Shown here: piece by piece, positions 1-64,000 of the stretch
Layout: each line of letters begins with the position of its first letter
Position numbering within the stretch: the first letter of the stretch is position 1
Assembly: GCA_023920165.1 (NCBI GenBank)
Contig: CP089275.1
Span: 2,914,001-2,978,000, forward strand
Direction of reading: 5' to 3'
Origin: Curvularia clavata
Lineage: Eukaryota
Length of the DNA: 64,000 bases
Program-made: the position numbers and the translations under genes
Notes under the pieces: generated by a model
Database searches by the model: none
The model's input: only the letters and a program-made list of their open reading frames with translations
What the model was told of the DNA's origin: nothing

Positions 1-500
1 TTGGAGAGGGTAAGCACGACAACTTCTGGAGGGAGGCAGGCTTCCTTTTTGTTTGCAGACCCTCGAGGTCCATGTGGTGAATAGTTTTTGGGTAAGGAAA
101 GGCCCGCATTCTTTGTGCTAGAAACTTCACGCGGTAGGCCAAACACCTTGGCAGTAATGATTCGACCGCCATTGAAGTCAGTATTGGTAGCCACATGGCG
201 AATGCGGCCATAGTCACGAATTTCCTTCAGATGGACAGAGTCCTCGCCAACGATTACAACGTCAACAAGGTCTTTGTGACGTATGTTGGCAGGTAATATG
301 AGCTTACTCAAAGGAGTAGCGATGACTGTTTGCGATAGTATACCATATTCTGGTGTTCGAGGGGTTGGTGATGGTGGTTTTGGGATTGCATCTCGCATCT
401 CAACGTCACCCTGGCGGTCCCTATCCATGATATGATAGACATCGAGAGGCACGGACAACCACTCACCGTCAACAAGCCTGAGACCGCGGGCCTGTGCCAT
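1..500 (-). CDS. MMS1/DDB1-like beta-propeller protein (fungal 'thermotolerance protein' type), 5' part only, runs off the window
   Basis: Manual translation from ATG at 500 is open to the window edge: MAQARGLRLVDGEWLSVPLDVYHIM...PEYGILSQTVIATPLSKLILPANIRHKDLVDVVIVGEDSVHLKEI. This resembles the N-terminus of filamentous-fungal MMS1-N family proteins as I recall them. Absent from the ORF track because there is no stop in the window. Confidence 0.7.
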   Translation of the reverse strand, partial: MAQARGLRLVDGEWLSVPLDVYHIMDRDRQGDVEMRDAIPKPPSPTPRTPEYGILSQTVIATPLSKLILPANIRHKDLVDVVIVGEDSVHLKEIRDYGRIRHVATNTDFNGGRIITAKVFGLPREVSSTKNAGLSLPKNYSPHGPRGSANKKEACLPPEVVVLTLS

Positions 501-1142
501 GATGAATGATCAGGAGACGATGGCAGGACAGGAAAGTATTGAGACGAGGATGATTTTTTGGGCCGTGCAGGCGCGGACAAGATTTGCTTATGCTGAGATA
601 GAAAAAGGGCGCAAAGACACACTGTCAGAGAAAGCGCCCAAAGGCATATTGAAGCCTGTCTAGGCAGGCTAGCTTTTCAGACAGGGTTGATGAGGCAAAA
701 CGGTTTAGATGTACAGCAGCCGGGGTGTATTAGTGCAGTTGGCAGGCAGCCTGCGCAGACCCGTAGTGGCTGATTTCAATAACGGATACGACTAGCGGAA
801 TGGCGGCCACCCGTCGAGGCAACTGCATCTGGCGCTCGGATGTAGTGAATGAATATCAAGGGTGTGTAGTTGGCCAGACGAGTCTTTGCCGGACCGCAAT
901 AGAAGGGCGGGAGTCGTGCACGTAATCGAAGCGCGCCGTGTGCAACGCGGGCTGAGCGAGCTATTGATCGACTAACGAGGCCAGCAGCGGACAAGGCCGG
1001 GAGTTGAGGTGAATGGGTCGGCCAGGTTACACAGCTGCAGGCTCACGTGACTCGAACATTTAATGGTGGGGTGCCAAGCGCCTCGGTTCGACGAGCAATG
1101 GAAGTGCGACGCTCACACGGCAACCTAGCACCCGGGAACCCT

Positions 1143-1148
1143 ACGCGT
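1143..1148. promoter_or_regulatory. MCB-like element (ACGCGT) in the divergent MMS1-like/TBC promoter
   Basis: Exact ACGCGT, with further CGCG cores near 931-950. Plausible for a replication-repair gene, but the motif is short and could be chance. Confidence 0.25.
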
Positions 1149-1300
1149 AACCATCAACATGTAAGCCATTCACTCTTGGACAAGACACACCCGTTTGGCC
1201 CCGCCTCGCCTCGCCGCTCTCCATCTCCCTGCGCCCGTTTGCGCACACGGAACACACATTGGCTGCCTCATCCTGCCGACCTCGAGATGCCACCACGGCC

Positions 1301-2667
1301 ATGGCTACACCCACTTCCTCAAGATCTACATCACGCTCAGTGAGCGCGAGCTCCGGCAGTCTCCCCACGCGCCATGCCACGCCTGTCGCTACCCTCTCGC
1401 CGGCCGAACAGGAGAAGGAGGCATTGATTCGTGCGGCCATTGACAACGATGACGTCGCTGCCCTAGCTCATCTAGCGACAACGACGTATGGCCTTGTCAG
1501 CGACGGCCTGCGTCGTGCTGCTTGTATGCTGCCGTTTGCATTGCGTCTTGTACAATGCTGATGTGTTTAGGGCCCCTCTTGCTAGGATGCTCCGAATGTA
1601 GTGCGGCCAAGGAGCCCCAGGCGGGCCTTCCCGAGCACAGGGACGAGCATCAGGTTGCCCTTGACGTCAATCGGGCCTTCGTCTACTATCCCAAGAACGG
1701 TAGGCCACATCACGCCAGAATGAACTGACCTTAAGCGCTGACCCCTCTAGAATCGGAGAAGCAGCTCCAACAAAGAAAGAAAGACCTCTCCTACGTCATC
1801 CTCGACGTCCTGCGCCGTCACCCCTCGCTATGCTACTTCCAGGGCTATCATGACATTGTCCAGGTCCTTCTCCTTGTCCTCGGTCCCGAACATGCTCCCG
1901 CTGCAGTCGCTCGCTTAAGCCTCTTGCGCATCCGCGATTTCATGCTGTCGTCGCTCGAACCTGCCCTTGCCCAACTCGAACTGCTTCGGCCTATCCTTCG
2001 CGCTGCCGATGCTGCCCTATATGACCATCTTCCCAAGAGCCAACCGTCGTTTGCGCTTGCCGGCACCATCACCATGTTCGCTCATAATATACAGGACTAC
2101 AAAGACATTACGAGACTGTTTGACTTTTTCTTGGCTCGGCATGCTGTAATGCCCATCTATCTCTTTGCTGCCGTGGTATTATCGAAGCGGGACGAGTTGC
2201 TAGAGATTGACCAGGAAGACGAAGATATACTTTATGTCATGTTAAGCAAACTTCCGCAACCGTTTGACGTCGAGTTCCATATTGCCCGAACCGTAGAACT
2301 CTACGAAAGACTTCCGCCCGCCCGCCTCAACAGTTGGGAGTGGTGGCGCATCTCATCGTCGAGCGTGCTCAAGTCCTCTGCTACAGGCGACAGTCTCCGC
2401 CGGCTAACCCTGGAAGACGGCGAGATGTTCCTCGAACAGCAGGAGAGAGATCTCCGGCGACAGCAGGCTTTGCGACGCGCGGTCAAGAATGTCGAGTACA
2501 TCAGGCTACGACTTTGGTACTACCGCCGATACGGAGCCGTTAGTCTTGCTATTCTTGTTGGTGCGTACGCCATATGGCTCGGGCGCAACGGAGAAATCCC
2601 TGCTCGATACCCGCTTCTTGGGCCTTTGGGCCAGTTTGTGTCCAAGTGCCTCGGCGCATTGACATGA
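1301..2667 (+). CDS. TBC-domain Rab GTPase-activating protein (Gyp8/Gyp10/TBC1D20-like), 3 exons, C-terminal membrane anchor
   Basis: Exons about 1301-1523, 1571-1699 and 1751-2667 joined by GT-AG introns. Motifs LRRAAWPLLLG, QVALDVNRAF (Arg finger), YFQGYHDI (Gln finger) and RIRDFM, plus a hydrophobic C-terminal segment. Confidence 0.9.
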
Positions 2668-3833
2668 TCCCATGTCGTAGGCGTTTAGGTATAGTAAAAA
2701 GTGATTTGAGAGCATAGCAGGGTACTAACAGGCGGGACTTGTATGCATGCAGTATATCCATTCTCAAACTCTGAATAGACCGTGTTTGTGCATCCGAATC
2801 AAGTCTCTTTCCAAGAATTCGTCGAGATCTCCTGTTGTCGCTGTGCCTTGCTTTGTGTAACATTTTCATATAAAGAGTGAGTCTTGCAAGTTCTTAGTCT
2901 ACTCTTTTGGGACTAGCGCCGCTCGGGGAAGGAAGGGTCTTGTAACTCTGAGCGCGGCCACTTTCTCGGACCTATTCAGTGCATACTTGGACCCTTGGAT
3001 TTGTGTGGCTGCACTACCCAACCGTTTCTTTATCGTCGTGGAAAACAAAACGTTTGTAATGGCTTCAGTATCGCATTACAGTCACCTTCTCTCTCGTTGG
3101 CGTTTTCGTGCTTTGGCCACTTGCAGGATGGCGATGACCTCATAGGCCGCCGCTATAACGGTGAGACAATCGAGGAACTCGACGTGTTGATCAATCAGTC
3201 ATACAGTGTGGAACGAGACGAAGCCCAATTGCCTCGTGTAAGTGAAGCTAGCGAAGCTTGTGAAGTTTGTTCCCCATTGACCGTAATACCAGACATATAG
3301 TCTGTAGCAAGGACGCTGGCAGCAGTCTACTCACGGCTAAGCATATCCTCGGGTGAAAACGTATCACGCGCAGGCAAAAGACAATCGCCCTCTTGTCGCC
3401 ATTCTGCTGTATCAAATGTCCTCTATCGCATCATTGTTCCCGCCTAGACCTAGCCCTAACGCACCACGATATGCACCTCGTACTTAGCCGCAGGCATTCC
3501 CACCTATCCAGCCGCCTGCTGTTCCACCCAATAACTCGACGATCTAGATGCCACCCTGCAGCATGCCTGCAATCGAAGTTATTGTCTACTGAGTAGCAGG
3601 CGCAGTTTCCCGTTGCAGTTAGGCCACAGGGGCCCCGCAAGTTTGGACCCTGAAAAGACGTCACCCGCCAAGATATGATGGCATAGCATCAGCCGCCAGT
3701 AGTCCAGCGATGTGAAGAGTCGCTTACAAAACGTCTCTTTCACGTGCGGGCAGCCCTCTTCTGTCAACCGCATCTCTTCAGTCAACTAGATTTCTCTCCA
3801 ACACCAAGACTTCACTCAGCCGTTTATATCACC

Positions 3834-4478
3834 ATGACTTCGCGACCATCCTTCATGCCACCCACCGAGGGCTCTTTTCTCTCTTCGGGCAGCTTCACTC
3901 CCTCGGGCCTAACCCCCAACATGCGTTCCCAAGCCGAAGAAGCCCTACTCGCCAACAGCACCGCCCAAACCGACTCAGCAGCCCCTGACCCGCGTCTCCT
4001 CCCTCTCATGGGCAGCGGCGGCGGCAACGAGTCCTCCACCGACACCAACGGCCCCACCGAAGCCGCAAAAGCATACACGGGCTACCGCCGCCCAGGCGTC
4101 GTCCGCGCCAGCTCCATGAACTACGAAAATGCGCTGAAAAGAGCCCAAGAGGCATCTGTCTCATCTGACTTCTCCGTCGACTCCGAAGGACCTGATTCCA
4201 GCACCACCAATGGCCAAACTGTCGCCTCCCCAGCATCAATGTCGACGCCCTTTCCGCCTCCAGGCCAGGGTGTAGTCCCGCTTAACTACAATTCTCCTGT
4301 TGGACTTCCTAGTGGTGATACTCAGCATAAGAAATCGCGCTCGCGAGGCCTTAGTTTGAGTGGTCTGGCGCAGCAGCAGGGCTGGACGGAGCAGGATTAT
4401 AAGAGGATTTATAGCGCGGATTTGATGCAGGTGGATCCGAAGAATGCGGCAGGCTATAGTTCGGGCCAGACTGCGTAA
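3834..4478 (+). CDS. Hypothetical Ser/Pro-rich, probably disordered fungal protein
   Basis: ATG in ACCATG context at 3834, coding-like codon bias, single ORF. The C-terminus RGLSLSGLAQQQGWTEQDYKRIYSADLM looks conserved. No recognised domain. Confidence 0.7.
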   Translation: MTSRPSFMPPTEGSFLSSGSFTPSGLTPNMRSQAEEALLANSTAQTDSAAPDPRLLPLMGSGGGNESSTDTNGPTEAAKAYTGYRRPGVVRASSMNYENALKRAQEASVSSDFSVDSEGPDSSTTNGQTVASPASMSTPFPPPGQGVVPLNYNSPVGLPSGDTQHKKSRSRGLSLSGLAQQQGWTEQDYKRIYSADLMQVDPKNAAGYSSGQTA

Positions 4479-5015
4479 GTATTAAATTGTGGTATCTTTT
4501 CTTTCTCCGTTGGTAGTGGTCTGGATAGCAGACAGAGAGAGAAACCAGGTGCACGGGAGGTATGAAGAAAATTGTTCTGGGGCGGAAAATGGAGAGGCAG
4601 CTGTTTCTAATTTCTTACGTTTTTGAGACAAAGTGTTTCTTTGCAAGGCGTTAGGGAGGGATGAGGAAAGAAAGTTTGATGTGCTTGGCTTAAGGGTCGT
4701 TGGTCGACGGCTCTCTTTCCTTAATACATACGTGGCTTGAGTACTTGTTCATGATTGTTATGTGGGTTGAAAGCTCTGCGGCTTTCGTTGTGATGTTTGT
4801 CAATCTCCTTCCAACATTCAAAAAGTTGATGACCAAGACGGCACTGACACGCAATTCGTCATCTAGAAACGTTTTCTCCACGTCATTGAGTCAATGCACA
4901 ACTAGCCATTTAGAAGCAGGAAAGGGATTTCTTCTGTTGCAATCTACACATTTTATATACACAACGAATCTCCACCGAAATATCTACAATAAAAAATTCC
5001 AATGCTCCAACTACC

Positions 5016-7064
5016 TTATCCCATCCGATCATCCCACACACACTCGACATCGCCCCTCTCATCACCGCGCCATACCCGTTCGGGCGCATTCTGTGCTGCA
5101 ACTGCGCCTCGAATTTGCGTGCCTAGCTGTGGCGGCCCCGATCCAATGACTTGAGTCCTTCCGCTCTCGACTGTTCGAGTCATGAAATTGTCGACAAGAG
5201 CGGGTACATCAGGGCGTGTGTTGTCCAGCCATGTGATGCTAAAGTTGGGACACTGGGTGGCGAGCTCGTCGATCTGAGCGTCGATGTCCATAGAATCGAT
5301 GGATGAAACGTGTTGTAGGGATGCGCCGTCCGAGTCGCCGTAGTCCTTGTCTTTGCCGCTTTCCAAATGCTGGTGCCATGGCTGGTTTTGGTGCTGTTGC
5401 TTCCTAGTCTCGGGACGTGTAACGAAGATACGGATGCGGATGCGCTTCTGTGCGCTCACGGACACGATAGGCGCGTCGTCTTTCTTCTCGGCGTCGTTGT
5501 GATTGAAGCTCGTTTCTGTGCGGGTCTGGTTGAGTAGAGACTTGAGATAGGCGAGCTCCGGTGCGATCCAGGCGAGGTTCTCAAGGTGGCGTACGGTCCA
5601 GACAAGTTCGATGTTGCGGGCAGGCGATGAGTCAGAGAGTGCGTTCATGATGACAGGAAGAGTATAGGTGATTCCTGTGCCCCCGGAGATGGCGAGGATG
5701 TTTGACACTTCGTTGTTGACGATGGAACTGCCGTATGGACCCATCATGATGACCGGTGTAGAGGCTTGGACGCGCGGATAGCAGTTCGCGGCAGACTCGG
5801 CGAGAGCAGCGAGTTTGGCCGTCTCGCCCTTGCAGGCACGGATGATATAAGTGTGTTGCTGTATCGGAGAAGAACTGTTTGGGTTCGAGGCTGGCGTGAA
5901 TGGATGCGACTGCCAGATGTTAAGCGCGGGGAAAGTAAGATAAAAGTGCTGGCCGATTGCCCATGCGCTCTGCTTGTGAAAAAATGTCATGCGAATGATT
6001 GTCCCTGTAGGATCCTTGAAAGTCTCCATGATGGTTGGGACGGAGCGAAAGCCGAAACCACTACCCCCTTCTTTGTAGCCTGTATGAATAAGAAAAGTGC
6101 GAACACTACGGGCAACAAGGTCGAAACCCATGATTGCAAGCGAGGCAATCATCCAGCAAGACAACTTTTCCCAGTGGCCCCAGCAAGCCCCAATATAAAG
6201 ACCGGCGACAATGAGATGCGACTTGCGGAAGAACTCGTAACCCGTCCAACGGATAACGGGTCGGAGGCTGAAGACGAACAAAAAGGTGATGAAGCCTTGT
6301 GCAATACAACCATAAATCATATACTTTTGACTGATCCACTTGACGTAGGTGGTGGGTTGTGGTTGATAAAGCTTTCCTTCGACGATAGTCCAGATGATAG
6401 CGTGAACAAATGACTGAACAAGAATGATGCGGCCCGTCCAGCGGTGCAAAAAGTTGAAGCTTTGGTACGGAATACCTGTAAGCATACTAAGGACAGAGTC
6501 ACGGCTGCACAACGCAATGGTCAGTGGTGTGAGAGCAAAGGCAAAGGCGCCGATGCGGTCTGCAAAGCCACCAACACCACTGCGCGTGTTGTGCAAATCA
6601 CTGCCTTTGATGGGTGTAACCCATGTCTTGTACGTGATGCCAGCGAAGGAGAAGGCTGTGAGGTAAGCACAAAATAGTGCGAGAACCAGAACCTGTAACC
6701 TTGTGGTATATCGAAATATCTTGGAGCATTCAGGCATGAGACATCTCCGGACGACTGCTGATGCTCGTCTTGTCAGGCGATATATAAAGCTCTGTCGTGT
6801 ACCCTCTTGTTTTTGTGGGCGTGCCAATCGAAACAGGATAGTCAGGAGGAGGATAACGCCGAGAACAGCCCACATGATGAATGTGAAGACCATTGATGTT
6901 TCATGGGCGGCGTAGACGGAATCGAGGTATTCACAGGTTCCTTTGTCGTTGGTGCACGGCATTTTCCGAACCGCATAGCCCCAGTAGTCGATTGTATAGA
7001 GAACATCGTCGTCGGACTGAATGTGGCGAGCGGCCAGCGGATGAGAATGTGAATTGAAAGACAT
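5016..7064 (-). CDS. Ferric/cupric reductase transmembrane component (FRE family)
   Basis: 682-aa intronless ORF with multiple TM helices, heme-ligand His motifs (FNFLHRWTGR...HA; FFRKSH...WGHW), FAD motif QSHPFT and NADPH motifs GPYG and GGTGIT. Confidence 0.93.
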   Translation of the reverse strand: MSFNSHSHPLAARHIQSDDDVLYTIDYWGYAVRKMPCTNDKGTCEYLDSVYAAHETSMVFTFIMWAVLGVILLLTILFRLARPQKQEGTRQSFIYRLTRRASAVVRRCLMPECSKIFRYTTRLQVLVLALFCAYLTAFSFAGITYKTWVTPIKGSDLHNTRSGVGGFADRIGAFAFALTPLTIALCSRDSVLSMLTGIPYQSFNFLHRWTGRIILVQSFVHAIIWTIVEGKLYQPQPTTYVKWISQKYMIYGCIAQGFITFLFVFSLRPVIRWTGYEFFRKSHLIVAGLYIGACWGHWEKLSCWMIASLAIMGFDLVARSVRTFLIHTGYKEGGSGFGFRSVPTIMETFKDPTGTIIRMTFFHKQSAWAIGQHFYLTFPALNIWQSHPFTPASNPNSSSPIQQHTYIIRACKGETAKLAALAESAANCYPRVQASTPVIMMGPYGSSIVNNEVSNILAISGGTGITYTLPVIMNALSDSSPARNIELVWTVRHLENLAWIAPELAYLKSLLNQTRTETSFNHNDAEKKDDAPIVSVSAQKRIRIRIFVTRPETRKQQHQNQPWHQHLESGKDKDYGDSDGASLQHVSSIDSMDIDAQIDELATQCPNFSITWLDNTRPDVPALVDNFMTRTVESGRTQVIGSGPPQLGTQIRGAVAAQNAPERVWRGDERGDVECVWDDRMG

Positions 7065-7357
7065 GGCAATGAGGGGACGCAGCGCAGCTGCAAAAGAAAA
7101 GTATGACTACAAGGGAAGAAACGTGACGAAGATGTAAGAATGCAGCAACATTGGGACTACTTGAACGCAGGTGTGTTTAAGGTCCAAGAACATTGGCAAA
7201 TTTCTCTAGTTCCACAATATATTGCTCTTTGGCTTGTCTTACGTTTGACAGGATGCGGGTGCCGCTGTCAGGTTCCTTCGGATGGTACGCCCAATCGTAG
7301 CATTTTTGTTCATGAAACTGAGACGAGGTTGTACCCACCTACCCACTTGTAGGGGAC

Positions 7358-7819
7358 CGGTCGTTTTGTTGGCCGTATCCGGCATCCCACAACGACGTCA
7401 GCGCAACGGCGCATGGTACACCTAAAACATGTGCTGCAAAGTTGCAACAGATCAAGGATGTTCGTCACGTTGGTGGTGTTCGACAGCGTCGGCATCTCGT
7501 ACGCGTTGCGTGCGTGTGTGTGGAGGCATGGATGGCGGTCGAATCGGCGGCTAAGATGACTGTCGGCTCGCTGTGTCGCACAGCATCCCGCGTGAACACA
7601 ACGTCATCTGGACATGGCCAAAGGCAAACTGAGGACGAAACAGTCGACTGATGTTGGGATTCGGAGAGTTGTCGGTTGTCAACAAGGCGGCTTGCCGAAA
7701 AAAAAAGAAGGAGCCCCGCTTTTCACAGCCAACCCCTGCCAAGATGCAACACGGATACTCGGACGAACAATTCGCGCCCTAGCCAGCAGCAGCCACTTCT
7801 GCGGCCACGAGTGCCGCCG
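7358..7819. promoter_or_regulatory. Two CGG-N12-CCG motifs (AtrR-type response element) in the FRE/ERG3 divergent promoter
   Basis: CGG-tcgttttgttgg-CCG at 7358-7375 and CGG-ccacgagtgccg-CCG at 7802-7819. Motif match only. Confidence 0.3.
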
Positions 7820-7878
7820 TCCTCGCTGCTCACTTCAATTGTTATGCCCGCTTGCCTTTCATTGCATAGTAGTTAGCC

Positions 7879-8948
7879 ATGGACGTAGCTCTCGAATTCC
7901 TCGATCCTCTTGTTCTGGATAAAGCCTATGCATGGGCACTACCCGCCGCTGACTGGAGCCCCTCAAACTCTTCATACGCCACCCTGCCGGCCGTCAGCTC
8001 GCCGCCAACGTCTCAATGGCCACGCGACAACATTTACCGTCAGATTGTGTCTATTCTCATCATCACACAACTCGGCGCTACTTCTCTTTATCTCATCTTC
8101 AGCGCTCTGTCCTACTACTTCATCTTTGACCGCCGCCTCGAGTACCATCCTCGTTTCTTGAAGAACCAGGTCCGCCAGGAGATTGTGTCGTCCCTCTCCG
8201 CCGTTCCCTTTATCAACTTGTTGACGCTTCCCATATTTCTGGCTGAAGTTCGCGGCAAGAGCCTGCTGTATGCCAGTGTCAGCGACTATGGCTGGTCTTG
8301 GTTAGCCATTTCGACCGTCTTGTACATGGCCTTCAATGATTTTGCCATTTACTGGATTCACCGCCTCGAACATCACCCCAGCGTGTACAAGTACATCCAC
8401 AAGCCGCACCACAAATGGATCGGTATGTCTTTTGCCTTGACTCTCACCACTGCCTTTTTTCCCTTCGCTTGCGGGTGGCAATACTAACAAAAACAAAGTT
8501 CCTACACCATGGGCTGCTTTGGCTTTCCACCCACTTGATGGATTCGTGCAGTCTCTGCCATACCAGTGAGTATCGCACCACTCATGTCTCGCAGAATCCT
8601 CTCTAACATCCCCCAAGCATTTTCGTTTTCGTCTGCCCAATGCAGAGGTATCTGTACATGGTCCTCTTCGTCGCCGTCCAAATCTGGGCCATCTTCATCC
8701 ACGACGGCGACATGATTTCCGGGCATTGGACGGAGAAGTTCATCAACAGCCCCGCCCACCACACGCTGCACCACATGTACTTCACTGTCAACTACGGACA
8801 GTACTTTACCTGGGCCGACAACTACTTTGGCTCCCACCGGGCCCCCGAGCCATCGCTGGACCCTATCCACGATGCGCTCAAGGTCATGCGCGCAAAGGGT
8901 CTTGTGGACGAGCAGGGCAACCCAATCAAGCACCCCAAGAAGGAGTAA
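7879..8948 (+). CDS. ERG3: Sterol C-5 desaturase, 3 exons
   Basis: Exons about 7879-8422, 8499-8565 and 8618-8948. Histidine boxes HRLEH, HKPHHKW and HTLHH, plus motifs HPRFLKNQVRQEI, AFHPLDG, IHDG and NYGQYFTWAD. Confidence 0.95.
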
Positions 8949-11900
8949 ATTCACGCCCAACTACGTTTTTAATTAGAGGAGTCGAGGGAATTATGTAGAC
9001 TTTTAGACCTTAGTAATGCGATAATGTAATGCCGTTAAGAGATATTTGTTCAGCCAGCTGCCTGGATGTTGCGCTGATTGATGTCTTGTCAAACCTCCTC
9101 AGAAACAATTGATGTTCGCTACATGAGAAAGCACCAAAACGCCTTGTTTAGTAGGGTTCGTGGGCAGACATGTCAACAATCAGGTCAATGCGGCTTGTTT
9201 GTTGGTTCGCGGTGCTGGGCGGAGCGACCGGGTGCGTGCAAAACACCTCGAGAAGTAGAAGAGACAGTAGAAGTCGCTGCTCTAGGTATACAGCCACCGT
9301 CCAAAGGCTCAGCTATGGCGTCTCGCTTATTTAGAGAAGGGTCTTGATGCAGGGCCTCTGTAGTCGGCGAGCCTTAGCATCAGACTACGAAGTTAGTATG
9401 CCGCCTTCGTCTCTTCTTTGTTTGCTTTTCCCTTCCAACTCGTTCTTCTTCCCTTCTTCTGCTTTCCTTTTCCTTCGTTTCTGGTTCTTCACCTTGCGCC
9501 ATTTTCTCTTGTTTCCCCTTGCTTGCTTTTTTGTTCTTTTCCTTTCTTTTTACTTTCGTCCGTTTCTTTTTCGTATCCTCAGCTGACCCTTGAATAAGGC
9601 ATGCTTGACTCGAGATCTGGGACTAGTTACTTCTCAACCGAAGCACTTGGTAGCCCAACACCAACACGTCATTCACAAAAGCAGCCTTTTCGTCCATACT
9701 CACAGTGCTGATAGGTATAGTCTTTATCGAATTCAATTGAATATCACAATAGATTGTGCCTTTGCTTAAAGGCCTGTTTCTGGTGACTGTGCTTGAGTAC
9801 GAAAGTGATTTCACTTTTTTAATGCAGGTTTTGCGGAGGCTTAGGGGATCTGCTTCGTCTACACCGATCATACGTATCCAAACTTTTTACATCCTTGTTC
9901 TCTGATTAGCTGACCGGCGTGATTCAAAAGCGCACTGACGGATTTTGGTGTGGGAACAATGTACAGGTGTAGAGCTGTCAGCTGAGTCGTGTCAGGGTCT
10001 GAGCATGCCTTTTTTCTTTTTCTCATCTCCAACATTTGGAGTAGAATGAAGACGCAATAGTTCATTGGCCGCTCCCGAGAATTAGCTTATCGTACTCCGC
10101 ACTCACGACTCAGTGGACATGGGATAGTAGACGAGTCACCACTACGACAAGAGACCATAGACTATGATGAATCAATCAGCTGTGATTAGCTTGGGTCCGT
10201 GTTCCAAACATCGGGGATAGCTGCAATTGCTAACATGACTATGGCTAGTGCCTAGCTGGAGGTGAAGGTTTTGCAGTGCAGCTGTACATGTGATACTACA
10301 CTAGAAGACGCCCGCTCCCGAGCGCACAGTGGCATTGGCATTGACTACACATTCAGCGTATCAATACGAGGAAGAATTAGTAGAGGCCTAAATATGCATC
10401 GAGTGTGATAAGGTTCTGCCAATCTTATTGCATCTGTGGAGATTTGGCTGAGGCGGGAGCTCGGGATCATCGTTCCACCCGCGGCGAGCCCTAAAGGCCC
10501 AGAGTATTGTTAGTTACGTGCTATGCGTAGCTTAATCGCACATCATATCAGATAATGGTTACTGGGTTGTTCAGAAGGATATGCGACCCCCCTTAATCTA
10601 GAAAGCTAGCTTACTTCTTGGGCAAATGCCGCTGGCCACTAGATTTTGAAAGTCTTGGATATATCCCAACGCCACCGCATTCTATTCGCAGTTTCCTTCG
10701 CGAGGTTCTCGGATGTGGGCAGTAGACTAGCCCTTTTCACTGTATATAAGGTAAATACGATGGATGTCTCATGGCACGTTTCGGCCCATGATCCGGAGAC
10801 ATCCTAGTCAAGGCCCCCAAAATGGACACAAATTGCGAAGATGCTTGTAGACTTGCAGATGACATGAGTAATGACAAGACTATATTCTCAATATCAAACC
10901 ATTAAGCACTGAAGGCACAAGGAAAATTGCCTTGGTCCCAAACTTCAGATACCGACATGGGTGCTATAATGACGGGATTGCGAAGCTGCTCCCCCCAACG
11001 GTTCGCTGCACTGTGTGCATCATGCGGAATGACTTCGGTGAGATCGCGTTTGCGTAATGGCCAGGGACACGCGCCGCACCGTATCCGCGTGCGCCATGCT
11101 CGGGTTCGGGTAACGGTGCAAAAGGCACGAGCTTCACCTGGAACGACGAGGCTGTGCAGTCCTCGTTAAGAAAAAGGCATACCCCAGAAAAATGATAGCT
11201 ATGCAGCGTTGAAGCTGAAAAGTAGTGTCACATGTGTCCCTAATCTGGCGGTTGATTCCGGCATCAGATATCGTCGGTTGACAGCTCCAGCCACTGAACT
11301 GCTACCATACGATCAGTGGGACCACGATCGTTTCAGTCCTTGTCGTTCACGTCGACTACAATACTCGATCGCGATACTACTAGTACCAGTGCGTCATGTC
11401 AACACGTGGTCATGCCGCTGGTCCAGGGTGAAGGCTGATGAGGCGAGGCGTGACGCGGCAATCTAGATTCATGGGCATGCGGAATGCAGGAGACAGGAAC
11501 CGGATGCATCACGTGACTGTCTATCTTAGCCCGCATCCTTCGCATTCATGCTCCCGACTCGTTCATGATGCATTTGTATCTTTCAGCTAGAACCCTCGGT
11601 TGGGTCGCTATTTGTTGGTACAGTGGCTTCATTGCTGTACCTATGCACCACTAGACGCGGCACCAGGGTATTCTCGCCTCGCAACCCGTGCTGAGAAACT
11701 TCGCGCCACGGCGAGCTGGCTACTCACATGGCCAAGATACAAACCACATGCATGAAGCCATCCAGACTCTCCTGCTTGGATCAGCATTTGCGCCTGTTCC
11801 AATGGGAATAGACAACCGCACCCGGCCAAGCGCCTCACAGCGGGGAAGCGGACTCGTCGGCGGTATTCCAGACGGAATCCCTCCGAGCCGTATCTCCAGC

Positions 11901-12109
11901 CGCAGCTAAGCCTCGAAAGGGTTGCGAGATGAACTTTGTGTACGCCATATGATTGATCGCTAGCAACCTGATTCGGGTGGCGTTCACGCCCCCTTCAGCG
12001 CCAATGTTTGACCTGTCTTGGGCCATTTTCCGCATCGCTGAAATGCCTTGAACCTCCTGCCACCTGGTTGCACTCGCAGCAAGCAACCATCACTACCGCC
12101 GGCAGCACC

Positions 12110-13503
12110 ATGAGTTCGATGAGTACACCAGGCGAGTCCATCGCCTACCGTGTAATCATCGTGAGCGTTCTTGGCCCTGTTCTTGCCATACCGCTGTGCG
12201 CAATTCGCGTGTATACCAAACTCCGCATCTTGCGCAATACGGGATATGATGACTGTAAGTCGTTCATAAGCTCAAAGTACCAGGACCAGTGCTTACAACA
12301 GTATCAGATGCTATTTTCTTCGCTACGGTACGCGCCGGTAACCCGGAAATGTAATCAAAACACCCCGAGGTTGACAGCAGACATAGCTTCTAGCTTTGGC
12401 ATATTCAATAACCACTATATATCGTAAGCAATATTCGCAACACCATCAGCAAGTTCTCGATAGCTAAACAGGCCCAGAAACAAGCAACGGTCTTGGAAAG
12501 CATATAGCAGATGTGACACCACGCCAATTCCACAACCTTATGAAGGTAAGCATCAACTAATCACTGGTGTGGAGGAAGTCTCTGACTTACGAGCACAGAT
12601 TGGCGGTATTGCTGGTCAGATGCTTTACAACATGGCGACGATGTTTATCAAAGTCTCACTGTGTTTCTTCTACCTGCGCTTCTCCATCTCCAGAGCGTTT
12701 CATATTGCCATCTATATTCTCATGGCCATCAGCGTCATTTACAGCATCCTGTCGGGCTTTGGTTTCGCTTGGACATGCAACCCCAAGGAAAAGTACTGGG
12801 ACTTCACCATCATGAGCGGCTCTTGCATCGACTTCAACGCCTTTTTTCTGTCTAATGCTTGCATAAATGCAGCGACGGATTTCGTACTCTTGGTTATGCC
12901 TTTGTTCATCATTAAGAATCTCACTCTCCCCGCACGCCGAAAACTTGGTGTAGCGCTTCTGCTCATGACGGGTTCTTTGTAAGTCATGTACTTTGAGTCA
13001 TTCAGTCCAGAAGTAGACTAATTCATGGTAGTGTCTTCGTTGTCAGCTTGATCAGGACTGAAGCAATCGTCCGTGGCATGAGAGAAGTCGCAACAGACGC
13101 AACCTGGGGAATGGTCTTGAACTTTATCTGGATGTTCGTTCACCACACATTATATCTTATCAATGCCATCGCTAATATCAGCAGTCTGGTTGAAATGTGG
13201 CTCGGCATCATTTGTACATGCATTCCTACGCTACACACCTTCATCAAGAACCGACGAGCTGCACGATCCACTCAGGACAATGCTAATATGCCCGGCCATG
13301 GAATGCCAGAACATCAGTGGATCGGGCTCGAAGACACACCGGAGAAGGCTTCGGACGCAAAACGATCTCCACGAGTGGACATCCTGGATTCGAAAAGCCA
13401 TGGAAGCAACTCATCGGCGACTCAATCGATCCTATACGCAGAAACGGCCTTGCCATCACTTTCGCACGCAAACACCCGGTCTACAACAGATTTGCCAGTA
13501 TGA
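12110..13503 (+). CDS. Pth11-like/SAT4-family (fungal rhodopsin-like domain) integral membrane protein, multi-exon
   Basis: Exon translations give AIRVYTKLRILRNTGYDD, NGLGKHIADV, FIKVSLCFFYLRF, INAATDFVLLVMP, RRKLGV and VEMWLGIICTCIPTL, typical of 7-TM Pth11-like proteins lacking CFEM. Internal exon boundaries were only partly resolved. Confidence 0.85.
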
Positions 13504-13611
13504 GTTTGGTCTTTCTAACAGAAGCAAACTCGTCACGGTACAAGGGAAACCACGTTATGGCATAAGCATCTGGAATATTAAAACTAGAGTATAGCGGCCC
13601 TAGATGCATTC

Positions 13612-15654
13612 TCACACTCCGGAATAAGGCTCTTCCTCCATTAGCATTTCGTCTGCAATCTTCTCGGCTAGCATATACATCGAGCTTTGTGGATGACCCG
13701 GCACGCTAAAAGGAACCACAGAGTTGTCGACTACACGCAGGCCCTTGACACCAAACACTCGAGCCTTGGAATCCACAACCGCCCCTTCCTGTGCGGATTT
13801 ACCCATTGCACACGTCGAGCTCGCATGCCAAATCTGCTGCGCGGTTTCCTTGATAAATTTCAAGATATCCGCATCGGAAGACACTGCTGTTCCAGGTGCA
13901 ATCTCAGGGCCAACAACAAAGTTTGCAATAGCGCGGCTGCTCCACACTTCACGTACACGCTTGAAGGCGGCAACTAAGATCTCTCCATCTGCGGGATCGG
14001 TTAACCAGCCTAGGTTGATGATTGGCTGGTCCAAAATTGACGCGCTGCTGATCGTCACGTTGCCTCGCGAAGAGGGTGTGGGCAGCGTAGCACTAACGGA
14101 GCCGATGGTCGAGTAGTCTGAGCTACCACTGGGGAAGCCAGAAGCGATGTATTCAATCTCGGGCCAGTCTTTCGGGAATTGGTTTAGGAGCGAGGCTGTG
14201 CGGGGCGATAGACCCGCACGGTACTTACGGGGAAGTTTTTCAAAAGAGAGATAGCCTCCCGCTGAGCTGTAAGGCCCCGATGCATTGGTGTAGTATTGCT
14301 GCAATGCGACGTCAGTTTGGGCAGGCGTAGCAAGATATGTACCCGTGTTGGGGATCGAGAGACCACGGAGTACGTTGAAACGGATCTGGTCCCAGAGATT
14401 CTGGCCTACACCTGAGAGGTCTGAAACGACGGGGATGGAGAACGTGGCTAGGGTCTCCGCGGGCCCAATACCTGCTCGAACGTCAGTACCCCGCATCCGG
14501 TAGTAAGGAGCTTGTCAAACTAGTTTACCAGATAGCATCAGTAGCTGTGGTGAATGAAATACCCCTGCCGACAGTATAATCTCCTTCTTTGCAGAAAGCA
14601 CATAACTCTGACCGTTTGTAGTAGCAGCTACACCAGTTGCCTTCTTCTGACTATTGAACAAAATCTTGCTAGCCTGGGAGCGTAAGTAGATGACAGGTCC
14701 CGAGGGCGACGAAGAAGCCAACGTATCGATGTAGCTGCTTTTCGATGTGCTCCTCGTTGCATTCTTCGGATCGATCGTCGTGGGCACCCACGCGCCTCCG
14801 TCCAATGTCCCACTACTAAACCCCTTGGTGCTGAGCTTTACTCCAACATCCTGCAAAGCACGTGCAAGCCAGCTTTGCGCTGGCTGCAGAAAAACAAACG
14901 ATAAAGTCAGCTTACGTCTCACGGGCACTTGGTGCACTACAGACTTACGTCGACCCAGTTCGCCCATGACACCTGCAGCGGGCCGCGGAGCGCATTGTCG
15001 AACACCGAAGCATCATAGCGCACCGTAGCATTTGGCGCATTCCGCTTCTCCAGGTTGGGCGGGGTGAGCGTGCTACTCTTTTTGAAATACGGCAGAATTC
15101 TAGAAAAAGTGTAACTCTGATCCCCAACAAGATCAGCCCAGCGCTGGTAAGCACCGATTGTTCCTCGGTGGTAAGCCATGGTGTTGATTGCCGAGCTGCC
15201 TCCCAAGGTCTTGCCCTGCGCATAGTGAATGCGCCGATTGCCGATCAAAGGCTGCGGGGCGGCCAGGAGGTCCCAGTCTATAAGAGGTTGGCGAGGGTAG
15301 TCTTCCGTGGTGGCGAGAAAGGCTGTGTTGAGCGCATAGTACGGCACAACGGATTGGTTGCCATTGTCTTGCTCGTAGAAGCCACCGGCTTCCAAGACGG
15401 CGACGGACGCAGAGGCAGAGAGTCTCGCGGCTATGGCGAGCCCAGCAGTACCACCACCAATGACTAATATTTAGTAAGACCCAGTATCAACTAGTAAGGG
15501 ACAGTCCTTGTATGTAGACGTTGAGCAAGTCCGTACCTACGTAATCATAGGAAGCGTCTCCTGGTGTCCCTTCACGGATCGCAGCCCCTTGAACGAAGGC
15601 GACGGTGATCAAGCTAAATGCCGCTACGTTAGCTACCCGCGTTATGCTTCGCAT
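13612..15654 (-). CDS. Secreted GMC oxidoreductase (AA3; choline dehydrogenase/PatE/VBS-like), 4 exons
   Basis: Signal peptide MRSITRVANVAAFSLITVAFVQG. Motifs YDYVVIGGGTAGL (across intron 1), GKTLGGSSAIN, SAGVFHSPQLLMLSGIGP, WHASSTCAMG, VVDSKARVFGVKGLRVVD and GHPQSSMYMLAEKIA. Confidence 0.93.
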
Positions 15655-17096
15655 ATTCACGCTATCTTTTCGGGGCAACCTCTTAAATGACTCGTCGTGT
15701 TGCGCAAAAGCTTGGTTTGTGGTGCCGATTTACGATACTGTGATCGATGTAGTACGGCCGTGGAAGATTTTTCTCTCTTTACACCGCTACCCTTGACCTG
15801 TTCTTTAACCAGAGAAAGTCCAGGGTTGGTCACGCTTGAATGGCAGCGAGTCGTGTCCTATAGATATACAAAGGGCCGATGGCCAGCCACACCAATCATA
15901 TCGACGCGGAGTTCACAGATTCAGGTACCGGCATATTGACATCCGGGTCCCTTGTCCCTAGGTGCATGCGGATGGCGCACTGTAACTCCATCTAGGCGCG
16001 CTCCGTCTACTAGTTTGTGCATCCGCCACCCCACCGTGAGGTGCACCCATGTCCTGGAGTCTTGGAAGTCGTGACAATCCAGGTCGTGCTTCTCTGGAGG
16101 TGAACACGCAGTAGAACTCGGGTTCTTGCTTCGCTGCAACTGAAGGCAGAGTTGAGCCCAGTGTGTGTCAAGAATAACATACATAGTCGGCCTACCTAAG
16201 CAGAGCACCCTGGCCTCGCTTGAAGCTATTAGATTAACCGCCACACGCCTATGTAGATAGTTTCGGTTTCTGGGTTGGCATGAGAATAATACCGCGGCCT
16301 TTAAGAACTGCACCTACCCCTTGGCTTACATTGGAGGGTTCTGTTGGTTCTTCCCGTTCAATAGGTTCTAGGCTGTTTATAGAAGGTACCTAGACGTTTA
16401 AGGGATATGGTTGTTGCATTGAGCGTGGCTTGTAGTAGTATGAACGAAATCATGTTTGTTCAAGCATATATGCAGAGTGCTGAAGTTACGACACATGGTT
16501 TCGTATCAAATCCTGGTGAGATTCTGACGGTTGGGAAGGATTGAGTCCCGGGAATATTATCCTGTCATGTGCGTCACTGTAAGGCCAATGTCACGTGACT
16601 ATAGCTTCATGGGTACTTTGAAGTATGATTGTTGTGCTTGGCCTGGCATTATTTTAGTAGTAAGTTGTTGGATCCAATGCTACAATGCATGCAGCCATGG
16701 TTCGTGTATAGCTGCTAGCAGCACCAACAACCCATTCCATATCAGCCCCGGTTAAGTCTTTATTCATGTAAGGGGTGAGTAGGTGTGAAGGCGAACGACT
16801 TCATCTGTGCCCTGTCCGTTGCCTCATTCGGTTTTTGGGTATTTAATGTGTCCTTGTATTCTACAGATACTTACTGCTCAATGAGCTGCAGGGTGCTTGT
16901 CGTATCACAAGAACTATTGCAATTCCCAATGCTACGTTTGTTGCTTTTGGTCAAGGTACTATGACACAAACCTTAATTGCACATCGATACTTTCTTTCTA
17001 TACACCCGACATCTGCAATCCATAGAACTGATTAGAGAAACACCATGAGCCGCCCTAGTTTTTTTTTGCTCCGAAATACACTCAATAGCACTCGGA

Positions 17097-17581
17097 CTAA
17101 ATGAGAACCGTTGTTTGACCCACGACGACCACCTTGGTTTGGTCTACCAATGCGAACAAATCTTCGTCTTCTTTGATACGCTCTCCTCCTCCACTCTCCA
17201 TGATTGCAAGGGCTTGTTGAAGGTGCAACTCGTCTCGAAATATCATCTTCCCCATCGCGTCCCATTCTAGGCTGGAGGGTACTCCAATGAGAACTACTGG
17301 ATCATTGGGTTCAGCTCGTCCCGTCATGGAGGTGACTGCTCCCAATCGATCTCCTAACCCAGTTTTGACACGCTCAACATAGCTAAAGGTTGAACACATA
17401 TAAGCTTATGCGTTTTCCGCTATTCACAGAACATTGCTTACTGCATTGTGTAAGAAAGCGGTTGATGTTCCTCAAACACTTCTTTGACTATGGTCAAATG
17501 GATTTCTTCCATGTGCGATCGAAAATCCTCCGGCGTTACTTCGGGGCGGCGGGTATAGAATATTAAAGCTGTTATCGCCAT
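17097..17581 (-). CDS. EthD-domain (dimeric alpha/beta barrel) protein, 2 exons
   Basis: Manual translation MAITALIFYTRRPEVTPEDFRSHMEEIHLTIVKEVF, then a GTAAGC..TTTAG intron, then YVERV...WDAMGKMIFRD...RIKEDEDLF. Fits the EthD pattern RxPxxTxExFxxxxExxH...DExxF. Confidence 0.8.
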
Positions 17582-18762
17582 ATTTTTGCCGTTGAATGTT
17601 CACAAAAGGTTCGCAGCGGAAAGGTGAAAAACCAAGTGTCGGTACGATGGGCCGTGTCGGAGTATAGTGCAAATGGGGATGATCGTGAAGGTGGGGGACG
17701 ATGGCGGCTTTGATCTTCTGCGAAACCAAGTTGCCGACGGAATGACACGCCGGTCTTAAGTTTTTCAAGGATTAGGACATGACTGGCTTACTGTCAATGC
17801 ACGAGCGCAAATTCAAAAGGGGTGGTGCAATACGCTGTGACGGCCCCGAAAGTTTGGGCGCATCTCCAAGCATACTCGGCGATCCCAACTACATCTTGCC
17901 TCTGCAAGCGTAGCGAGTAGTGGGGCACGAGTGTGACGACTCACATAAAGCACGTCGGATGGCTGATACTGACTCTCAAACTGCTTCTCATTTCTTCGAC
18001 CTTTTAACTTCCTGGCCCGCGGAGCCCATGGTAGCGCTTGGTGGCTGAATGGCTTTCACACTACGTAGCCTGCTCCACCGATACACTTACTCCAAGTGCG
18101 TTCAGCGGGTACCGACGTTTTGGAGTAACCCACTGTCGCCTCACTTGACAGTTGCTGCTCATTTCGATCAGAGCGGGCCCCCTGGCAAAGGGTCTTGGGG
18201 ATTGTCTGTTTGGGTTTAGGTTATAGCAACGAGCGACAAAGGCGTCTGGGAATCGATTGCCCCTTAAAATCAAAACCGTGGCACCTTGAGCGATAAGATA
18301 AAAGGAGGTGCGTCGGCGGCGGCAGCGGCGTCGGCGGCGGCGTGCCAGCTCTTGTAGTTGGCATTGGTATTGGCGAGGACCCCTTTTGACCGTTGGTGGA
18401 GTTAACGCGGCGATTCCTAAGTGGGGCAAGTTGATCGACTGAGTTGGGCATAAACATTTTCGCACCACTGTCATATGACAATGGGATGGTTCAATATAGC
18501 ATCTACATGTCAACATCAGCGTTCAGGGTTCCAGTGATGATGTGTTTGTAGCACTGCCCCGCATTGTGAGGGGTACCGGACTATCTGCTGCCGAGTAATC
18601 CGTCCACATGCTCCCAACAACACCCCACGGCCCGGACCGCTCATCCGAGCGCCAGCATGGTACCTATGTTGATCTTGAGACATCTTGAGACGTAAAGAGC
18701 GGCCAAACTCAGTTGTACTGGCCTGCTCACCAAAGCATTCTGAACCAAGCACTACCACCAAG

Positions 18763-21159
18763 ATGAAGTTCCGTGACGGTATGGTCACAGGCTAAGAATG
18801 TGGATTCACTGCTAATGCAATATAGGAATGTGGCTGGTCAATGACCGCTTTACAGTCCAGCATGCAGAAGAAGTATATACCGTTACACCTCGCGAAGACA
18901 ACAAGGCTGTCACACTGCTTTGCCCGAGTAAAAAGATCTTTTCTCGTGGTGATACGCTCAACTTAAGCACCATATCTGTGGAAGTGGAAGCCCAGTTCGA
19001 TGGCGTCATCTCCCTCGAAGTCACGCATTTTGCCGGTGCTAGACGTCTAGGTCCAGATTTCGACCTCTTTCCTGGTGGAAAACCTGAATGCAAGGGCGAA
19101 ATTGTGAAGACCGAAAAAGGGACTACAATCACATCGGGAGCATTGAGTGCAACTGTCAGCTCCAAAGAGCACACTTTTGACATCAAATTTCACGCCACGG
19201 ATGGATCGAAGTCATTGACTTCACTAGGTCACCGCAGTATTGGTCTCGCCTATTCTCCGGCTTTGAGCACACCAAAAACTGCCGGAGACTTGGGTGCTCA
19301 CAAACATTACATGTTCACTCAAACTGACTTGGGTGTCGGCGAAACAATCCATGGGCTCGGTGAGCGTTTTGGTGCTTGGAACAAAGTCGGCCAAAATGTC
19401 GAGATCTGGAACGAAGATGGGGGCACCTCTAGTGAGCAAGCCTATAAGAATGTGTCATTCTGGCTGAGTTCAAGGGGCTACGGTGTCTTTATTGATACCC
19501 CCGACAAGATTGATCTGGAGATTGGAAGTGAAAGATGCGCTAGACTGCAGACGACAATAGAAGGGCAACGATTGAAATGGTGAGATTGTTGCACACTTGA
19601 AGTGGACGGTAGCTGACATGTTCAGGTATCTGATTTACGGCCCTACTCCAAAGGAAGTTCTCACCAAATACTCTATTATCACTGGAAAATCAAACCGTGT
19701 ACCAGCATGGTCATATGGATTATGGCTCAGTACCTCTTTCACTACTTCTTACGACGAGAAGACAGTTCGGCATTTCGTTGAAAAGATGTCTGAATCTAAG
19801 ATCCCTGTAGAGGTCTTTCATTTTGATTGCTTTTGGCTTCGTGCCTTTCACTGGTGCGACTTTATCTGGGACCCCGAGTCCTTCTCAGACCCTGCAGGCC
19901 AGATAACTCGAATGAAGAAGGACGGACTCATCAGCAAAGTCAGTGTCTGGACCAACCCATATATTGGTCAGGCAAGTCCTGTTTTCAAGTACGCGGCCGA
20001 GAAAGGCTATCTGCTCAAGAAGACAAACGGTGATGTATGGCAATGGGATCTCTGGCAGACTGGCATGGGCATCGTCGACTTCACGAATCCAGAAGCATGC
20101 AACTGGTTTAGAGAATGCATGGAGAAACTTTTTGACGTTGGAGTCGACTCTATCAAGACCGACTTTGGTGAGCGCATCCCCACCAAGGAAGTTCAGTGGC
20201 ACGACAAGACTGTGGATCCGAATCGTATGCACAATTACTATGCCTTCATCTACAACAAGCTCGTATATGAAGCAGTACAAAAGCGATATGGAGAGCATGA
20301 GGCGATACTCTTTGCACGCACAGCATGCGCTGGCTCCCAGCGATTCCCACTCCATTGGGGTGGTGACTGCGAGTCTACCCCGGCCGCATTGTCCGAGTCG
20401 GTGCGTGGGGGTCTCAGCTTAGGATTGGCATCCTTTGCCTTTTGGACCAGCGACATTGGTGGATTCGAGGGCAGCCCACCACCTTGGATCTATAAGCGAT
20501 GGGTTGCATTCGGACTGCTTAACTCTCACAGCAGACTTCATGGCTCGAACTCCTACCGCGTTCCGTGGCTAGTCGACAACTCCTCTGCCGAACCAGAGAG
20601 TTGTACTGATGTACTGCGACACTGGGTGCAACTCAAGCGCAGCCTGATGCCATATCTCTTTGCTCAGGCTGAGGAGAGCGTTGCTAACGGTTGGCCGACA
20701 AGTGTTCGTGCGGTGGCCCTCGAATTTCCAGATGACCCAACGTCCTGGTATCTGGATCGCCAGTTCATGGTCGGTAGCCAGATTCTAGCTGTACCAGTAT
20801 TTGAGGAAGATGGAACCGCCGAGTACTACCTTCCACCCGGTCGCTGGTTCAGCTTCTGGGATGGCAAAGAGGTACAGGGTGGCAGATGGATCAAGGAAAA
20901 GTATGGCTTTCTCCAATTACCACTGTTTGTTCGCGAAGGCACTATCTTGGTGCTCGGGCAAGCTCAAGGCGAGGGCGGCTTCGGCTATGACTGGCTCGCT
21001 TCTGGTGGCGAGGTTAAGTTGTATGGCGTGAAGCCGGGTGACAAAGCAGTGTTGGTGGACACCAAGGGTGACCACAAGGGTGTCCTAGAGGTCGATGCCA
21101 GTGGCAACCTCAAAGGAATGGACGTGCTGAGCGGGGAGTGGAAGATTTCCAAAGCGTAG
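18763..21159 (+). CDS. GH31 alpha-xylosidase (YicI-like), no signal peptide, 3 exons
   Basis: N-terminus MKFRDGMW (intron 18779-18825). Motifs GLGERFG, GLWLSTSFTTSYDE, VFHFDCFW, catalytic KTDFGERIP, WTSDIGGFEG and HSRLHG. Confidence 0.92.
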
Positions 21160-21669
21160 GAAGGTGTATCCACACTTTTGAGGGGTCATGCATATCGCGA
21201 ATGGCACATGTTATGCAACATAGGAATTCAACCTTAGGAAATAGGTGTAGAGCCGCAGAGACGTTGCTGCATCTCTAACGCGAGCCGTCCAGTTTTCCAC
21301 TGTGCATGCTGCCTATTGGCGGAAATTCAACATCGCTATATCCCCGCCCCTCCCACTACTGCACCCCAACATCATTCGAGTCTCCCCGGATTTGAATTGT
21401 AGATGATCAGCAAGTAGCATTGCACCAAGCCGGATCCTTGAAAGCTTATGACAGCGACACCAAAGGAAACTAGGGGCGCCATTCCGGCTGAATGCTTATT
21501 TACGCAAGACCGGCTGGATGGTGGGATGACCAGCATGCGTCGTTACTGTAGGCGCGCACTTTGCATATCGGGATAATATGTACCTTGGGTAACATCTTCT
21601 TAAAGCTGTGTGATACCAGCAGTTTTTGGCTTTTGTTTCCCCCACCTTCTCCCAGCAGCATCAGCAACC

Positions 21670-23391
21670 ATGGGGCTTTTCTTCAACTTGGCTCTTGCCA
21701 TTTTCGCTGGCACGGGCAGCTTTCTCTTTGGATACGATTCCGGAGTAATGACCATTGTCATTCAGTCCAAGAACTTTCTCGATTTCTTTGAAACGACAAA
21801 GTCATCACCGATCATAGGTGCTGTAAATGCGACTTTCTCGGGTGGGGCCTTCTTTGGCTCGTTGATGTAAGGGTTGAGCCGTCCGGGAGATGCACAAGTT
21901 GTACTGACAAATGGAAGGGGTGGATTCACCATGGACAGTCTTGGTCGGAGAAAGACCATCATGATCGCCGCTACTATCAATCTCATAGGCGCAATCCTCC
22001 AATGTGCTGCCCAGAATCTTGCTATGATATTGGTTGGCCGAATCATGGCGGGGTGGGCAGTAGGTCTGCTCTCCATGTCTGTGCCTATCTACCAAACGGA
22101 GTGCGCTCATCCAAAGACGAGAGGTCTGTATTTCAAAGCTTGCTTCAAAATTTCCAAAACTAAAATGAACAGGTCTCATGACTGGTATTACCCAGCAGAT
22201 GATTGGTGTAGGATTCATTGTCTCGACATGGGTTGGCTACGGCTCCTCCAAAGTGCCCTCGACAAATTCCTTCTCCTGGCGATTTCCCCTCGCATTCCAA
22301 TGCGCCCCATGTCTGATACTCATCACTGGTATACTGTTTTTCCCCGAGTCACCCCGATACCTCGTCGAAACAGACCGTGCGGACGAAGCGTTGAGAGTAC
22401 TTCGAAAGCTGCATTACAATGGAAGCAATGATGACTGGGTGCAAGCCGAGTTCAATGAAATTAAGTTGACTATCGATGCGGAGCGGGCAATTTCCGTGCC
22501 AGGATGGAGAATCATGTTTACAGTGCCTGCATGGCGTACGAGGTTGATGCATGCGACGCTTGTGCAACTCTTCGGGCAGATGACTGGGTATGCTCTTTCC
22601 AACCACTCTATCATTACTCTTACTGACGCTGTTTCAAGTATCAATGTCATCGGGTATTACTCCACGATCCTTTACGATAACCTGGGTATCACTGGCGATA
22701 AGAATCTTCTTGTTACAGCTTTCTACAATCTCGTCGGCCCAATTTGCAATCTCTTCTTCATCATTTTCGTCCTCGACCGCGTTGGCCGCAAGAAGCCCCT
22801 CCTCTTTGGCACGATCGGTATCACTATTGCACTCATCTGTGAGGCTGCTATCGGGTCGCAAGTCCCAGATGCTACAGGATCACGAAAGAATTCATTGTCC
22901 GGCGCCGGCGTGTTCTTCCTGTTTCTTGTCTCATGCATCTTCAGCGTATCATTCGGCCCTATCTCCTGGGTTTACGCTTCCGAGATCATGCCATTGAGTA
23001 TACGAGGCCGTGGCTCGGCATTCTCAACTGCGGTCGGTAACTGGCTTGTGGGTACGATTTGGAACCAGGTGTCGCCTATTGGTCTGGGTGATATCACGTA
23101 CAAGTTTTATTTCATCTTCGTGGCTTTTAACATTTGCATCACATTCCCCACGATCTGGTTCGTATTCAAGGTACGTATAAATTCCGTGAGCGAAGGAAAG
23201 ACCCAGAGCACTAATTGCTATTCCAGGAGACCAAGCAGCTCACCCTGGAGGAAATCGATCTGCTTTTCGAGGACAGTAGCATTGGTACGATACCTGGTGA
23301 CTTGGATGACAAACAAAAGCAGATTCAGCTGGAACGAATCGCCGACGCGAAGAAGCAACTCGCTGGAACGAAAGTCACTGCTGTGCACTAG
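21670..23391 (+). CDS. MFS sugar porter (SP family), 5 exons
   Basis: Motifs FLFGYDSGVM, DSLGRRK, GRIMAGWAVG, PESPRYL, DRVGRKKPL, GPISWVYASEIMP and ETKQLTLEEID. The last exon ends VTAVH-TAG. Confidence 0.93.
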
Positions 23392-23822
23392 GCACATACT
23401 CCAGCCAAGTTGTTAGTGATCTAATCAAGAGAAGATGGTTGTGCCTTTAGTAGGCGTTGACATGTAGGTGGTTGGGGTCAGAGATACTCCGGGAGTATGA
23501 TTGTTACCATATGCATCAACATTGAGATTTTCGAGAATGTCGCACAAAACGTCATATATGCATAGACATGCAAATCTAGCTGTGTTCGAGCGTTCGGTTA
23601 CATAACATCGTTCGGTGATTCACCGTACCTTACATGAGTCTAGAATCTTATCATTCACTACCCCGGGCCACGTTTGCTGTTGAACGCTTGAGGAGACAGT
23701 TGTATTTGCATTTCCAGATGTTCTAGATACACAACAAGTGAGCATACAGATCTTCTCTGTCGATGCATTCTGCCTTGGATATCATCCTTGATCAGTTACT
23801 GGTGGACGAAGATAACAGATGC

Positions 23823-23831
23823 AAAAAGAAA
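23823..23831 (-). terminator. RNA polymerase III terminator (TTTCTTTTT) of the tRNA gene
   Basis: T-rich run beginning after a 6-nt spacer downstream of the discriminator base. Confidence 0.75.
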
Positions 23832-23837
23832 CCAGAG

Positions 23838-23960
23838 TAGCTGAAGCACGTTTCTATTAAGAGATTAGTAGCTGTTATCGAACACACTATCATGGTAACC
23901 ATACCGATCGTGCGTCCTCCGGGTTATGAGCCCGGCGCGCTTCCGCTGCGCCATTCAGCT
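23838..23960 (-). tRNA. Initiator tRNA-Met (CAT) interrupted by a 51-nt GT-AG intron in the T-loop (exons 23960-23905 and 23853-23838)
   Basis: Spliced 72-mer: AGCTGAA TG GCGC AGCGGAA GCGC G CCGGG CTCATAA CCCGG AGGAC GCACG ATCG|AAA CGTGC TTCAGCT A. All four stems pair perfectly. Initiator hallmarks are present: A1:U72, three G:C pairs in the anticodon stem, A54 and A60. Confidence 0.93.
23854..23904 (-). other. Spliceosomal-type intron inside the tRNA-iMet gene
   Basis: GTATGGTTACCATGATAGTGTGTTCGATAACAGCTACTAATCTCTTAATAG has donor GTATGG, branch TACTAAT and acceptor TAG. Its removal exactly restores the T-loop ATCGAAA. Confidence 0.85.
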
Positions 23961-24496
23961 TTAGAACTGATGAATAAAAACATTTCTAGTTTACAAAACT
24001 TATATTTACGGCTTCACACCATAGTACCAATGATCTCAGTACTTATTACAACGACAGAAGGCCAACTCCATTGAGTTAATCGAGAGGTGGGGGCAATGTC
24101 TTTTTTTTTCATCACACATTTGTGCGGTGTGCGTCGGACAGTACCGGCCATACTATGGCGGTTTCGGACAACTTCGGGCTTCCATATTACAGAAGATGAA
24201 ATATTCGGCATAAATTTGGTGGGACGAACAGACATTGCACTCATTTCGAGTTTGGTGCAATTATCTCGGCAGAATGCGAAGATGAGGATTTGTGTTAAGG
24301 AACGCAAGGGCGGGTCCAAGTTCACGTCGCAATTTTACCATTATGCTAATGTTAAAGTGACTTCAACTGATCTTGCATTCCCTGAAGACGGTCGGTGTAA
24401 TGATATGTGTTGCTGGTCGTTTGGTCTTAAAGCTCGCGGGGATGTAGTGGGTGGCGGTCCTGACATCGGAGGAGAGCAAAAGCGGTTAGCTGCACA

Positions 24497-24526
24497 ACGC
24501 GCTTCAACGCGACGCGTTCCTCGCGC
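24497..24526. promoter_or_regulatory. MCB (MluI cell-cycle box) cluster upstream of CTF18
   Basis: ACGCGT at 24512-24517 plus three more CGCG cores within 30 bp, 60-90 bp upstream of a replication gene. Confidence 0.55.
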
Positions 24527-24585
24527 TTCACAGGCCAACTCCGTCACCCGATTCAACACCAAATTGACAATGCCTGCCTCGACCG

Positions 24586-27500
24586 ATGCATAGCTACTCA
24601 CCAGGCATCCCCTCCTCGTTCGACCCCGCCCTTCTCAACTCTGAACTCGAATTCATCCATGACCCGGACCCGTCTCTCTCCCATTCCGACGAATTCGACG
24701 CCATCCAGCAGTGCATAGCCGAAGACACGGTTAAGAAGACCCGCGCGGGAGTTGTCATACAGCATCGCGCCTGGAAGCTTGCAGACATATTTAGAAGCGA
24801 AGGTGAAGGATTGATTGGTAATACTGGCGTAAATATACATTGCGGCCAGTACTAATCTTCCTAGAAACACCCGCAAAGCGCCGCAAGCAGCATCACCCTA
24901 TTGATCCCTCGACTGGCCCATCGACCGAAGGGCCTTTCTTTCCTTCTTCGCCTCCAAATTACGCCATGCCGCTCATATCATCCCCCATCGCATACCCACC
25001 AAGCTCGTCAATGCCGCAGCCGCCGTCACCCAAGAAGAGAAAGCGCCCAGACGATGCACGGGAGACTTTGCAAGATGTACCAAACAACAATACGACTCGC
25101 AAGATTGGTGGGTTCTTGGATGACTCGGACGATGAAGAGGACATTGCAGCACTAAAGGAGCACACTATGAAGAAGAGGGCTGTGAGCAGTATTAAACATC
25201 TTCCAGAAGTCCCTGAGGGCTTTGCCAACTATACACCACCCGCAAGTCAGGACGAATTAGCAGACCCTGAATCAATACCCGTCGAAGAGCTCGATAACTA
25301 CAGTTTTAAGTCCCAGTCACAATCGCCAGTCAAGAGACCGCAAACATCACATGAGTCTAATTCGGCACTGCCTTTGTGCGGCGTGGTCGCACGTAATGCA
25401 GCCGGGAAGGTAATACACATACCAAAAAAGGCCAAGCGCGAAGTTCAGTCATACGAAGAGATAATTGCTGCACGTTCGGAGCCTGTTCAAGGCAAAGCGA
25501 GGACAAGCTATTATGGACTCAACATCCATCAGCTAATAGACGAGGCCAAAGCCCTAGACCAAGAGAAGGCACTGAGCAATTCTATGCAAAACTTGGAGCT
25601 ACCGCACCATTCGGTCGAACAGCCGGCTATCAAAAGTGGAAAGAGCCATCGTACGCTCATGTGGACTGAGAAGTACAGGGCAAAGAAATTCACGGATTTG
25701 GTTGGAGACGAAAGAACACACCGATCGGTGCTGCGTTGGCTAAAGGCTTGGGACCCTATTGTGTTTCCGGGATCTGCTAAAGCAAAGCCGAAGAAAGCAA
25801 AGAATGGATTTGAAGAGGATGAGCAAAGGCATCGCAAGATCTTGCTTTTGACCGGTCCTCCTGGCCTTGGAAAGACTACTCTTGCACATGTATGTGCTCG
25901 ACAAGCGGGTTACGAAGTTCAAGAGATCAATGCTTCCGATGAACGTAGTGGGAATGTTGTCAAAGGCCGTATTCGAGATATGGTCGGCACTGAGAACGTG
26001 CGCGGCGTTAACACCAGCACAGCAAATGGCAAAGTCCGCAAAGCTGGTAAGCCTGTCTGTGTTGTCGTCGATGAGGTAGACGGCGTAGTGGGGAGCGGTG
26101 GTTCGGGGGAAGGTGGCTTTATAAAGGCCTTAATTGATCTAATTCATCTTGACGAGAAGAACTCCAAGGCAGTGGGACAAGGGCAGTCGAGCGCCGGTAC
26201 CAAGAAGAGGAAGGGTGACAAGTTTCGCCTATTGCGGCCGCTCATATTGATTTGCAACGACCTCTATCACCCTTCGCTACGACCACTACGGCAGTCTTCC
26301 CTAGCCGAAATAGTGCACATTCGGAAACCTGGTCTCAACATGGTTGTTTCACGCATGCAGGATATCTTTACCAAGGAAGGCATTCAGTGTGATTCCGACG
26401 GTGTTCGCCGATTATGCGAAGCTACATGGGGTGTAAGCACAAAAAAAGAGGGCGGAACTGGAAGTGGCACTGGTGAAGGAGACATTCGCGGGATCATGGT
26501 TGTAAGCGAGTGGATTGCGGGGCGGTTGCGAGCTACACATGGCTCCAACTCAACCGAGCCACCACATCTGTCACGGAAGTGGATAGAAGAAAATCTTGTC
26601 AACGACTTGAGGCATGGTGGAGGAGCCACTCGTAGCCTGGGACGAGGCGGCGCGAAAGATGTGGTCGACCGTGTCTTCCGTGAAGGCGCTGGCTTTCCCA
26701 AGCAAGCCGAGACAGCTGATCCGGCAACGGCAGCAGCGAGGGCAAAGAGTGGCGTTGTTGGTGTTGCAGAAGCAGCAAAGCGACGTGCTATGGACCGTCT
26801 TAGAGAGATGGTCGATACAAGCGGCGATTGCGACCGCGTTGTGACCGGTAAGTTTGCTTCGGAACCTAAATCAGGCAGTATGTACTAACAAAGGCCAGAC
26901 TGCTTCGCCGCATACCCTGAGAAGCCTTTCCAAGATGACACCTTTCTCAGTAAACCCAACGCAGCTTACGAATGGTTACATTTCCACGATACCCTCAATT
27001 CTGCCGTGCATGGTTCACAGGAATGGGAGCTGGCACCATATCTTTCTAACTCCGTACTAGCATTCCACGATCTGTTCGCCTCGCCCATTCGTTCCTCGGC
27101 AAACCCTTTGACGGATCCAGACACCCAAACAACACCCTTCTCCGGTCCTGGTGCAAGTTTCGCCGCAATGGAGCAGACCAAGGCTAGTAGAGCTCAATTG
27201 ATGGCACTGCAGACAACCTTGAGCTTACCTTTGACCCGCATGTTTCGAAGTCCAGAAGAAATGGCAAAAGAACTAATACCCTACGTCTTGCGCATGTTGT
27301 CGCCGGACGTTAAACCTGTCATAGTCAACACAGGCGCTGCAGGATCAAAGTCGGTTGCCACAGCCTCAGTACGCAAAGCATCAGAGAAAGAGCTAGTAAA
27401 AAAGGCTGTTGATGCCATGGTTGCAACCGGCGTCCGGTTCGAGAAATCCCGAATTGAAACGGAAGATATTACACAAAGAAATACAGGCTTCATTTGGCGC

Positions 27501-27923
27501 ATGGAGCCCGCGCTCGACGTCCTAGCCACCTTCGAGACGCTGGCCAACAAAAAAGATGAGAAAGCACGCTATGCTGTACGCAGCGTTCTCGAGCAAGAAT
27601 GGCGGAAAGAATCTGCAATCCGTGAGCAAGCTAATCGCAAACGCCGTGGCGGTCAAGACGAGCTTGACGACGAACCCGAAGTCGGAAAGAAGGATGAGAT
27701 GACCACAGAAGAAAAGATTGCAGCAGGGAACAAGAAAGCTGTCAAGCGCGATTTCTTCGGGAGAGTGGTTCAAGAGACGACTGCAAGTAAAAAAGAAACG
27801 AAGCATCATGAGCTTGGGGAGATGCAGGGAGATGCGGGGAGGATATGGGTGTCATTCCATGAGGGATTCTCGAACGCAGTGAGAAAGCCTGTTACCATTG
27901 ACGATATCATGAGGGGTTTGTAG
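24586..27923 (+). CDS. CTF18: Chromosome transmission fidelity protein 18 (alternative RFC large subunit), 3 exons
   Basis: Motifs WTEKYRAKKFTDLVGD, Walker A GPPGLGKTT, EINASDERS, Walker B VVDEVDG and RPLILICND, with C-terminal KRDFFGR and WVSFHEGFSNAVRKP. Introns at about 24818-24864 and 26848-26898. Confidence 0.95.
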
Positions 27924-28347
27924 GACGCAGCCCATGTTCAGACCTTTAATTTACAATAGTTAGCGATTGTTGGATTGTGTATACAAATTTTGCCCAGCCT
28001 ACCCCCTGTCGATTTTACGTTCCTGGTTGTAGTCTTACATGTGCTCCCTGGCCGATTGGCTAAGATCCCAGCCATTAGTAGGCACCCACTTCTTCGCCCC
28101 CATACTACGCCTATATAAGCCTGGTAATGGGGTTTGCAGATCAATTGTACGCTAGTGAAGGCTGCAAGGCCCTCATAAGATGCAGTAGCTGCCACACGTG
28201 TATGGCTGTAGAGCCGCAGGATGAAACTATGCTGTAAGCTTACTGCCTCTACTAAACAATATAACCCGGACTCGCAACCCCTCGATTCCACTTTAGCCAT
28301 TGTACCTTGCAACTCTCAATAAAAAGAAGCGAAGGGTTTGTGGCTGC

Positions 28348-29496
28348 ATGAACATGGCGTCGCCATCACTCTATCTTAGTTTCTTCTCCTCTGCATTCTC
28401 CTCCGTCTTCACCCTCTTCTTCGCCCGTCTCTTCAAGCCTCAAACCGTTCCCCAGCGTGACCTCACTGGACAAACAGCTATCGTAACCGGTTCCAACAGC
28501 GGAATCGGGCTATGGATCGCCATCCAATTAGCTAGGCAAGGCGCTGATGTTTGCCTCGCATGTCGGAACCAAGAGAAAGGCGACGCAGCTGTGTCCTTCA
28601 TCCAGTCTCAGCTCAACAACAATAGCAACAGCAGTTCCGGGCAAGTCAATGGAGCAGGTGTCAGACCAGGCAATGTCTTTTGCTGGAAAGTCGACTTCAG
28701 CGATATGGAGAGCGTACATGCCTTTTGCTCGCGATGGAACGCCCAAGGAACCGAAATCGACATGCTGGTACACAACGCTGGCATCGCTGACGCCCCGGTT
28801 GGAGGTCGTCGCTACAACGAAAAAGGCCGCGATGTCGTGTACGTTACGAACGTAATTGGTAGTGTCCTTATGACACACCTGCTCGAGCAGCGGCTCAGTC
28901 GCAACGCTAGAGTCGTATTCACCAGCAGCGGCGGCAGTTACAACGGATTGAATTCATTCTTGCTCCCTAGGCCACCGCGCCTGGATGAAGCAAGCAGAAA
29001 TGTGGTAGTGAGGGTATGGCGCAGTATCAAGAAGGCTCTCGGAATCAAAGACAGCGCAGCAGTGGTGTACGGACAGACGAAGGCGCACCAGATCCTTTTC
29101 GCTGCTCTGCTGCAGAAACACTTTTCTGCTTCGCAAGGCACCAACCGTACCGCTCACGCTTTCGCACCCGGCTTCACGCAAAGCGCCATTTTCAATAAGT
29201 TTGAGATGACTTGGCGTACATGGCTTTATGATCCGGTCTTCTCAATGCTTAGGTTGACGGAGAAACTCGTCGCGACGGATACAGATGAAGGGGCGAAGAC
29301 GGGTGCCTGGCTGGCAGCTTGTGGAAGTGAGAAAGGGGTCGAAGGTGGGAGGTATTGGGAGTGGATGAGGAAGGAAGTGAGTGTTGTGGATTTTTCGAGG
29401 GCGAAAATGGGAGAGGAGGCGTTTATGAAAAAGGCGAAAGACGTTTGGAAGGAGTGGGAGATGGATGCGGGGTGTAAGTGGGACCTTGCAATTTGA
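28348..29496 (+). CDS. Short-chain dehydrogenase/reductase (retinol dehydrogenase/WWOX-like)
   Basis: Motifs TGSNSGIG, LACRN, LVHNAGI, VFTSS and catalytic YGQTK. Start is at 28348 or 28354. Confidence 0.88.
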   Translation: MNMASPSLYLSFFSSAFSSVFTLFFARLFKPQTVPQRDLTGQTAIVTGSNSGIGLWIAIQLARQGADVCLACRNQEKGDAAVSFIQSQLNNNSNSSSGQVNGAGVRPGNVFCWKVDFSDMESVHAFCSRWNAQGTEIDMLVHNAGIADAPVGGRRYNEKGRDVVYVTNVIGSVLMTHLLEQRLSRNARVVFTSSGGSYNGLNSFLLPRPPRLDEASRNVVVRVWRSIKKALGIKDSAAVVYGQTKAHQILFAALLQKHFSASQGTNRTAHAFAPGFTQSAIFNKFEMTWRTWLYDPVFSMLRLTEKLVATDTDEGAKTGAWLAACGSEKGVEGGRYWEWMRKEVSVVDFSRAKMGEEAFMKKAKDVWKEWEMDAGCKWDLAI

Positions 29497-29829
29497 ATGT
29501 TTGGCAAAGGAGGCTGGACGCAGAGTGGTTGTATAAAGTGAGAACCGAGGGAAAGGTCGAGCACGATTGGGGAGTTGGGGCTGCGCAAAGTGCAATCTGT
29601 GGTTTTGTTCACCTTAACGTACAAGCAGTGATATGTTAGTGCTGAGTCATCATGAAATACATCACTAGGAAACTTGGGATGCAAAAGCGAAGGCATAGAA
29701 AAGTAGTTATCATAAGATCTAAAAAATTTCTTACTCAAGCCGAAAAAGTTACACTTGCTGGCGAGCATAAAACTATGAGTCAGTCAGGAGCAGGAGAAAA
29801 TTTGCCAGAGCCTCCTTTCCTGATTTCTT

Positions 29830-31707
29830 CTACTGCCATGTGCTGGTCACACTGGCACTGTTCTGGCACTTGGGCGCGGTGTATGACCTGTTGGGGTCAC
29901 TCTCCCAAGTAACGGTTCCTCCACTGCTGACCTTCACAAACTTGTACTGGATTGTAGACCCAGCCGCCAATGGCAGGGTGATTGTCCAGACTGGGTTGCT
30001 AGATGTGTAGCTGGATGCCGAGAGGGCGGGGCCGGAAGTAGGAGTCCAGTTACCGAGCTGAGCCGTGTTGCCGGTGATTCTGATGGTGTCACCAGGGACG
30101 GTCGTAATGCGGTGGGTGAAAGTAACAGAGACGGAGCTCGGGCACGCGGTAGATGTGCCGGTGGCAGAGGCAGTGGCAGTGCGCGTAGTAAGTGTAGTGC
30201 CAGTAGTGGGTGTAGCGCCGCCAGCAACAAGGACAACAGGCTCACCGTTGGTGGTGGTTAGGCAAACGTTGCCGCTGCCGTCGGCAGTGACCGCCGCACC
30301 ACTCCTGTAGACATCGTTCCATTGACCGTTGGCCCTTTGAGTGTTGAAGCAGTATCGGTTGTTAGAGTTGCTGCCAGAGTTTGAGGTGAGGACAATGAGG
30401 TTGCCACCAGCTCGGCTCCAGGCATAGGCAGTGTCGGCAACGTACAGGTGGACATGGTCGTTACCAGCAAGACCACCGGCTGCCTTCCTTGCGGAAGTCA
30501 ACTTCTGGATGGTTTTGTAAAGGTCAGTGTTGGTGTTGAAGTTGCTGCGCCACAGGTCCTCTCGGTTGGCTGGGTCGTCGCCACCAGCGTAGCCCTGCTC
30601 AGTACCGTAGTACAGGATCGGGATACCACGTGCGAGAATGACATAAGCCAAGGCGTTCTTCAGCAAGACTTGGTCGTTCTTGACGTTCAACCAGCGCTTG
30701 TTGTCGTGGTTATCCAGGAAGGTACCCAACGCTGATGGGTCAGGGAAGAGGTTGCTGACCGTGTTCATCATGTCTACAAGCGCTTGGGATGAGCCCTTCT
30801 GTTGGTAGAAGTTGTTCATCGGATAGTAAACCGCATAGTTCAGAAGACCAGGCATGAGGTTGGCGTAACCAGCTAGGTAGTTTGGGTCTCCATCGAACAC
30901 CTCGCCGATGCAGTAAGCACCTGCTGCGGACGAGAAACCTGGCCAAAAGTCTTTTTCGACGTGCTTTACAGTATCAATGCGGACACCATCGAATTGGTAC
31001 TCCTTTACGAGCCAACCCACCCAAGTGTTCAGCAGGGTGCGGATCTCACTCTTGGAGGTGTTGATATCGGGAAGATTAGCAATTTCGCATGTCTCGACAC
31101 TGTTTTGGTCGTTGTAGTTGATGGCGCAAGGAGTATGGTAGGATGAATTCTGGTCAAGAGGCGAAGGACGGTTAGGCGTGACTGAACCAGGCCCCATGTG
31201 GTTTGCAACCACATCAACCATCATGTACATTCCCTGCAATCAATAAGTAGGTGCGTATTGAGAATGTCAAATTCAGAAATACCTTGGCATGGGCAGCGTT
31301 GACTAGACTCTTCAAGTCATCAGCAGTACCGTAGTTGGAGTTGATTGCGTATAGGTCCTCGGCCCAATAGCCATGGTATCCACTAGCCTTGTCTGCATGT
31401 TGTGTCAGTATCATAGCATCCTTGCAAATCCCATGGTAGACATACTCGAAACGACAGGGGTGATCCAGATAGAATCAAAACCAAGTCCCTTGATGTAGTC
31501 GAGCTTAGACTCAAGGCCCTTAAATGTTCCACCACAGTAGTCTCCAAGATTGCTGCATTGCGAGCCACCGGTGTCACTGCTGCTGCGAGCAATGCGATCA
31601 GTCAGAACGAAGTAGATGCTGCGGGACTTCCATGACGCCGTGTCAGCCGCGGAGACAATGGAAGTGACGTAGAAGAAGAGCGCGGTGATGATGTTGAGCA
31701 GCAACAT
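29830..31707 (-). CDS. Secreted alpha-amylase GH13_1 with C-terminal CBM20, 3 exons
   Basis: Signal peptide. Motifs WKSRSIYFVLTDR, YHGYW, VDVVANH, DGVRIDTVKH, GEVF and FLDNHD. Thr-rich linker, then CBM20 (GNTAQLGNW...YKFVK...WESDPNR). Confidence 0.95.
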
Positions 31708-32589
31708 CTTGAAGAGAGGAGTGCTTCTCAAGGCTGATGCTTGAAGGTCTCTGGAGAGAGATGCTTCCGAAGCAGACGAGGTCGACTGTGAGATTTATAG
31801 ACGTATTATGAGGCTGTGTGTATTGCAAGGCCATCCAAAATCTTGAGCCCACCCCACAATCTCAATGCAAGTTCCGGGTGGCGGTGGTCAGTGTTGCTCG
31901 GTACTTTCGATGCCTGTGCGAGATGATCCACGATAGTAGACGCGCCCGAGAGGGTTAGAGGCGACGCGAAGAACGAGCTTGTTCGCTCGGACCGTCATGA
32001 ACCCATTCAAAAACATGTACCTGAATGATCCATTTACACATGAAGATCTCTCGGACCGAGCGGCAGGCTTTATTGTACCTCGTGGACGTCTGAAACAGAC
32101 TCGCGAATGACAGACGACGGTGCAAGCGCCTGATTGGGAAGCTGGGGAGACGGGAGGGTGGATTACTAGAACATTGGTCCAGTGACATCGGCCGGTCGCG
32201 TGTAGCGTTTTTCACGCGCATTGACTCTAGGGCGACTAGAGGCTGCCCGACTCCCAGGGGGAAATGAGAAGTGTCGCAAAGTCTTGATGACAGTGGCGGC
32301 CTAAGCGAGCTGATGTGCCTCGGGATGGGGTGCTTAGCACCATCGTCTAGAAGGTGGAGTCCCCGCATTTGACGGCAAAACGTGTTTTTTCAATTTAAGG
32401 TGCGGGCCGGGCGACGTTCTCACGTTCTCATGACCTCTTCCCCAGTCTCTCCATGATGACAGGACTGGTAAGCTTACTTTTATGCCGACAGCGATCCAAT
32501 GGCGGCGCGTGGGTGGGCATCGTGACTACGATGAATAGGGGAAGCGGCCGAAGCACGCTACCTTGTTCCATAACGGTGGGTTCAGAGAA

Positions 32590-32693
32590 CGGACGTACTC
32601 CGGTACTCTGTGCCCTATGCGTGTGAGTGCATCTCGCAGACGGCAAAATTCCACGAATCTTCGGTGCTGTACGAGAATGCGGAGCCGGGCAGG
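32590..32693. promoter_or_regulatory. Two AmyR-type sites CGG-N8-(C/A)GG in the amylase/AA13 divergent promoter, with nearby CreA-type SYGGRG motifs
   Basis: CGG-acgtactc-CGG at 32590-32603 and CGG-agccgggc-AGG at 32680-32693. GTGGAG and CCCCGC lie at 32354-32366, and GCGGAG overlaps the second site. Confidence 0.5.
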
Positions 32694-33072
32694 CTAATGC
32701 ATTAACTCGCGGCATTTGGGTAAGCTCGACTAGCGAAACTCGTGGAAATCATCTAGGAGACACGATGTAGTCTTTCAGGACGATATTAATTTGAGTAGCC
32801 ATGTGCTCCACGTTATGTGCCGACTTTAACCCAATCACCGGCTGTACAGAGACGGTATCCATGTGAGACATGACTTGAGTACGACATATCGTCATGTTCG
32901 AAGAGGTTGCTGTAAGTCGATGATCGTGAAGCGGTAGAGGACGAATTCGTATATAACCAGTACACAAATGATCCTTATTGTCATCCGTTGTGCCATTCGA
33001 CCACTCGAGTCTTGGTTCGTTGCAACTTTCTTCTTCCTCACTGGCCCTTCAGAAGAACATATCTTTTTTACC

Positions 33073-34377
33073 ATGCTGTCTAAGATTATACCTCTTCTCG
33101 CACTTGCGGTTAGCGCTGATGCGCACGGCTATCTCACCTCTCCAATGAGCCGGACAGGCTTGAATGCGCAGGTACATAGACAGGCATTCTCGACTGATGA
33201 GTTGGAGACAACAATCTGATAAGCGTTTGCTAAAATCTTCCAGTTTGGAGCCGACACGTGCCCGGAGTGCACCATCCTTGAGCCTGTGACAGCATGGCCC
33301 GACCTCGACGCTGCAGCCGTAGGGCGCTCAGGTCCTTGCGGGTACAACGCTCGCGTATCCGTTGATTACAACCAGCCTGGACCTCGCTGGGGCTCACAGC
33401 CTGTCATTACCTATAACGCAGGCGACGTGGTGGACGTACAGTGGTGTGTCGATGCCAACGGCGACCACGGTGGCATGTTCACCTATCGAATCTGCCAAAA
33501 CCAAGCTCTTGTTGACAAGCTGTTGACCCCTGGTTACCTTCCTACTGAAGCAGAGAAGCAAGCTGCGGAAGATTGCTTTGAAGCTGGAGAGTTGAAATGC
33601 ACTGATGTCCCTGGACAGACATGTGGATTCAACACGGACTGTCAACAAGGTCAGGCTTGCTGGAGGAACGACTGGTTTACATGTAAGTGAACGTCGATCC
33701 TGTAGGCGAGGAACGTGGACTGACACGGGGCAGGCGGTGGCTTCAACGACGGCACGAAATGCAGGGGAGTTGACAATGCAGCCTTGAACTCATGCTATAC
33801 CAGTATCGCAGGTGGATATACGGTCAGCTCGAAGATTAAGATTCCAAACTACACGAGCAACCACACGCTGCTGTCGTTCAAGTGGAACTCGTTTCAGACC
33901 CCGCAGGTATACCTGACATGCGCTGATATCAGAATCAACGGCGGTGGATCAGGCTCACCCCCGCCAACTTCAAGCAAAGCCCCTACGTCCTCGGCGAAGC
34001 CGACTTCGACTTCGATTTCGACTTCGGCTCCGGCGGCTACACCTTCTGGCTGTGCAGTCGCTGTGTCCACGGTATCAGTGACATTCAACTCCAAGACCAC
34101 GACAACGTTTGGTCAGACAGTCAAGATTGTTGGATCGATTGCCCAACTCGGCAGCTGGAATACAGCAAACGCACCTGCGCTGTCTGCGAGCCAATACACC
34201 TCCTCTAACCCACTGTGGTCGACAAAGATTGACCTTCCGGCTGGTACGAGCTTCGAATACAAATTCATCAAGGTCGAAAGCAGTGGTGCGGTGACATACG
34301 AGTCTGGTGCCAACCGCCAGTACACTGTGCCCAAGGGATGTTCAAGTACCGCTACTGTTGACAGCACCTGGAAGTAA
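33073..34377 (+). CDS. Starch-active lytic polysaccharide monooxygenase AA13 with C-terminal CBM20, 3 exons
   Basis: Signal peptide followed by N-terminal His ([14 protein letters not shown]). Motifs [29 protein letters not shown] and [17 protein letters not shown]. Ser/Thr linker, then CBM20. Confidence 0.95.
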
Positions 34378-36026
34378 GGTTCTCCCATGTTTAGCAATAT
34401 AAATGAGGAATTGAGTTTTTATCGTAATCTATCGCATATCCCTTCTGACTTTGGAGACTCGACTCGACCTTAACATGGAAGACCGTGATTGCTTGTACCC
34501 AATCGGCTCCAAACTTGGTGTTTCCTCGTCGTTAAGCATGGTGCCATGAATGCATATACGCATTTGTCTTGCGGGCATGATGTCGGATGATTTCAAAAGA
34601 GTAAAGCGACATGGAAGCTGACTCTTCTCGTTGTGGATATCTGTATGCGGTATAGCGCCGTAATTTTACAATGGATTTCCTATAGCTTGGTGATTTCCGG
34701 AGTGTATTCATGGAAGCTGTACATATCGATCAGAAGGCTGGCGTCTATAAGTCACTGTGACAGGTACGCCAATGAGCGGGGTTTTGTTGGTTGTCTCAGG
34801 TACGATGGCGAGGTGAAGTGCAGAAGTTCTGGGGTAGGTCAAAACACGCTAAACCACAGCCCCGGCTCGCCACGCGTCGCGCTTCTCTGAGCCACGGTCA
34901 TTCGCTCAACAATACGACACTAGGCAATTTTTACGAATCCCTACAACGGCCAAAGCACGAAACGTGGGTAACTTGAGTTCTTTTGAGGGCCGGAACTCGT
35001 CGACTCTTGTGAGTCCAGACTATTGTCTGACCACGGCCTTTCCTTATTAGAGTGGCGCAAAGCGGGGATATGCCTACTACTATCCGAACAAAGGAAAGTT
35101 CAGGTGTCCTGATATGCGCAGTAAGCTGATGGCGAGACCGGATTGCACGGAAGGACAAAGATTCCGAAGCCTATGAGCTGATTGTGGAGTGCGACTGGCC
35201 ACACAGCTTTTCTTTGCAGGAAAAAGTCAACCGGCCCCCAAACGCCATGCGAACGGTGTTCACTAGACAGCGCATAGTCGCTAGTAGTTTCATCGGACAG
35301 CGAGGAACGTCACAGCGAATGCGGAGGTGCACTCGAAATATGCTATTTCTAGTTTAGAGGCAAATGCACTAAGGATTCAATAGTAAAGGTGGCGCTGGAC
35401 GCCGTGTTGACCTTGACAACGCTCTTGAGACAGGTACGGAGAGGCAGGCAGCGGAGCATACAATTTTTCTTATATTGTTGCTAATAACAGGCTATTAACA
35501 GCTGCCAGGCATTCATCAACCCTCAATCCACCCTTCTGCGAGACCATGTAGAGGTGTCGTGTTTGTTGTTCTTGCAATGGCAACCAAAGCACTCTAAGAA
35601 TTGGCAGTAAGCAAAGGCACGCTGCCGAGCCACCACAGTTCCTTTTGCAGAACACGAATATGCACTTGGGAGCGATGGCCTCGTTTTCGGCTTCTCTGGA
35701 TCTTGCGGCTGAAGACCCAGTTCGCCTATCGGGGCGGTCGTAGGATTACGCCTCTCTATTTTGAGGCAAAACTGTTTAACCGCCTCCGCCTTATTGGACA
35801 GCTGCAATGCAAGGTAAGTGCAGCCTCATAAGCAGCATATATTGGCCAGCGTACGAGAACACGAATATTTGGTAGAAGAAACCCCTCTTCCGCCTAGCCT
35901 TCGCAGCGCATCTTTTCCTTCCAAACAATCTTGCCAAACAGTGCATACATACTGCAGTCTTGGCCATCCGACACCCATCCGGTCGTTACCTTCTTCCATA
36001 CCATCCGTGTCCAGGCGATATTCAAA

Positions 36027-36414
36027 ATGCATCTTCCCACTGTTCTTACCGCGCTTCTCTTCACAACTGCCACCCTCGCATCGCCTTATGCGTGGGCTGA
36101 GCCTCAATCGAACGTTCCTTCGAGCGCTAGCAGCCGGAAGCCCAACCGTACCCACCACAGACATGAAAAGACGCCAACCTTCAGACAGCCATGCAAATGC
36201 GCCGATCCCATTGTACCTATGAACTTGCTTGATGAGAACGAGAAATGCATGATGAAGTACGCAGCGGCAATGGGTTGCTACCTGAGTTCTAAGGGCGGAT
36301 GTCCTTCGCCCGCACCAGCTGTAAGTTTACCCGCTCGCAGAAACAGGGATTTAAGCATGTGCTGATTAGTAGCAGTGTGGACTTGGCCCTCTGCCTGGCT
36401 CGCCAATGATGTAG
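36027..36414 (+). CDS. Small secreted cysteine-rich protein (about 110 aa, 6 Cys), 2 exons
   Basis: Signal peptide MHLPTVLTALLFTTATLA. Intron GTAAGT 36321 to CAG 36375. Last exon CGLGPLPGSPMM-TAG. Confidence 0.75.
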
Positions 36415-36825
36415 GATATTGGCAAAAATCAGGGTAGGAGTTCGGTGGTCGCCGCATATACAAAACATTGGCCTATTGTAGCTCTTGTTTTTTTTATTGT
36501 GTGAATGATGGTTCTTGTAATACAGAAAATGGTCACAAACACAAATGAATGGAATGTTTCACGCATTTGATTTGATCGAGTATAAGACGTGATACTACTG
36601 CTAGTGAATATCCGCCTAATTCGAGATCTACCACACCTAGACTGCCAAGAGCAGTCAAGGCTGCACCCAAGTAGACTTCGTCATGGGGCCGCCAATTGAA
36701 GCGTAGGATGCACTGCTAAACACCATTTGCCTTCTTCGCGTATTACCTTTTCGTCGTCCCCATTCTCATTTCAGCTTTCAGAACCTCCCCCCAGCAATCT
36801 CATTCCTCAGTCAACCTTCAGCACC

Positions 36826-39521
36826 CTACTCTGCCTTCATCCGCTTAGTCGGACCCTCTCCACCCTCTTCCATTGCCCGCTTTCCTACTGCCGAGCTCTT
36901 CTTGGCCCTTTGGCGATCCTTTTTCAACGCTTCGGCATATCTTCCCGTAACCTCCTTGTCTGGACATTTGCCCTCACCAGGTTCGATCAGAGGCTCGATT
37001 CCCGCTACCTTCAGCATGACTGGTACATCGCTGAGAAGAACCCGATGGCGACCATTTTCTCGGCACCACAGAATAAGCGCGGTCAGTGGGCCAGCATCAA
37101 CGCCCGAAGGAAGCGACTGCAGGCCATGCGCGAGAGCAAGAAGAGGATAATCGATCGTCTCGTAGACGTCGTACGTCCATCCCTCAGCCGTGTAGCTAGC
37201 AACGTCTTCAACCGCGTCGGATGTAGGCAACGCAGTTGGCGCAGGCGCAGGCGCAGGCGAAGGCATACCCATGCTTGCATCTATAATTTCGACTTCTTCA
37301 TTGGCACCATGCTTAGTGACATCTCGCTTTCGTGCATTGAGCACTACGCTGCTAATAGTAGCTAACTTGGGCGCCGCTTCGTCATTCAGTGCACGTGTCA
37401 TGCATACCATGTTGCGTATGAAACTTGGCGTTACGCCTGCGCGGTACAGTCGATCAGATGCGTGGCGCCAGTAATAGTGTTGCGGAAAGAAACACAACAG
37501 CTCTACGATTGTGAATTCTGTCTCACCTAGGAGGGTGATATCGACGCTTGTAGGTGTCGCAACACTTTTCAGAGGGCAAAAGATCTTGAAATTCTTCCCT
37601 CTGGTGGGCTGATCTTGATTCAGCAATATCGGGTTAGGTGTGGAACTTGACGATAGCAGCCCAGGCTCTTCAGCTTGAAGGGCTAGCATCATGAGCTCTG
37701 GAATCGGCAACTTCAACTTGCGAACCGATCTTACAGCACCTGAACCATGCCGAGTCTTTCCTGGTGTCGGAACGAAGTCAACGACTGGGTTGACCTCTTT
37801 TGTCGATAGCCAACGCCATCCGTCGTCGAGGTCGATGACCATGTCTGGACAGTCACGCGCTTCTCGCCACGGGTAAATAGACTCCAAATCGAGCGGATTG
37901 GATGTACGAGAGCCGGCAGCACCATTGGATGCGTTGTTTGACCCTGTTCCTGATGCAGATGGAGCGTGGAAGTCGAGCTGGCCTTCCCAAGGTAATTTCC
38001 AGTCTACGCCGTCAAAATCAAATACCTCTGCATCGGATCCATCGCTCAGTTTGAGCATATCAGGTAGCATTCCATACTCCGGATGTAGATCGCCGCCAGG
38101 TACATGCTTGTGCAGACCTCCTTGGCGTAGCTCCTCACATGTTAATGGCAGGGGTCCGACAGGGGTCAGCTTAAACGCTTGGTGGTATGGATCGAAAACG
38201 ATAGGAAGTAGTCCGGACCATGATACGTGTTTCCAATTCATGGGCAGAACGAGCTTTGGGACCCGAGTTATATCTGGAAGTCCATCAACGATGGGTACGA
38301 ATTGTTGGTGGAAAATCAGACGCGGGTCTAATGCTGGATAGGGATAAGACGGGTGCGTACTGCCTCCCGGCGGATACTGTAGTTGCCAAGACACGGATTG
38401 TACAGTAGGAAGGCCTTCGAATGGTATAGGGTCGGACTTGCCGACAGCGATAGTACCCTCGGGTTGTGCAGTAGGCACTTCATCCAAATGAGGCTTCCGA
38501 GTAAACCGTGCAGCGGTTACGGTCGGCTCTGGATAAACAAGTATCAGCAGACGTGTAGAAAAGACAATATGCATGTGAACTAACCATTCGATTTCTGCTT
38601 TACGCGTAGTCTAGCGCTACGACGCATTGGCGCGGGACTGGATCTCTCTTCGAGCTCGCGGGCAAGTGCTGCATCACGCTCCACATCGTTCTCAATCACT
38701 TCGGAATCATTGCCATTCTTGTATGTTGCAGTAATTGCACCTGCTTCCGAGAAAGAGTCATGTAGATTTGGCAGCGACTGCCTTAGCCCTTCCGTAGCGG
38801 TTCGCATATTCTCTGACATGCCCTGTTTTGCGTCTTGAGCCAGACACTAATTCGCATCGGTGAAGGCATCTTGAAGCGGAATTTCGCCGACTATGAAATC
38901 ACTTGGAACTTCGGATGTGTTGCTTCCAATCGTGTCATCGCTTAAGCAGTTAAGAGGTTTTTCAGGGTTGTACTCCGTGAAGCTAGGGGTTTGAGGTGAT
39001 GGCAGACCGTGCCAAGGCACTGGCACATGTTTCTTGGTTGGGGTCTTCGGCGCCTCGACCTCATTCAACTCTTCTGCGTTGTCCCTTACGAAAAAGGCCT
39101 CAATTTTCTTCGTTTCTTGGCTACAAGCATAGTGCTGGCAGTGACTGTCGCCATCGAAAGCCTCTAGGGGACGTGGCGGTGTTGCCATTTGCTTCTGGTG
39201 TTGACTCGTGGTACTGCTGGTCGGTGTGAAAGTCAAAACAGAACCGGCGATCTCAATCTCGGTGCTATATTGAGGTGGGTTGGAAGGCGAGTTGACGTTG
39301 CCTGTAGAGATTATTAGTCCTTGCAATTCTTGTGTGGTAGCATCGCGAAGCCGCTTACTGGAGCTTATATATCCTTCCTTCGCGGGTGAAGGCGTACGAT
39401 AGGGTCTACCCATCCTTTTTATCGTTTTCACTTGTAGATTTTGTGGTAAGAGTTTTGTGAGATCTTGCTCACATTGACAGTGCTCCATGCCAGGTGCGAT
39501 TAGATCTAACGTCTCCTCCAT
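36826..39521 (-). CDS. Unknown-family paralog 1 with one intron (38584-38529) and one in-frame TAG at 38849-38847; may be a pseudogene or start later at 38819
   Basis: ORFs 38847-39557 and 38580-38819 are in frame across a single TAG. A GTTAGT..CTGAT..CAG intron joins them to ORF 36826-38574. The C-terminal domain carries the shared motif LAHGLQSLPSGVDAGPLT. Confidence 0.7.
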
Positions 39522-39896
39522 CTCTGCACGGTGAAGATGAGGATGAGGAAGATACACGACGTTTGGTGGTCGGGGAAACCCTAATCAATAGACTGAGGTG
39601 TGAAATCATCGTTCTCACTCTCGCCGGCAGACTTTACCGTGGTCGGACTCGAAATCACCGACTTTTACCAAACTATGAGTCTCGGTGAAGACAAGTTATG
39701 AAGTAACCGAGTGAAACACAATTGAATTATGGACACTTCATAAGGGAATTTATAAGTAAATTCTGGAAGACGATAGCAATCAGCATGAGTTCATGGGTTA
39801 AGACAAATATGCTATCAGTTTGTAACAAGCCGCCAGCAAAAGCTTGGCCGAGAGGGTGCGCTGGTTATGAAACGAAGTGCTTCTCTGCGCTCAATT

Positions 39897-41436
39897 TCAC
39901 CATGTACCGATTGCCGGACCCTCACCATCGAAAAATGGCTCATCTAGGAGGGTGAGCAGGACCCTCTGACCTACCCACTGCTCCTCTGCAGCAGGTCGGA
40001 TCCTCTCTGGAGGCAGGACGAAGCCATAGTCGCCCGTGTCTGGCAACTCAATGGTCATTGAGAACTTGGCACGGCCAGTGCTGTAAACGTGATCGATAGA
40101 AGCACCAGTCGTTGGATAAAGGGTGGCTCCACTGGGTCCAAAGACGTAGGTAGTATCGTTCTTTGACTGTAGACGGATTTCCTCGCTCATCAAAGAAGCA
40201 GTTTTAGTCCACATGCCTAGTTCTGGCGCGTAAAGCCTCTCCTTGTCTCCGAAGGGGAAGAGAATAAGCTGAGAGTAGCTGTGCCAGTCAATATAAAGTT
40301 CGATGCCCTGCTCGTCGCGAATCTTGCGAATCATCAGGTCCATGCCGTTATTCTCAGGCGTGTCACGGGGCGCTTCTCCCCTGTACGTCTGGGAGCAAGG
40401 ATCTCGCGACGCTCCGCGTGTGCTGGAATCCCAGTTCGTTTCCCAGTTACGGTTGATCTAGATGTAAGCAACAAAATTAGTACATTAATCAATAGTATTC
40501 TGAGGCTTTACATACGTCACGGCCGTAGCAAGTCTGATTTTGAGCATTGGCCGGTGGTGGCTGACGGTTCTTGCGCCAAAGACGATTATCAGTTTGGGAG
40601 AAAACAAAGCCTAGCATATGTGTGAGAATGTTATCTGTAACAAGGCAGTGGGTCATAACTCACCATCTGGGTTGACAAAAGGGAACATGTAGAAGTCGTA
40701 CTTGTCCAAGAACGATCTTGTTTCATTGTCGCCACCCTTGTATCCATCGACGAGCTGCTTTGCGATATACTCGATGACCTGCGAGACCTTAGTTCAGAAC
40801 ATGACACCATAGTTCTGGGGTTACCAACCGGAGCGGTGATCCATTCACGAGCGTGCACAGTGCCGTGGTAAACGACTGCAGGCTTTTTTCCTGGGCCATC
40901 GGCTCCCCAGAAATGCACACCAAATAGGTCGCGCCCCTCGTAAGATGTACCAGTGCTCGTCCAATTTGAGTTCCCAGGGAAGGAACTCTGCAAATCGCGC
41001 CACCAAGTGATGTGCTTTGCTCGTGTTAGTATGACCATTATCTCAAAGTATGTGAGCGTGGACTTACGTCTTCGTATGCATGGTAACTATCAAACCATGA
41101 ATCATCCGATCCATTCGATTGTCTTTTCCATGAATTCTTGACGTGCGATTCACGGGCGATGGAGTGGGCCAAGTTCTCATGTAAAGTCCGGGACTTTAAC
41201 CCAAGTGCATTGAAGGCATCCAATTGCTCCGGTGCAATGAGCACGTCCCATGAGCCTCGAGCCTCATTAAGAGTCTCATGAGGAATTGATGACATCGCTC
41301 GCTTCGCTAATGCCAAGTCTCTACCAACGGCTCGAAGGCGATGGACCTGGTAGCCATCGTAGGTCACTGGTTGTGGGCTACGAATGGTCGCGCTAGCAGC
41401 AAGTGAGAGCCAAGCAAGGTTGAACAAGAGCTTCAT
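39897..41436 (-). CDS. Secreted zinc metallocarboxypeptidase A (M14A) with propeptide, 5 exons
   Basis: Signal peptide and prodomain ending near KR. Zinc motif HAREW, plus VNPDG, RLWRKNR, DINRNW, DWHSYSQ and TIELPD. All introns are GT-AG and the frame is intact. Confidence 0.94.
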
Positions 41437-42950
41437 GGTTGTCCGAAGCAATCAGTTGACGAGTGAAGAAAGAAATGTACGTCAACAGCCCTTCCTTTAT
41501 ATCCTTGTAGTATTACTGCTTGGCGGACTGAGGCGGGATCGTATTCTAACAAACAAGGAACATGCCGCCCTAGGCAAAGAGAAACAACATCGGTTGCCTG
41601 GAATACGTGCAGTGATGTGATATAATACGTCGAGAGGCACGGTTAGATATGGATGAGAAGCACACCGGGAAATGTATCATGTCGTGATAGTCTTGACCTG
41701 CCGTTTCTGCTTTAGGGGTTCCATGGCATTTCTGGGCGAGGATCAGCAACGTCATCATACTTGCGTATCTTGTCAGCCTTCTAAGCGGAGTACCCTTCGC
41801 CTGAACTGGTTCGGGCTTCTTCTTGTCAAGCTCTTTGTTCTTGCTCTGAATAACAGACTCAATAGTAGGCTAAATGGTGAATATCCCAGCATGGCGTCTC
41901 CCGTTTCTGACGGTAGTGAGTGGGCATATGAAAGATGATATTGGCAACAGAACTTCATAATATTATAAGATTTGATGTCGTACCCTGGACCATGACACCA
42001 GCAGATGTACAATGTTGATTTGTTGAGGTAGGAGGCATTAGATCCGGGGAACCCGCACAAACGGATACATCTTGTGCCACACTAGTCATATCTGGTCTAG
42101 CGCATTCTCCCCGCTTTCTCGTTGCAGCAAAGTCATAAACGCAAAACTGACTCTCTACAAGTATCTGTTTTGCTTACATCGGAACGGCTTCGGACACATC
42201 TCCACCAAATCGTTGTAGATGCACAAACTCTCCGCGCCCCGGATCGAGATAGGATAAAGTAGATCGGCCTACCTATCCCTGCTCCTTCATTACGAGCCAC
42301 TTCAGCCGGCGAAGGCCAAGCTATGACGGATTTTGATTACAATAACGAACACAATAAGACGGAGTTGCCTCATTATTTCCCCTCCGATTTCTAGACAGCG
42401 ATGCTCTTTCATGAATGGCGATCCGACTGTGGACTCTTGCAATTGCTAAGTAAACATGCTTATTATCGCAGCATATATACTTAGGCTTCTAGCAGAAACT
42501 CAGTTCATAACCTTTTGATTCGACACGTATCAGATAGTTCACCTCCTACACCAAAGAAATCGACGAAACCTTCGGTCTTCCAATCTACGTTGGCAAGCAT
42601 ACACGCTTCTCTCGAGCGACTATGTTCCGATTAGTATGCTACACCTCACCCAAACATATTCTAAAACTTCGTAATGATCTCCGTAGGAGGCATCTCTTTC
42701 ATGGTTCAACAAAGACCTTTTCATATAAACATACGTTCCAAGCCAACACACAATGGCAATATACTGAGAAAACATATAGCATTGTATGCGATATATTGAC
42801 CGCAGTGTTTTCACAATGATAGAGTCGTTCGCAGTGATATGCCCATGGATTAATGGATTTATTCTGCGTTTTATCACTGGAAGCGTATACCGTTGTTTAC
42901 GCACAACTCTCAACAGACTAACCACGGCAACCCATCTGCGATAACGCAAA

Positions 42951-44732
42951 ATGACTGAACTCCCAAAATACTTTGATCGTGGCCCTTTTCAGCGTTCTGA
43001 TGTACAAGATATGCTGGACGAAGCCCAGCTAGACGCCGGATCACGATTTGCAGACATCCCACATGTACGAGATCAACTCCCGGAGTACCTCCGTTTCGCT
43101 TTTGAGGAATGCAATCGCCGCGAAGTTGACCCAGTGGATATGCTGCACCGAGCAATGTTCGCTGAGCGGGCGATTCTGGATCCTTACAATAAGCACCGTC
43201 TCGGATATGCGATAATGCAATTCAATGCACAAGTCCATGAACTGGAAAATGCCGTAGATTACAAAGCAGAAGAGAACGTCCCTGAGACATTGGCTGGGTT
43301 TCCATTGCGGGCCGCAGTTTCGAGGCGTGGTGTATCTATCCAGGCACCACCTATTTACCAAGCTGAGGAATCTGCAGAAGCTCACCAACAGCACGCTCCG
43401 AGCCCGCATGTAGCACCAGAAGCTCCGCGGATGGACGATGCTGGCCAGAAGACCACTAACAACTCAGCAGCGAAGGCGAGAAAGCCTAGAGAGCTTGGGT
43501 CACTGAACTACAACAAGCTACGCGATGCCCCATTTCCTTGGCTGTCGTTTCCTCCTGGTAATTTGACCATGGCAGAGATCACCGCTTTCGTTCCTCAAGC
43601 CATCAAGTCTGTCGATGTCATTGATCGGTTCCTCTACAATGGTGCGCTCTCTGCAACTCTTGCTGATATGGTCAATCACTATCGCACGATGCCTCTTGGT
43701 CCGATCGAAAACAACAGCATTTACCGGATGATGAAAGGCCCGATGAATGTCCGCGCAAAGACCGAACGCATATACCAGGACTGGACAGTTTCCAAACACG
43801 CCACGATTAGGAAACCTGTTGGCTTTGACCCTACCAGTGTGAGTGTTACTAGCTTTCGGACGCCTCAGAAAAATTCCCGTCAAGCGGCCATTGCTGCTCA
43901 ACAGCCTCCTCCAACTATCTTGTTCCGCGATATGGCAGAGGGTGTCAAGACTATGCCGTCTGGATATGATGCCCTGGATCTCACCCGATGCATTCAGTAT
44001 TGTGTTGAGAACAAGGACGAAAGCTGGTATTATCCTCAGGGTTTTGCAAGGCTGGTGAGTCACCTTGGAGGTGCTGTCGATGTTCACGGTGAACACCAAG
44101 ACTCTGCTGCTATTGATAGGCATACTTCTGGATTGAATACGCGCCAACCCCACAACCGCGATCGTAGGATGCAGGCCAAAGAGTCGGTCGATAGTTCGGT
44201 CGACGAAGATACTGGAAGCGAGTCAGATGAGAACACAGATTACGATGATGACAGTCATGATACCATTGCGGTCTGCATAAAAGACACCAAGCGCAAAAGC
44301 ACTGTCTCGCCTGACGACATGAATTTTGAAGATGATAAGAATGACACAATTGCAATCTACGTAAAAGACACAGACGCTAACAACATTATCTCATCTAACG
44401 ACATGGATGTCGATAAAGATGACGACAATGATACCATTGCAGTCTGCGCGAAAGGCATGAAGCGCAAGAAGTCAATCTCACTTGAAAAAACTGATAAAGG
44501 CTCTCACTCTTCTTCCAGATTTTCGAAACGCCGCAAAAAAGACGCACCGTCACGTGGTCGAAAGGCGGCTTTACCCGATGATATAGATTCGGAGTCCGAA
44601 AGTGACGTGTACGTTGGGCCAAAAAATAGCAAAAGAGCTGGTGTCGCGACCCGAAGCTCGTCACGACACCGTCAATTTAGCGGCTCGTATAACGTTGACG
44701 AAGCTTTCAACTCCGAAATTGAAGACGAGTAG
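42951..44732 (+). CDS. Unknown-family paralog 2 (593 aa) with acidic and basic repeat-containing tail
   Basis: Long intronless ORF with the shared motif MAEGVKTMPSGYDALDLTRCIQY and NLS-like clusters KRKK and KRRKK. Confidence 0.8.
   Translation: MTELPKYFDRGPFQRSDVQDMLDEAQLDAGSRFADIPHVRDQLPEYLRFAFEECNRREVDPVDMLHRAMFAERAILDPYNKHRLGYAIMQFNAQVHELENAVDYKAEENVPETLAGFPLRAAVSRRGVSIQAPPIYQAEESAEAHQQHAPSPHVAPEAPRMDDAGQKTTNNSAAKARKPRELGSLNYNKLRDAPFPWLSFPPGNLTMAEITAFVPQAIKSVDVIDRFLYNGALSATLADMVNHYRTMPLGPIENNSIYRMMKGPMNVRAKTERIYQDWTVSKHATIRKPVGFDPTSVSVTSFRTPQKNSRQAAIAAQQPPPTILFRDMAEGVKTMPSGYDALDLTRCIQYCVENKDESWYYPQGFARLVSHLGGAVDVHGEHQDSAAIDRHTSGLNTRQPHNRDRRMQAKESVDSSVDEDTGSESDENTDYDDDSHDTIAVCIKDTKRKSTVSPDDMNFEDDKNDTIAIYVKDTDANNIISSNDMDVDKDDDNDTIAVCAKGMKRKKSISLEKTDKGSHSSSRFSKRRKKDAPSRGRKAALPDDIDSESESDVYVGPKNSKRAGVATRSSSRHRQFSGSYNVDEAFNSEIEDE
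44244..44480 (+). repeat. Three degenerate 84-87 bp coding tandem repeats (DTIAxxxK unit)
   Basis: GATACCATTGC, GACACAATTGC and GATACCATTGC start at 44259, 44343 and 44430. Confidence 0.8.
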
Positions 44733-46034
44733 AACGATGGCCAGGAGGCATACGCTTTGGAGGACGATGGGGCTTTGTATGGTTGAGCCACTTGAAGTAT
44801 ACCGATGACGCACCCTGTGGGTGCGCGCTTTTGATGTGCACGCTATGATATATCATGGCCTATGCCTTCTATCGCTTGGCCTACCTTCATAATACATATC
44901 TTTGCGGATGTGAATTTCTCTCTGGCATTGCTCGTTACCTCGGGAGCAAACAACATACCTAGGTTAATATTTATTGCCAATAGATATTAATTTCAATCAC
45001 ATGAGGTGTGCTATAGATATTTTGCATTATTCCTCGTCTTACATTACGATGTTTGCTTGAGGTGCTAAAACCAAAGATTTAGTCACATAACAAAAGCATA
45101 TTCCAGACGGAGCCGAGACTTCCCCTGGAAGAAGAAAATAAGATCACAATCTCGATTCAGTAGACTAGTCATCCACAGCGGGTACCATATCCGTCATTAA
45201 ACATGTTGGGATTGGGTTAATCCACCCCAACACGTGCTCGGGCGATATATGTTGAATACGGGTTGACTATAGGGATTGAGTACCAGTGTTTTTGCCGTCT
45301 CTATATGCAACGTCTAAGGGCCGTAGATTGAATATTATGTTGCTGAGCTCCAAAAGTTTACAGCTAGCTACTTATCCATACCTTGCAGTTTATCTCTTTC
45401 CGCATAGCCTCATGCACTCCTCAATGTTTGCGCTTTGACTCCCTCAATCACTAGTGATGTTTCCCATTGTGTGCTGTCCGAGCATGTATTGGTGTCGCAA
45501 GATTGATGCCGTGATCGCATTGCGGCTCCTCCCAAAGAAACAATATTTGTTTGATTGGCGGGTAGCGTTTGCCATGACCCCTTAACCGCTCCTGCACCCC
45601 CAGAACCATGGAGATCCTCATTCATGCTGCGCTGGCCAAAACAGCCATGCGAACTTTTCCCCACCTTCAAGTACGCAATGGGCAACGGCTCGTTGTCACA
45701 CAATACACGATTGCTTCGTTTGTCTCATGTTCACCATTACTCAATGAGCTCCTATTACAGTGACGAGCGCGCTCACCTAGTGCAGAAATAATAAACAACC
45801 GACTGTTTTCCCCTACATTACGAAAGCTTTACCTCGTCAGTCACACACTCAAAAATTCAGAAACGAAGACCCAATGCTCAGCTGCACTACAACACAACAC
45901 AATCGAGGTTAAATCTTTATGACAAGTTGAAAGTCGAACACCAAAACAATAGCGGGCACTGCGATAACAATCAGCATTCAACCCGCTCCCGAATACATCG
46001 ACAAAACATAAATAGGGCTCATAGATGAGTTCCA

Positions 46035-46664
46035 ATGCCGCGGAAGTCAGAAGAAACGACTTGGTCATCCGCCTGCCATCACGTTGACCCATACGAATAC
46101 TGTCCTACCGTATGGCACCCGAGCCATGTTCCATACTATGAAGTACCAGATTTGACCAAGATTTGGGAGCAGCCGATTCCCTTTCTTCCCACGGACCTTG
46201 AGATGGGTGCGCCTACATCAATACAGGACGATAGAGCTATCGATAAAACATGGCATGATGAGTGGGAGGCTGAGCCCATGTCATTCGGTTCTAGTAGGCC
46301 ATTGACGCTCCTCACAAAGCCCGCAGACATCAATCTAAGGACGCATCCTCAAGACGCCAAGCGCGTTTACCTTAATCATTGGGACCGCCAACATGAACCG
46401 ATTGGCGCTGCTACACAACGACTAGTACTGCAAAAGAAGCAGGAAGAAAAGGAGAAACAAATTCTAGCTCGGAAGGCCGAGAGACAAGAGGAGAGGCGCA
46501 TACAAGTGCGAAAAGTGGCCGAGATTGTGGGCGTGATTGATCTCACGAATGACAACATACCAAAGAGAAAAGTCTTGTGTAAATATGGGCCTGGCGAAAG
46601 CGGGCAATTGAGCGCTTCCACTGAGATGTCAGTCCACGACTGGAGTCATCCATGGCAACTATAG
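46035..46664 (+). CDS. Hypothetical protein with a charged coiled-coil-like segment
   Basis: 209-aa ATG-initiated ORF with protein-like composition (QKKQEEKEKQILARKAERQEERR). No recognised domain. Confidence 0.55.
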   Translation: MPRKSEETTWSSACHHVDPYEYCPTVWHPSHVPYYEVPDLTKIWEQPIPFLPTDLEMGAPTSIQDDRAIDKTWHDEWEAEPMSFGSSRPLTLLTKPADINLRTHPQDAKRVYLNHWDRQHEPIGAATQRLVLQKKQEEKEKQILARKAERQEERRIQVRKVAEIVGVIDLTNDNIPKRKVLCKYGPGESGQLSASTEMSVHDWSHPWQL

Positions 46665-47122
46665 CTCGGCATCAGCTCAGTGTATGTCTTTTCCTTGATA
46701 CTTTTAATTCACTACAAAAGTAGATCACTCCTATGTGAGAAAGGGCCATGGCCTGGTTTGTAACTAAGAAAAGTTTTTTCGAATATGATTTCCTAACAAA
46801 ACAATGCTAATGTTGTCACTGACATGTCTCACTCTAGTTTTTTTTTTGATATGACTTGTATATTGCGGTAACCAGTGCGATTCACTACTCATCTAGGCCA
46901 TAGCGGTGTGTAGACATTTTGAGAACCACATATTGTCAAGGCACAGTCACTTTCAGTTCCGTTTGCAGGGGCTTCGAGGACCAGTCACTGTCTAAATCCG
47001 CGCCTTCACCGTCATATCCGTTTGCAAAGCGCCCCACAATTATTTTACTATATTTGCTGCCTTTGCTGCTACCTTCTTCCACCAACCATCCATCGAACCT
47101 CTCGCCGCAAGCGAGAAGCAAG

Positions 47123-49243
47123 ATGGAACAAGCTGACATGGTTCCAGCATCAGACGCGCAGATCACATACGCCGAGAACAAGAACGAGAACGAAACAAGC
47201 CAAGGTGCCGCTCTAGGTGATGCTTCGGGTACCAGTCAAGGCGCTGTTCAAGGTGCTCCTCAAGGTAAGGTTCTTTCCTCCACTTCTCTTGATCAATGTT
47301 TGAGCAATATCACAGGCTTGTTCATGACGATGAATCTCGGGGGCGTACGCCCAAGCTTCATGGCCAATATGCCGTATAACGAGTTCAAGTTCCCTAAAGG
47401 CGGTGCTATTAATGCCACCATTGTCGACATCATTGTCTTGCTTCCTCAATGGTTTCGCAACCCTCGCTTGTTGACACGCTTCATGAACAACGGCCTCACA
47501 ACCGCGTTTCACTACTACATTCTAGAGAAGTATCGTTACCTCAGCGTCCACACCGAAGAAGAGGTTGAGCGTGCCCACGAGCACCTCAGCACGGCGTACC
47601 GTAACAACATGCGCAAAATCGTCGCTTCCTGGACAAGGCGTAACCACGAGGTGCCACAAGACTGGGACACCTCCAAAATGGACATCCGTGACTATCTGCC
47701 TGAAGCTGCAAAGAAACCTCGATACGAAGCGCCGGAATCCATCAAGTTCAGTGACCTTGCCATTGGAGTGAAGCTGCTGCCCCAAGGCGATGATGCAGGA
47801 GATCTCACCCGTGCATTGGTCTTCGCGATGAACAACAGAAAGACTAACGAAGCTGGTCGCAGATTTCACTACGTGTTTCCGGATGACATCCATATCATTC
47901 TGAATCAGATTGGCAGGTCAGATTATACAGAGGCTAACTTTGACTGCGCAGTTATCGATCGGTACAAAGATGCTGTCAACTCTGCAAAGACGATGCGCTT
48001 CAGCCTGGCTTCCGGACCTGTTCAACAGACGGGTGGCTCGACGCATTCTCAGCAACAGCCGCCTCAGCAGGCTACATATGGGCAGTCAGGCTTGACACAG
48101 TCACTTGGACAGTCGTCAGGGTATAATGGATTTGGACAACCAGTCTCGATGCCGTCGTATCAACAGTGGCCTCACCAGGCCCCAGTTGGACAGCAAAGAC
48201 CTGCTCCGTCGCCATATGCGCTTACGCCAACGTATGGCATGCCTCACTCTTATGTGCCCAATCCGCATCAAAGCACCAGTACCTTCGAGCCCATTGCGCC
48301 CAGCCCGTATCAGAGTACCATCGCCTTCAGGCCCATGCCCATGGGACAGGCATCTATGACAACCCACACTCGTCCAGGCGCAAGCTACATCAGTCCTTAC
48401 ATCAACCGTCCCGAACAACATGTACACGGTGCCTCTCGATCCAACGCCCGACAACCGGCAGCAGTTGTAGCATCCGAAGTTGCATCCGACCTAGCGACTC
48501 GTGCTCTTGGTCAGCCCACTGGAGACCTTCTCAGTGTCCCTGATATCTGCAAGTACACAGGCGAGGAGCCGGTGGAGCCCTTGCAGTTCCCAAAACACTG
48601 TACTGAGGAGCAGCAGACGGATTGGCTCATGGCTGCCAACCAGAGTCGGAAGCTGGGCTCACCTCCGCCGTGGCTGGATCCACTGTCAGAACAGAATGGA
48701 GATACCAAGCAGCAGTCTACCGTTGGTACTACTGGTCCTCCTTCACCTTATAAAAAGCTAGGCTCACATCTGCCGAGGTTGGATCCAGTGTTCAAACATG
48801 ATCAAGATGCCAAGCAACAGTCTGCTGCTGGTACTATAGATCCTCCTCCACCTTGTTCAGTCCTTGCCGGTTATGATGAGGATCCACTCTTCGAAAAGAG
48901 TGAAGATGCCATGGAGTAGTTTTCCATTGGTGCCACTGATCCTTCTTTGCCTTCTTCAGTCTTTGCCGGCCTTGACGAGGAGCTACTGTTTGGACAGCAT
49001 GGAGATATCATGCAACAGTTCGCTACTGATAACATCGATCCGGCTTTACTTTTTCAAGGCTTTGAGAGTCATGATCAGGACAATATTGGTGATGAGGATA
49101 TCGAGGGCGGTATGGAGTTTGAAGACGATGAGGTCGAACGCGACGATGACGCTGAGATGGATTCGGACGAAGACGAGGAGTTGAAGGGCAATGAATGCGA
49201 GGGCGATGAAGAGGAGCTCTTCCACTATCGTGCTCAGAAGTAG
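47123..49243 (+). CDS. Unknown-family paralog 3 with an in-frame TAG at 48917-48919 followed by 107 further in-frame codons
   Basis: First ATG at 47123. Shared motif LAIGVKLLPQGDDAGDLTRALVF and a Gln/Pro-rich middle. ORF 48947-49243 is in the same frame and continues the same repeat array. Confidence 0.8.
48650..49050 (+). repeat. Four degenerate 99-105 bp coding tandem repeats spanning the in-frame stop
   Basis: Aligned cores: GAT ACC AAG CAG CAG TCT (48701), GAT GCC AAG CAA CAG TCT (48806), GAT GCC ATG GAG TAG TTT (48905) and GAT ATC ATG CAA CAG TTC (49004). Confidence 0.8.
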
Positions 49244-52200
49244 GTGCGGGAGCGGGTTACGGAGCGACGTTGCGCCTGATGGTGTTGGGCTCGTTGCAAT
49301 GTTCTGTGAAGCGAACGATCAGTTGTGTTCCTAGTCTTGAGAATTCTGACTGGGTTGTTCTGAGCTTGAGGATTTCGACTGGGTGGTTCTCACTTGGTCA
49401 TCCTCGCTGGATCACTCTGACTGGTTCTCACTGTGTAACTCTGGCTATATAATTTATGGATGGGTAAAACACTCGATGGTGGAGGGCATTCCGGCACGTT
49501 CATGAGCTGTGAGAGAGAGTGGAACTTGCTACCATGTCAGCACCCTGTCTATCCTCTCACACATTGCGTTCTATACCCAGCCAGACACGAGCATCATGAT
49601 AGGAAATGAACTAGCACACTTTACTCGTGTTCAGCTTGGGATGCACCGTGAGCTCAGCGAATACCACAGCGTACTCGCAATGAGGCCTATCCTCCCTTAC
49701 CTTCACCGCACTTCCTGACAGTGTCACGTGACGAATCCTTCACCAGCTCAACCACCCACCGCCAATTACACCTTGTCAGTCGCAGCTGTACTTTCGGCCC
49801 CCAACAAAACGCCAGCCCCAAAGCCCCATCTAGACTGCCTACGTGCCTCTGCACCACGCTTCCCCCTCGTCCTGCGCTCAATTACCGCCCATGCAGCCTC
49901 CCCACCTATTACCTCACTCCAAGCCAGCATCGCAGTGTCACAACCCATGCCACTACATCATGACCGCCCGCCATCATCTAAAAACGGAAGATCGCCCTTC
50001 CCTTTCGCTTACCCCTGTCGCACGTCCCACGTCGGCCGCCCCAGCCCAACCCAGCCAGCCCAATGCCAATTCGCAGCCACCCAAACCCCAGTCCGCCACG
50101 CCCGCCCGTTTCGAAACAGGGAAACTGATAGAATGAAAAAAGTAAAAGGGAAGGATTCCAAAGGGGCCCTTGTCCAGCTGGAAAAGCAGGCGGTAGCCAC
50201 GGGCTGAAGCAAAACGAACAGCGTTTAGCGAACGGGCAGATACGGAACTAGGGGACGGGATGCAACACGGGCCCTAAATTTTTCCTTGGTGTCTATTTTC
50301 CCCTCTGTAACGTGAACCTCGGCGAGGCGGAAAACAAGGCGTGGTGGTGTGTGTTTGTACATAATGTGGGTTTTTGGCGAACAGAATTAGGAGGGGACAA
50401 AAGCCTCGGCAAGGCAGAAAAGCGGAAAAGGGTAGCGGGAACACGAAAAGAAAAAAAACGAGGTTACGGTAAAGGTAAGTGGGGCTGTCAGCACCGAAGT
50501 CGTCCAAATGGGGGAATCAGAGGACGGAATGAATGGGCGAATTCTTCGGACGCGCTGCTCTGGTGACTCGCATCCCGACGCGAGCGGCAAGTTAGGTACT
50601 AGTAGTTGGAGCTTTTCGGCCTTGCCATGATTGCCATATGGCCCGACTAGGCTGTAGTCACGGCTTCGCCATCGAGTTTCCGTCGTTCTTTTTTCCTTAA
50701 ACAGCCATCTACCGGGGGGATAAAAGAGAGGAAAAAACGTGGAATTATGCACGACTCCAAAAACATAAAACAACCCACGACGCCGGGTCAGGTCACTAGT
50801 AGAGACATGGGAAAAGCGCCTCGTGACATGGTTTTCTCTGCTAGGCGCGCGCAGATGTAGATCCGGCGCTGGGCAAAAGCAAAGTAAAAGAAAGCCATTC
50901 TTCCATCGACAATAAGTACATCGCCGACTTACAAAATACACCAGCTATTGAATGCACTTGCTTGCGCGTTTGAACTAAAATGGTTTCCATTGGTACTGGA
51001 CACACGCGCCCTCTCCCGCCACGTAGCCCCAGGCCATTTCAAGCGAAGGATTCCGGATGGCCAGCGATCCGAATCCCAAACTGGACAAGGGCAGCAGCAA
51101 ATCATATCAACTGAAGTCTTTTTTTGTACTGCGTCCTACCTCGTTCTGGGTCACATGGTCAAATAGACTTTTTAGATTGCGAGCCTCACAGCTGTACTCT
51201 AAACATTTGTCACGGTAGATAAGGGTACAGGGTAGGGCTAGGGATGAAGCGAGAAGGAAGGCAAAGCGGATGCAAGAAGGAAAAAAGAAAAGAGAGAGAA
51301 GCTACCTGATTCAGGATAGATACCTAGGCGCTGGCTCGAGAGCCGCAGTGAGGGGAAGGGGGGTGGCAAAGGATCAGAGAGTGAGGCGTAGGGAAGGCAG
51401 GGCGATGGAGAAGTATGCCGAGCAGAGAAAAAGAAAGCAAGGAGGGGCGTAGTGAGTGCAGAACAGTGCGATGCGTAATGTTTTGCAGGCAGTAGGTGAT
51501 TGACTGGATGGATATGCCGTCTCATTTCAGTTCACGTCAGTGCAAGTATGCATACCATGCAATGCCACGGCTTCGTCCAGACTGGCTACCCAAGGAAGGA
51601 AACATCGCTGTCTAAATTTTGCAATGCATCACTGTCTTTTGTCCCACTCCTACCGTCATCATCTGCATCTGCGTTCTCAACCTCTCAACTCACGAATCCC
51701 CTTCTAATCCACCCATACACACCAATGCCCAGGCACACCGATGCCCATACCTATCCCTATCTCCTTCTGCTGTCATGCCCCCGCCCTGCAAACTACACCT
51801 CCCAACCTACCCTCCATCTCAAATCCCGAAATACATGCAAGACCACAGCAAACCTCAGCATCGAGCACGACATCATCACGTCATTCACCTGCATCCAGCT
51901 ACCCCTCTCCTCCCTGTCCCTTACCATTGGCTCCACTGAATGTTGCTGATTGTTGATATGTATACATGTTGTAAATAAAATAGATTAGAAATCTCAACTA
52001 GCACCTTGTCTCCAGAGCCAAAAAAATAAAAATGGGAGAAAAGTACAGAAACCATATACGTGCACACATGTGGAGACAAACAAATATTCAGTCTCCTTCC
52101 TATTTATTCGTATCTCGTGAAGAGAAAAGCAGGGGAGTGAAGAAAGTCTAATAATTTAAAATCATTTGTTTAGTAGTGATGTCGTGAGAAGATAAAATAT

Positions 52201-55200
52201 TTTTTGTAGTTAGTTAGCTATACCATTTTACCACAATTTGGACGTGTGTGTATAATTCACTACAATTTTTTTAAAAAAAAAAATCATTTATTGCTTGCAC
52301 GATACATTCGATATAATTTAACTATGATTCTTCATTACTCAGCTACATTCTACCTCACTACCAAAAAAAAAACACGCATTTTCTTAGGTTGTACGCAGAG
52401 TGGTATATCCAACCCCTCACTACATACAACGTACGTACATCCCCTTACCCAACACACCCATCTCCACGTGACCCTTCCCCAAAAATACCCCCCCACAGCC
52501 TCCAAATCCTCACGATGGCCGTTCCTCAATCAACAGTCACAATCACGATACGCAATGTCGCCGGTGAGATTGACGTGGGGGGAGGGTTTGAAAATCCAAC
52601 TAGTAAGTAAGCAGACGAAGTGTCGCAAGTTTCACATTTAATTTTGGCCCCCAAAAAAACTCGTCTACCATCCCAGAAACAGGCATTGGAAACGAGTTAC
52701 AAACCCATGTCCCACCCCCAGTACATACTATGTACATACACATACAGTTACAAGGCAAGCAAGAAAGAAAGCCGGGTTCGCTTTCGCTTGCAAATAGGTA
52801 AAAAATACAATGCACGGGTACAAATACGGCACGAACAAAAATTAACCTACTACGTACTGTGTTATGAACCATGGAAGAAAAAGAGAGGCTAGCATGGAAG
52901 CAGGCCAGAAGGAAAAGAGCAGGTATCAGGGCCAGAAAAAAAATCCCGCCGAACGGAAGGGGGTAGGTAGTGCGTGGTGGTGGGCGGGAGTGGAGGGGGA
53001 GGGGTATTCGGTACATACTATGAGGGTGTATGCAAGCGTGCGTGCGTGCGTGGTGAGAGTGGGGACCCAACAACCCAAACCACTCCACTTCACTCAGACA
53101 AGGGGGGCACCATTTTCTCGCTATCCCATGTTCTTCTGTTTGTGTGTCGTCGGCAGAAATTTGCCGGATACGTGCCTTTCGTATTCTAACGGCTGGAAAT
53201 TTGGGTAACTACAAGGCTCCCGAATAGTCCAAACCCGTGTCCTCACACCCACCCCCCTCCCCCTTCCAAATCATTGTTCGAATCGAACCTAAGGCCGTTT
53301 CGCCGCCCGGTCATTACCAGAAACGAGTATCGCTGCCGAATCTTATTTTTTTTTAACCTTTGGTTTAATCCCCGACCGTTGCCGCGGCTAGCTTGGTGCG
53401 TATTATGGTTCGCTATTGGTGGGAACAGCGACAAGCCGATTGCTTCACATTGATAGTTGTCATCAGCACGCATTGGCCCTTTTTTTTTTCTTCACAGAGG
53501 CCGACTGACGAAGGATATTGCATCGTTTGGGTCCAACGGTAAGATACGGGGGCCAGGTCGGGATGTTAGCGAGCGGAGTTGACTCCGCTCCGCTGCGTGT
53601 GCCTCTTTGCTCTCAGTCTCTCCACCGCCCACTAACTCGCCTTGCTGCGCGACATGCCCGCGTGGGCGACCTCGCGTCCTTCGCTTGGTTGTCGGCCGAG
53701 AGATAGTAGTGCAGTTAAATCCTTTCCCCAAACAGAAGTACTTGCTGCGCTCCTGTTCAGCCTCGGCCGCTTGCAAGCGACAATCAAAGTCAAACAAGAG
53801 CCAATCATGCAACACGAGTACTGTTACAAAACGGCCTCGCGGCGGTTGATTCCTTAGGCCAACGACGGCCCCAGCAGCTGGGTGCAGTGATGCAGCACAA
53901 ATGGCAAGGAATGACAAGCAGCAGTTACAGCTGTCCGCTCGGCTATAATTAGACGGCAAGCGGTTTAGCGTCGCACAACGGCTTTTCCATGGGACTGGCT
54001 CGACAGGCCAACAGCGGCACAAGCGGGCTCGCCAGGCCTTCTGGATGCTTGGCCCACAGCCTTCTGACCCCGCTTATTCGTTCGCAAGGCAATTTGGCCT
54101 TGCATCAGGCTGCCACCCTGGTCGTGTATCTGACAGCCGCGGGTCTATGGTAGATGATGAAAGGATGGAGATTTAGATTGTAGTTCCGACGGCATCGGGC
54201 CGCGTGCACACTCGACAGATTGGGGTATGAGGTGCGAACAACAGCCTCTCCACTCGCTTATTTTGTGACACTGGCAGGACCATAGACAAAGGGTTCTTGC
54301 CGTAGGGATATCTGTGAGATGATGGAGAAAGGAGGGGGTCGTGCGTATTACAAAGACGCTGAATGACTCTGTCCTTAACGTATCAGACGTCGACGCTGGG
54401 CGGGTTGGACTCAAGGACGGCTGTACCCTGGGAGAGCCGCACTATGCAGTTGGCCGACGATGACGCAGTGGACTGCAAGTCGCTCTCGCCCGTGTCTGCA
54501 TTACGTTTGCGTCCAAGCTGTACTCGCCTTTAGAAGAATCCCGGAAGCGTCGTACAGGGTGCGGCGCTTGTGTGCAGCCTTCGAGACCCGGGAGCAAGGT
54601 CTCGGGTTCGTGTTCAGCTCCTGACTGACTTCCGAAAGTGGCCCCGGGAGGGGCCAAACGAGGGGGCAAACGCCATGGTTGGGCGAGAACAATTGTTCCT
54701 CGCGCACGCCGTGGTTTGGCCGCTGCTAATGTACGTATGGTGGAGGGATGCTGCAGCAGCCTATGCCTCTTGTGTGAGCTGGGACGTACAGCTACCTGGT
54801 GTGTTCGGCTTTGGACGAGACCAATGGCAGTTCCAAGGACAGAGACAGGAATGTTGACGTCGCAAACGAAAGCGCAAAGTATGATTGCACAGGGGATGCA
54901 TGTGCTGTACGCGTAGTCCAGACCAGCGATCGAACATCCAACAACAAGCACATGCGTGTTTGTTGTGCTGCTTGTCAGCGATGCAGACATATGTGCTGAT
55001 GCCATTAGCCTTATCACAACAATCGGGATCTGCTTCCTAGATGCCGCCTACCTGCATTGTTGACTGAGGGCGTTGTATGTGTCCTATTTCGCTGTTCCTA
55101 GGATGTTTGACAACAAACGCCGTGTATCATGAGCTTAATATATACCGATTCTAATTATCCACCATTAAACGCCCCAATTGTTGATTGCATTCTCGCCTGC

Positions 55201-58200
55201 AAGCGAGTTTTGTGCCCTTATCTGAGCACCGTCGGACGTGAGGACCCAGAGCCACGGTAACTTAACGGGCTTTCGGGACGAACGTCGCAGGCTGTGGGGT
55301 AGTCGTCATGCATGAGATGCCATTTGAGCAATAGCGATCACAACATGATCGTGGATGGAAGCGAGATGCGGAATCCAGTTCAATTGGTGTGCTGAACAGA
55401 GCAGGATAAGCTTGCGTTCTATGACGAACTTTGGGGTATTGCTGCATAGCCCAAGATCAAAGACAAGGACACGGACAAGTTGAACTAGCGACGACGACGT
55501 CAACACTGCATGAGACTGCGCTTGCTAGAATTCGATGCACCAGACTCGGCGAACACGGAAAAAAAATATGATGAAGTGACGTGACATGTGGAGGGTCAAA
55601 GTGAAAAGCAAGGCGTCGTCATGCAGAAGGACAATGGACAGTTGTCGAAGGGAGCAACAAGGATGATCTGTCGAATGCCGGGGTGAAGCATGAGGGGCGA
55701 GACAATCTGGTGGTACAGCATACGTCTGTCAAGGTACTTCAGCAACACTCGACAATTGCTGTTCCGATGTGATGACCAGCTGACACATAGTTGGTGATGT
55801 GACAAGCCGATGAGCAGCGGGATATACCGCTCACATGACTGAAAGTGATACACAGCGCATCGCAGCGCTGGATTTGGTGGACGGGGCCGTTGGTATCGGG
55901 CAGTAAGCGGAGTGATTGACAACTGTCAGGGATCAGACGGTGTTTGCCGGGCAGCCTTCAATAAATCGACGAGTCAGTGATTGTCGAACAGAATACTGAG
56001 ATCTCTCAAGGGAAGTTTCTGCTGTGTCTCGTATACCTAATGGCAGAGGCACATTCTTGATCGGCGCTCGGCCGTACTGTAGTAACGAAAGTATGTGAGG
56101 TGCCTACCTCAAACGAGAAAATATAGGCTAGCAGACAACGTTGGAAAACTGGCAAATGAGAAGGGAAAGCGCGCTGATGTGCTGATGAAAATACGTTAAA
56201 TGTCAATCAAACTGTATAATGCGGACTCCATCTACACTGGCGAGTAAGTATACGTAATGTGGCGGCGATGAAGAGTGGCACATCACTTTTGTCTATTGAC
56301 AAGCTTGCCAAACAAAGGCACATGTCGCGATTTACTGTCACCCCAGCCTTGTCTGGACCCACTTTGTCTTTGGGTAGTAAGATGGCGCGAAACGATGCTT
56401 CTTGTCGGCTGGCGCTGTCCGAAACTTTTTGCGGTTTAGGTGTGAACGGTGTTGAGCGCCACCATTTTTCCATTTCAGGACGGCAATTGCTTTGACAAAC
56501 GCCCCAGTTGTCAGCTGGGGGTAGCGGACTAGTGCGCCTCACGTTGGTGTAACAAAACGGGAAAGTGTGGACACAGAAAAGGAGGGAAGGATGTGTATGG
56601 CAATAATGTATCTCGGCGTTTCAGTGTAGGACCGGATGCCAAAGCTTGGAAGACGAAAAAAAAAGCAGATGTAACACCGTGTTCACCAGACAGTGCTGAA
56701 TTGTAGATCTCCATCTGGGGGTGAGCCAAGCGGGCGATCATTGCTACTGCAGATCATGCGCGCACAGGTATCAGATTTGAAAAGAAGGGTCAGCGGTACC
56801 CTTTGTATAGTGGATGCGGACACGCTGGTAAGACGCGTATCTGAAAGTGACTTTGAAGGGTACAGCTAGCACGAAATGTGACCCAAAGTGACAGCAACGC
56901 TACGTGTAATGCAAAGGCGATCTGGATCCAGCATTCAACGGGCACGAGCGATGAAGGCGCTCATGTGGTCGTCTGCAAGGCACTGGGCGTTGCATCATGA
57001 CTACACTTTGAGCATGTCGGTTGAAGCTGACTCGGCAAAAGGCAACATTCCTTGTATTCGATATCGAGCGCGGTGAGTTCGGCGAGGTCCACCCACGCGT
57101 GGCAATACTCGTCAGTCTTGGCGTGCGGCACAAGGGGAATAGTGCGACTAAGATCTCGATTTGATGCCTGGTTGCAATCAAGTTGGGTTCCACAGGCTAG
57201 GGAAAAGACCGACAGGTACGAAAGTCGACGCTGTCTGCTGGACGATGAGGTGACGTGAGTGCCATGATGGGCGGCGCTAACGGCTTTTGGGCTGGATATG
57301 GAGAGGGAAGCAGGGGGGAGAGGATGAGGTGGATGAGAGTCGGCATGGGCCGAGCAACCGAATGGAACAAAACCGACGGGCTCGGCCGTCGATCTTGGAC
57401 GTAATGTCCTAAGCAGATTATGCTGTGCTGGCGCAGTGTAGCATGTTTGCTTCTGCAGCGCTCTTGCACAGGAAGAGAAAGGGGTTTGGGCGGGCCTGTC
57501 GATCCGATTTGGGGCGGGCGCTCAGATCTGAGCTAAACGGCTTTTCCTCGCTGGCGCTGCATCTTGCGTTAGGTCCATGGACCAAGGAGGCGCCAGAGCT
57601 GCAGGCTAGCGCACTAGACAGGAGTCAATGACGAGTCAGTGGAGCTTCATTTGCGGCGTCGAGGGCGGCGTGCAGAATGACTATTGTATGTACATGCTGT
57701 CAGCGCCCTGATGGTTTGCAGACGGGAGAATTGGGCGCGGGAGGAGAATGTCCGCGACGGCAGAGAGCACCGAGGGGCGGGTACGAGGCTCCAAGGTCAC
57801 CTGGATGCCTGGCACAGTGAGGCTGGAGAGGGGCCACGGCGTGGTCTAGGTCATGTGTTTGACCGCTGGCGTGCCGCTGTCAAAAACCGTGGGCTCCAGA
57901 GGTCGATTAGTAAACGGTGATTGCAACGGTAAACCGCATCGAGACGAGATGGGTGGGTTGCGCGCCACTGTCAACCAGATGGCCATGGCTGCAGGGGGTG
58001 CGATGGTGGGGAGAAAAGCAAGTCGCAGTGCTGGCTGCCATGGGGGAGAGGTGGGTTTCAGGATGCAGAGAAGTAGCAGGCGCGGGCGGTGATTGGCCCG
58101 GCGGGTGTATTTCGTCAATCTGATCTTGACGATCTCGGCCGGGGATCCCTGCGTAGCAGCGTGGGAGAAGCAAGAGGGCAGAATCCAAATACCAGAGCCA

Positions 58201-58791
58201 CGTACAGCGGTTAACCCTTCTTGGGCGGCAGCTTAGCAGCGGCATGGTAGTTGGCCATGCTGAAACCAACGCGCGGCACGACACAACTGCACATCAGGGC
58301 GGGCTGTGGTTGGCGCGCAGCGGTTGATGGTGGATCGGCAGACGTGCATGTCACGGGCGCGGCATCGAACAAACAAGCTATACCTGGGCGTGCAACCATC
58401 ATGTTGTAGTAGTATCGATGTCAAGGTTCAACGTCGCCGACCTCTGGAGTAGCACCGCGTCCAAGGTGGACATGCAGAAACTTGGTCGACATTGCCCACG
58501 ATGGTGGCGATCGACGCACCAGGGGGGGAGCAGGACCCTCCATGACAAACATGTCAGGGTTGCTGCAGGGAACATGTCTCAAGCCTTGGTAAGTCGTCGC
58601 TCCCCTTCCACCCGTGCAAATCGTCGTCTTTACGTGCAGACGGGGGAGGCGGGGCGGCCACGACCAAAGTCAATATTGTGCGAGTCGTGGGGAGGAGTAA
58701 TGGGCGGAGTCGATTCCGCGGATGCAGGTTGCACTGGCGCAGGGCGACAACATGGTCATGTTTGTGTCCATGTGCGGGTGGGTGTGGGTGA

Positions 58792-58835
58792 GTATGTATG
58801 TATGTATGTATGGATGGATGGATGGATGGATGGAT
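58792..58835. repeat. Compound microsatellite (GTAT)5(GGAT)6
   Basis: Read directly from the sequence. Confidence 0.95.
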
Positions 58836-59514
58836 GTGTATTTGTTTGTGGATGTGGATATGTGAGCACTATCACAGGCCCTTTGGGTGGGCCGACGACG
58901 TTTGGCTCGTGGGTCGTGAAACCTGTCGCACGAAAGCATGGCCGTGACATGCAGAGCGACACATGATGCAGCGTAGGCAGAGACAGGACCGTAGACAGGC
59001 AGAGCCATGGCTGTGTCGCTGGAACCACCGTTGGTACCAGGAGGCGGGAGCCGGCACAGCAGCATCGGTAGCAGTAGCGCAAGGGGAGGGGGGAGAAGAC
59101 AATTAGGTGCGGCTGATGCGCACCAGAGCCAACGAGAGTAGGGCGAGCAGCAGCGTCTCGTGGCCTCTTTGACCAAGCGGAAGGCCCCGCGCGAAGCTCC
59201 GGCGAACAGAGGGAATGTGTGGCGGTGGTGGTTGTGGTTGAAGGATGGTATGCTGGGAGCATGGGTTGGCGATCCGGCGACTCAGGGACCGACCCAGGCC
59301 GACCGCGACACAGACACATGGTCACCAATAGTCGCCGGCCACGCTGGGGAAAGCGAACGCGATGCACGCCTTGGCACATGTTTTCGCAATCGCGTTGCAC
59401 CCCGGCGCGGGCAGGGGTGATGAATCAACGGCAAAGGGCATGAGGATTTGCGTGCATGCGCAGTCCGAGGCCGCCGATGCGGTGAGGGCAGGGCAGAGCA
59501 GGACAGGGCGGGCG

Positions 59515-60170
59515 GGCAGGCAGGCAGGCAGGGCGAGAGCGAGGCTGGCGACGAGGGGAAGCATTGCTGGATTCGAGGTGGGTTGCAGCATGTCGTATGT
59601 ACAGTCCATGTCGTGTGTAGTATGTAGTAGTAGTAAGCAGTGTACATACAAGAAGGTGGGTGGGCAGGCGGCGGCTGAGGCTCAGCGAAACACAGCACCC
59701 AGCCCGTCGGAAGCTGTGCGTCCCGGAAACTCTACCCCGGATCTGATGCGTCAGCCACAAGCCTGCGCCGCACTTGCGCCCACACACACACACTCACAAA
59801 GCCCAAACTCTCGCTCGCCCTCGTCGCCCTCTGCAACAACGACAGGGACCCGCGGGACCAGCGGGACCACACTGGGACCGGCGCCACCTCGGTCGACCCG
59901 GATGCGATGCAACACCGCAGCTGTGCTCTGCCGCCTGCCTGCCTGCCTGCCAGCCTGCCAGCCTGGGCCCAGGGCGGACATTACCACGGCCCAGGCTGCC
60001 TCAATCCTGGCCGCGACGACAATAGCAACACTCCCGCGGTTGAGTCGCGGTGTCAAGTAGAGTGCACGCTGAGCACCCCACCGATGGCGTAACGTGGCCC
60101 ACCACCGGGGCGCGTGAATGGAGAAGGTCGAGCGACTGGCAGACAGGCAGACAGGCAGACAGACAGACAG
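59515..60170. repeat. Cluster of short tandem repeats: (GGCA)4, CA repeat, (GCCT/GCCA)8 and a GGCA/GACA tract
   Basis: Located at 59515-59530, about 59781-59798, 59933-59964 and 60136-60170. Confidence 0.85.
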
Positions 60171-60450
60171 CAGCCTCACTCGGATCGAGATGATAGCGTC
60201 ACACACCCTCTACGATACCCGCGCTGCAAAGGCACGAGATGATGCACCCCAGTCGAGGCACGTCGGCGATACACTCCACCTAGCCAAAGCTGGCTGACGA
60301 CGTCTTTTGGCAATCAACGGTTTTTCTGCTTCCCAAAACGTCGTCGACTGCCCCTCTGCGCATGCCGAAACGGGCCCTCGGACTGGGGCTAACAGTATTC
60401 CAAATGCTACGCCCGCCGCTGACTGGTGCACCTCTCCCACATGAGCGGAC

Positions 60451-60478
60451 TCGCTACTTTTCGCTACTTTTCGCTACT
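60451..60478. repeat. 10-bp tandem repeat (TCGCTACTTT) x2.8
   Basis: Read directly from the sequence. Confidence 0.9.
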
Positions 60479-62387
60479 GGCCCGCTGGCAGATCACCCAG
60501 ATCATCCTCCAGCCCAACAACGGCCGCCGGCACCGTCGTCCAGCTGTGGCGGCCACGCGCTGCCGTCTCCGTATCTACGCTGTTGCCCTCTTGCAGCCCT
60601 CTAGGCCAGCTCCTCGCCGCTTTCGAATCCCCATGCAGCTTACCCTCTCGCCCAACACGGCTGCCTCTGTTCTGAGGGCGACCTCATGGCGCTAGCCTCG
60701 GGAGAACGACAGGCCCGAAAAGGAGTCGTGATGGCGCCAAGCTCACCTCGCCGACCTCCAGCACCCCCCATGCGAGGGCCGTGACGATCGCACTACTCGC
60801 GCGCCCGGAGCGCAGTACAGCACCAGCACCCGTTTGATCGACGCTCGAGTGCTGACTGCAACGTGCATCGTGCGCCCGCTGGAGAACGCTGCCTCACATG
60901 TAGTGGTTCGCACGACAAACACCACACGACAATGTCTCTACCAATGGCGCTGCCCCCAGACACCCCTCCTCGTTGTCTGTCGTGGCCGCCCCGGAAAACC
61001 GCCCCGTGCCATCGACGCTCTCTAGTAGCATACTTGCACTTTGGACAAACAGGGACCGTTGCCTTGTTCGGCCTTGTCTGTACCGACTAGTACGTACCGT
61101 ACAAACTACACATGTCCAAGGCAGCTATTTTTCCTCTGAGCCAGGGTGACGGGATCCAGGTCCTGCCACCATGGCGACGAGGTAAAGTGCTAGACACCCG
61201 GCCAGCGGCGGCCAAGGGAGCTGCGCGCACCGGGACACCCTGGAGGCTGCTGAGGCTGGCTGAGGCGCATGCTGCTCAACCTTGCGGCCATGCTCATGTT
61301 TGGTTTTACAGTGCGCAGGGCAAGTCGAGTATCGCGCCCAGTGGGGGTATTCTTGACTATCGTTATGGTGTCTACAAAAGCCCGCCGGCCAATGTACTAG
61401 GCGCGCACTGTCATGAATCGGCAGCCAAACGGCCAGGGCCCCTAGCAAGTGCACCATCCTGCGCGAGCGGTGGGCCGCTGACGGGGACGAGCGCGCTCAC
61501 GGCGGCCAGGGAGCGTCGCAGGGGGGGCGTGCCCTTCACCCTGGTCCTCCCACCATGGAAATGCGAGCTGGGCGTCCCGCTTTGCTTTTTCTGCCCTCCC
61601 AAAGATGGCGTCCGGCGAGCGCCATACGCCATGCCACGATGTGATACAGGGTATTTGTCGAATCCGACGATCTGGTCCTCTACTAGGTCCATCGCTGCTC
61701 GTGGGCGTCGTAGACAGCCATCACACTAGCCTTTTTGCTGCTCAGGGCCCAGTCAGTTGCTCTGAGCGCCCCATGACGCCCCAGCGCTCTGTGTCCACCA
61801 TCTCACCATTGCCTTAGCCGCATCTTTTGAAAAGCAGAATCCTCGCTCACATCTGCCCGTCCCGAACAAGTCAATAACTCCTCGACCGCCTTGGCGTCCA
61901 AGTGCCTGACTATCCCCCCCTCCCCACGTCCGCCTTGATATATACCGGTGCTTCGCCTTTGCCATCTCTACCGTTGGTCCGTCAAGAAACGCCCACTACC
62001 ACTCAACCTCCACTCAACCAAACCAAACCAAACATTCTCCCCCATTCTACAATTTCCCCTTGCTACTCAACCTCGATACGGTATGTTCTCTTCCGTTGGA
62101 CCCTTTCGTTGCGCTTCGTCTAGGCCATGGCCTCATCACTGCCTGTCCACTCTGGAACATGTCTGGCAACCTGCACCTGGTCTGGTACCTTTTGCAGCTG
62201 GACCTACAACTGTTTCATTGTCTCGTCTGGGATTTTCCAGCCTCCTCACTCCTGCACCACTGCCATTGTTCTTTTCACTGACTCCCCACCTTTCAGCCTT
62301 CTGCCAAGTATCGAAACAGAGTCCTAGTTCGCATTCTTCCTTTACTTCTCTTCCTCATCTCGTCTTCCTTTAACGGAAGTCATCACA

Positions 62388-63596
62388 ATGGTTGCTCATC
62401 GACGCGGCCCCTGGTCGCAGCACGAGGACCAGTGGCTTGTCAACCTGGTAGCCCGCAATGGACCCCACAACTGGGTACGAATTTCACAAGAGATCGGTTC
62501 CCGATCACCAAAGCAGTGCAGAGAGCGTTATCACCAGAACCTGAAGCCCTCATTAAACCACGACCCAATCACCAGTGAAGAGGGTGAACTGATTGAGAAG
62601 ATGGTGGCCGAGATGGGTAAGAGGTGGGCCGAGATTGCTCGACGGTTAAAAGGCCGTAGCGACAACGCTGTCAAGAACTAGTGGAACGGTGGCCAGAACC
62701 GCAGAAAGCGAAACCCAGAGCGTCCTGATCAAAGATCCCGCGACCACATGCACCACGCTCAGCCCGGTTTCCATTACCCACTCCCCCACAGCCTTCCTCA
62801 CCACGAGGAGCACCACCACATGCAACCCCGCCACGACCAACAACGACACGACTCACACCGACCGTCGATGCACTCACCACACTCCCTCAAGCTCCCCCAG
62901 CCCCAGCGATTTGAGCCTTACCCAGCACCCCGACCACAGCCCCTCGACCTCGCCACCTATGGATCCCACGCAGCTGTCCGGGCACGAGGCTTTGAAACGC
63001 CCATGCCCTCACCTTCCGGCTACTCTATTGTATCGGCTGATGGTGCTCCTTCGCTCATCACTGACACTGGCTCAGAGTCAAGGTCTCCCCGAGGCGCAGC
63101 ATCTCCTCCAGAGATGACACTCGCCCCTCTCGTCGGCAGTCGGGACGAGCGTAAGAACTCCAGCACCCGCTATCTCCCCACGTCTGGCTTCGCACCCGAG
63201 GACGACTCTGCTAGCGATGCGTACAGACGCCGTGGTTCTCTGCAGCTGCCTCCTCTACACCGCAACGATACCCCCTCCTCCAAGACAGCACCCACATTTC
63301 GTGAGCCCAACTACGAGCGCCCGCAGCCACCACAACTCCTCACACAGCCTACTCCTCAGCTTACACACCACCACTCAATGCCTCAGTCTGCGCCCACCAG
63401 TGTTCCACAGCGGCCACTGCCTCCTTTCCACTCGCTTGCCGAGCCAAGGCTGCCTCTACCCCACCCCAACAGCGCGAGTACCAGTCCAGCCTCGAGGCAA
63501 CTGCCCTCCCCTTACGCACTGCCGTCAATGCCGGCAGAAGCAAGGAGCGCACCTGTCTCACCAAAGGACCGAATGTCTCTGCGGAACATCATGTAG
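62388..63596 (+). CDS. flbD: R2R3 Myb transcription factor, FlbD ortholog, with an in-frame TAG at 62679-62681 replacing a conserved Trp
   Basis: HRRGPW...NWVRIS...RSPKQCRERYHQNLKPSLNHDPI...WAEIARRLKGRSDNAVKN*WNG matches FlbD, which reads NAVKNWWNG. The frame continues to 63596 and ends RMSLRNIM. Confidence 0.88.
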
Positions 63597-64000
63597 GCTG
63601 CTTGTTTGTTTCAGCTTGCTTGTCATTTCCTTTCTTGTCCATAAAGTCACGTGCGCCACTTCACATATTCCTATTAATTGCCGAAACGTCAGCCTTCGGC
63701 ATCGCTTGTTCTACTAGTCTTCTTCACATGTCACATTTACTTGTTTTGTATGAAACCATCAAGAGAAACCATGTACACGATTGGCGGGATACCCCATGCA
63801 GCGTCTGTAAGCAGAAGGGGCGGGCTTTCACACTTGGGAGGATGTATCATCTTGCTTCTATTTCGGCCTTTTGCGGCCACGTCTTTAGCATTCAGTGCGT
63901 TAAAGTTCGAAACGCTACTTTTTCTATTCGTCCATCGGCGCTCTACCGGGCGCGAGTCATCTGTATATTTGCGACCAAAGTCTTTTGTCGCTAGCGATAA

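Follow-up and report, generated by a model that had tools for sequence, protein, structure and literature searches.

Can a nuclear initiator tRNA gene be split in its T-loop by an intron of the mRNA type and still be a functional gene? By the textbook rule, the tRNA splicing endonuclease removes nuclear tRNA introns, which lie at position 37/38, and GT-AG introns belong to Pol II transcripts and to a few snRNA and rRNA genes. To our knowledge, initiator tRNA genes normally have no intron at all. We asked this question of a locus in the window (the whole 64-kb stretch of DNA that was analyzed), where an earlier reading made from the letters alone (the sequence-only reading) had described an initiator tRNA-Met gene interrupted by a spliceosomal intron. 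The gene is on the minus strand, in an intergenic stretch of ~1.2 kb between two plus-strand genes: a sugar-transporter gene whose ORF ends at 23416 and an AAA-ATPase gene that probably starts near 24659. The features of the locus are collected in Table 1.

Table 1. Coordinates of the interrupted initiator tRNA-Met gene, its flanking signals and the introns used for comparison (positions in the window)
Feature	Position	Strand	Remarks
GH31 gene, first intron	18779..18825		47 nt; GTATGG donor, CTAAT core, TAG acceptor
T5 run, candidate Pol III terminator	23822..23826 (hand-counted, +/-1-2 nt)	-	12 nt past the tRNA 3' end
Exon 2 of the initiator tRNA-Met gene	23838..23853	-	16 nt; tRNA positions 58-73
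Insert, mRNA-type intron by sequence	23854..23904	-	51 nt; GT..AG; between G57 and A58
Exon 1 of the initiator tRNA-Met gene	23905..23960	-	56 nt; tRNA positions 1-57
T5 run upstream of the tRNA gene	23976..23980	-	~20 nt before the tRNA 5' end; same strand as the tRNA
AT-rich, putative TATA-like stretch AAATATAAG	23996..24008 (approximate)	-	~40 nt before the tRNA start
Contig carrying the spliced form (X9 record 18, 574 nt)	23783..24300 within the examined stretch	-	~106 nt more past 24300
Neighboring mRNA intron	24818..24864		TACTAAT identical to that of the insert

Removal of the insert yields an initiator tRNA

Exon 1 comprises the 5' strand of the acceptor stem, the D arm with the A box, the anticodon arm with CAT, the 5' strand of the T stem and the first four bases of the T-loop; exon 2 supplies A58-A60, the 3' strands of the T stem and the acceptor stem, and the discriminator A. 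When the 51 nt between them were removed in a script, ARAGORN called a 72-nt tRNA-Met(cat) in which all 21 stem pairs were standard and no mismatch remained. The same program called no tRNA in the unspliced gene stretch, even with introns allowed, confirming that a mismatch-free initiator cloverleaf is obtained only once the 51 nt are taken out.

The marks of a eukaryotic initiator are an A1:U72 pair, an anticodon stem with three G:C pairs in a row at its foot, and a T-loop with A54 and A60. The spliced product has A1:U72, three G:C pairs at the anticodon-stem foot and a T-loop of AUCGAAA, with both A54 and A60. A54U55C56 is likewise stated for initiators (PMC3978253). With a CAU cloverleaf and all of these marks, the spliced product has the makeup of a eukaryotic cytoplasmic initiator tRNA-Met.

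The sequence-only reading had expected standard scanners to overlook the gene, and they did: ARAGORN called no tRNA in the whole 64-kb window, and Rfam gave no match there at the gathering score. With an E-value threshold, Rfam returned one tRNA match, at 23896..23960, with 28.8 bits against a cut-off of 29; this match consisted of exon 1 and a forced, mismatched acceptor stem built from the start of the insert. ARAGORN and Rfam, the latter at either threshold, found no further whole or partial tRNA in the 64 kb. Annotation of the tRNAscan type is blind to such genes, and fungal tRNA gene counts may therefore be incomplete.

The insert matches the mRNA introns of its neighborhood

The insert has a GTATGG donor, a TACTAAT motif whose branch A lies 11 nt before the 3' end, and a TAG acceptor, and it is free of any run of four T. 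Its cut can be slid by one G with the product unchanged, and no target-site duplication was seen at its borders. The tRNA structure dictates these borders, and the splice signals were therefore not picked to fit. A count over both strands of the window gave 511,598 segments of 48-52 nt, of which 1,926 had the form GT..AG and only 53 (1.0e-4) combined it with CTRAY 8-14 nt from the 3' end.

We then compared the insert with mRNA introns of neighboring genes. Four of these, read by hand at frame junctions, were 46, 47, 47, and 49 nt long, and their branch A lay 9-11 nt before the end. Introns this short, together with the nearest Atlas cluster, in which Ascomycota are commonest, assign the window to an ascomycete fungus. 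(A script that joins ORFs across introns gave 394 candidates, mostly spurious; only the few with clear signals were used, and no statistics were drawn from them.) The first intron of the GH31 (xylosidase) gene had been singled out earlier for sharing its donor and acceptor with the insert and for its CTAAT core, and this held at 18779..18825. Because length, donor class, branch motif, and branch distance all match, the insert is a typical local intron: its GT/AG ends with a donor of the local type, its CTRAY distance, and its length are those of a U2-type GT-AG intron. On checking, everything that the sequence-only reading had stated about the letters of the gene, the insert with its splice signals and lack of T4, the T run after the 3' exon (T5, 12 nt downstream), and the GH31 intron was correct.

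Metagenome contigs contain initiator tRNA genes with two inserts

We scanned metagenome contigs with a pattern made of the anticodon-arm core, ATCG 12 nt on, and then GT. Of the six loci recovered, three (L004, L005, and L006) were eukaryote-type initiator tRNA genes with inserts, on contigs of 1.2 to 106 kb (L005 is the 106-kb record); they come from related samples and represent at most two or three taxa. The remaining loci were dropped: L002 and L003 look like chance matches in GC-rich, coding-like DNA, and L001 is a fragment of an initiator tRNA of the bacterial type. The same pattern had 0 matches in a prokaryote genome collection and 0 in viral contigs, both of which are without fungi and thus uninformative on spread.

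In L004-L006, the T-loop insert occupies the same 57/58 site, is 48-50 nt long and reads GTACGC..CTGAC..TAG, with the branch A 10 nt from the end. A second insert, at 7/8, is 50-52 nt long and reads GTAGGC..CTGAT..AAG, with the branch A 12 nt from the end. ARAGORN called tRNA-Met in all three genes when both inserts were taken out, and in none of the three when only the T-loop insert was. The three insert types (that of the window, the 57/58 type, and the 7/8 type of L004) share a G at donor position -1, an A at +3, and a G at +5. Compared with L004 and L005, both inserts of L006 contain substitutions and indels, with donor, branch site, and acceptor kept and the exons identical. Conservation of the site and of the GT, branch, and AG signals around divergent interiors, which had been named as a test of the intron reading, was thus seen; the insert of the window was not alignable to those of L004-L006. 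Their flanks (300 nt on each side) showed neither DNA nor translated similarity to the window, where only exon 1 matched. Because the inserts are unalignable and the flanks dissimilar, we do not claim common descent of the 57/58 insert. The 57/58 arrangement is apparently present in at least one other fungal-type lineage as well, there with a putative second intron at 7/8, which suggests a small class of tRNA genes with introns of the mRNA type and not an isolated case.

The comparison also bears on whether the spliced form is under selection. Between the spliced products of the window and of the L004 type, 14 of the 21 stem pairs are the same and seven are changed on both sides (four pairs of the acceptor stem, three of the T stem), all to standard pairs; there is no one-sided change, and no unpaired position differs. 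Because the halves of the stems lie on opposite sides of the inserts, the structure that has been kept is the cloverleaf that exists only after removal. Compensatory changes of this kind would be hard to reconcile with a decaying pseudogene. We consider an mRNA-type intron in a selected initiator tRNA gene to be well supported on the DNA side.

The insert is kept or precisely skipped in sequencing-run contigs

To follow the insert in independent data, we compared four runs (X2, X3, X6, and X9), all as Logan contigs, over 23500-24300. X2, which has the species label of the source, and X3, which has another label, are DNA runs, and in both, contigs span 23500 to 23943 without a break and include the insert. 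The insert therefore cannot be put down to an assembly artefact, a possibility that the sequence-only reading had raised against itself.

In X9, record 18 (depth 5.08) joins 23853 to 23905 and so skips exactly 51 nt; it covers 23783-23853 and 23905-24300 before continuing past the examined stretch. Read on the plus strand, the joint has CT..AC ends, which correspond to GT..AG on the strand of the tRNA. Of the contig, 71 nt lie on the short side of the joint, including 55 nt of unique downstream flank, and ~500 nt on the other; because the short side includes unique flank, the molecule came from this locus. In X6, which belongs to another study than X9, record 14 (240 nt, 23686-23903, depth 3.3) kept the insert. 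X6 and X9 have two variants in common, 24022 T>C and an additional T at 24100.

Both X6 and X9 are labeled "RNA? (a guess: may be DNA)", and the junction evidence is the one X9 contig. In both runs depth is uneven (neighboring X6 contigs range from 3.3 to 57) and intergenic stretches are uncovered; X9 leaves 23500-23782 bare, and both end near 24406-24413, where the DNA runs continue. Taking the uneven depth, the cover gaps, and the shared end point as weak signs, we think it likely that X9 is RNA. If X9 were DNA, the joint would be an intron-less allele; the 51 nt would still be marked as a discrete intron, and the RNA evidence would be gone. The metatranscriptome runs X15-X19 (share 0.04) were left out of the evidence.

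Intron-less initiator copies exist in the same genome

X2, X6, and X3 each have a contig that leaves the locus sequence at 23914 and goes on into a T arm and acceptor strand that are different and uninterrupted; short contigs with two differences cover the 5' end. Summed depth over exon 1 was 160-194 versus 47 in X2 and 555-729 versus 118 in X3, a 3-6-fold rise. The branch at 23914 together with the raised depth therefore indicates at least one intron-less initiator gene with the same 40-nt core. We estimate one or two such copies from contig depth, which is a poor measure of copy number. These copies could supply all of the initiator tRNA, and the interrupted copy would be one contributor to it, not the sole source. 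The sequence-only reading had gone further, making an essential product dependent on the spliceosome and suggesting that splicing is thereby coupled to translation initiation. Because at least one intron-less copy is present in the same genome, essentiality of the interrupted gene is without basis, and the proposed coupling is weakened and not supported as stated.

Promoter and terminator signals are mixed

The A box (TGGCGCAGCGG) is intact. The B box corresponds to tRNA positions 52-62, and the insert splits it after position 57; ordinary tRNA-gene transcription may therefore be impaired. Measured against a Pol III type-2 gene, the locus has the internal A box without an intact B box, whereas a candidate T-run terminator and the lack of an inner T4 are found both in the window and in L004-L006. 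In the latter, T5 and GC follow the gene, 4-5 nt past the 3' end, and TACTATATGTAT lies upstream at a distance similar to that of the TATA-like AAATATAAG of the window. For comparison, T5 occurs in 1.6% of the 20-nt windows of the background. The intact A box, together with the T5 and GC after the gene and the putative TATA-like stretch upstream that both lineages have, would speak for Pol III. No insert in the window or in L004-L006 contains T4, which is a weak argument for Pol III because 86% of 51-nt windows are also free of it. GTTCGA, the consensus core of the B box, occurs inside the window insert (1.3% of 51-nt windows carry it) and is absent from the inserts of L004-L006, so we treat it as a lead only.

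Other observations favor Pol II. The spliced X9 contig is longer than 570 nt and crosses the T5 runs on both sides of the gene, of which the upstream one would terminate a Pol III transcript arriving from upstream. This contig fits Pol II read-through or a host transcript at least as well as it fits Pol III. Contigs can chain overlapping RNAs, so its length is not decisive for Pol II. The spliced RNA may even be a by-product of Pol II read-through that never becomes a tRNA. The earlier description of the gene as a Pol III product is not supported as stated.

A spliceosomal route to an initiator tRNA, weighed against its rivals

Overall, we regard it as probable that the locus holds a functional nuclear ascomycete gene for initiator tRNA-Met, with its T-loop split at G57/A58 by a 51-nt U2-type spliceosomal intron. 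In the mechanism that we propose, the precursor would come either from Pol III, as in fission-yeast U6, or from Pol II, as part of a longer host transcript, and the unspliced primary transcript would be unable to fold the T arm. The spliceosome would recognize the insert by its donor, its TACTAAT branch site, and its TAG acceptor and take out the 51 nt as a lariat, joining G57 to A58 and restoring the T-loop AUCGAAA. Only then could the cloverleaf fold, the ends be processed, and the T-loop be modified at A58. That the spliceosome is the cutting agent would be the economical reading of the splice signals, and we infer a mature, aminoacylated tRNA from this locus. More broadly, and with less assurance, we lean toward the view that some ascomycetes mature initiator tRNA by the spliceosome. 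One or two true GT-AG introns (57/58 and 7/8) would be selected across lineages, and their removal as lariats would have to come before the RNA has a cloverleaf, an m1A58 site, and a B-box region. Such genes would form the first class of tRNA genes with introns of the spliceosomal type; their expression may depend on a Pol II host transcript or on a Pol III gene whose intron carries a promoter element, and they would be invisible to standard annotation.

Three other explanations have to be weighed against this reading. The insert might be a non-canonical tRNA intron, cut by TSEN and sealed by tRNA ligase through a bulge-helix-bulge (BHB), as in archaea, red algae, and nucleomorphs. Precise excision is silent on which enzyme cut, and fungal TSEN measures from the mature domain to 37/38, which counts against this route at positions 57/58 and 7/8. 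BHB-dependent splicing is known at non-canonical positions including the T arm and acceptor stem, according to PMC3978253. We searched the five inserts for a BHB with a home-made, permissive test (18 registers, both orientations); this test found no consistent BHB, since a 4-bp central helix appeared at two of the five inserts, in different registers, and 591 of 2000 shuffles did equally well. The features of a TSEN-dependent intron are thus missing, and the TSEN route would leave unexplained why three insert types share GT, AG, CTRAY at 10-12 nt, -1G, +3A, and +5G, and why the insert matches the local mRNA introns in length. We consider it highly improbable. It is also conceivable that the X9 joint is a DNA polymorphism, an intron-less allele of the same locus in some strains. 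X6 and X9 are only guessed to be RNA, and their depth of 3-5 and total contig size of 24-29 Mb, compared with 33-41 Mb in the DNA runs, would fit low-coverage DNA. However, X6 has both of the X9 variants and yet keeps the insert, the depth of its neighboring contigs spans 3.3 to 57, X9 is uncovered over 23500-23782, and near 24410, where the DNA runs continue, both X6 and X9 come to an end. Moreover, an exact loss of 51 nt at GT..AG has the look of intron loss by reverse transcription, so the intron reading would stand even in this case, which we think doubtful.

The remaining explanation is a disabled gene copy: a pseudogene hit by an insertion and transcribed as Pol II background, its insert spliced by chance, while intron-less copies make all of the initiator tRNA. 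Such copies are present in the same genome, the B box is split, scanners are blind to the gene, and the spliced form was met only within a contig of >570 nt that runs across two T5 runs. All of this a pseudogene would explain. It would not explain why 21 of 21 stem pairs are intact, with seven two-sided changes relative to the L004 type, no one-sided change, and the same unpaired positions; the sequence-only reading had likewise argued from the perfect stems against a decayed pseudogene. Nor would it account for two further gene versions in which both inserts retain their signals and the exons are identical while the interiors have diverged, for the T5 run kept after the gene in both lineages, or for the lack of a target-site duplication at the insert. 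We therefore regard a disabled copy as unlikely and prefer a functional gene with a spliceosomal intron.

Relation to known introns of non-coding RNA genes

We found no description of a GT-AG intron in a tRNA gene in the full-text literature; most subscription journals lie outside its coverage, and an earlier description is possible. Canonical eukaryotic tRNA introns resemble the insert in being an intervening sequence that has to be removed before the tRNA can work. They differ in lying at 37/38 and in being processed by TSEN and ligase, whereas the inserts described here lie at 57/58 (and at 7/8 in L004-L006), have GT..AG ends, a branch site, and the length of mRNA introns, and showed no BHB. 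Closer in position are the BHB introns of archaea, Cyanidioschyzon merolae, and nucleomorphs, which are placed at the T arm, the acceptor stem, and other odd positions and are missed by scanners, as stated in PMC3978253. Genes with such introns, and split or permuted tRNA genes, are alike in having one or several oddly placed introns that escape scanners; they have a BHB at the junctions and lack GT-AG and branch signals, and the reverse is the case for the inserts of the window and L004-L006.

Among introns of the spliceosomal type, those of fungal U6 genes (Schizosaccharomyces and others) are similar in being short, with GT..AG ends and a branch site, in a gene for a small structured non-coding RNA that ends in a T run. 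Frendewey and colleagues (1990) reportedly found a B-box match inside the fission-yeast U6 intron; in this respect the window insert, with its GTTCGA core, resembles fission-yeast U6, and the inserts of L004-L006, which lack the core, do not. U6 differs in being part of the catalytic center of the spliceosome, while the host here is a tRNA. The introns of U1, U2, and U5 snRNA genes and of ascomycete rRNA genes are likewise GT-AG introns in fungal stable-RNA genes; of these, rRNA is transcribed by Pol I, and U1, U2, and U5 by Pol II. The U6 review PMC5855946 lists spliceosomal introns for U6, U2, U5, and U1 snRNA and ascomycete rRNA genes, a list in which tRNA does not appear, and gives reverse splicing as a proposed origin of the U6 introns. 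That origin does not obviously apply to an insert in a tRNA. We file the tRNA as a putative new host class for a spliceosomal intron of a non-coding RNA gene.

If a tRNA is indeed matured by the spliceosome, the textbook division of tRNA and mRNA introns needs an exception, and the locus would add a new case of intron invasion into structured RNA genes. It raises the questions of how a gene with a split B box is transcribed and how the spliced RNA enters the RNase P, RNase Z, and CCA pathway. As to its surroundings, the gene sits in a neighborhood with a GH31 glycosidase, MFS sugar transporters, and an amylase with a CBM20 domain.

Intron-less and two-insert initiator tRNA-Met genes

In the sequencing contigs of three runs (X2 and X3, both DNA; X6, guessed to be RNA), we observed a loose contig end at window position 23914. 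This genome, as well as a related one, has at least one initiator tRNA-Met paralogue that lacks the intron and differs in both its T stem and its acceptor stem; the X6 contig that carries it is 4151 nt long, with a depth of 57.

Three metagenome loci from the pattern scan (L004-L006) carry eukaryote-type initiator tRNA genes, each interrupted by a 50-52-nt GT..AG insert at 7/8 and a further GT..AG insert of 48-50 nt at 57/58, leaving an exon 1 of just 7 nt (see the table).

Features of the window and of the metagenome loci
Feature	Location	Strand	Remark
GTTCGA, tRNA B-box consensus core	window 23875-23886 (approximate)	-	within the tRNA insert
AAA-ATPase gene, probable intron 1 (47 nt), GTAATA..TACTAAT..TAG	window 24818-24864	+	
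Initiator tRNA-Met gene, two GT..AG inserts	L004:237-408	-	metagenome locus; coordinates hand-derived from script offsets
Initiator tRNA-Met gene, two GT..AG inserts	L005:224-393	+	metagenome locus; coordinates hand-derived from script offsets
Initiator tRNA-Met gene, two GT..AG inserts	L006:222-395	+	metagenome locus; coordinates hand-derived from script offsets

Another locus, L001, holds the 5' part of a bacterial-type initiator tRNA, the T-loop of which runs on into unrelated sequence. The anticodon-arm core is present again, inverted, ∼70 nt downstream, and L001 may represent either a site of integration or a tRNA that has undergone rearrangement.

A B-box core within the window insert

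The GTTCGA core in the window insert lies ∼58 nt downstream of the A box, and its chance occurrence is 1.3% per 51 nt; it was absent from the inserts of L004-L006. In fission-yeast U6, the B-box match sits in the intron, and the window tRNA gene is alike in that the GTTCGA core lies in its insert.

The 9-mer TACTAATCT is common to the tRNA insert and the probable AAA-ATPase intron; it may be merely the branch consensus.

Contig coverage and strain variation around the gene

X6 and X9, the two runs guessed to be RNA, gave contigs that cover intergenic sequence on the upstream side of the tRNA gene (window 23783-24413). In both runs the contigs end near 24406-24413, and the DNA runs extend past this point; the shared end may mark where a non-coding host transcript of the tRNA gene begins on the minus strand. 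Within this stretch, a T10 run on the plus strand (24100-24110; A10 on the tRNA strand) varies in length among runs, being one T longer than the window in X6 and X9, two longer in X3, and one shorter in X2. Compared with the window, X6 also has a 22-nt insertion at 23702 and eight differences over the 92 nt of 23500-23591; thus, the X6 strain is clearly diverged across this intergenic region.

Follow-up and report, generated by a model that had tools for sequence, protein, structure and literature searches.

The region under study lies within a 64-kb stretch of Curvularia clavata DNA (the window) and holds three paralogous genes, P1, P2 and P3, interspersed with two others. P1 (36826..38819) and a gene for an M14 zinc carboxypeptidase (39897..41436; PF00246, E 2.8e-35 and 2.5e-11; four introns, from RNA joints) are on the minus strand, followed on the plus strand by P2 (42951..44732), a small open reading frame (ORF; 46035..46664) and P3 (47123..48919). 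The 593-aa product of P2 comprises a conserved N-terminal region, the domain shared by all three proteins and an acidic tail, rich in Ser and Asp, in which three NDTIAV-type repeats and KRRKK clusters occur; that of P3 (598 aa) has the shared domain and then a long Q/P/S-rich tail. P1 and P3 are transcribed in a close relative, and P1 is spliced there: spliced RNA contigs span both genes in four of four runs (two studies), those across P3 running unbroken from 47056 or 47123 to 49303 without a joint, and P2 was not covered in these runs. The 582-aa ORF first taken for P1 (36826-38574, minus strand) does not begin at the true N-terminus, because its ATG at 38574 falls inside an intron (38529..38584) revealed by the contigs; the joint 38528->38585, present in four of four runs, skips 56 nucleotides (CT..AC) and leaves intron ends of GTTAGT..CCAG (GT..AG, read on the minus strand). 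The reading frame goes on upstream of 38574, and an exon at 36826-38528 joined to one reaching from 38585 as far as 38819, where the first ATG in frame lies, gives an RNA-supported protein of 645 aa. P1 orthologs are 680 to 810 aa long and start further upstream than 38819, and part of an upstream minus-strand ORF (38847..39521, MGRPYRTPSP...) is homologous to their N-terminus (consensus MxMGxxYRTPSP); this ORF does not share the main P1 frame and has a second intron at 39302-39358 (RNA joint 39300->39358). The small ORF encodes 209 aa without a Pfam match and represents a separate, conserved, unnamed family, being 42% identical (E 3e-27) to its positional counterpart in a related metagenome locus (L028) and found also in three others (L004, L007, L013). 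The NCBI model yc1106_02782 joins it to P3, and the corresponding part is absent from all P3 ortholog proteins compared.

Homology of the three ORFs through one domain of about 200 aa, as claimed in the preliminary description, is confirmed by sequence comparison. BLASTP aligned P2 with P3 at E 2e-13 (25% identity over 238 columns) and P1 with P3 at E 6e-6 (23% over 219 columns), and P1 with P2 at E 3e-5 in a 27-aa LPSG.DA..LT core only, with an additional collinear piece at E 0.089. Profile-profile comparison of three ortholog alignments, one for each paralog, was significant for P3 against P2 (99.7%, E 2.3e-26), P3 against P1 (94.4%, E 8.4e-8) and P2 against P1 (94.4%, E 8.5e-8). HMM envelopes place the domain at 36934-37542 on the minus strand in P1 (aa 345-547 of the 582-aa ORF), at 43539-44126 on the plus strand in P2 (aa 197-392) and at 47381-47968 on the plus strand in P3 (aa 87-282), differing by only about 20 nt from the limits first proposed. 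A six-frame HMM scan of the whole 64 kb matched these three copies (36922-37554, score 184.9; 43530-44135, score 231.6; 47369-47977, score 228.6) and no fourth. The motif blocks originally picked out by eye are in register across an alignment of 31 sequences from all three clades (A4) and give the signature FPQ...DR...NG ... LPxGxDAxxLT ... D....R[YH]. Nine columns of this alignment are invariant, the LPxGxDAxxLT loop contributing to them, and six are polar (R38, R57, D143, T148, D193 and R199 in A4 numbering); no His, Cys, Ser, Glu or Lys is invariant among the 31 sequences. Outside the domain, the paralogs had been described as unrelated to one another. This holds between paralogs, but the flanks are conserved inside each ortholog group, and strongly so in the N-terminal region of P1; the long low-complexity flanks of all three proteins are probably disordered.

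The domain belongs to no Pfam family and appears to have no structural relative detectable in PDB or BFVD, in keeping with the initial failure to assign it to a named family. With hmmscan scores at or above a family's gathering cut-off as the criterion of membership, the three window proteins matched no Pfam family at an E value of ≤1e-4 (weak rows at E 0.01 to 0.16, the best being SpoVR, whose 15.1 bits fall short of its cut-off of 27), and the 31 domains alone gave sub-threshold rows (best E 0.002; 17.4 bits against a cut-off of 27). A further 86 homologs, and another 42, likewise matched no family at E ≤1e-4. Profile searches of PDB sequences returned no significant match (best E 0.77 [PAF1], 0.83 and 0.68; a DUF1750 protein was matched at E 0.025 through a Q/P-rich stretch, which is not significant either). 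The AlphaFold2 (AF2) model of the P3 copy (pLDDT 91.8, pTM 0.87) describes a compact, mainly helical domain. Against this model, Foldseek found no PDB match at E ≤0.001 (best E 2.9), a BFVD search none at E ≤0.001 (best E 0.72) and VIA-align none of 48,161 chains at Z ≥5 (best Z 2.4, Tel2); an E2F/DP-type winged helix appeared in a single VIA-align row (1cf7_B, Z 2.2, rmsd 3.6 over 67 residues) that is within noise. The domain resembles lineage-specific fungal families annotated as domains of unknown function, which are likewise conserved within an order, carried by hypothetical proteins and built as a folded core with disordered tails; it differs from that general class in being outside Pfam, in having a model without structural neighbors and in belonging to paralogs that form a conserved linked cluster. 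It would also be a useful target for structure determination.

A profile search recovered 858 sequence clusters at E ≤1e-3, of which 259 reach E ≤1e-30. All named members among the matches listed belong to the Pleosporales; restriction to this order is putative, as 708 of the 858 clusters are outside that listing and unnamed. A tree of 277 domains resolved three clades (93 sequences for P1, 103 for P2 and 80 for P3) plus one singleton. Ancient duplications gave rise to these three ortholog groups, and the genes of each appear to be single-copy. The P2 and P3 clades each span Pleosporineae and other families of Pleosporales, which bears out the great age first ascribed to the paralogs, and named P1 orthologs are from Pleosporineae only. 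Identity of the domain among Pleosporaceae orthologs is only 53 to 72%, and the family is fast-evolving and apparently lineage-restricted, Pleosporales being the sole order in which it has been seen so far. Many major crop pathogens belong to the Pleosporales, Alternaria, Bipolaris, Pyrenophora, Parastagonospora and Leptosphaeria among them, and a conserved, expressed family without a known fold that seems confined to the order offers a concrete entry into biology specific to this group.

The paralogs were initially taken to have been kept linked, and gene order in related genomes agrees. Locus L028 has P1(-), M14(-), P2(+), small ORF(+) and P3(+) exactly as in the window, between different flanks; a short-chain dehydrogenase ortholog (52% identity) is on the opposite side of the block there, which indicates that the flanks were rearranged and the block left intact. 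The carboxypeptidase, identical in position at both loci, travels with the block as its conserved passenger. Of 33 related loci, 11 contain the domain two or three times; of the 22 single-copy loci, only one (L030) extends 5 kb or more in both directions, and a second copy is present in 11 of the 12 loci where the sequence is long enough to show one. The exception is a single lineage (L030 and L031) in which no further copy lies within 10 kb to either side of a lone one. Arrangement varies, being (-)(+)(+) in the window and L028, (-)(+)(-) in L016 and L022, (+)(-)(+) in L018 and a tandem pair in L025. Six loci (L016 to L020 and L022) contain head-to-head pairs with domain starts 385 to 700 nt apart, and the genes that neighbor these divergent pairs have no relation to the window's own. 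Locus tags or accessions of members are 1 to 11 apart in at least 10 named genomes (Alternaria dauci, A. panax, A. conjuncta, Pyrenophora teres, P. seminiperda, two Neocucurbitaria, Trematosphaeria, Corynespora and Dothidotthia). P1, P2 and P3 seem to stay within a few kilobases of one another wherever enough sequence is available, and their persistent adjacency across the Pleosporales suggests joint working. In Ohm et al. (2012, PMC3516569), gene order in Dothideomycetes is described as usually scrambled by inversions, and surviving blocks are argued to be selected. The block studied here is likewise small, with order and orientation kept in rearranged surroundings, and differs from the conserved syntenic blocks of that class in being made up largely of paralogs from a single unnamed family. 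A paralog cluster that persists in spite of such scrambling offers a case in which selection on gene order can be tested. We hold this descriptive account (homology, three clades, lack of a known family or fold, linkage, and transcription of P1 and P3 in a close relative) with high confidence.

As to what the linkage is for, we tentatively favor a model, short of an even chance, in which P1, P2 and P3 are co-expressed subunits of a single nuclear hetero-oligomer; its basis is the linkage, the basic clusters and the disordered tails. The shared domain would serve as an assembly module or a common ligand-binding module, the divergent tails would give each subunit a distinct effector function, and linkage, including head-to-head pairs on a short shared promoter, would be retained because it aids co-expression and co-inheritance of matched subunits. 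Divergently transcribed pairs that encode subunits of one complex are familiar from histones H2A-H2B and H3-H4, and the head-to-head arrangement is typical of stoichiometric co-expression. The six loci with paired domain starts less than 0.7 kb apart are similar in this respect; their products are related to histones neither in sequence nor in fold, and the pair in the window is split by the carboxypeptidase. As this gene separates P1 from P2 in Pleosporaceae, a single shared promoter cannot be general. Runs of at least three K/R within the last 20 residues are present in 80 of 93 P1-clade proteins (P1 has a C-terminal KRRK cluster), and runs of at least four in 64 of 103 P2-clade proteins. 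Counting against the nuclear model, a K/R run is found in only 26 of 80 P3-clade proteins, one lineage has a lone copy, a crude test found no promoter word of 7 to 10 nt common to at least five of seven upstream regions (window and L028), and the domain is not basic (pI 4.9, acidic, for the P1 copy; 8.0 and 8.1 for the other two) and hence gives no indication of a simple role in nucleic-acid binding. Since named P1 orthologs are confined to Pleosporineae, a complex of three subunits may not be ancestral. Of the original interpretation, an old, linked and unnamed family stands, and the co-regulated nuclear heteromer is carried forward as a conjecture, in which nuclear location, physical interaction and co-regulation of the three proteins are inferred. 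A bolder version, in which three subunits of unseen fold, perhaps with the small ORF product, form a nuclear complex peculiar to the order and rapid evolution plus linkage mark co-evolving subunits in genome surveillance or reproductive compatibility, seems unlikely to us.

Linkage could instead be passive, the three proteins having unrelated jobs and their genes being tandem duplicates that were born adjacent, never separated and not selected to stay together. The lineage-dependent arrangement, the entry of a foreign M14 gene into the cluster, paralog-specific flanks without common sequence, the failure to find a common promoter word and the lone-copy lineage all accord with this, and the family would then be one more of unknown function, its value limited to annotation, in the form of a definition for a new domain and corrections to three gene models. 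However, linkage has survived across the order though surrounding genes differ, compact head-to-head pairs recur in six loci, a second copy is present at nearly every locus able to show one, and inversions normally reshuffle gene order in Dothideomycetes, as described in PMC3516569; we regard passive linkage as less likely than not. It is very unlikely, in our judgment, that the domain, with a new fold, acts as an enzyme or binds a small ligand and that the paralogs are isozymes with different targeting tails. The invariant columns, mostly polar and including the LPxGxDAxxLT loop, and the compact, confident AF2 model would fit such a module, but no His, Cys, Ser, Glu or Lys is invariant, no enzyme family or fold was matched, low-complexity tails dominate the proteins, and the Arg/Asp pairs may be mere structural salt bridges.

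The preliminary description had also suggested roles in sexual development, genome defense or self/non-self functions, for which nothing specific emerged: the three window proteins and the homologs scanned contain no HET, NACHT/NB-ARC, HeLo or other incompatibility domain of Pfam. A fast-evolving locus for recognition or conflict, whether in self/non-self functions, genome defense or reproductive isolation, with the block co-inherited as a set of matched alleles, would agree with the lineage restriction, with the low domain identity within Pleosporaceae and with divergence from the close relative, in which the P1 exon differs at 44 of 1,914 positions, an adjoining stretch at 4 of 1,100 and P3 at 33 of 2,181, and 19 of the 38 listed differences that fall in the P1 coding exon are non-synonymous, 75 more differences lying outside the list; these figures rest on one relative. 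Orthologs nonetheless seem to be single-copy, with conserved order and orientation and not variable in presence, and we consider a conflict locus highly improbable. That the copies are insertions of a mobile element, as remnant or cargo, is scarcely credible and already disfavored: only multi-copy occurrence and lineage restriction speak for it, whereas the window holds exactly three copies, each from a different ancient clade, synteny is conserved, base composition is ordinary (46 to 53% GC) and the block contains no transposase or recombinase Pfam domain.

The N-terminal region peculiar to P1 (37975..38412, minus strand; WQLQYPPGGSTHPSYPYP ... FKLTPVGPLPLTCEEL), which has many invariant columns, occurs in all 93 proteins of the P1 clade and is absent from every protein of the P2 and P3 clades. 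Its AF2 model is moderately confident (overall pLDDT 58.7, with 68 to 83 at model residues 41-135 only) and predicts four short strands and then a helix, an arrangement that may resemble small SH3-like or Tudor-type beta barrels and perhaps the PWWP motif. Members of the Royal family have a five-stranded barrel, with an aromatic cage in those that are readers. Foldseek returned Tudor, integrase C-terminal-domain and ribosomal L2 rows (E 2.6 to 4.4, probability ≤0.15), and the best VIA-align Z was 2.7, to an EVH1 domain. In Alternaria burnsii, the gene model of the P1 ortholog is fused with the M14 carboxypeptidase.

An open reading frame call placed the three genes that share the domain, here P1, P2 and P3, at 36826-38574 (-, 582 aa), 42951-44732 (+, 593 aa) and 47123-48919 (+, 598 aa), on the strands and at the coordinates that the preliminary description had proposed. 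The common domain, read there from ordered motif blocks, proved to be real in all three pairwise comparisons. BLASTP aligned P2 with P3 over 238 columns at 25 % identity (E = 2e-13) and P1 with P3 over 219 columns (E = 6e-6), and connected P1 with P2 through the LPSG.DA..LT core (E = 3e-5) and a second, collinear piece (E = 0.089). Orthologs were gathered for each paralog at E ≤ 1e-3 (20, 42 and 93 proteins; 18, 16 and 19 aligned), and profile-profile comparison gave 99.7 % (E = 2.3e-26) for P3 against P2, 94.4 % (E = 8.4e-8) for P3 against P1 and 94.4 % (E = 8.5e-8) for P2 against P1. An iterated HMM bounded the domain at 36934-37542 (-, aa 345-547) in P1, 43539-44126 (+, aa 197-392) in P2 and 47381-47968 (+, aa 87-282) in P3, and a six-frame scan of the whole 64 kb with the family HMM found exactly these three copies. 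In an alignment of 31 domains from all three groups, nine columns were invariant (P27, R38, R57, P139, D143, A144, T148, D193 and R199, numbered on its first row), all of them within the motif blocks first described. In one family protein, from Lindgomyces ingoldianus (P0236, 1063 aa), residues 652-846 form a full domain and residues 128-209 match a second time, weakly and in part; the protein could have two domains or stem from a fused gene model.

As the preliminary description had it, the domain belongs to no named family. Pfam returned no significant match in the three window proteins, the 31 aligned domains, 86 further homologs or 42 more, and neither did sequence searches of the PDB with the domain profile (best E = 0.77) or with the full-length family profiles (best E = 0.83, 0.68 and 0.025, where the 0.025 match falls on low-complexity tails). 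The AlphaFold2 model of the P3 domain, built from the 31-sequence alignment, is of high confidence (pLDDT 91.8, pTM 0.87) and predicts nine helices and a few short strands. Searched against the PDB with Foldseek, it matched 0 chains at E ≤ 0.001 (best E = 2.9), and exhaustive VIA-align comparison with 48,161 chains gave none at Z ≥ 5 (best Z = 2.4), compared with the Z of 7-8 typically reached even by models that lack a clear match. A structure search of BFVD found nothing, and the ESM Atlas held no usable match for the P3 domain and, for P1, nothing beyond Ascomycota clusters named "hypothetical protein" (0.84, below lead level). On this predicted structure, the domain is one with no detectable relative among solved structures rather than a proven new fold. 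No paper on the family was found by ortholog locus tags or by lineage-specific and orphan gene topics in literature outside subscription journals. Since neither family, fold nor paper was found in Pfam, the PDB, BFVD or the literature searched, the domain is new as a kind. Lineage-specific families without known function are common in fungi; a distinctive point here is a high-confidence domain model with essentially no structural neighbour.

Against 1.84 billion representatives, the 31-domain profile recovered 858 clusters (50 % identity) at E ≤ 1e-3, 515 at E ≤ 1e-10 and 259 at E ≤ 1e-30. Tree building with 277 full-length domains resolved three clades corresponding to the three window genes (P1, 93 members; P2, 103; P3, 80) and one long-branch singleton, P0023. 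All named members came from Pleosporales genera, four lineages having been checked against the taxonomy, and those outside the Pleosporineae included Massarina, Trematosphaeria, Corynespora, Lindgomyces, Amniculicola, Bimuria, Paraconiothyrium, Lophiostoma, Lophiotrema and Pleomassaria; the 708 weaker clusters beyond the best 150 of 858 could include other orders. Because the P2 and P3 clades each hold non-Pleosporineae members, the split between them predates the radiation of the order, and the paralogs are old, as had been supposed. Named P1 orthologs were all Pleosporineae, and the P1 clade sits on a long branch. Identity of the domain to Pleosporaceae orthologs was only 53-72 %.

Linkage of the paralogs, read from locus tags and accession numbers, recurred in named genomes at distances of 1-11 genes. 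P1 and P2 were neighbours or near neighbours in Alternaria dauci (tags 005942/005944), A. panax (00505/00507), A. conjuncta (009463/009465) and Pyrenophora teres (03920/03917), and, given as P2/P1, in Neocucurbitaria cava (009140/009141) and Neocucurbitaria sp. (030050/030060). P1 and P3 were linked in P. seminiperda (9207/9216) and Dothidotthia symphoricarpi (11 apart), P2 and P3 in Trematosphaeria pertusa (11 apart) and Corynespora cassiicola (3 apart), and in Decorospora (181 kb) and Bipolaris oryzae (154 kb) a single contig carries all three. To check this independently, 33 metagenome loci surrounding relatives of P2, found with the P2 ortholog alignment, were scanned in six frames with clade HMMs. 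One of them (L028) carries P1 at 4297-4911 (-), an M14 zinc carboxypeptidase at 6789-7910 (-), P2 at 10511-11110 (+), a homolog of the ORF between P2 and P3 at 13551-13916 (+) and P3 at 14644-15252 (+), ordered and oriented as they are in the window, where a Pfam-assigned M14 carboxypeptidase gene (-) likewise lies between P1 and P2. Its flanks are unlike those of the window; right of P3 it has a short-chain dehydrogenase with 52 % identity to that encoded at 28297-29493, left of P1, in the window. L004, a second locus, has this block too, cut off at the N-terminal region of P1. Of the 33 loci, 11 carried two or three copies of the domain, and in 21 of the 22 single-copy loci one or both flanks were shorter than 5.1 kb, L030 (21 kb) being the only lone copy with long flanks. 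L030 (10028-10673) and L031 represent a divergent lineage with a single domain copy, which is split by an intron of ~90 nt. The 10 kb to each side of it contain no further copy, and its neighbours encode an alcohol dehydrogenase, a flavin monooxygenase and a protein with a CUE domain.

Other layouts were found in more divergent lineages: (-)(+)(-) triplets (L016, L017 and L022), a (+)(-)(+) arrangement (L018), head-to-head pairs (L019 and L020) and a tandem pair (L025). Head-to-head domain starts were only 385-700 nt apart in six of these loci, some of which are near-identical, so that they stand for roughly three or four independent lineages. Their neighbours (among them peroxidase family 2, Macro, SPO71-PH, TRPY1, methyltransferase and carboxylesterase) share nothing with the window. 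The proposal that the paralogs have been kept linked is thus borne out by the L028 layout, the 11 multi-copy loci and the spacing of tags in named genomes, and persistent linkage is the strongest part of the inference drawn in the preliminary description. Ohm et al. describe gene order in Dothideomycetes as normally scrambled by intrachromosomal inversions, and argue that surviving gene blocks were most likely selected for (PMC3516569). The second distinctive point of the family is that its cluster persists across an order in a class known for such scrambling.

Contigs from four public runs (two studies), from a close relative ~0.4-2.4 % different from the window, showed six deletions of 50-58 nt with GT..AG ends on the minus strand, and are read from these six joints as derived from spliced RNA, no listed source being on record as RNA. 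The joints define a P1 intron at 38529-38584 (-), a 5' P1 intron at 39302-39358 (-) and four introns in the carboxypeptidase gene; P3 is covered without a break from ~47050 to 49303. The ATG of the 582-aa P1 ORF falls inside an intron, and the spliced frame runs on upstream without a stop as far as its first ATG, at 38819, which makes 645 aa. Further upstream, an ORF at 38847-39521 (-; MGRPYRTPSP...) shares homology with the N-termini of P1 orthologs, lies in a frame different from the main one and stops at 38847; no splice joining the two was present in the relative's RNA contigs. The frame break at 38819-39521 could be genuine, or could reflect an upstream ORF or a splice form not represented in the contigs. 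The best database match to P3, the C. clavata gene model yc1106_02782 (842 aa), is 100 % identical over the domain and fuses P3 to the 209-aa ORF at 46035-46664 (+), between P2 and P3, through an intron of ~570 nt, removes 47267-47317 and adds a C-terminal exon, which was not located in a single frame within 48800-49600. None of these joints occurred in the RNA contigs, which begin at 47034-47056 over P3 and in all four runs leave 43010-46915, including P2 and the 209-aa ORF, uncovered, a gap that carries no information on whether these are expressed. The sequence of that ORF was also absent from all other 284 family proteins collected, and its reading as the first exon of P3 was tentatively set aside on this absence and the missing splice. 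Conserved as coding sequence, the ORF recurs at the matching place in L004, L007, L013 and L028, and is weakly supported as a fourth gene of its own within the block. Just downstream of P3, the contigs covering it contain a 90-nt joint with minus-strand GT..AG ends (49304-49393), which suggests a convergent minus-strand gene with a transcript overlapping the P3 3' end.

Each protein combines one compact conserved domain with long low-complexity flanks. The P2 tail is acidic and Ser/Asp-rich, and of the 316 residues in the P3 tail, 42 are Pro, 34 Ser and 32 Gln. A K/R cluster closes the C-terminal end in 80 of 93 P1-clade proteins, a KRRKK-type run occurs in 64 of 103 P2-clade proteins and a K/R run in 26 of 80 P3-clade proteins; the domain itself is not basic (computed pI). 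By eye, none of the three has a signal peptide, as first described, or a hydrophobic segment. P1 alone among the clades has an extra conserved N-terminal region (93/93 members), modelled at pLDDT 58.7 overall (68-83 at model residues 41-135); one helix and four short strands are predicted. Its structure search gave no significant match (best Z = 2.7, best Foldseek E = 2.0). A few SH3-like and Tudor rows appeared at E = 2.6-4.4, and the region has a possible PWWP-like motif; the modelled likeness to SH3-like, Tudor or PWWP domains is a lead only, and a PWWP/Tudor reading was set aside as without statistical support in the structure searches. In the P2 tail, aa 430-510 (44240-44480) form three imperfect acidic repeats ending in NDTIAV/NDTIAI, followed by K-rich spacers.

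We regard the descriptive account, of a new, expressed family with three ancient clades and a conserved cluster, as close to certain. No sequence feature naming a biochemical activity was found. The best-supported working model, which we hold tentatively, is that P1, P2 and P3 would be co-expressed subunits of one nuclear hetero-oligomer, with the common domain as its putative assembly or recognition module; it is based on the domain and tail make-up, the K/R clusters, the persistent linkage and the compact divergent pairs. Prediction of the three-domain complex returned "no answer" (score 0.00), with the alignments unused and the partner fold uncertain, and is evidence neither way. A crude exact-word test of seven upstream regions from the window and L028 found no 7-10-mer common to at least five (shuffles averaged 0-0.1). 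First among the rivals ranks passive linkage of functionally independent duplicates, a somewhat unlikely reading to be set beside the argument that surviving blocks are selected for.

A domain serving as an enzyme or ligand-binding module ranks next and seems improbable; across the 31 aligned domains only Pro, Arg, Asp, Thr and Ala occupy invariant positions, and His, Cys, Ser, Glu and Lys occupy none. More doubtful again would be a fast-evolving recognition or conflict locus, on which comparison with the close relative bears. Divergence was uneven within single contigs (window 36615-42622 and 47123-49303): 2.3 % for the main exon of P1 (1914 nt, with 44 substitutions plus a 6-nt deletion that keeps the frame), 2.4 % at 42167-42622 and 1.5 % in P3 (33/2181), and just 0.36-0.7 % in the P1 5' part and in the carboxypeptidase gene with its upstream region, the stretches adjoining the P1 main exon having 5/716, 4/1100 and 7/954 substitutions. 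The 38 differences listed in the P1 coding exon comprise 19 synonymous and 19 non-synonymous changes, a pattern that, as a count from an incomplete list rather than a formal selection test, indicates weak constraint or diversifying pressure. A mobile-element origin of the domain copies, last in rank and extremely improbable, was ruled out on base composition, the ancient clades, the presence of exactly three copies in the window and the conserved layouts.

Elsewhere in the window, 58001-62000 reaches a GC content of 0.61, against ~0.50 in the remainder, with a strong change in GC skew, and its ORFs had no Pfam match. Left of the cluster, 18816-34374 is a run of starch and sugar utilisation genes by Pfam assignment: a GH31 alpha-glucosidase (18816-21156, +), a sugar transporter (22169-23413, +), an alpha-amylase with CBM20 (29833-31239, -) and a CBM20 protein with a weak AA9-like match (33223-34374, +), among which lie an AAA ATPase (24822-26885) and the short-chain dehydrogenase.
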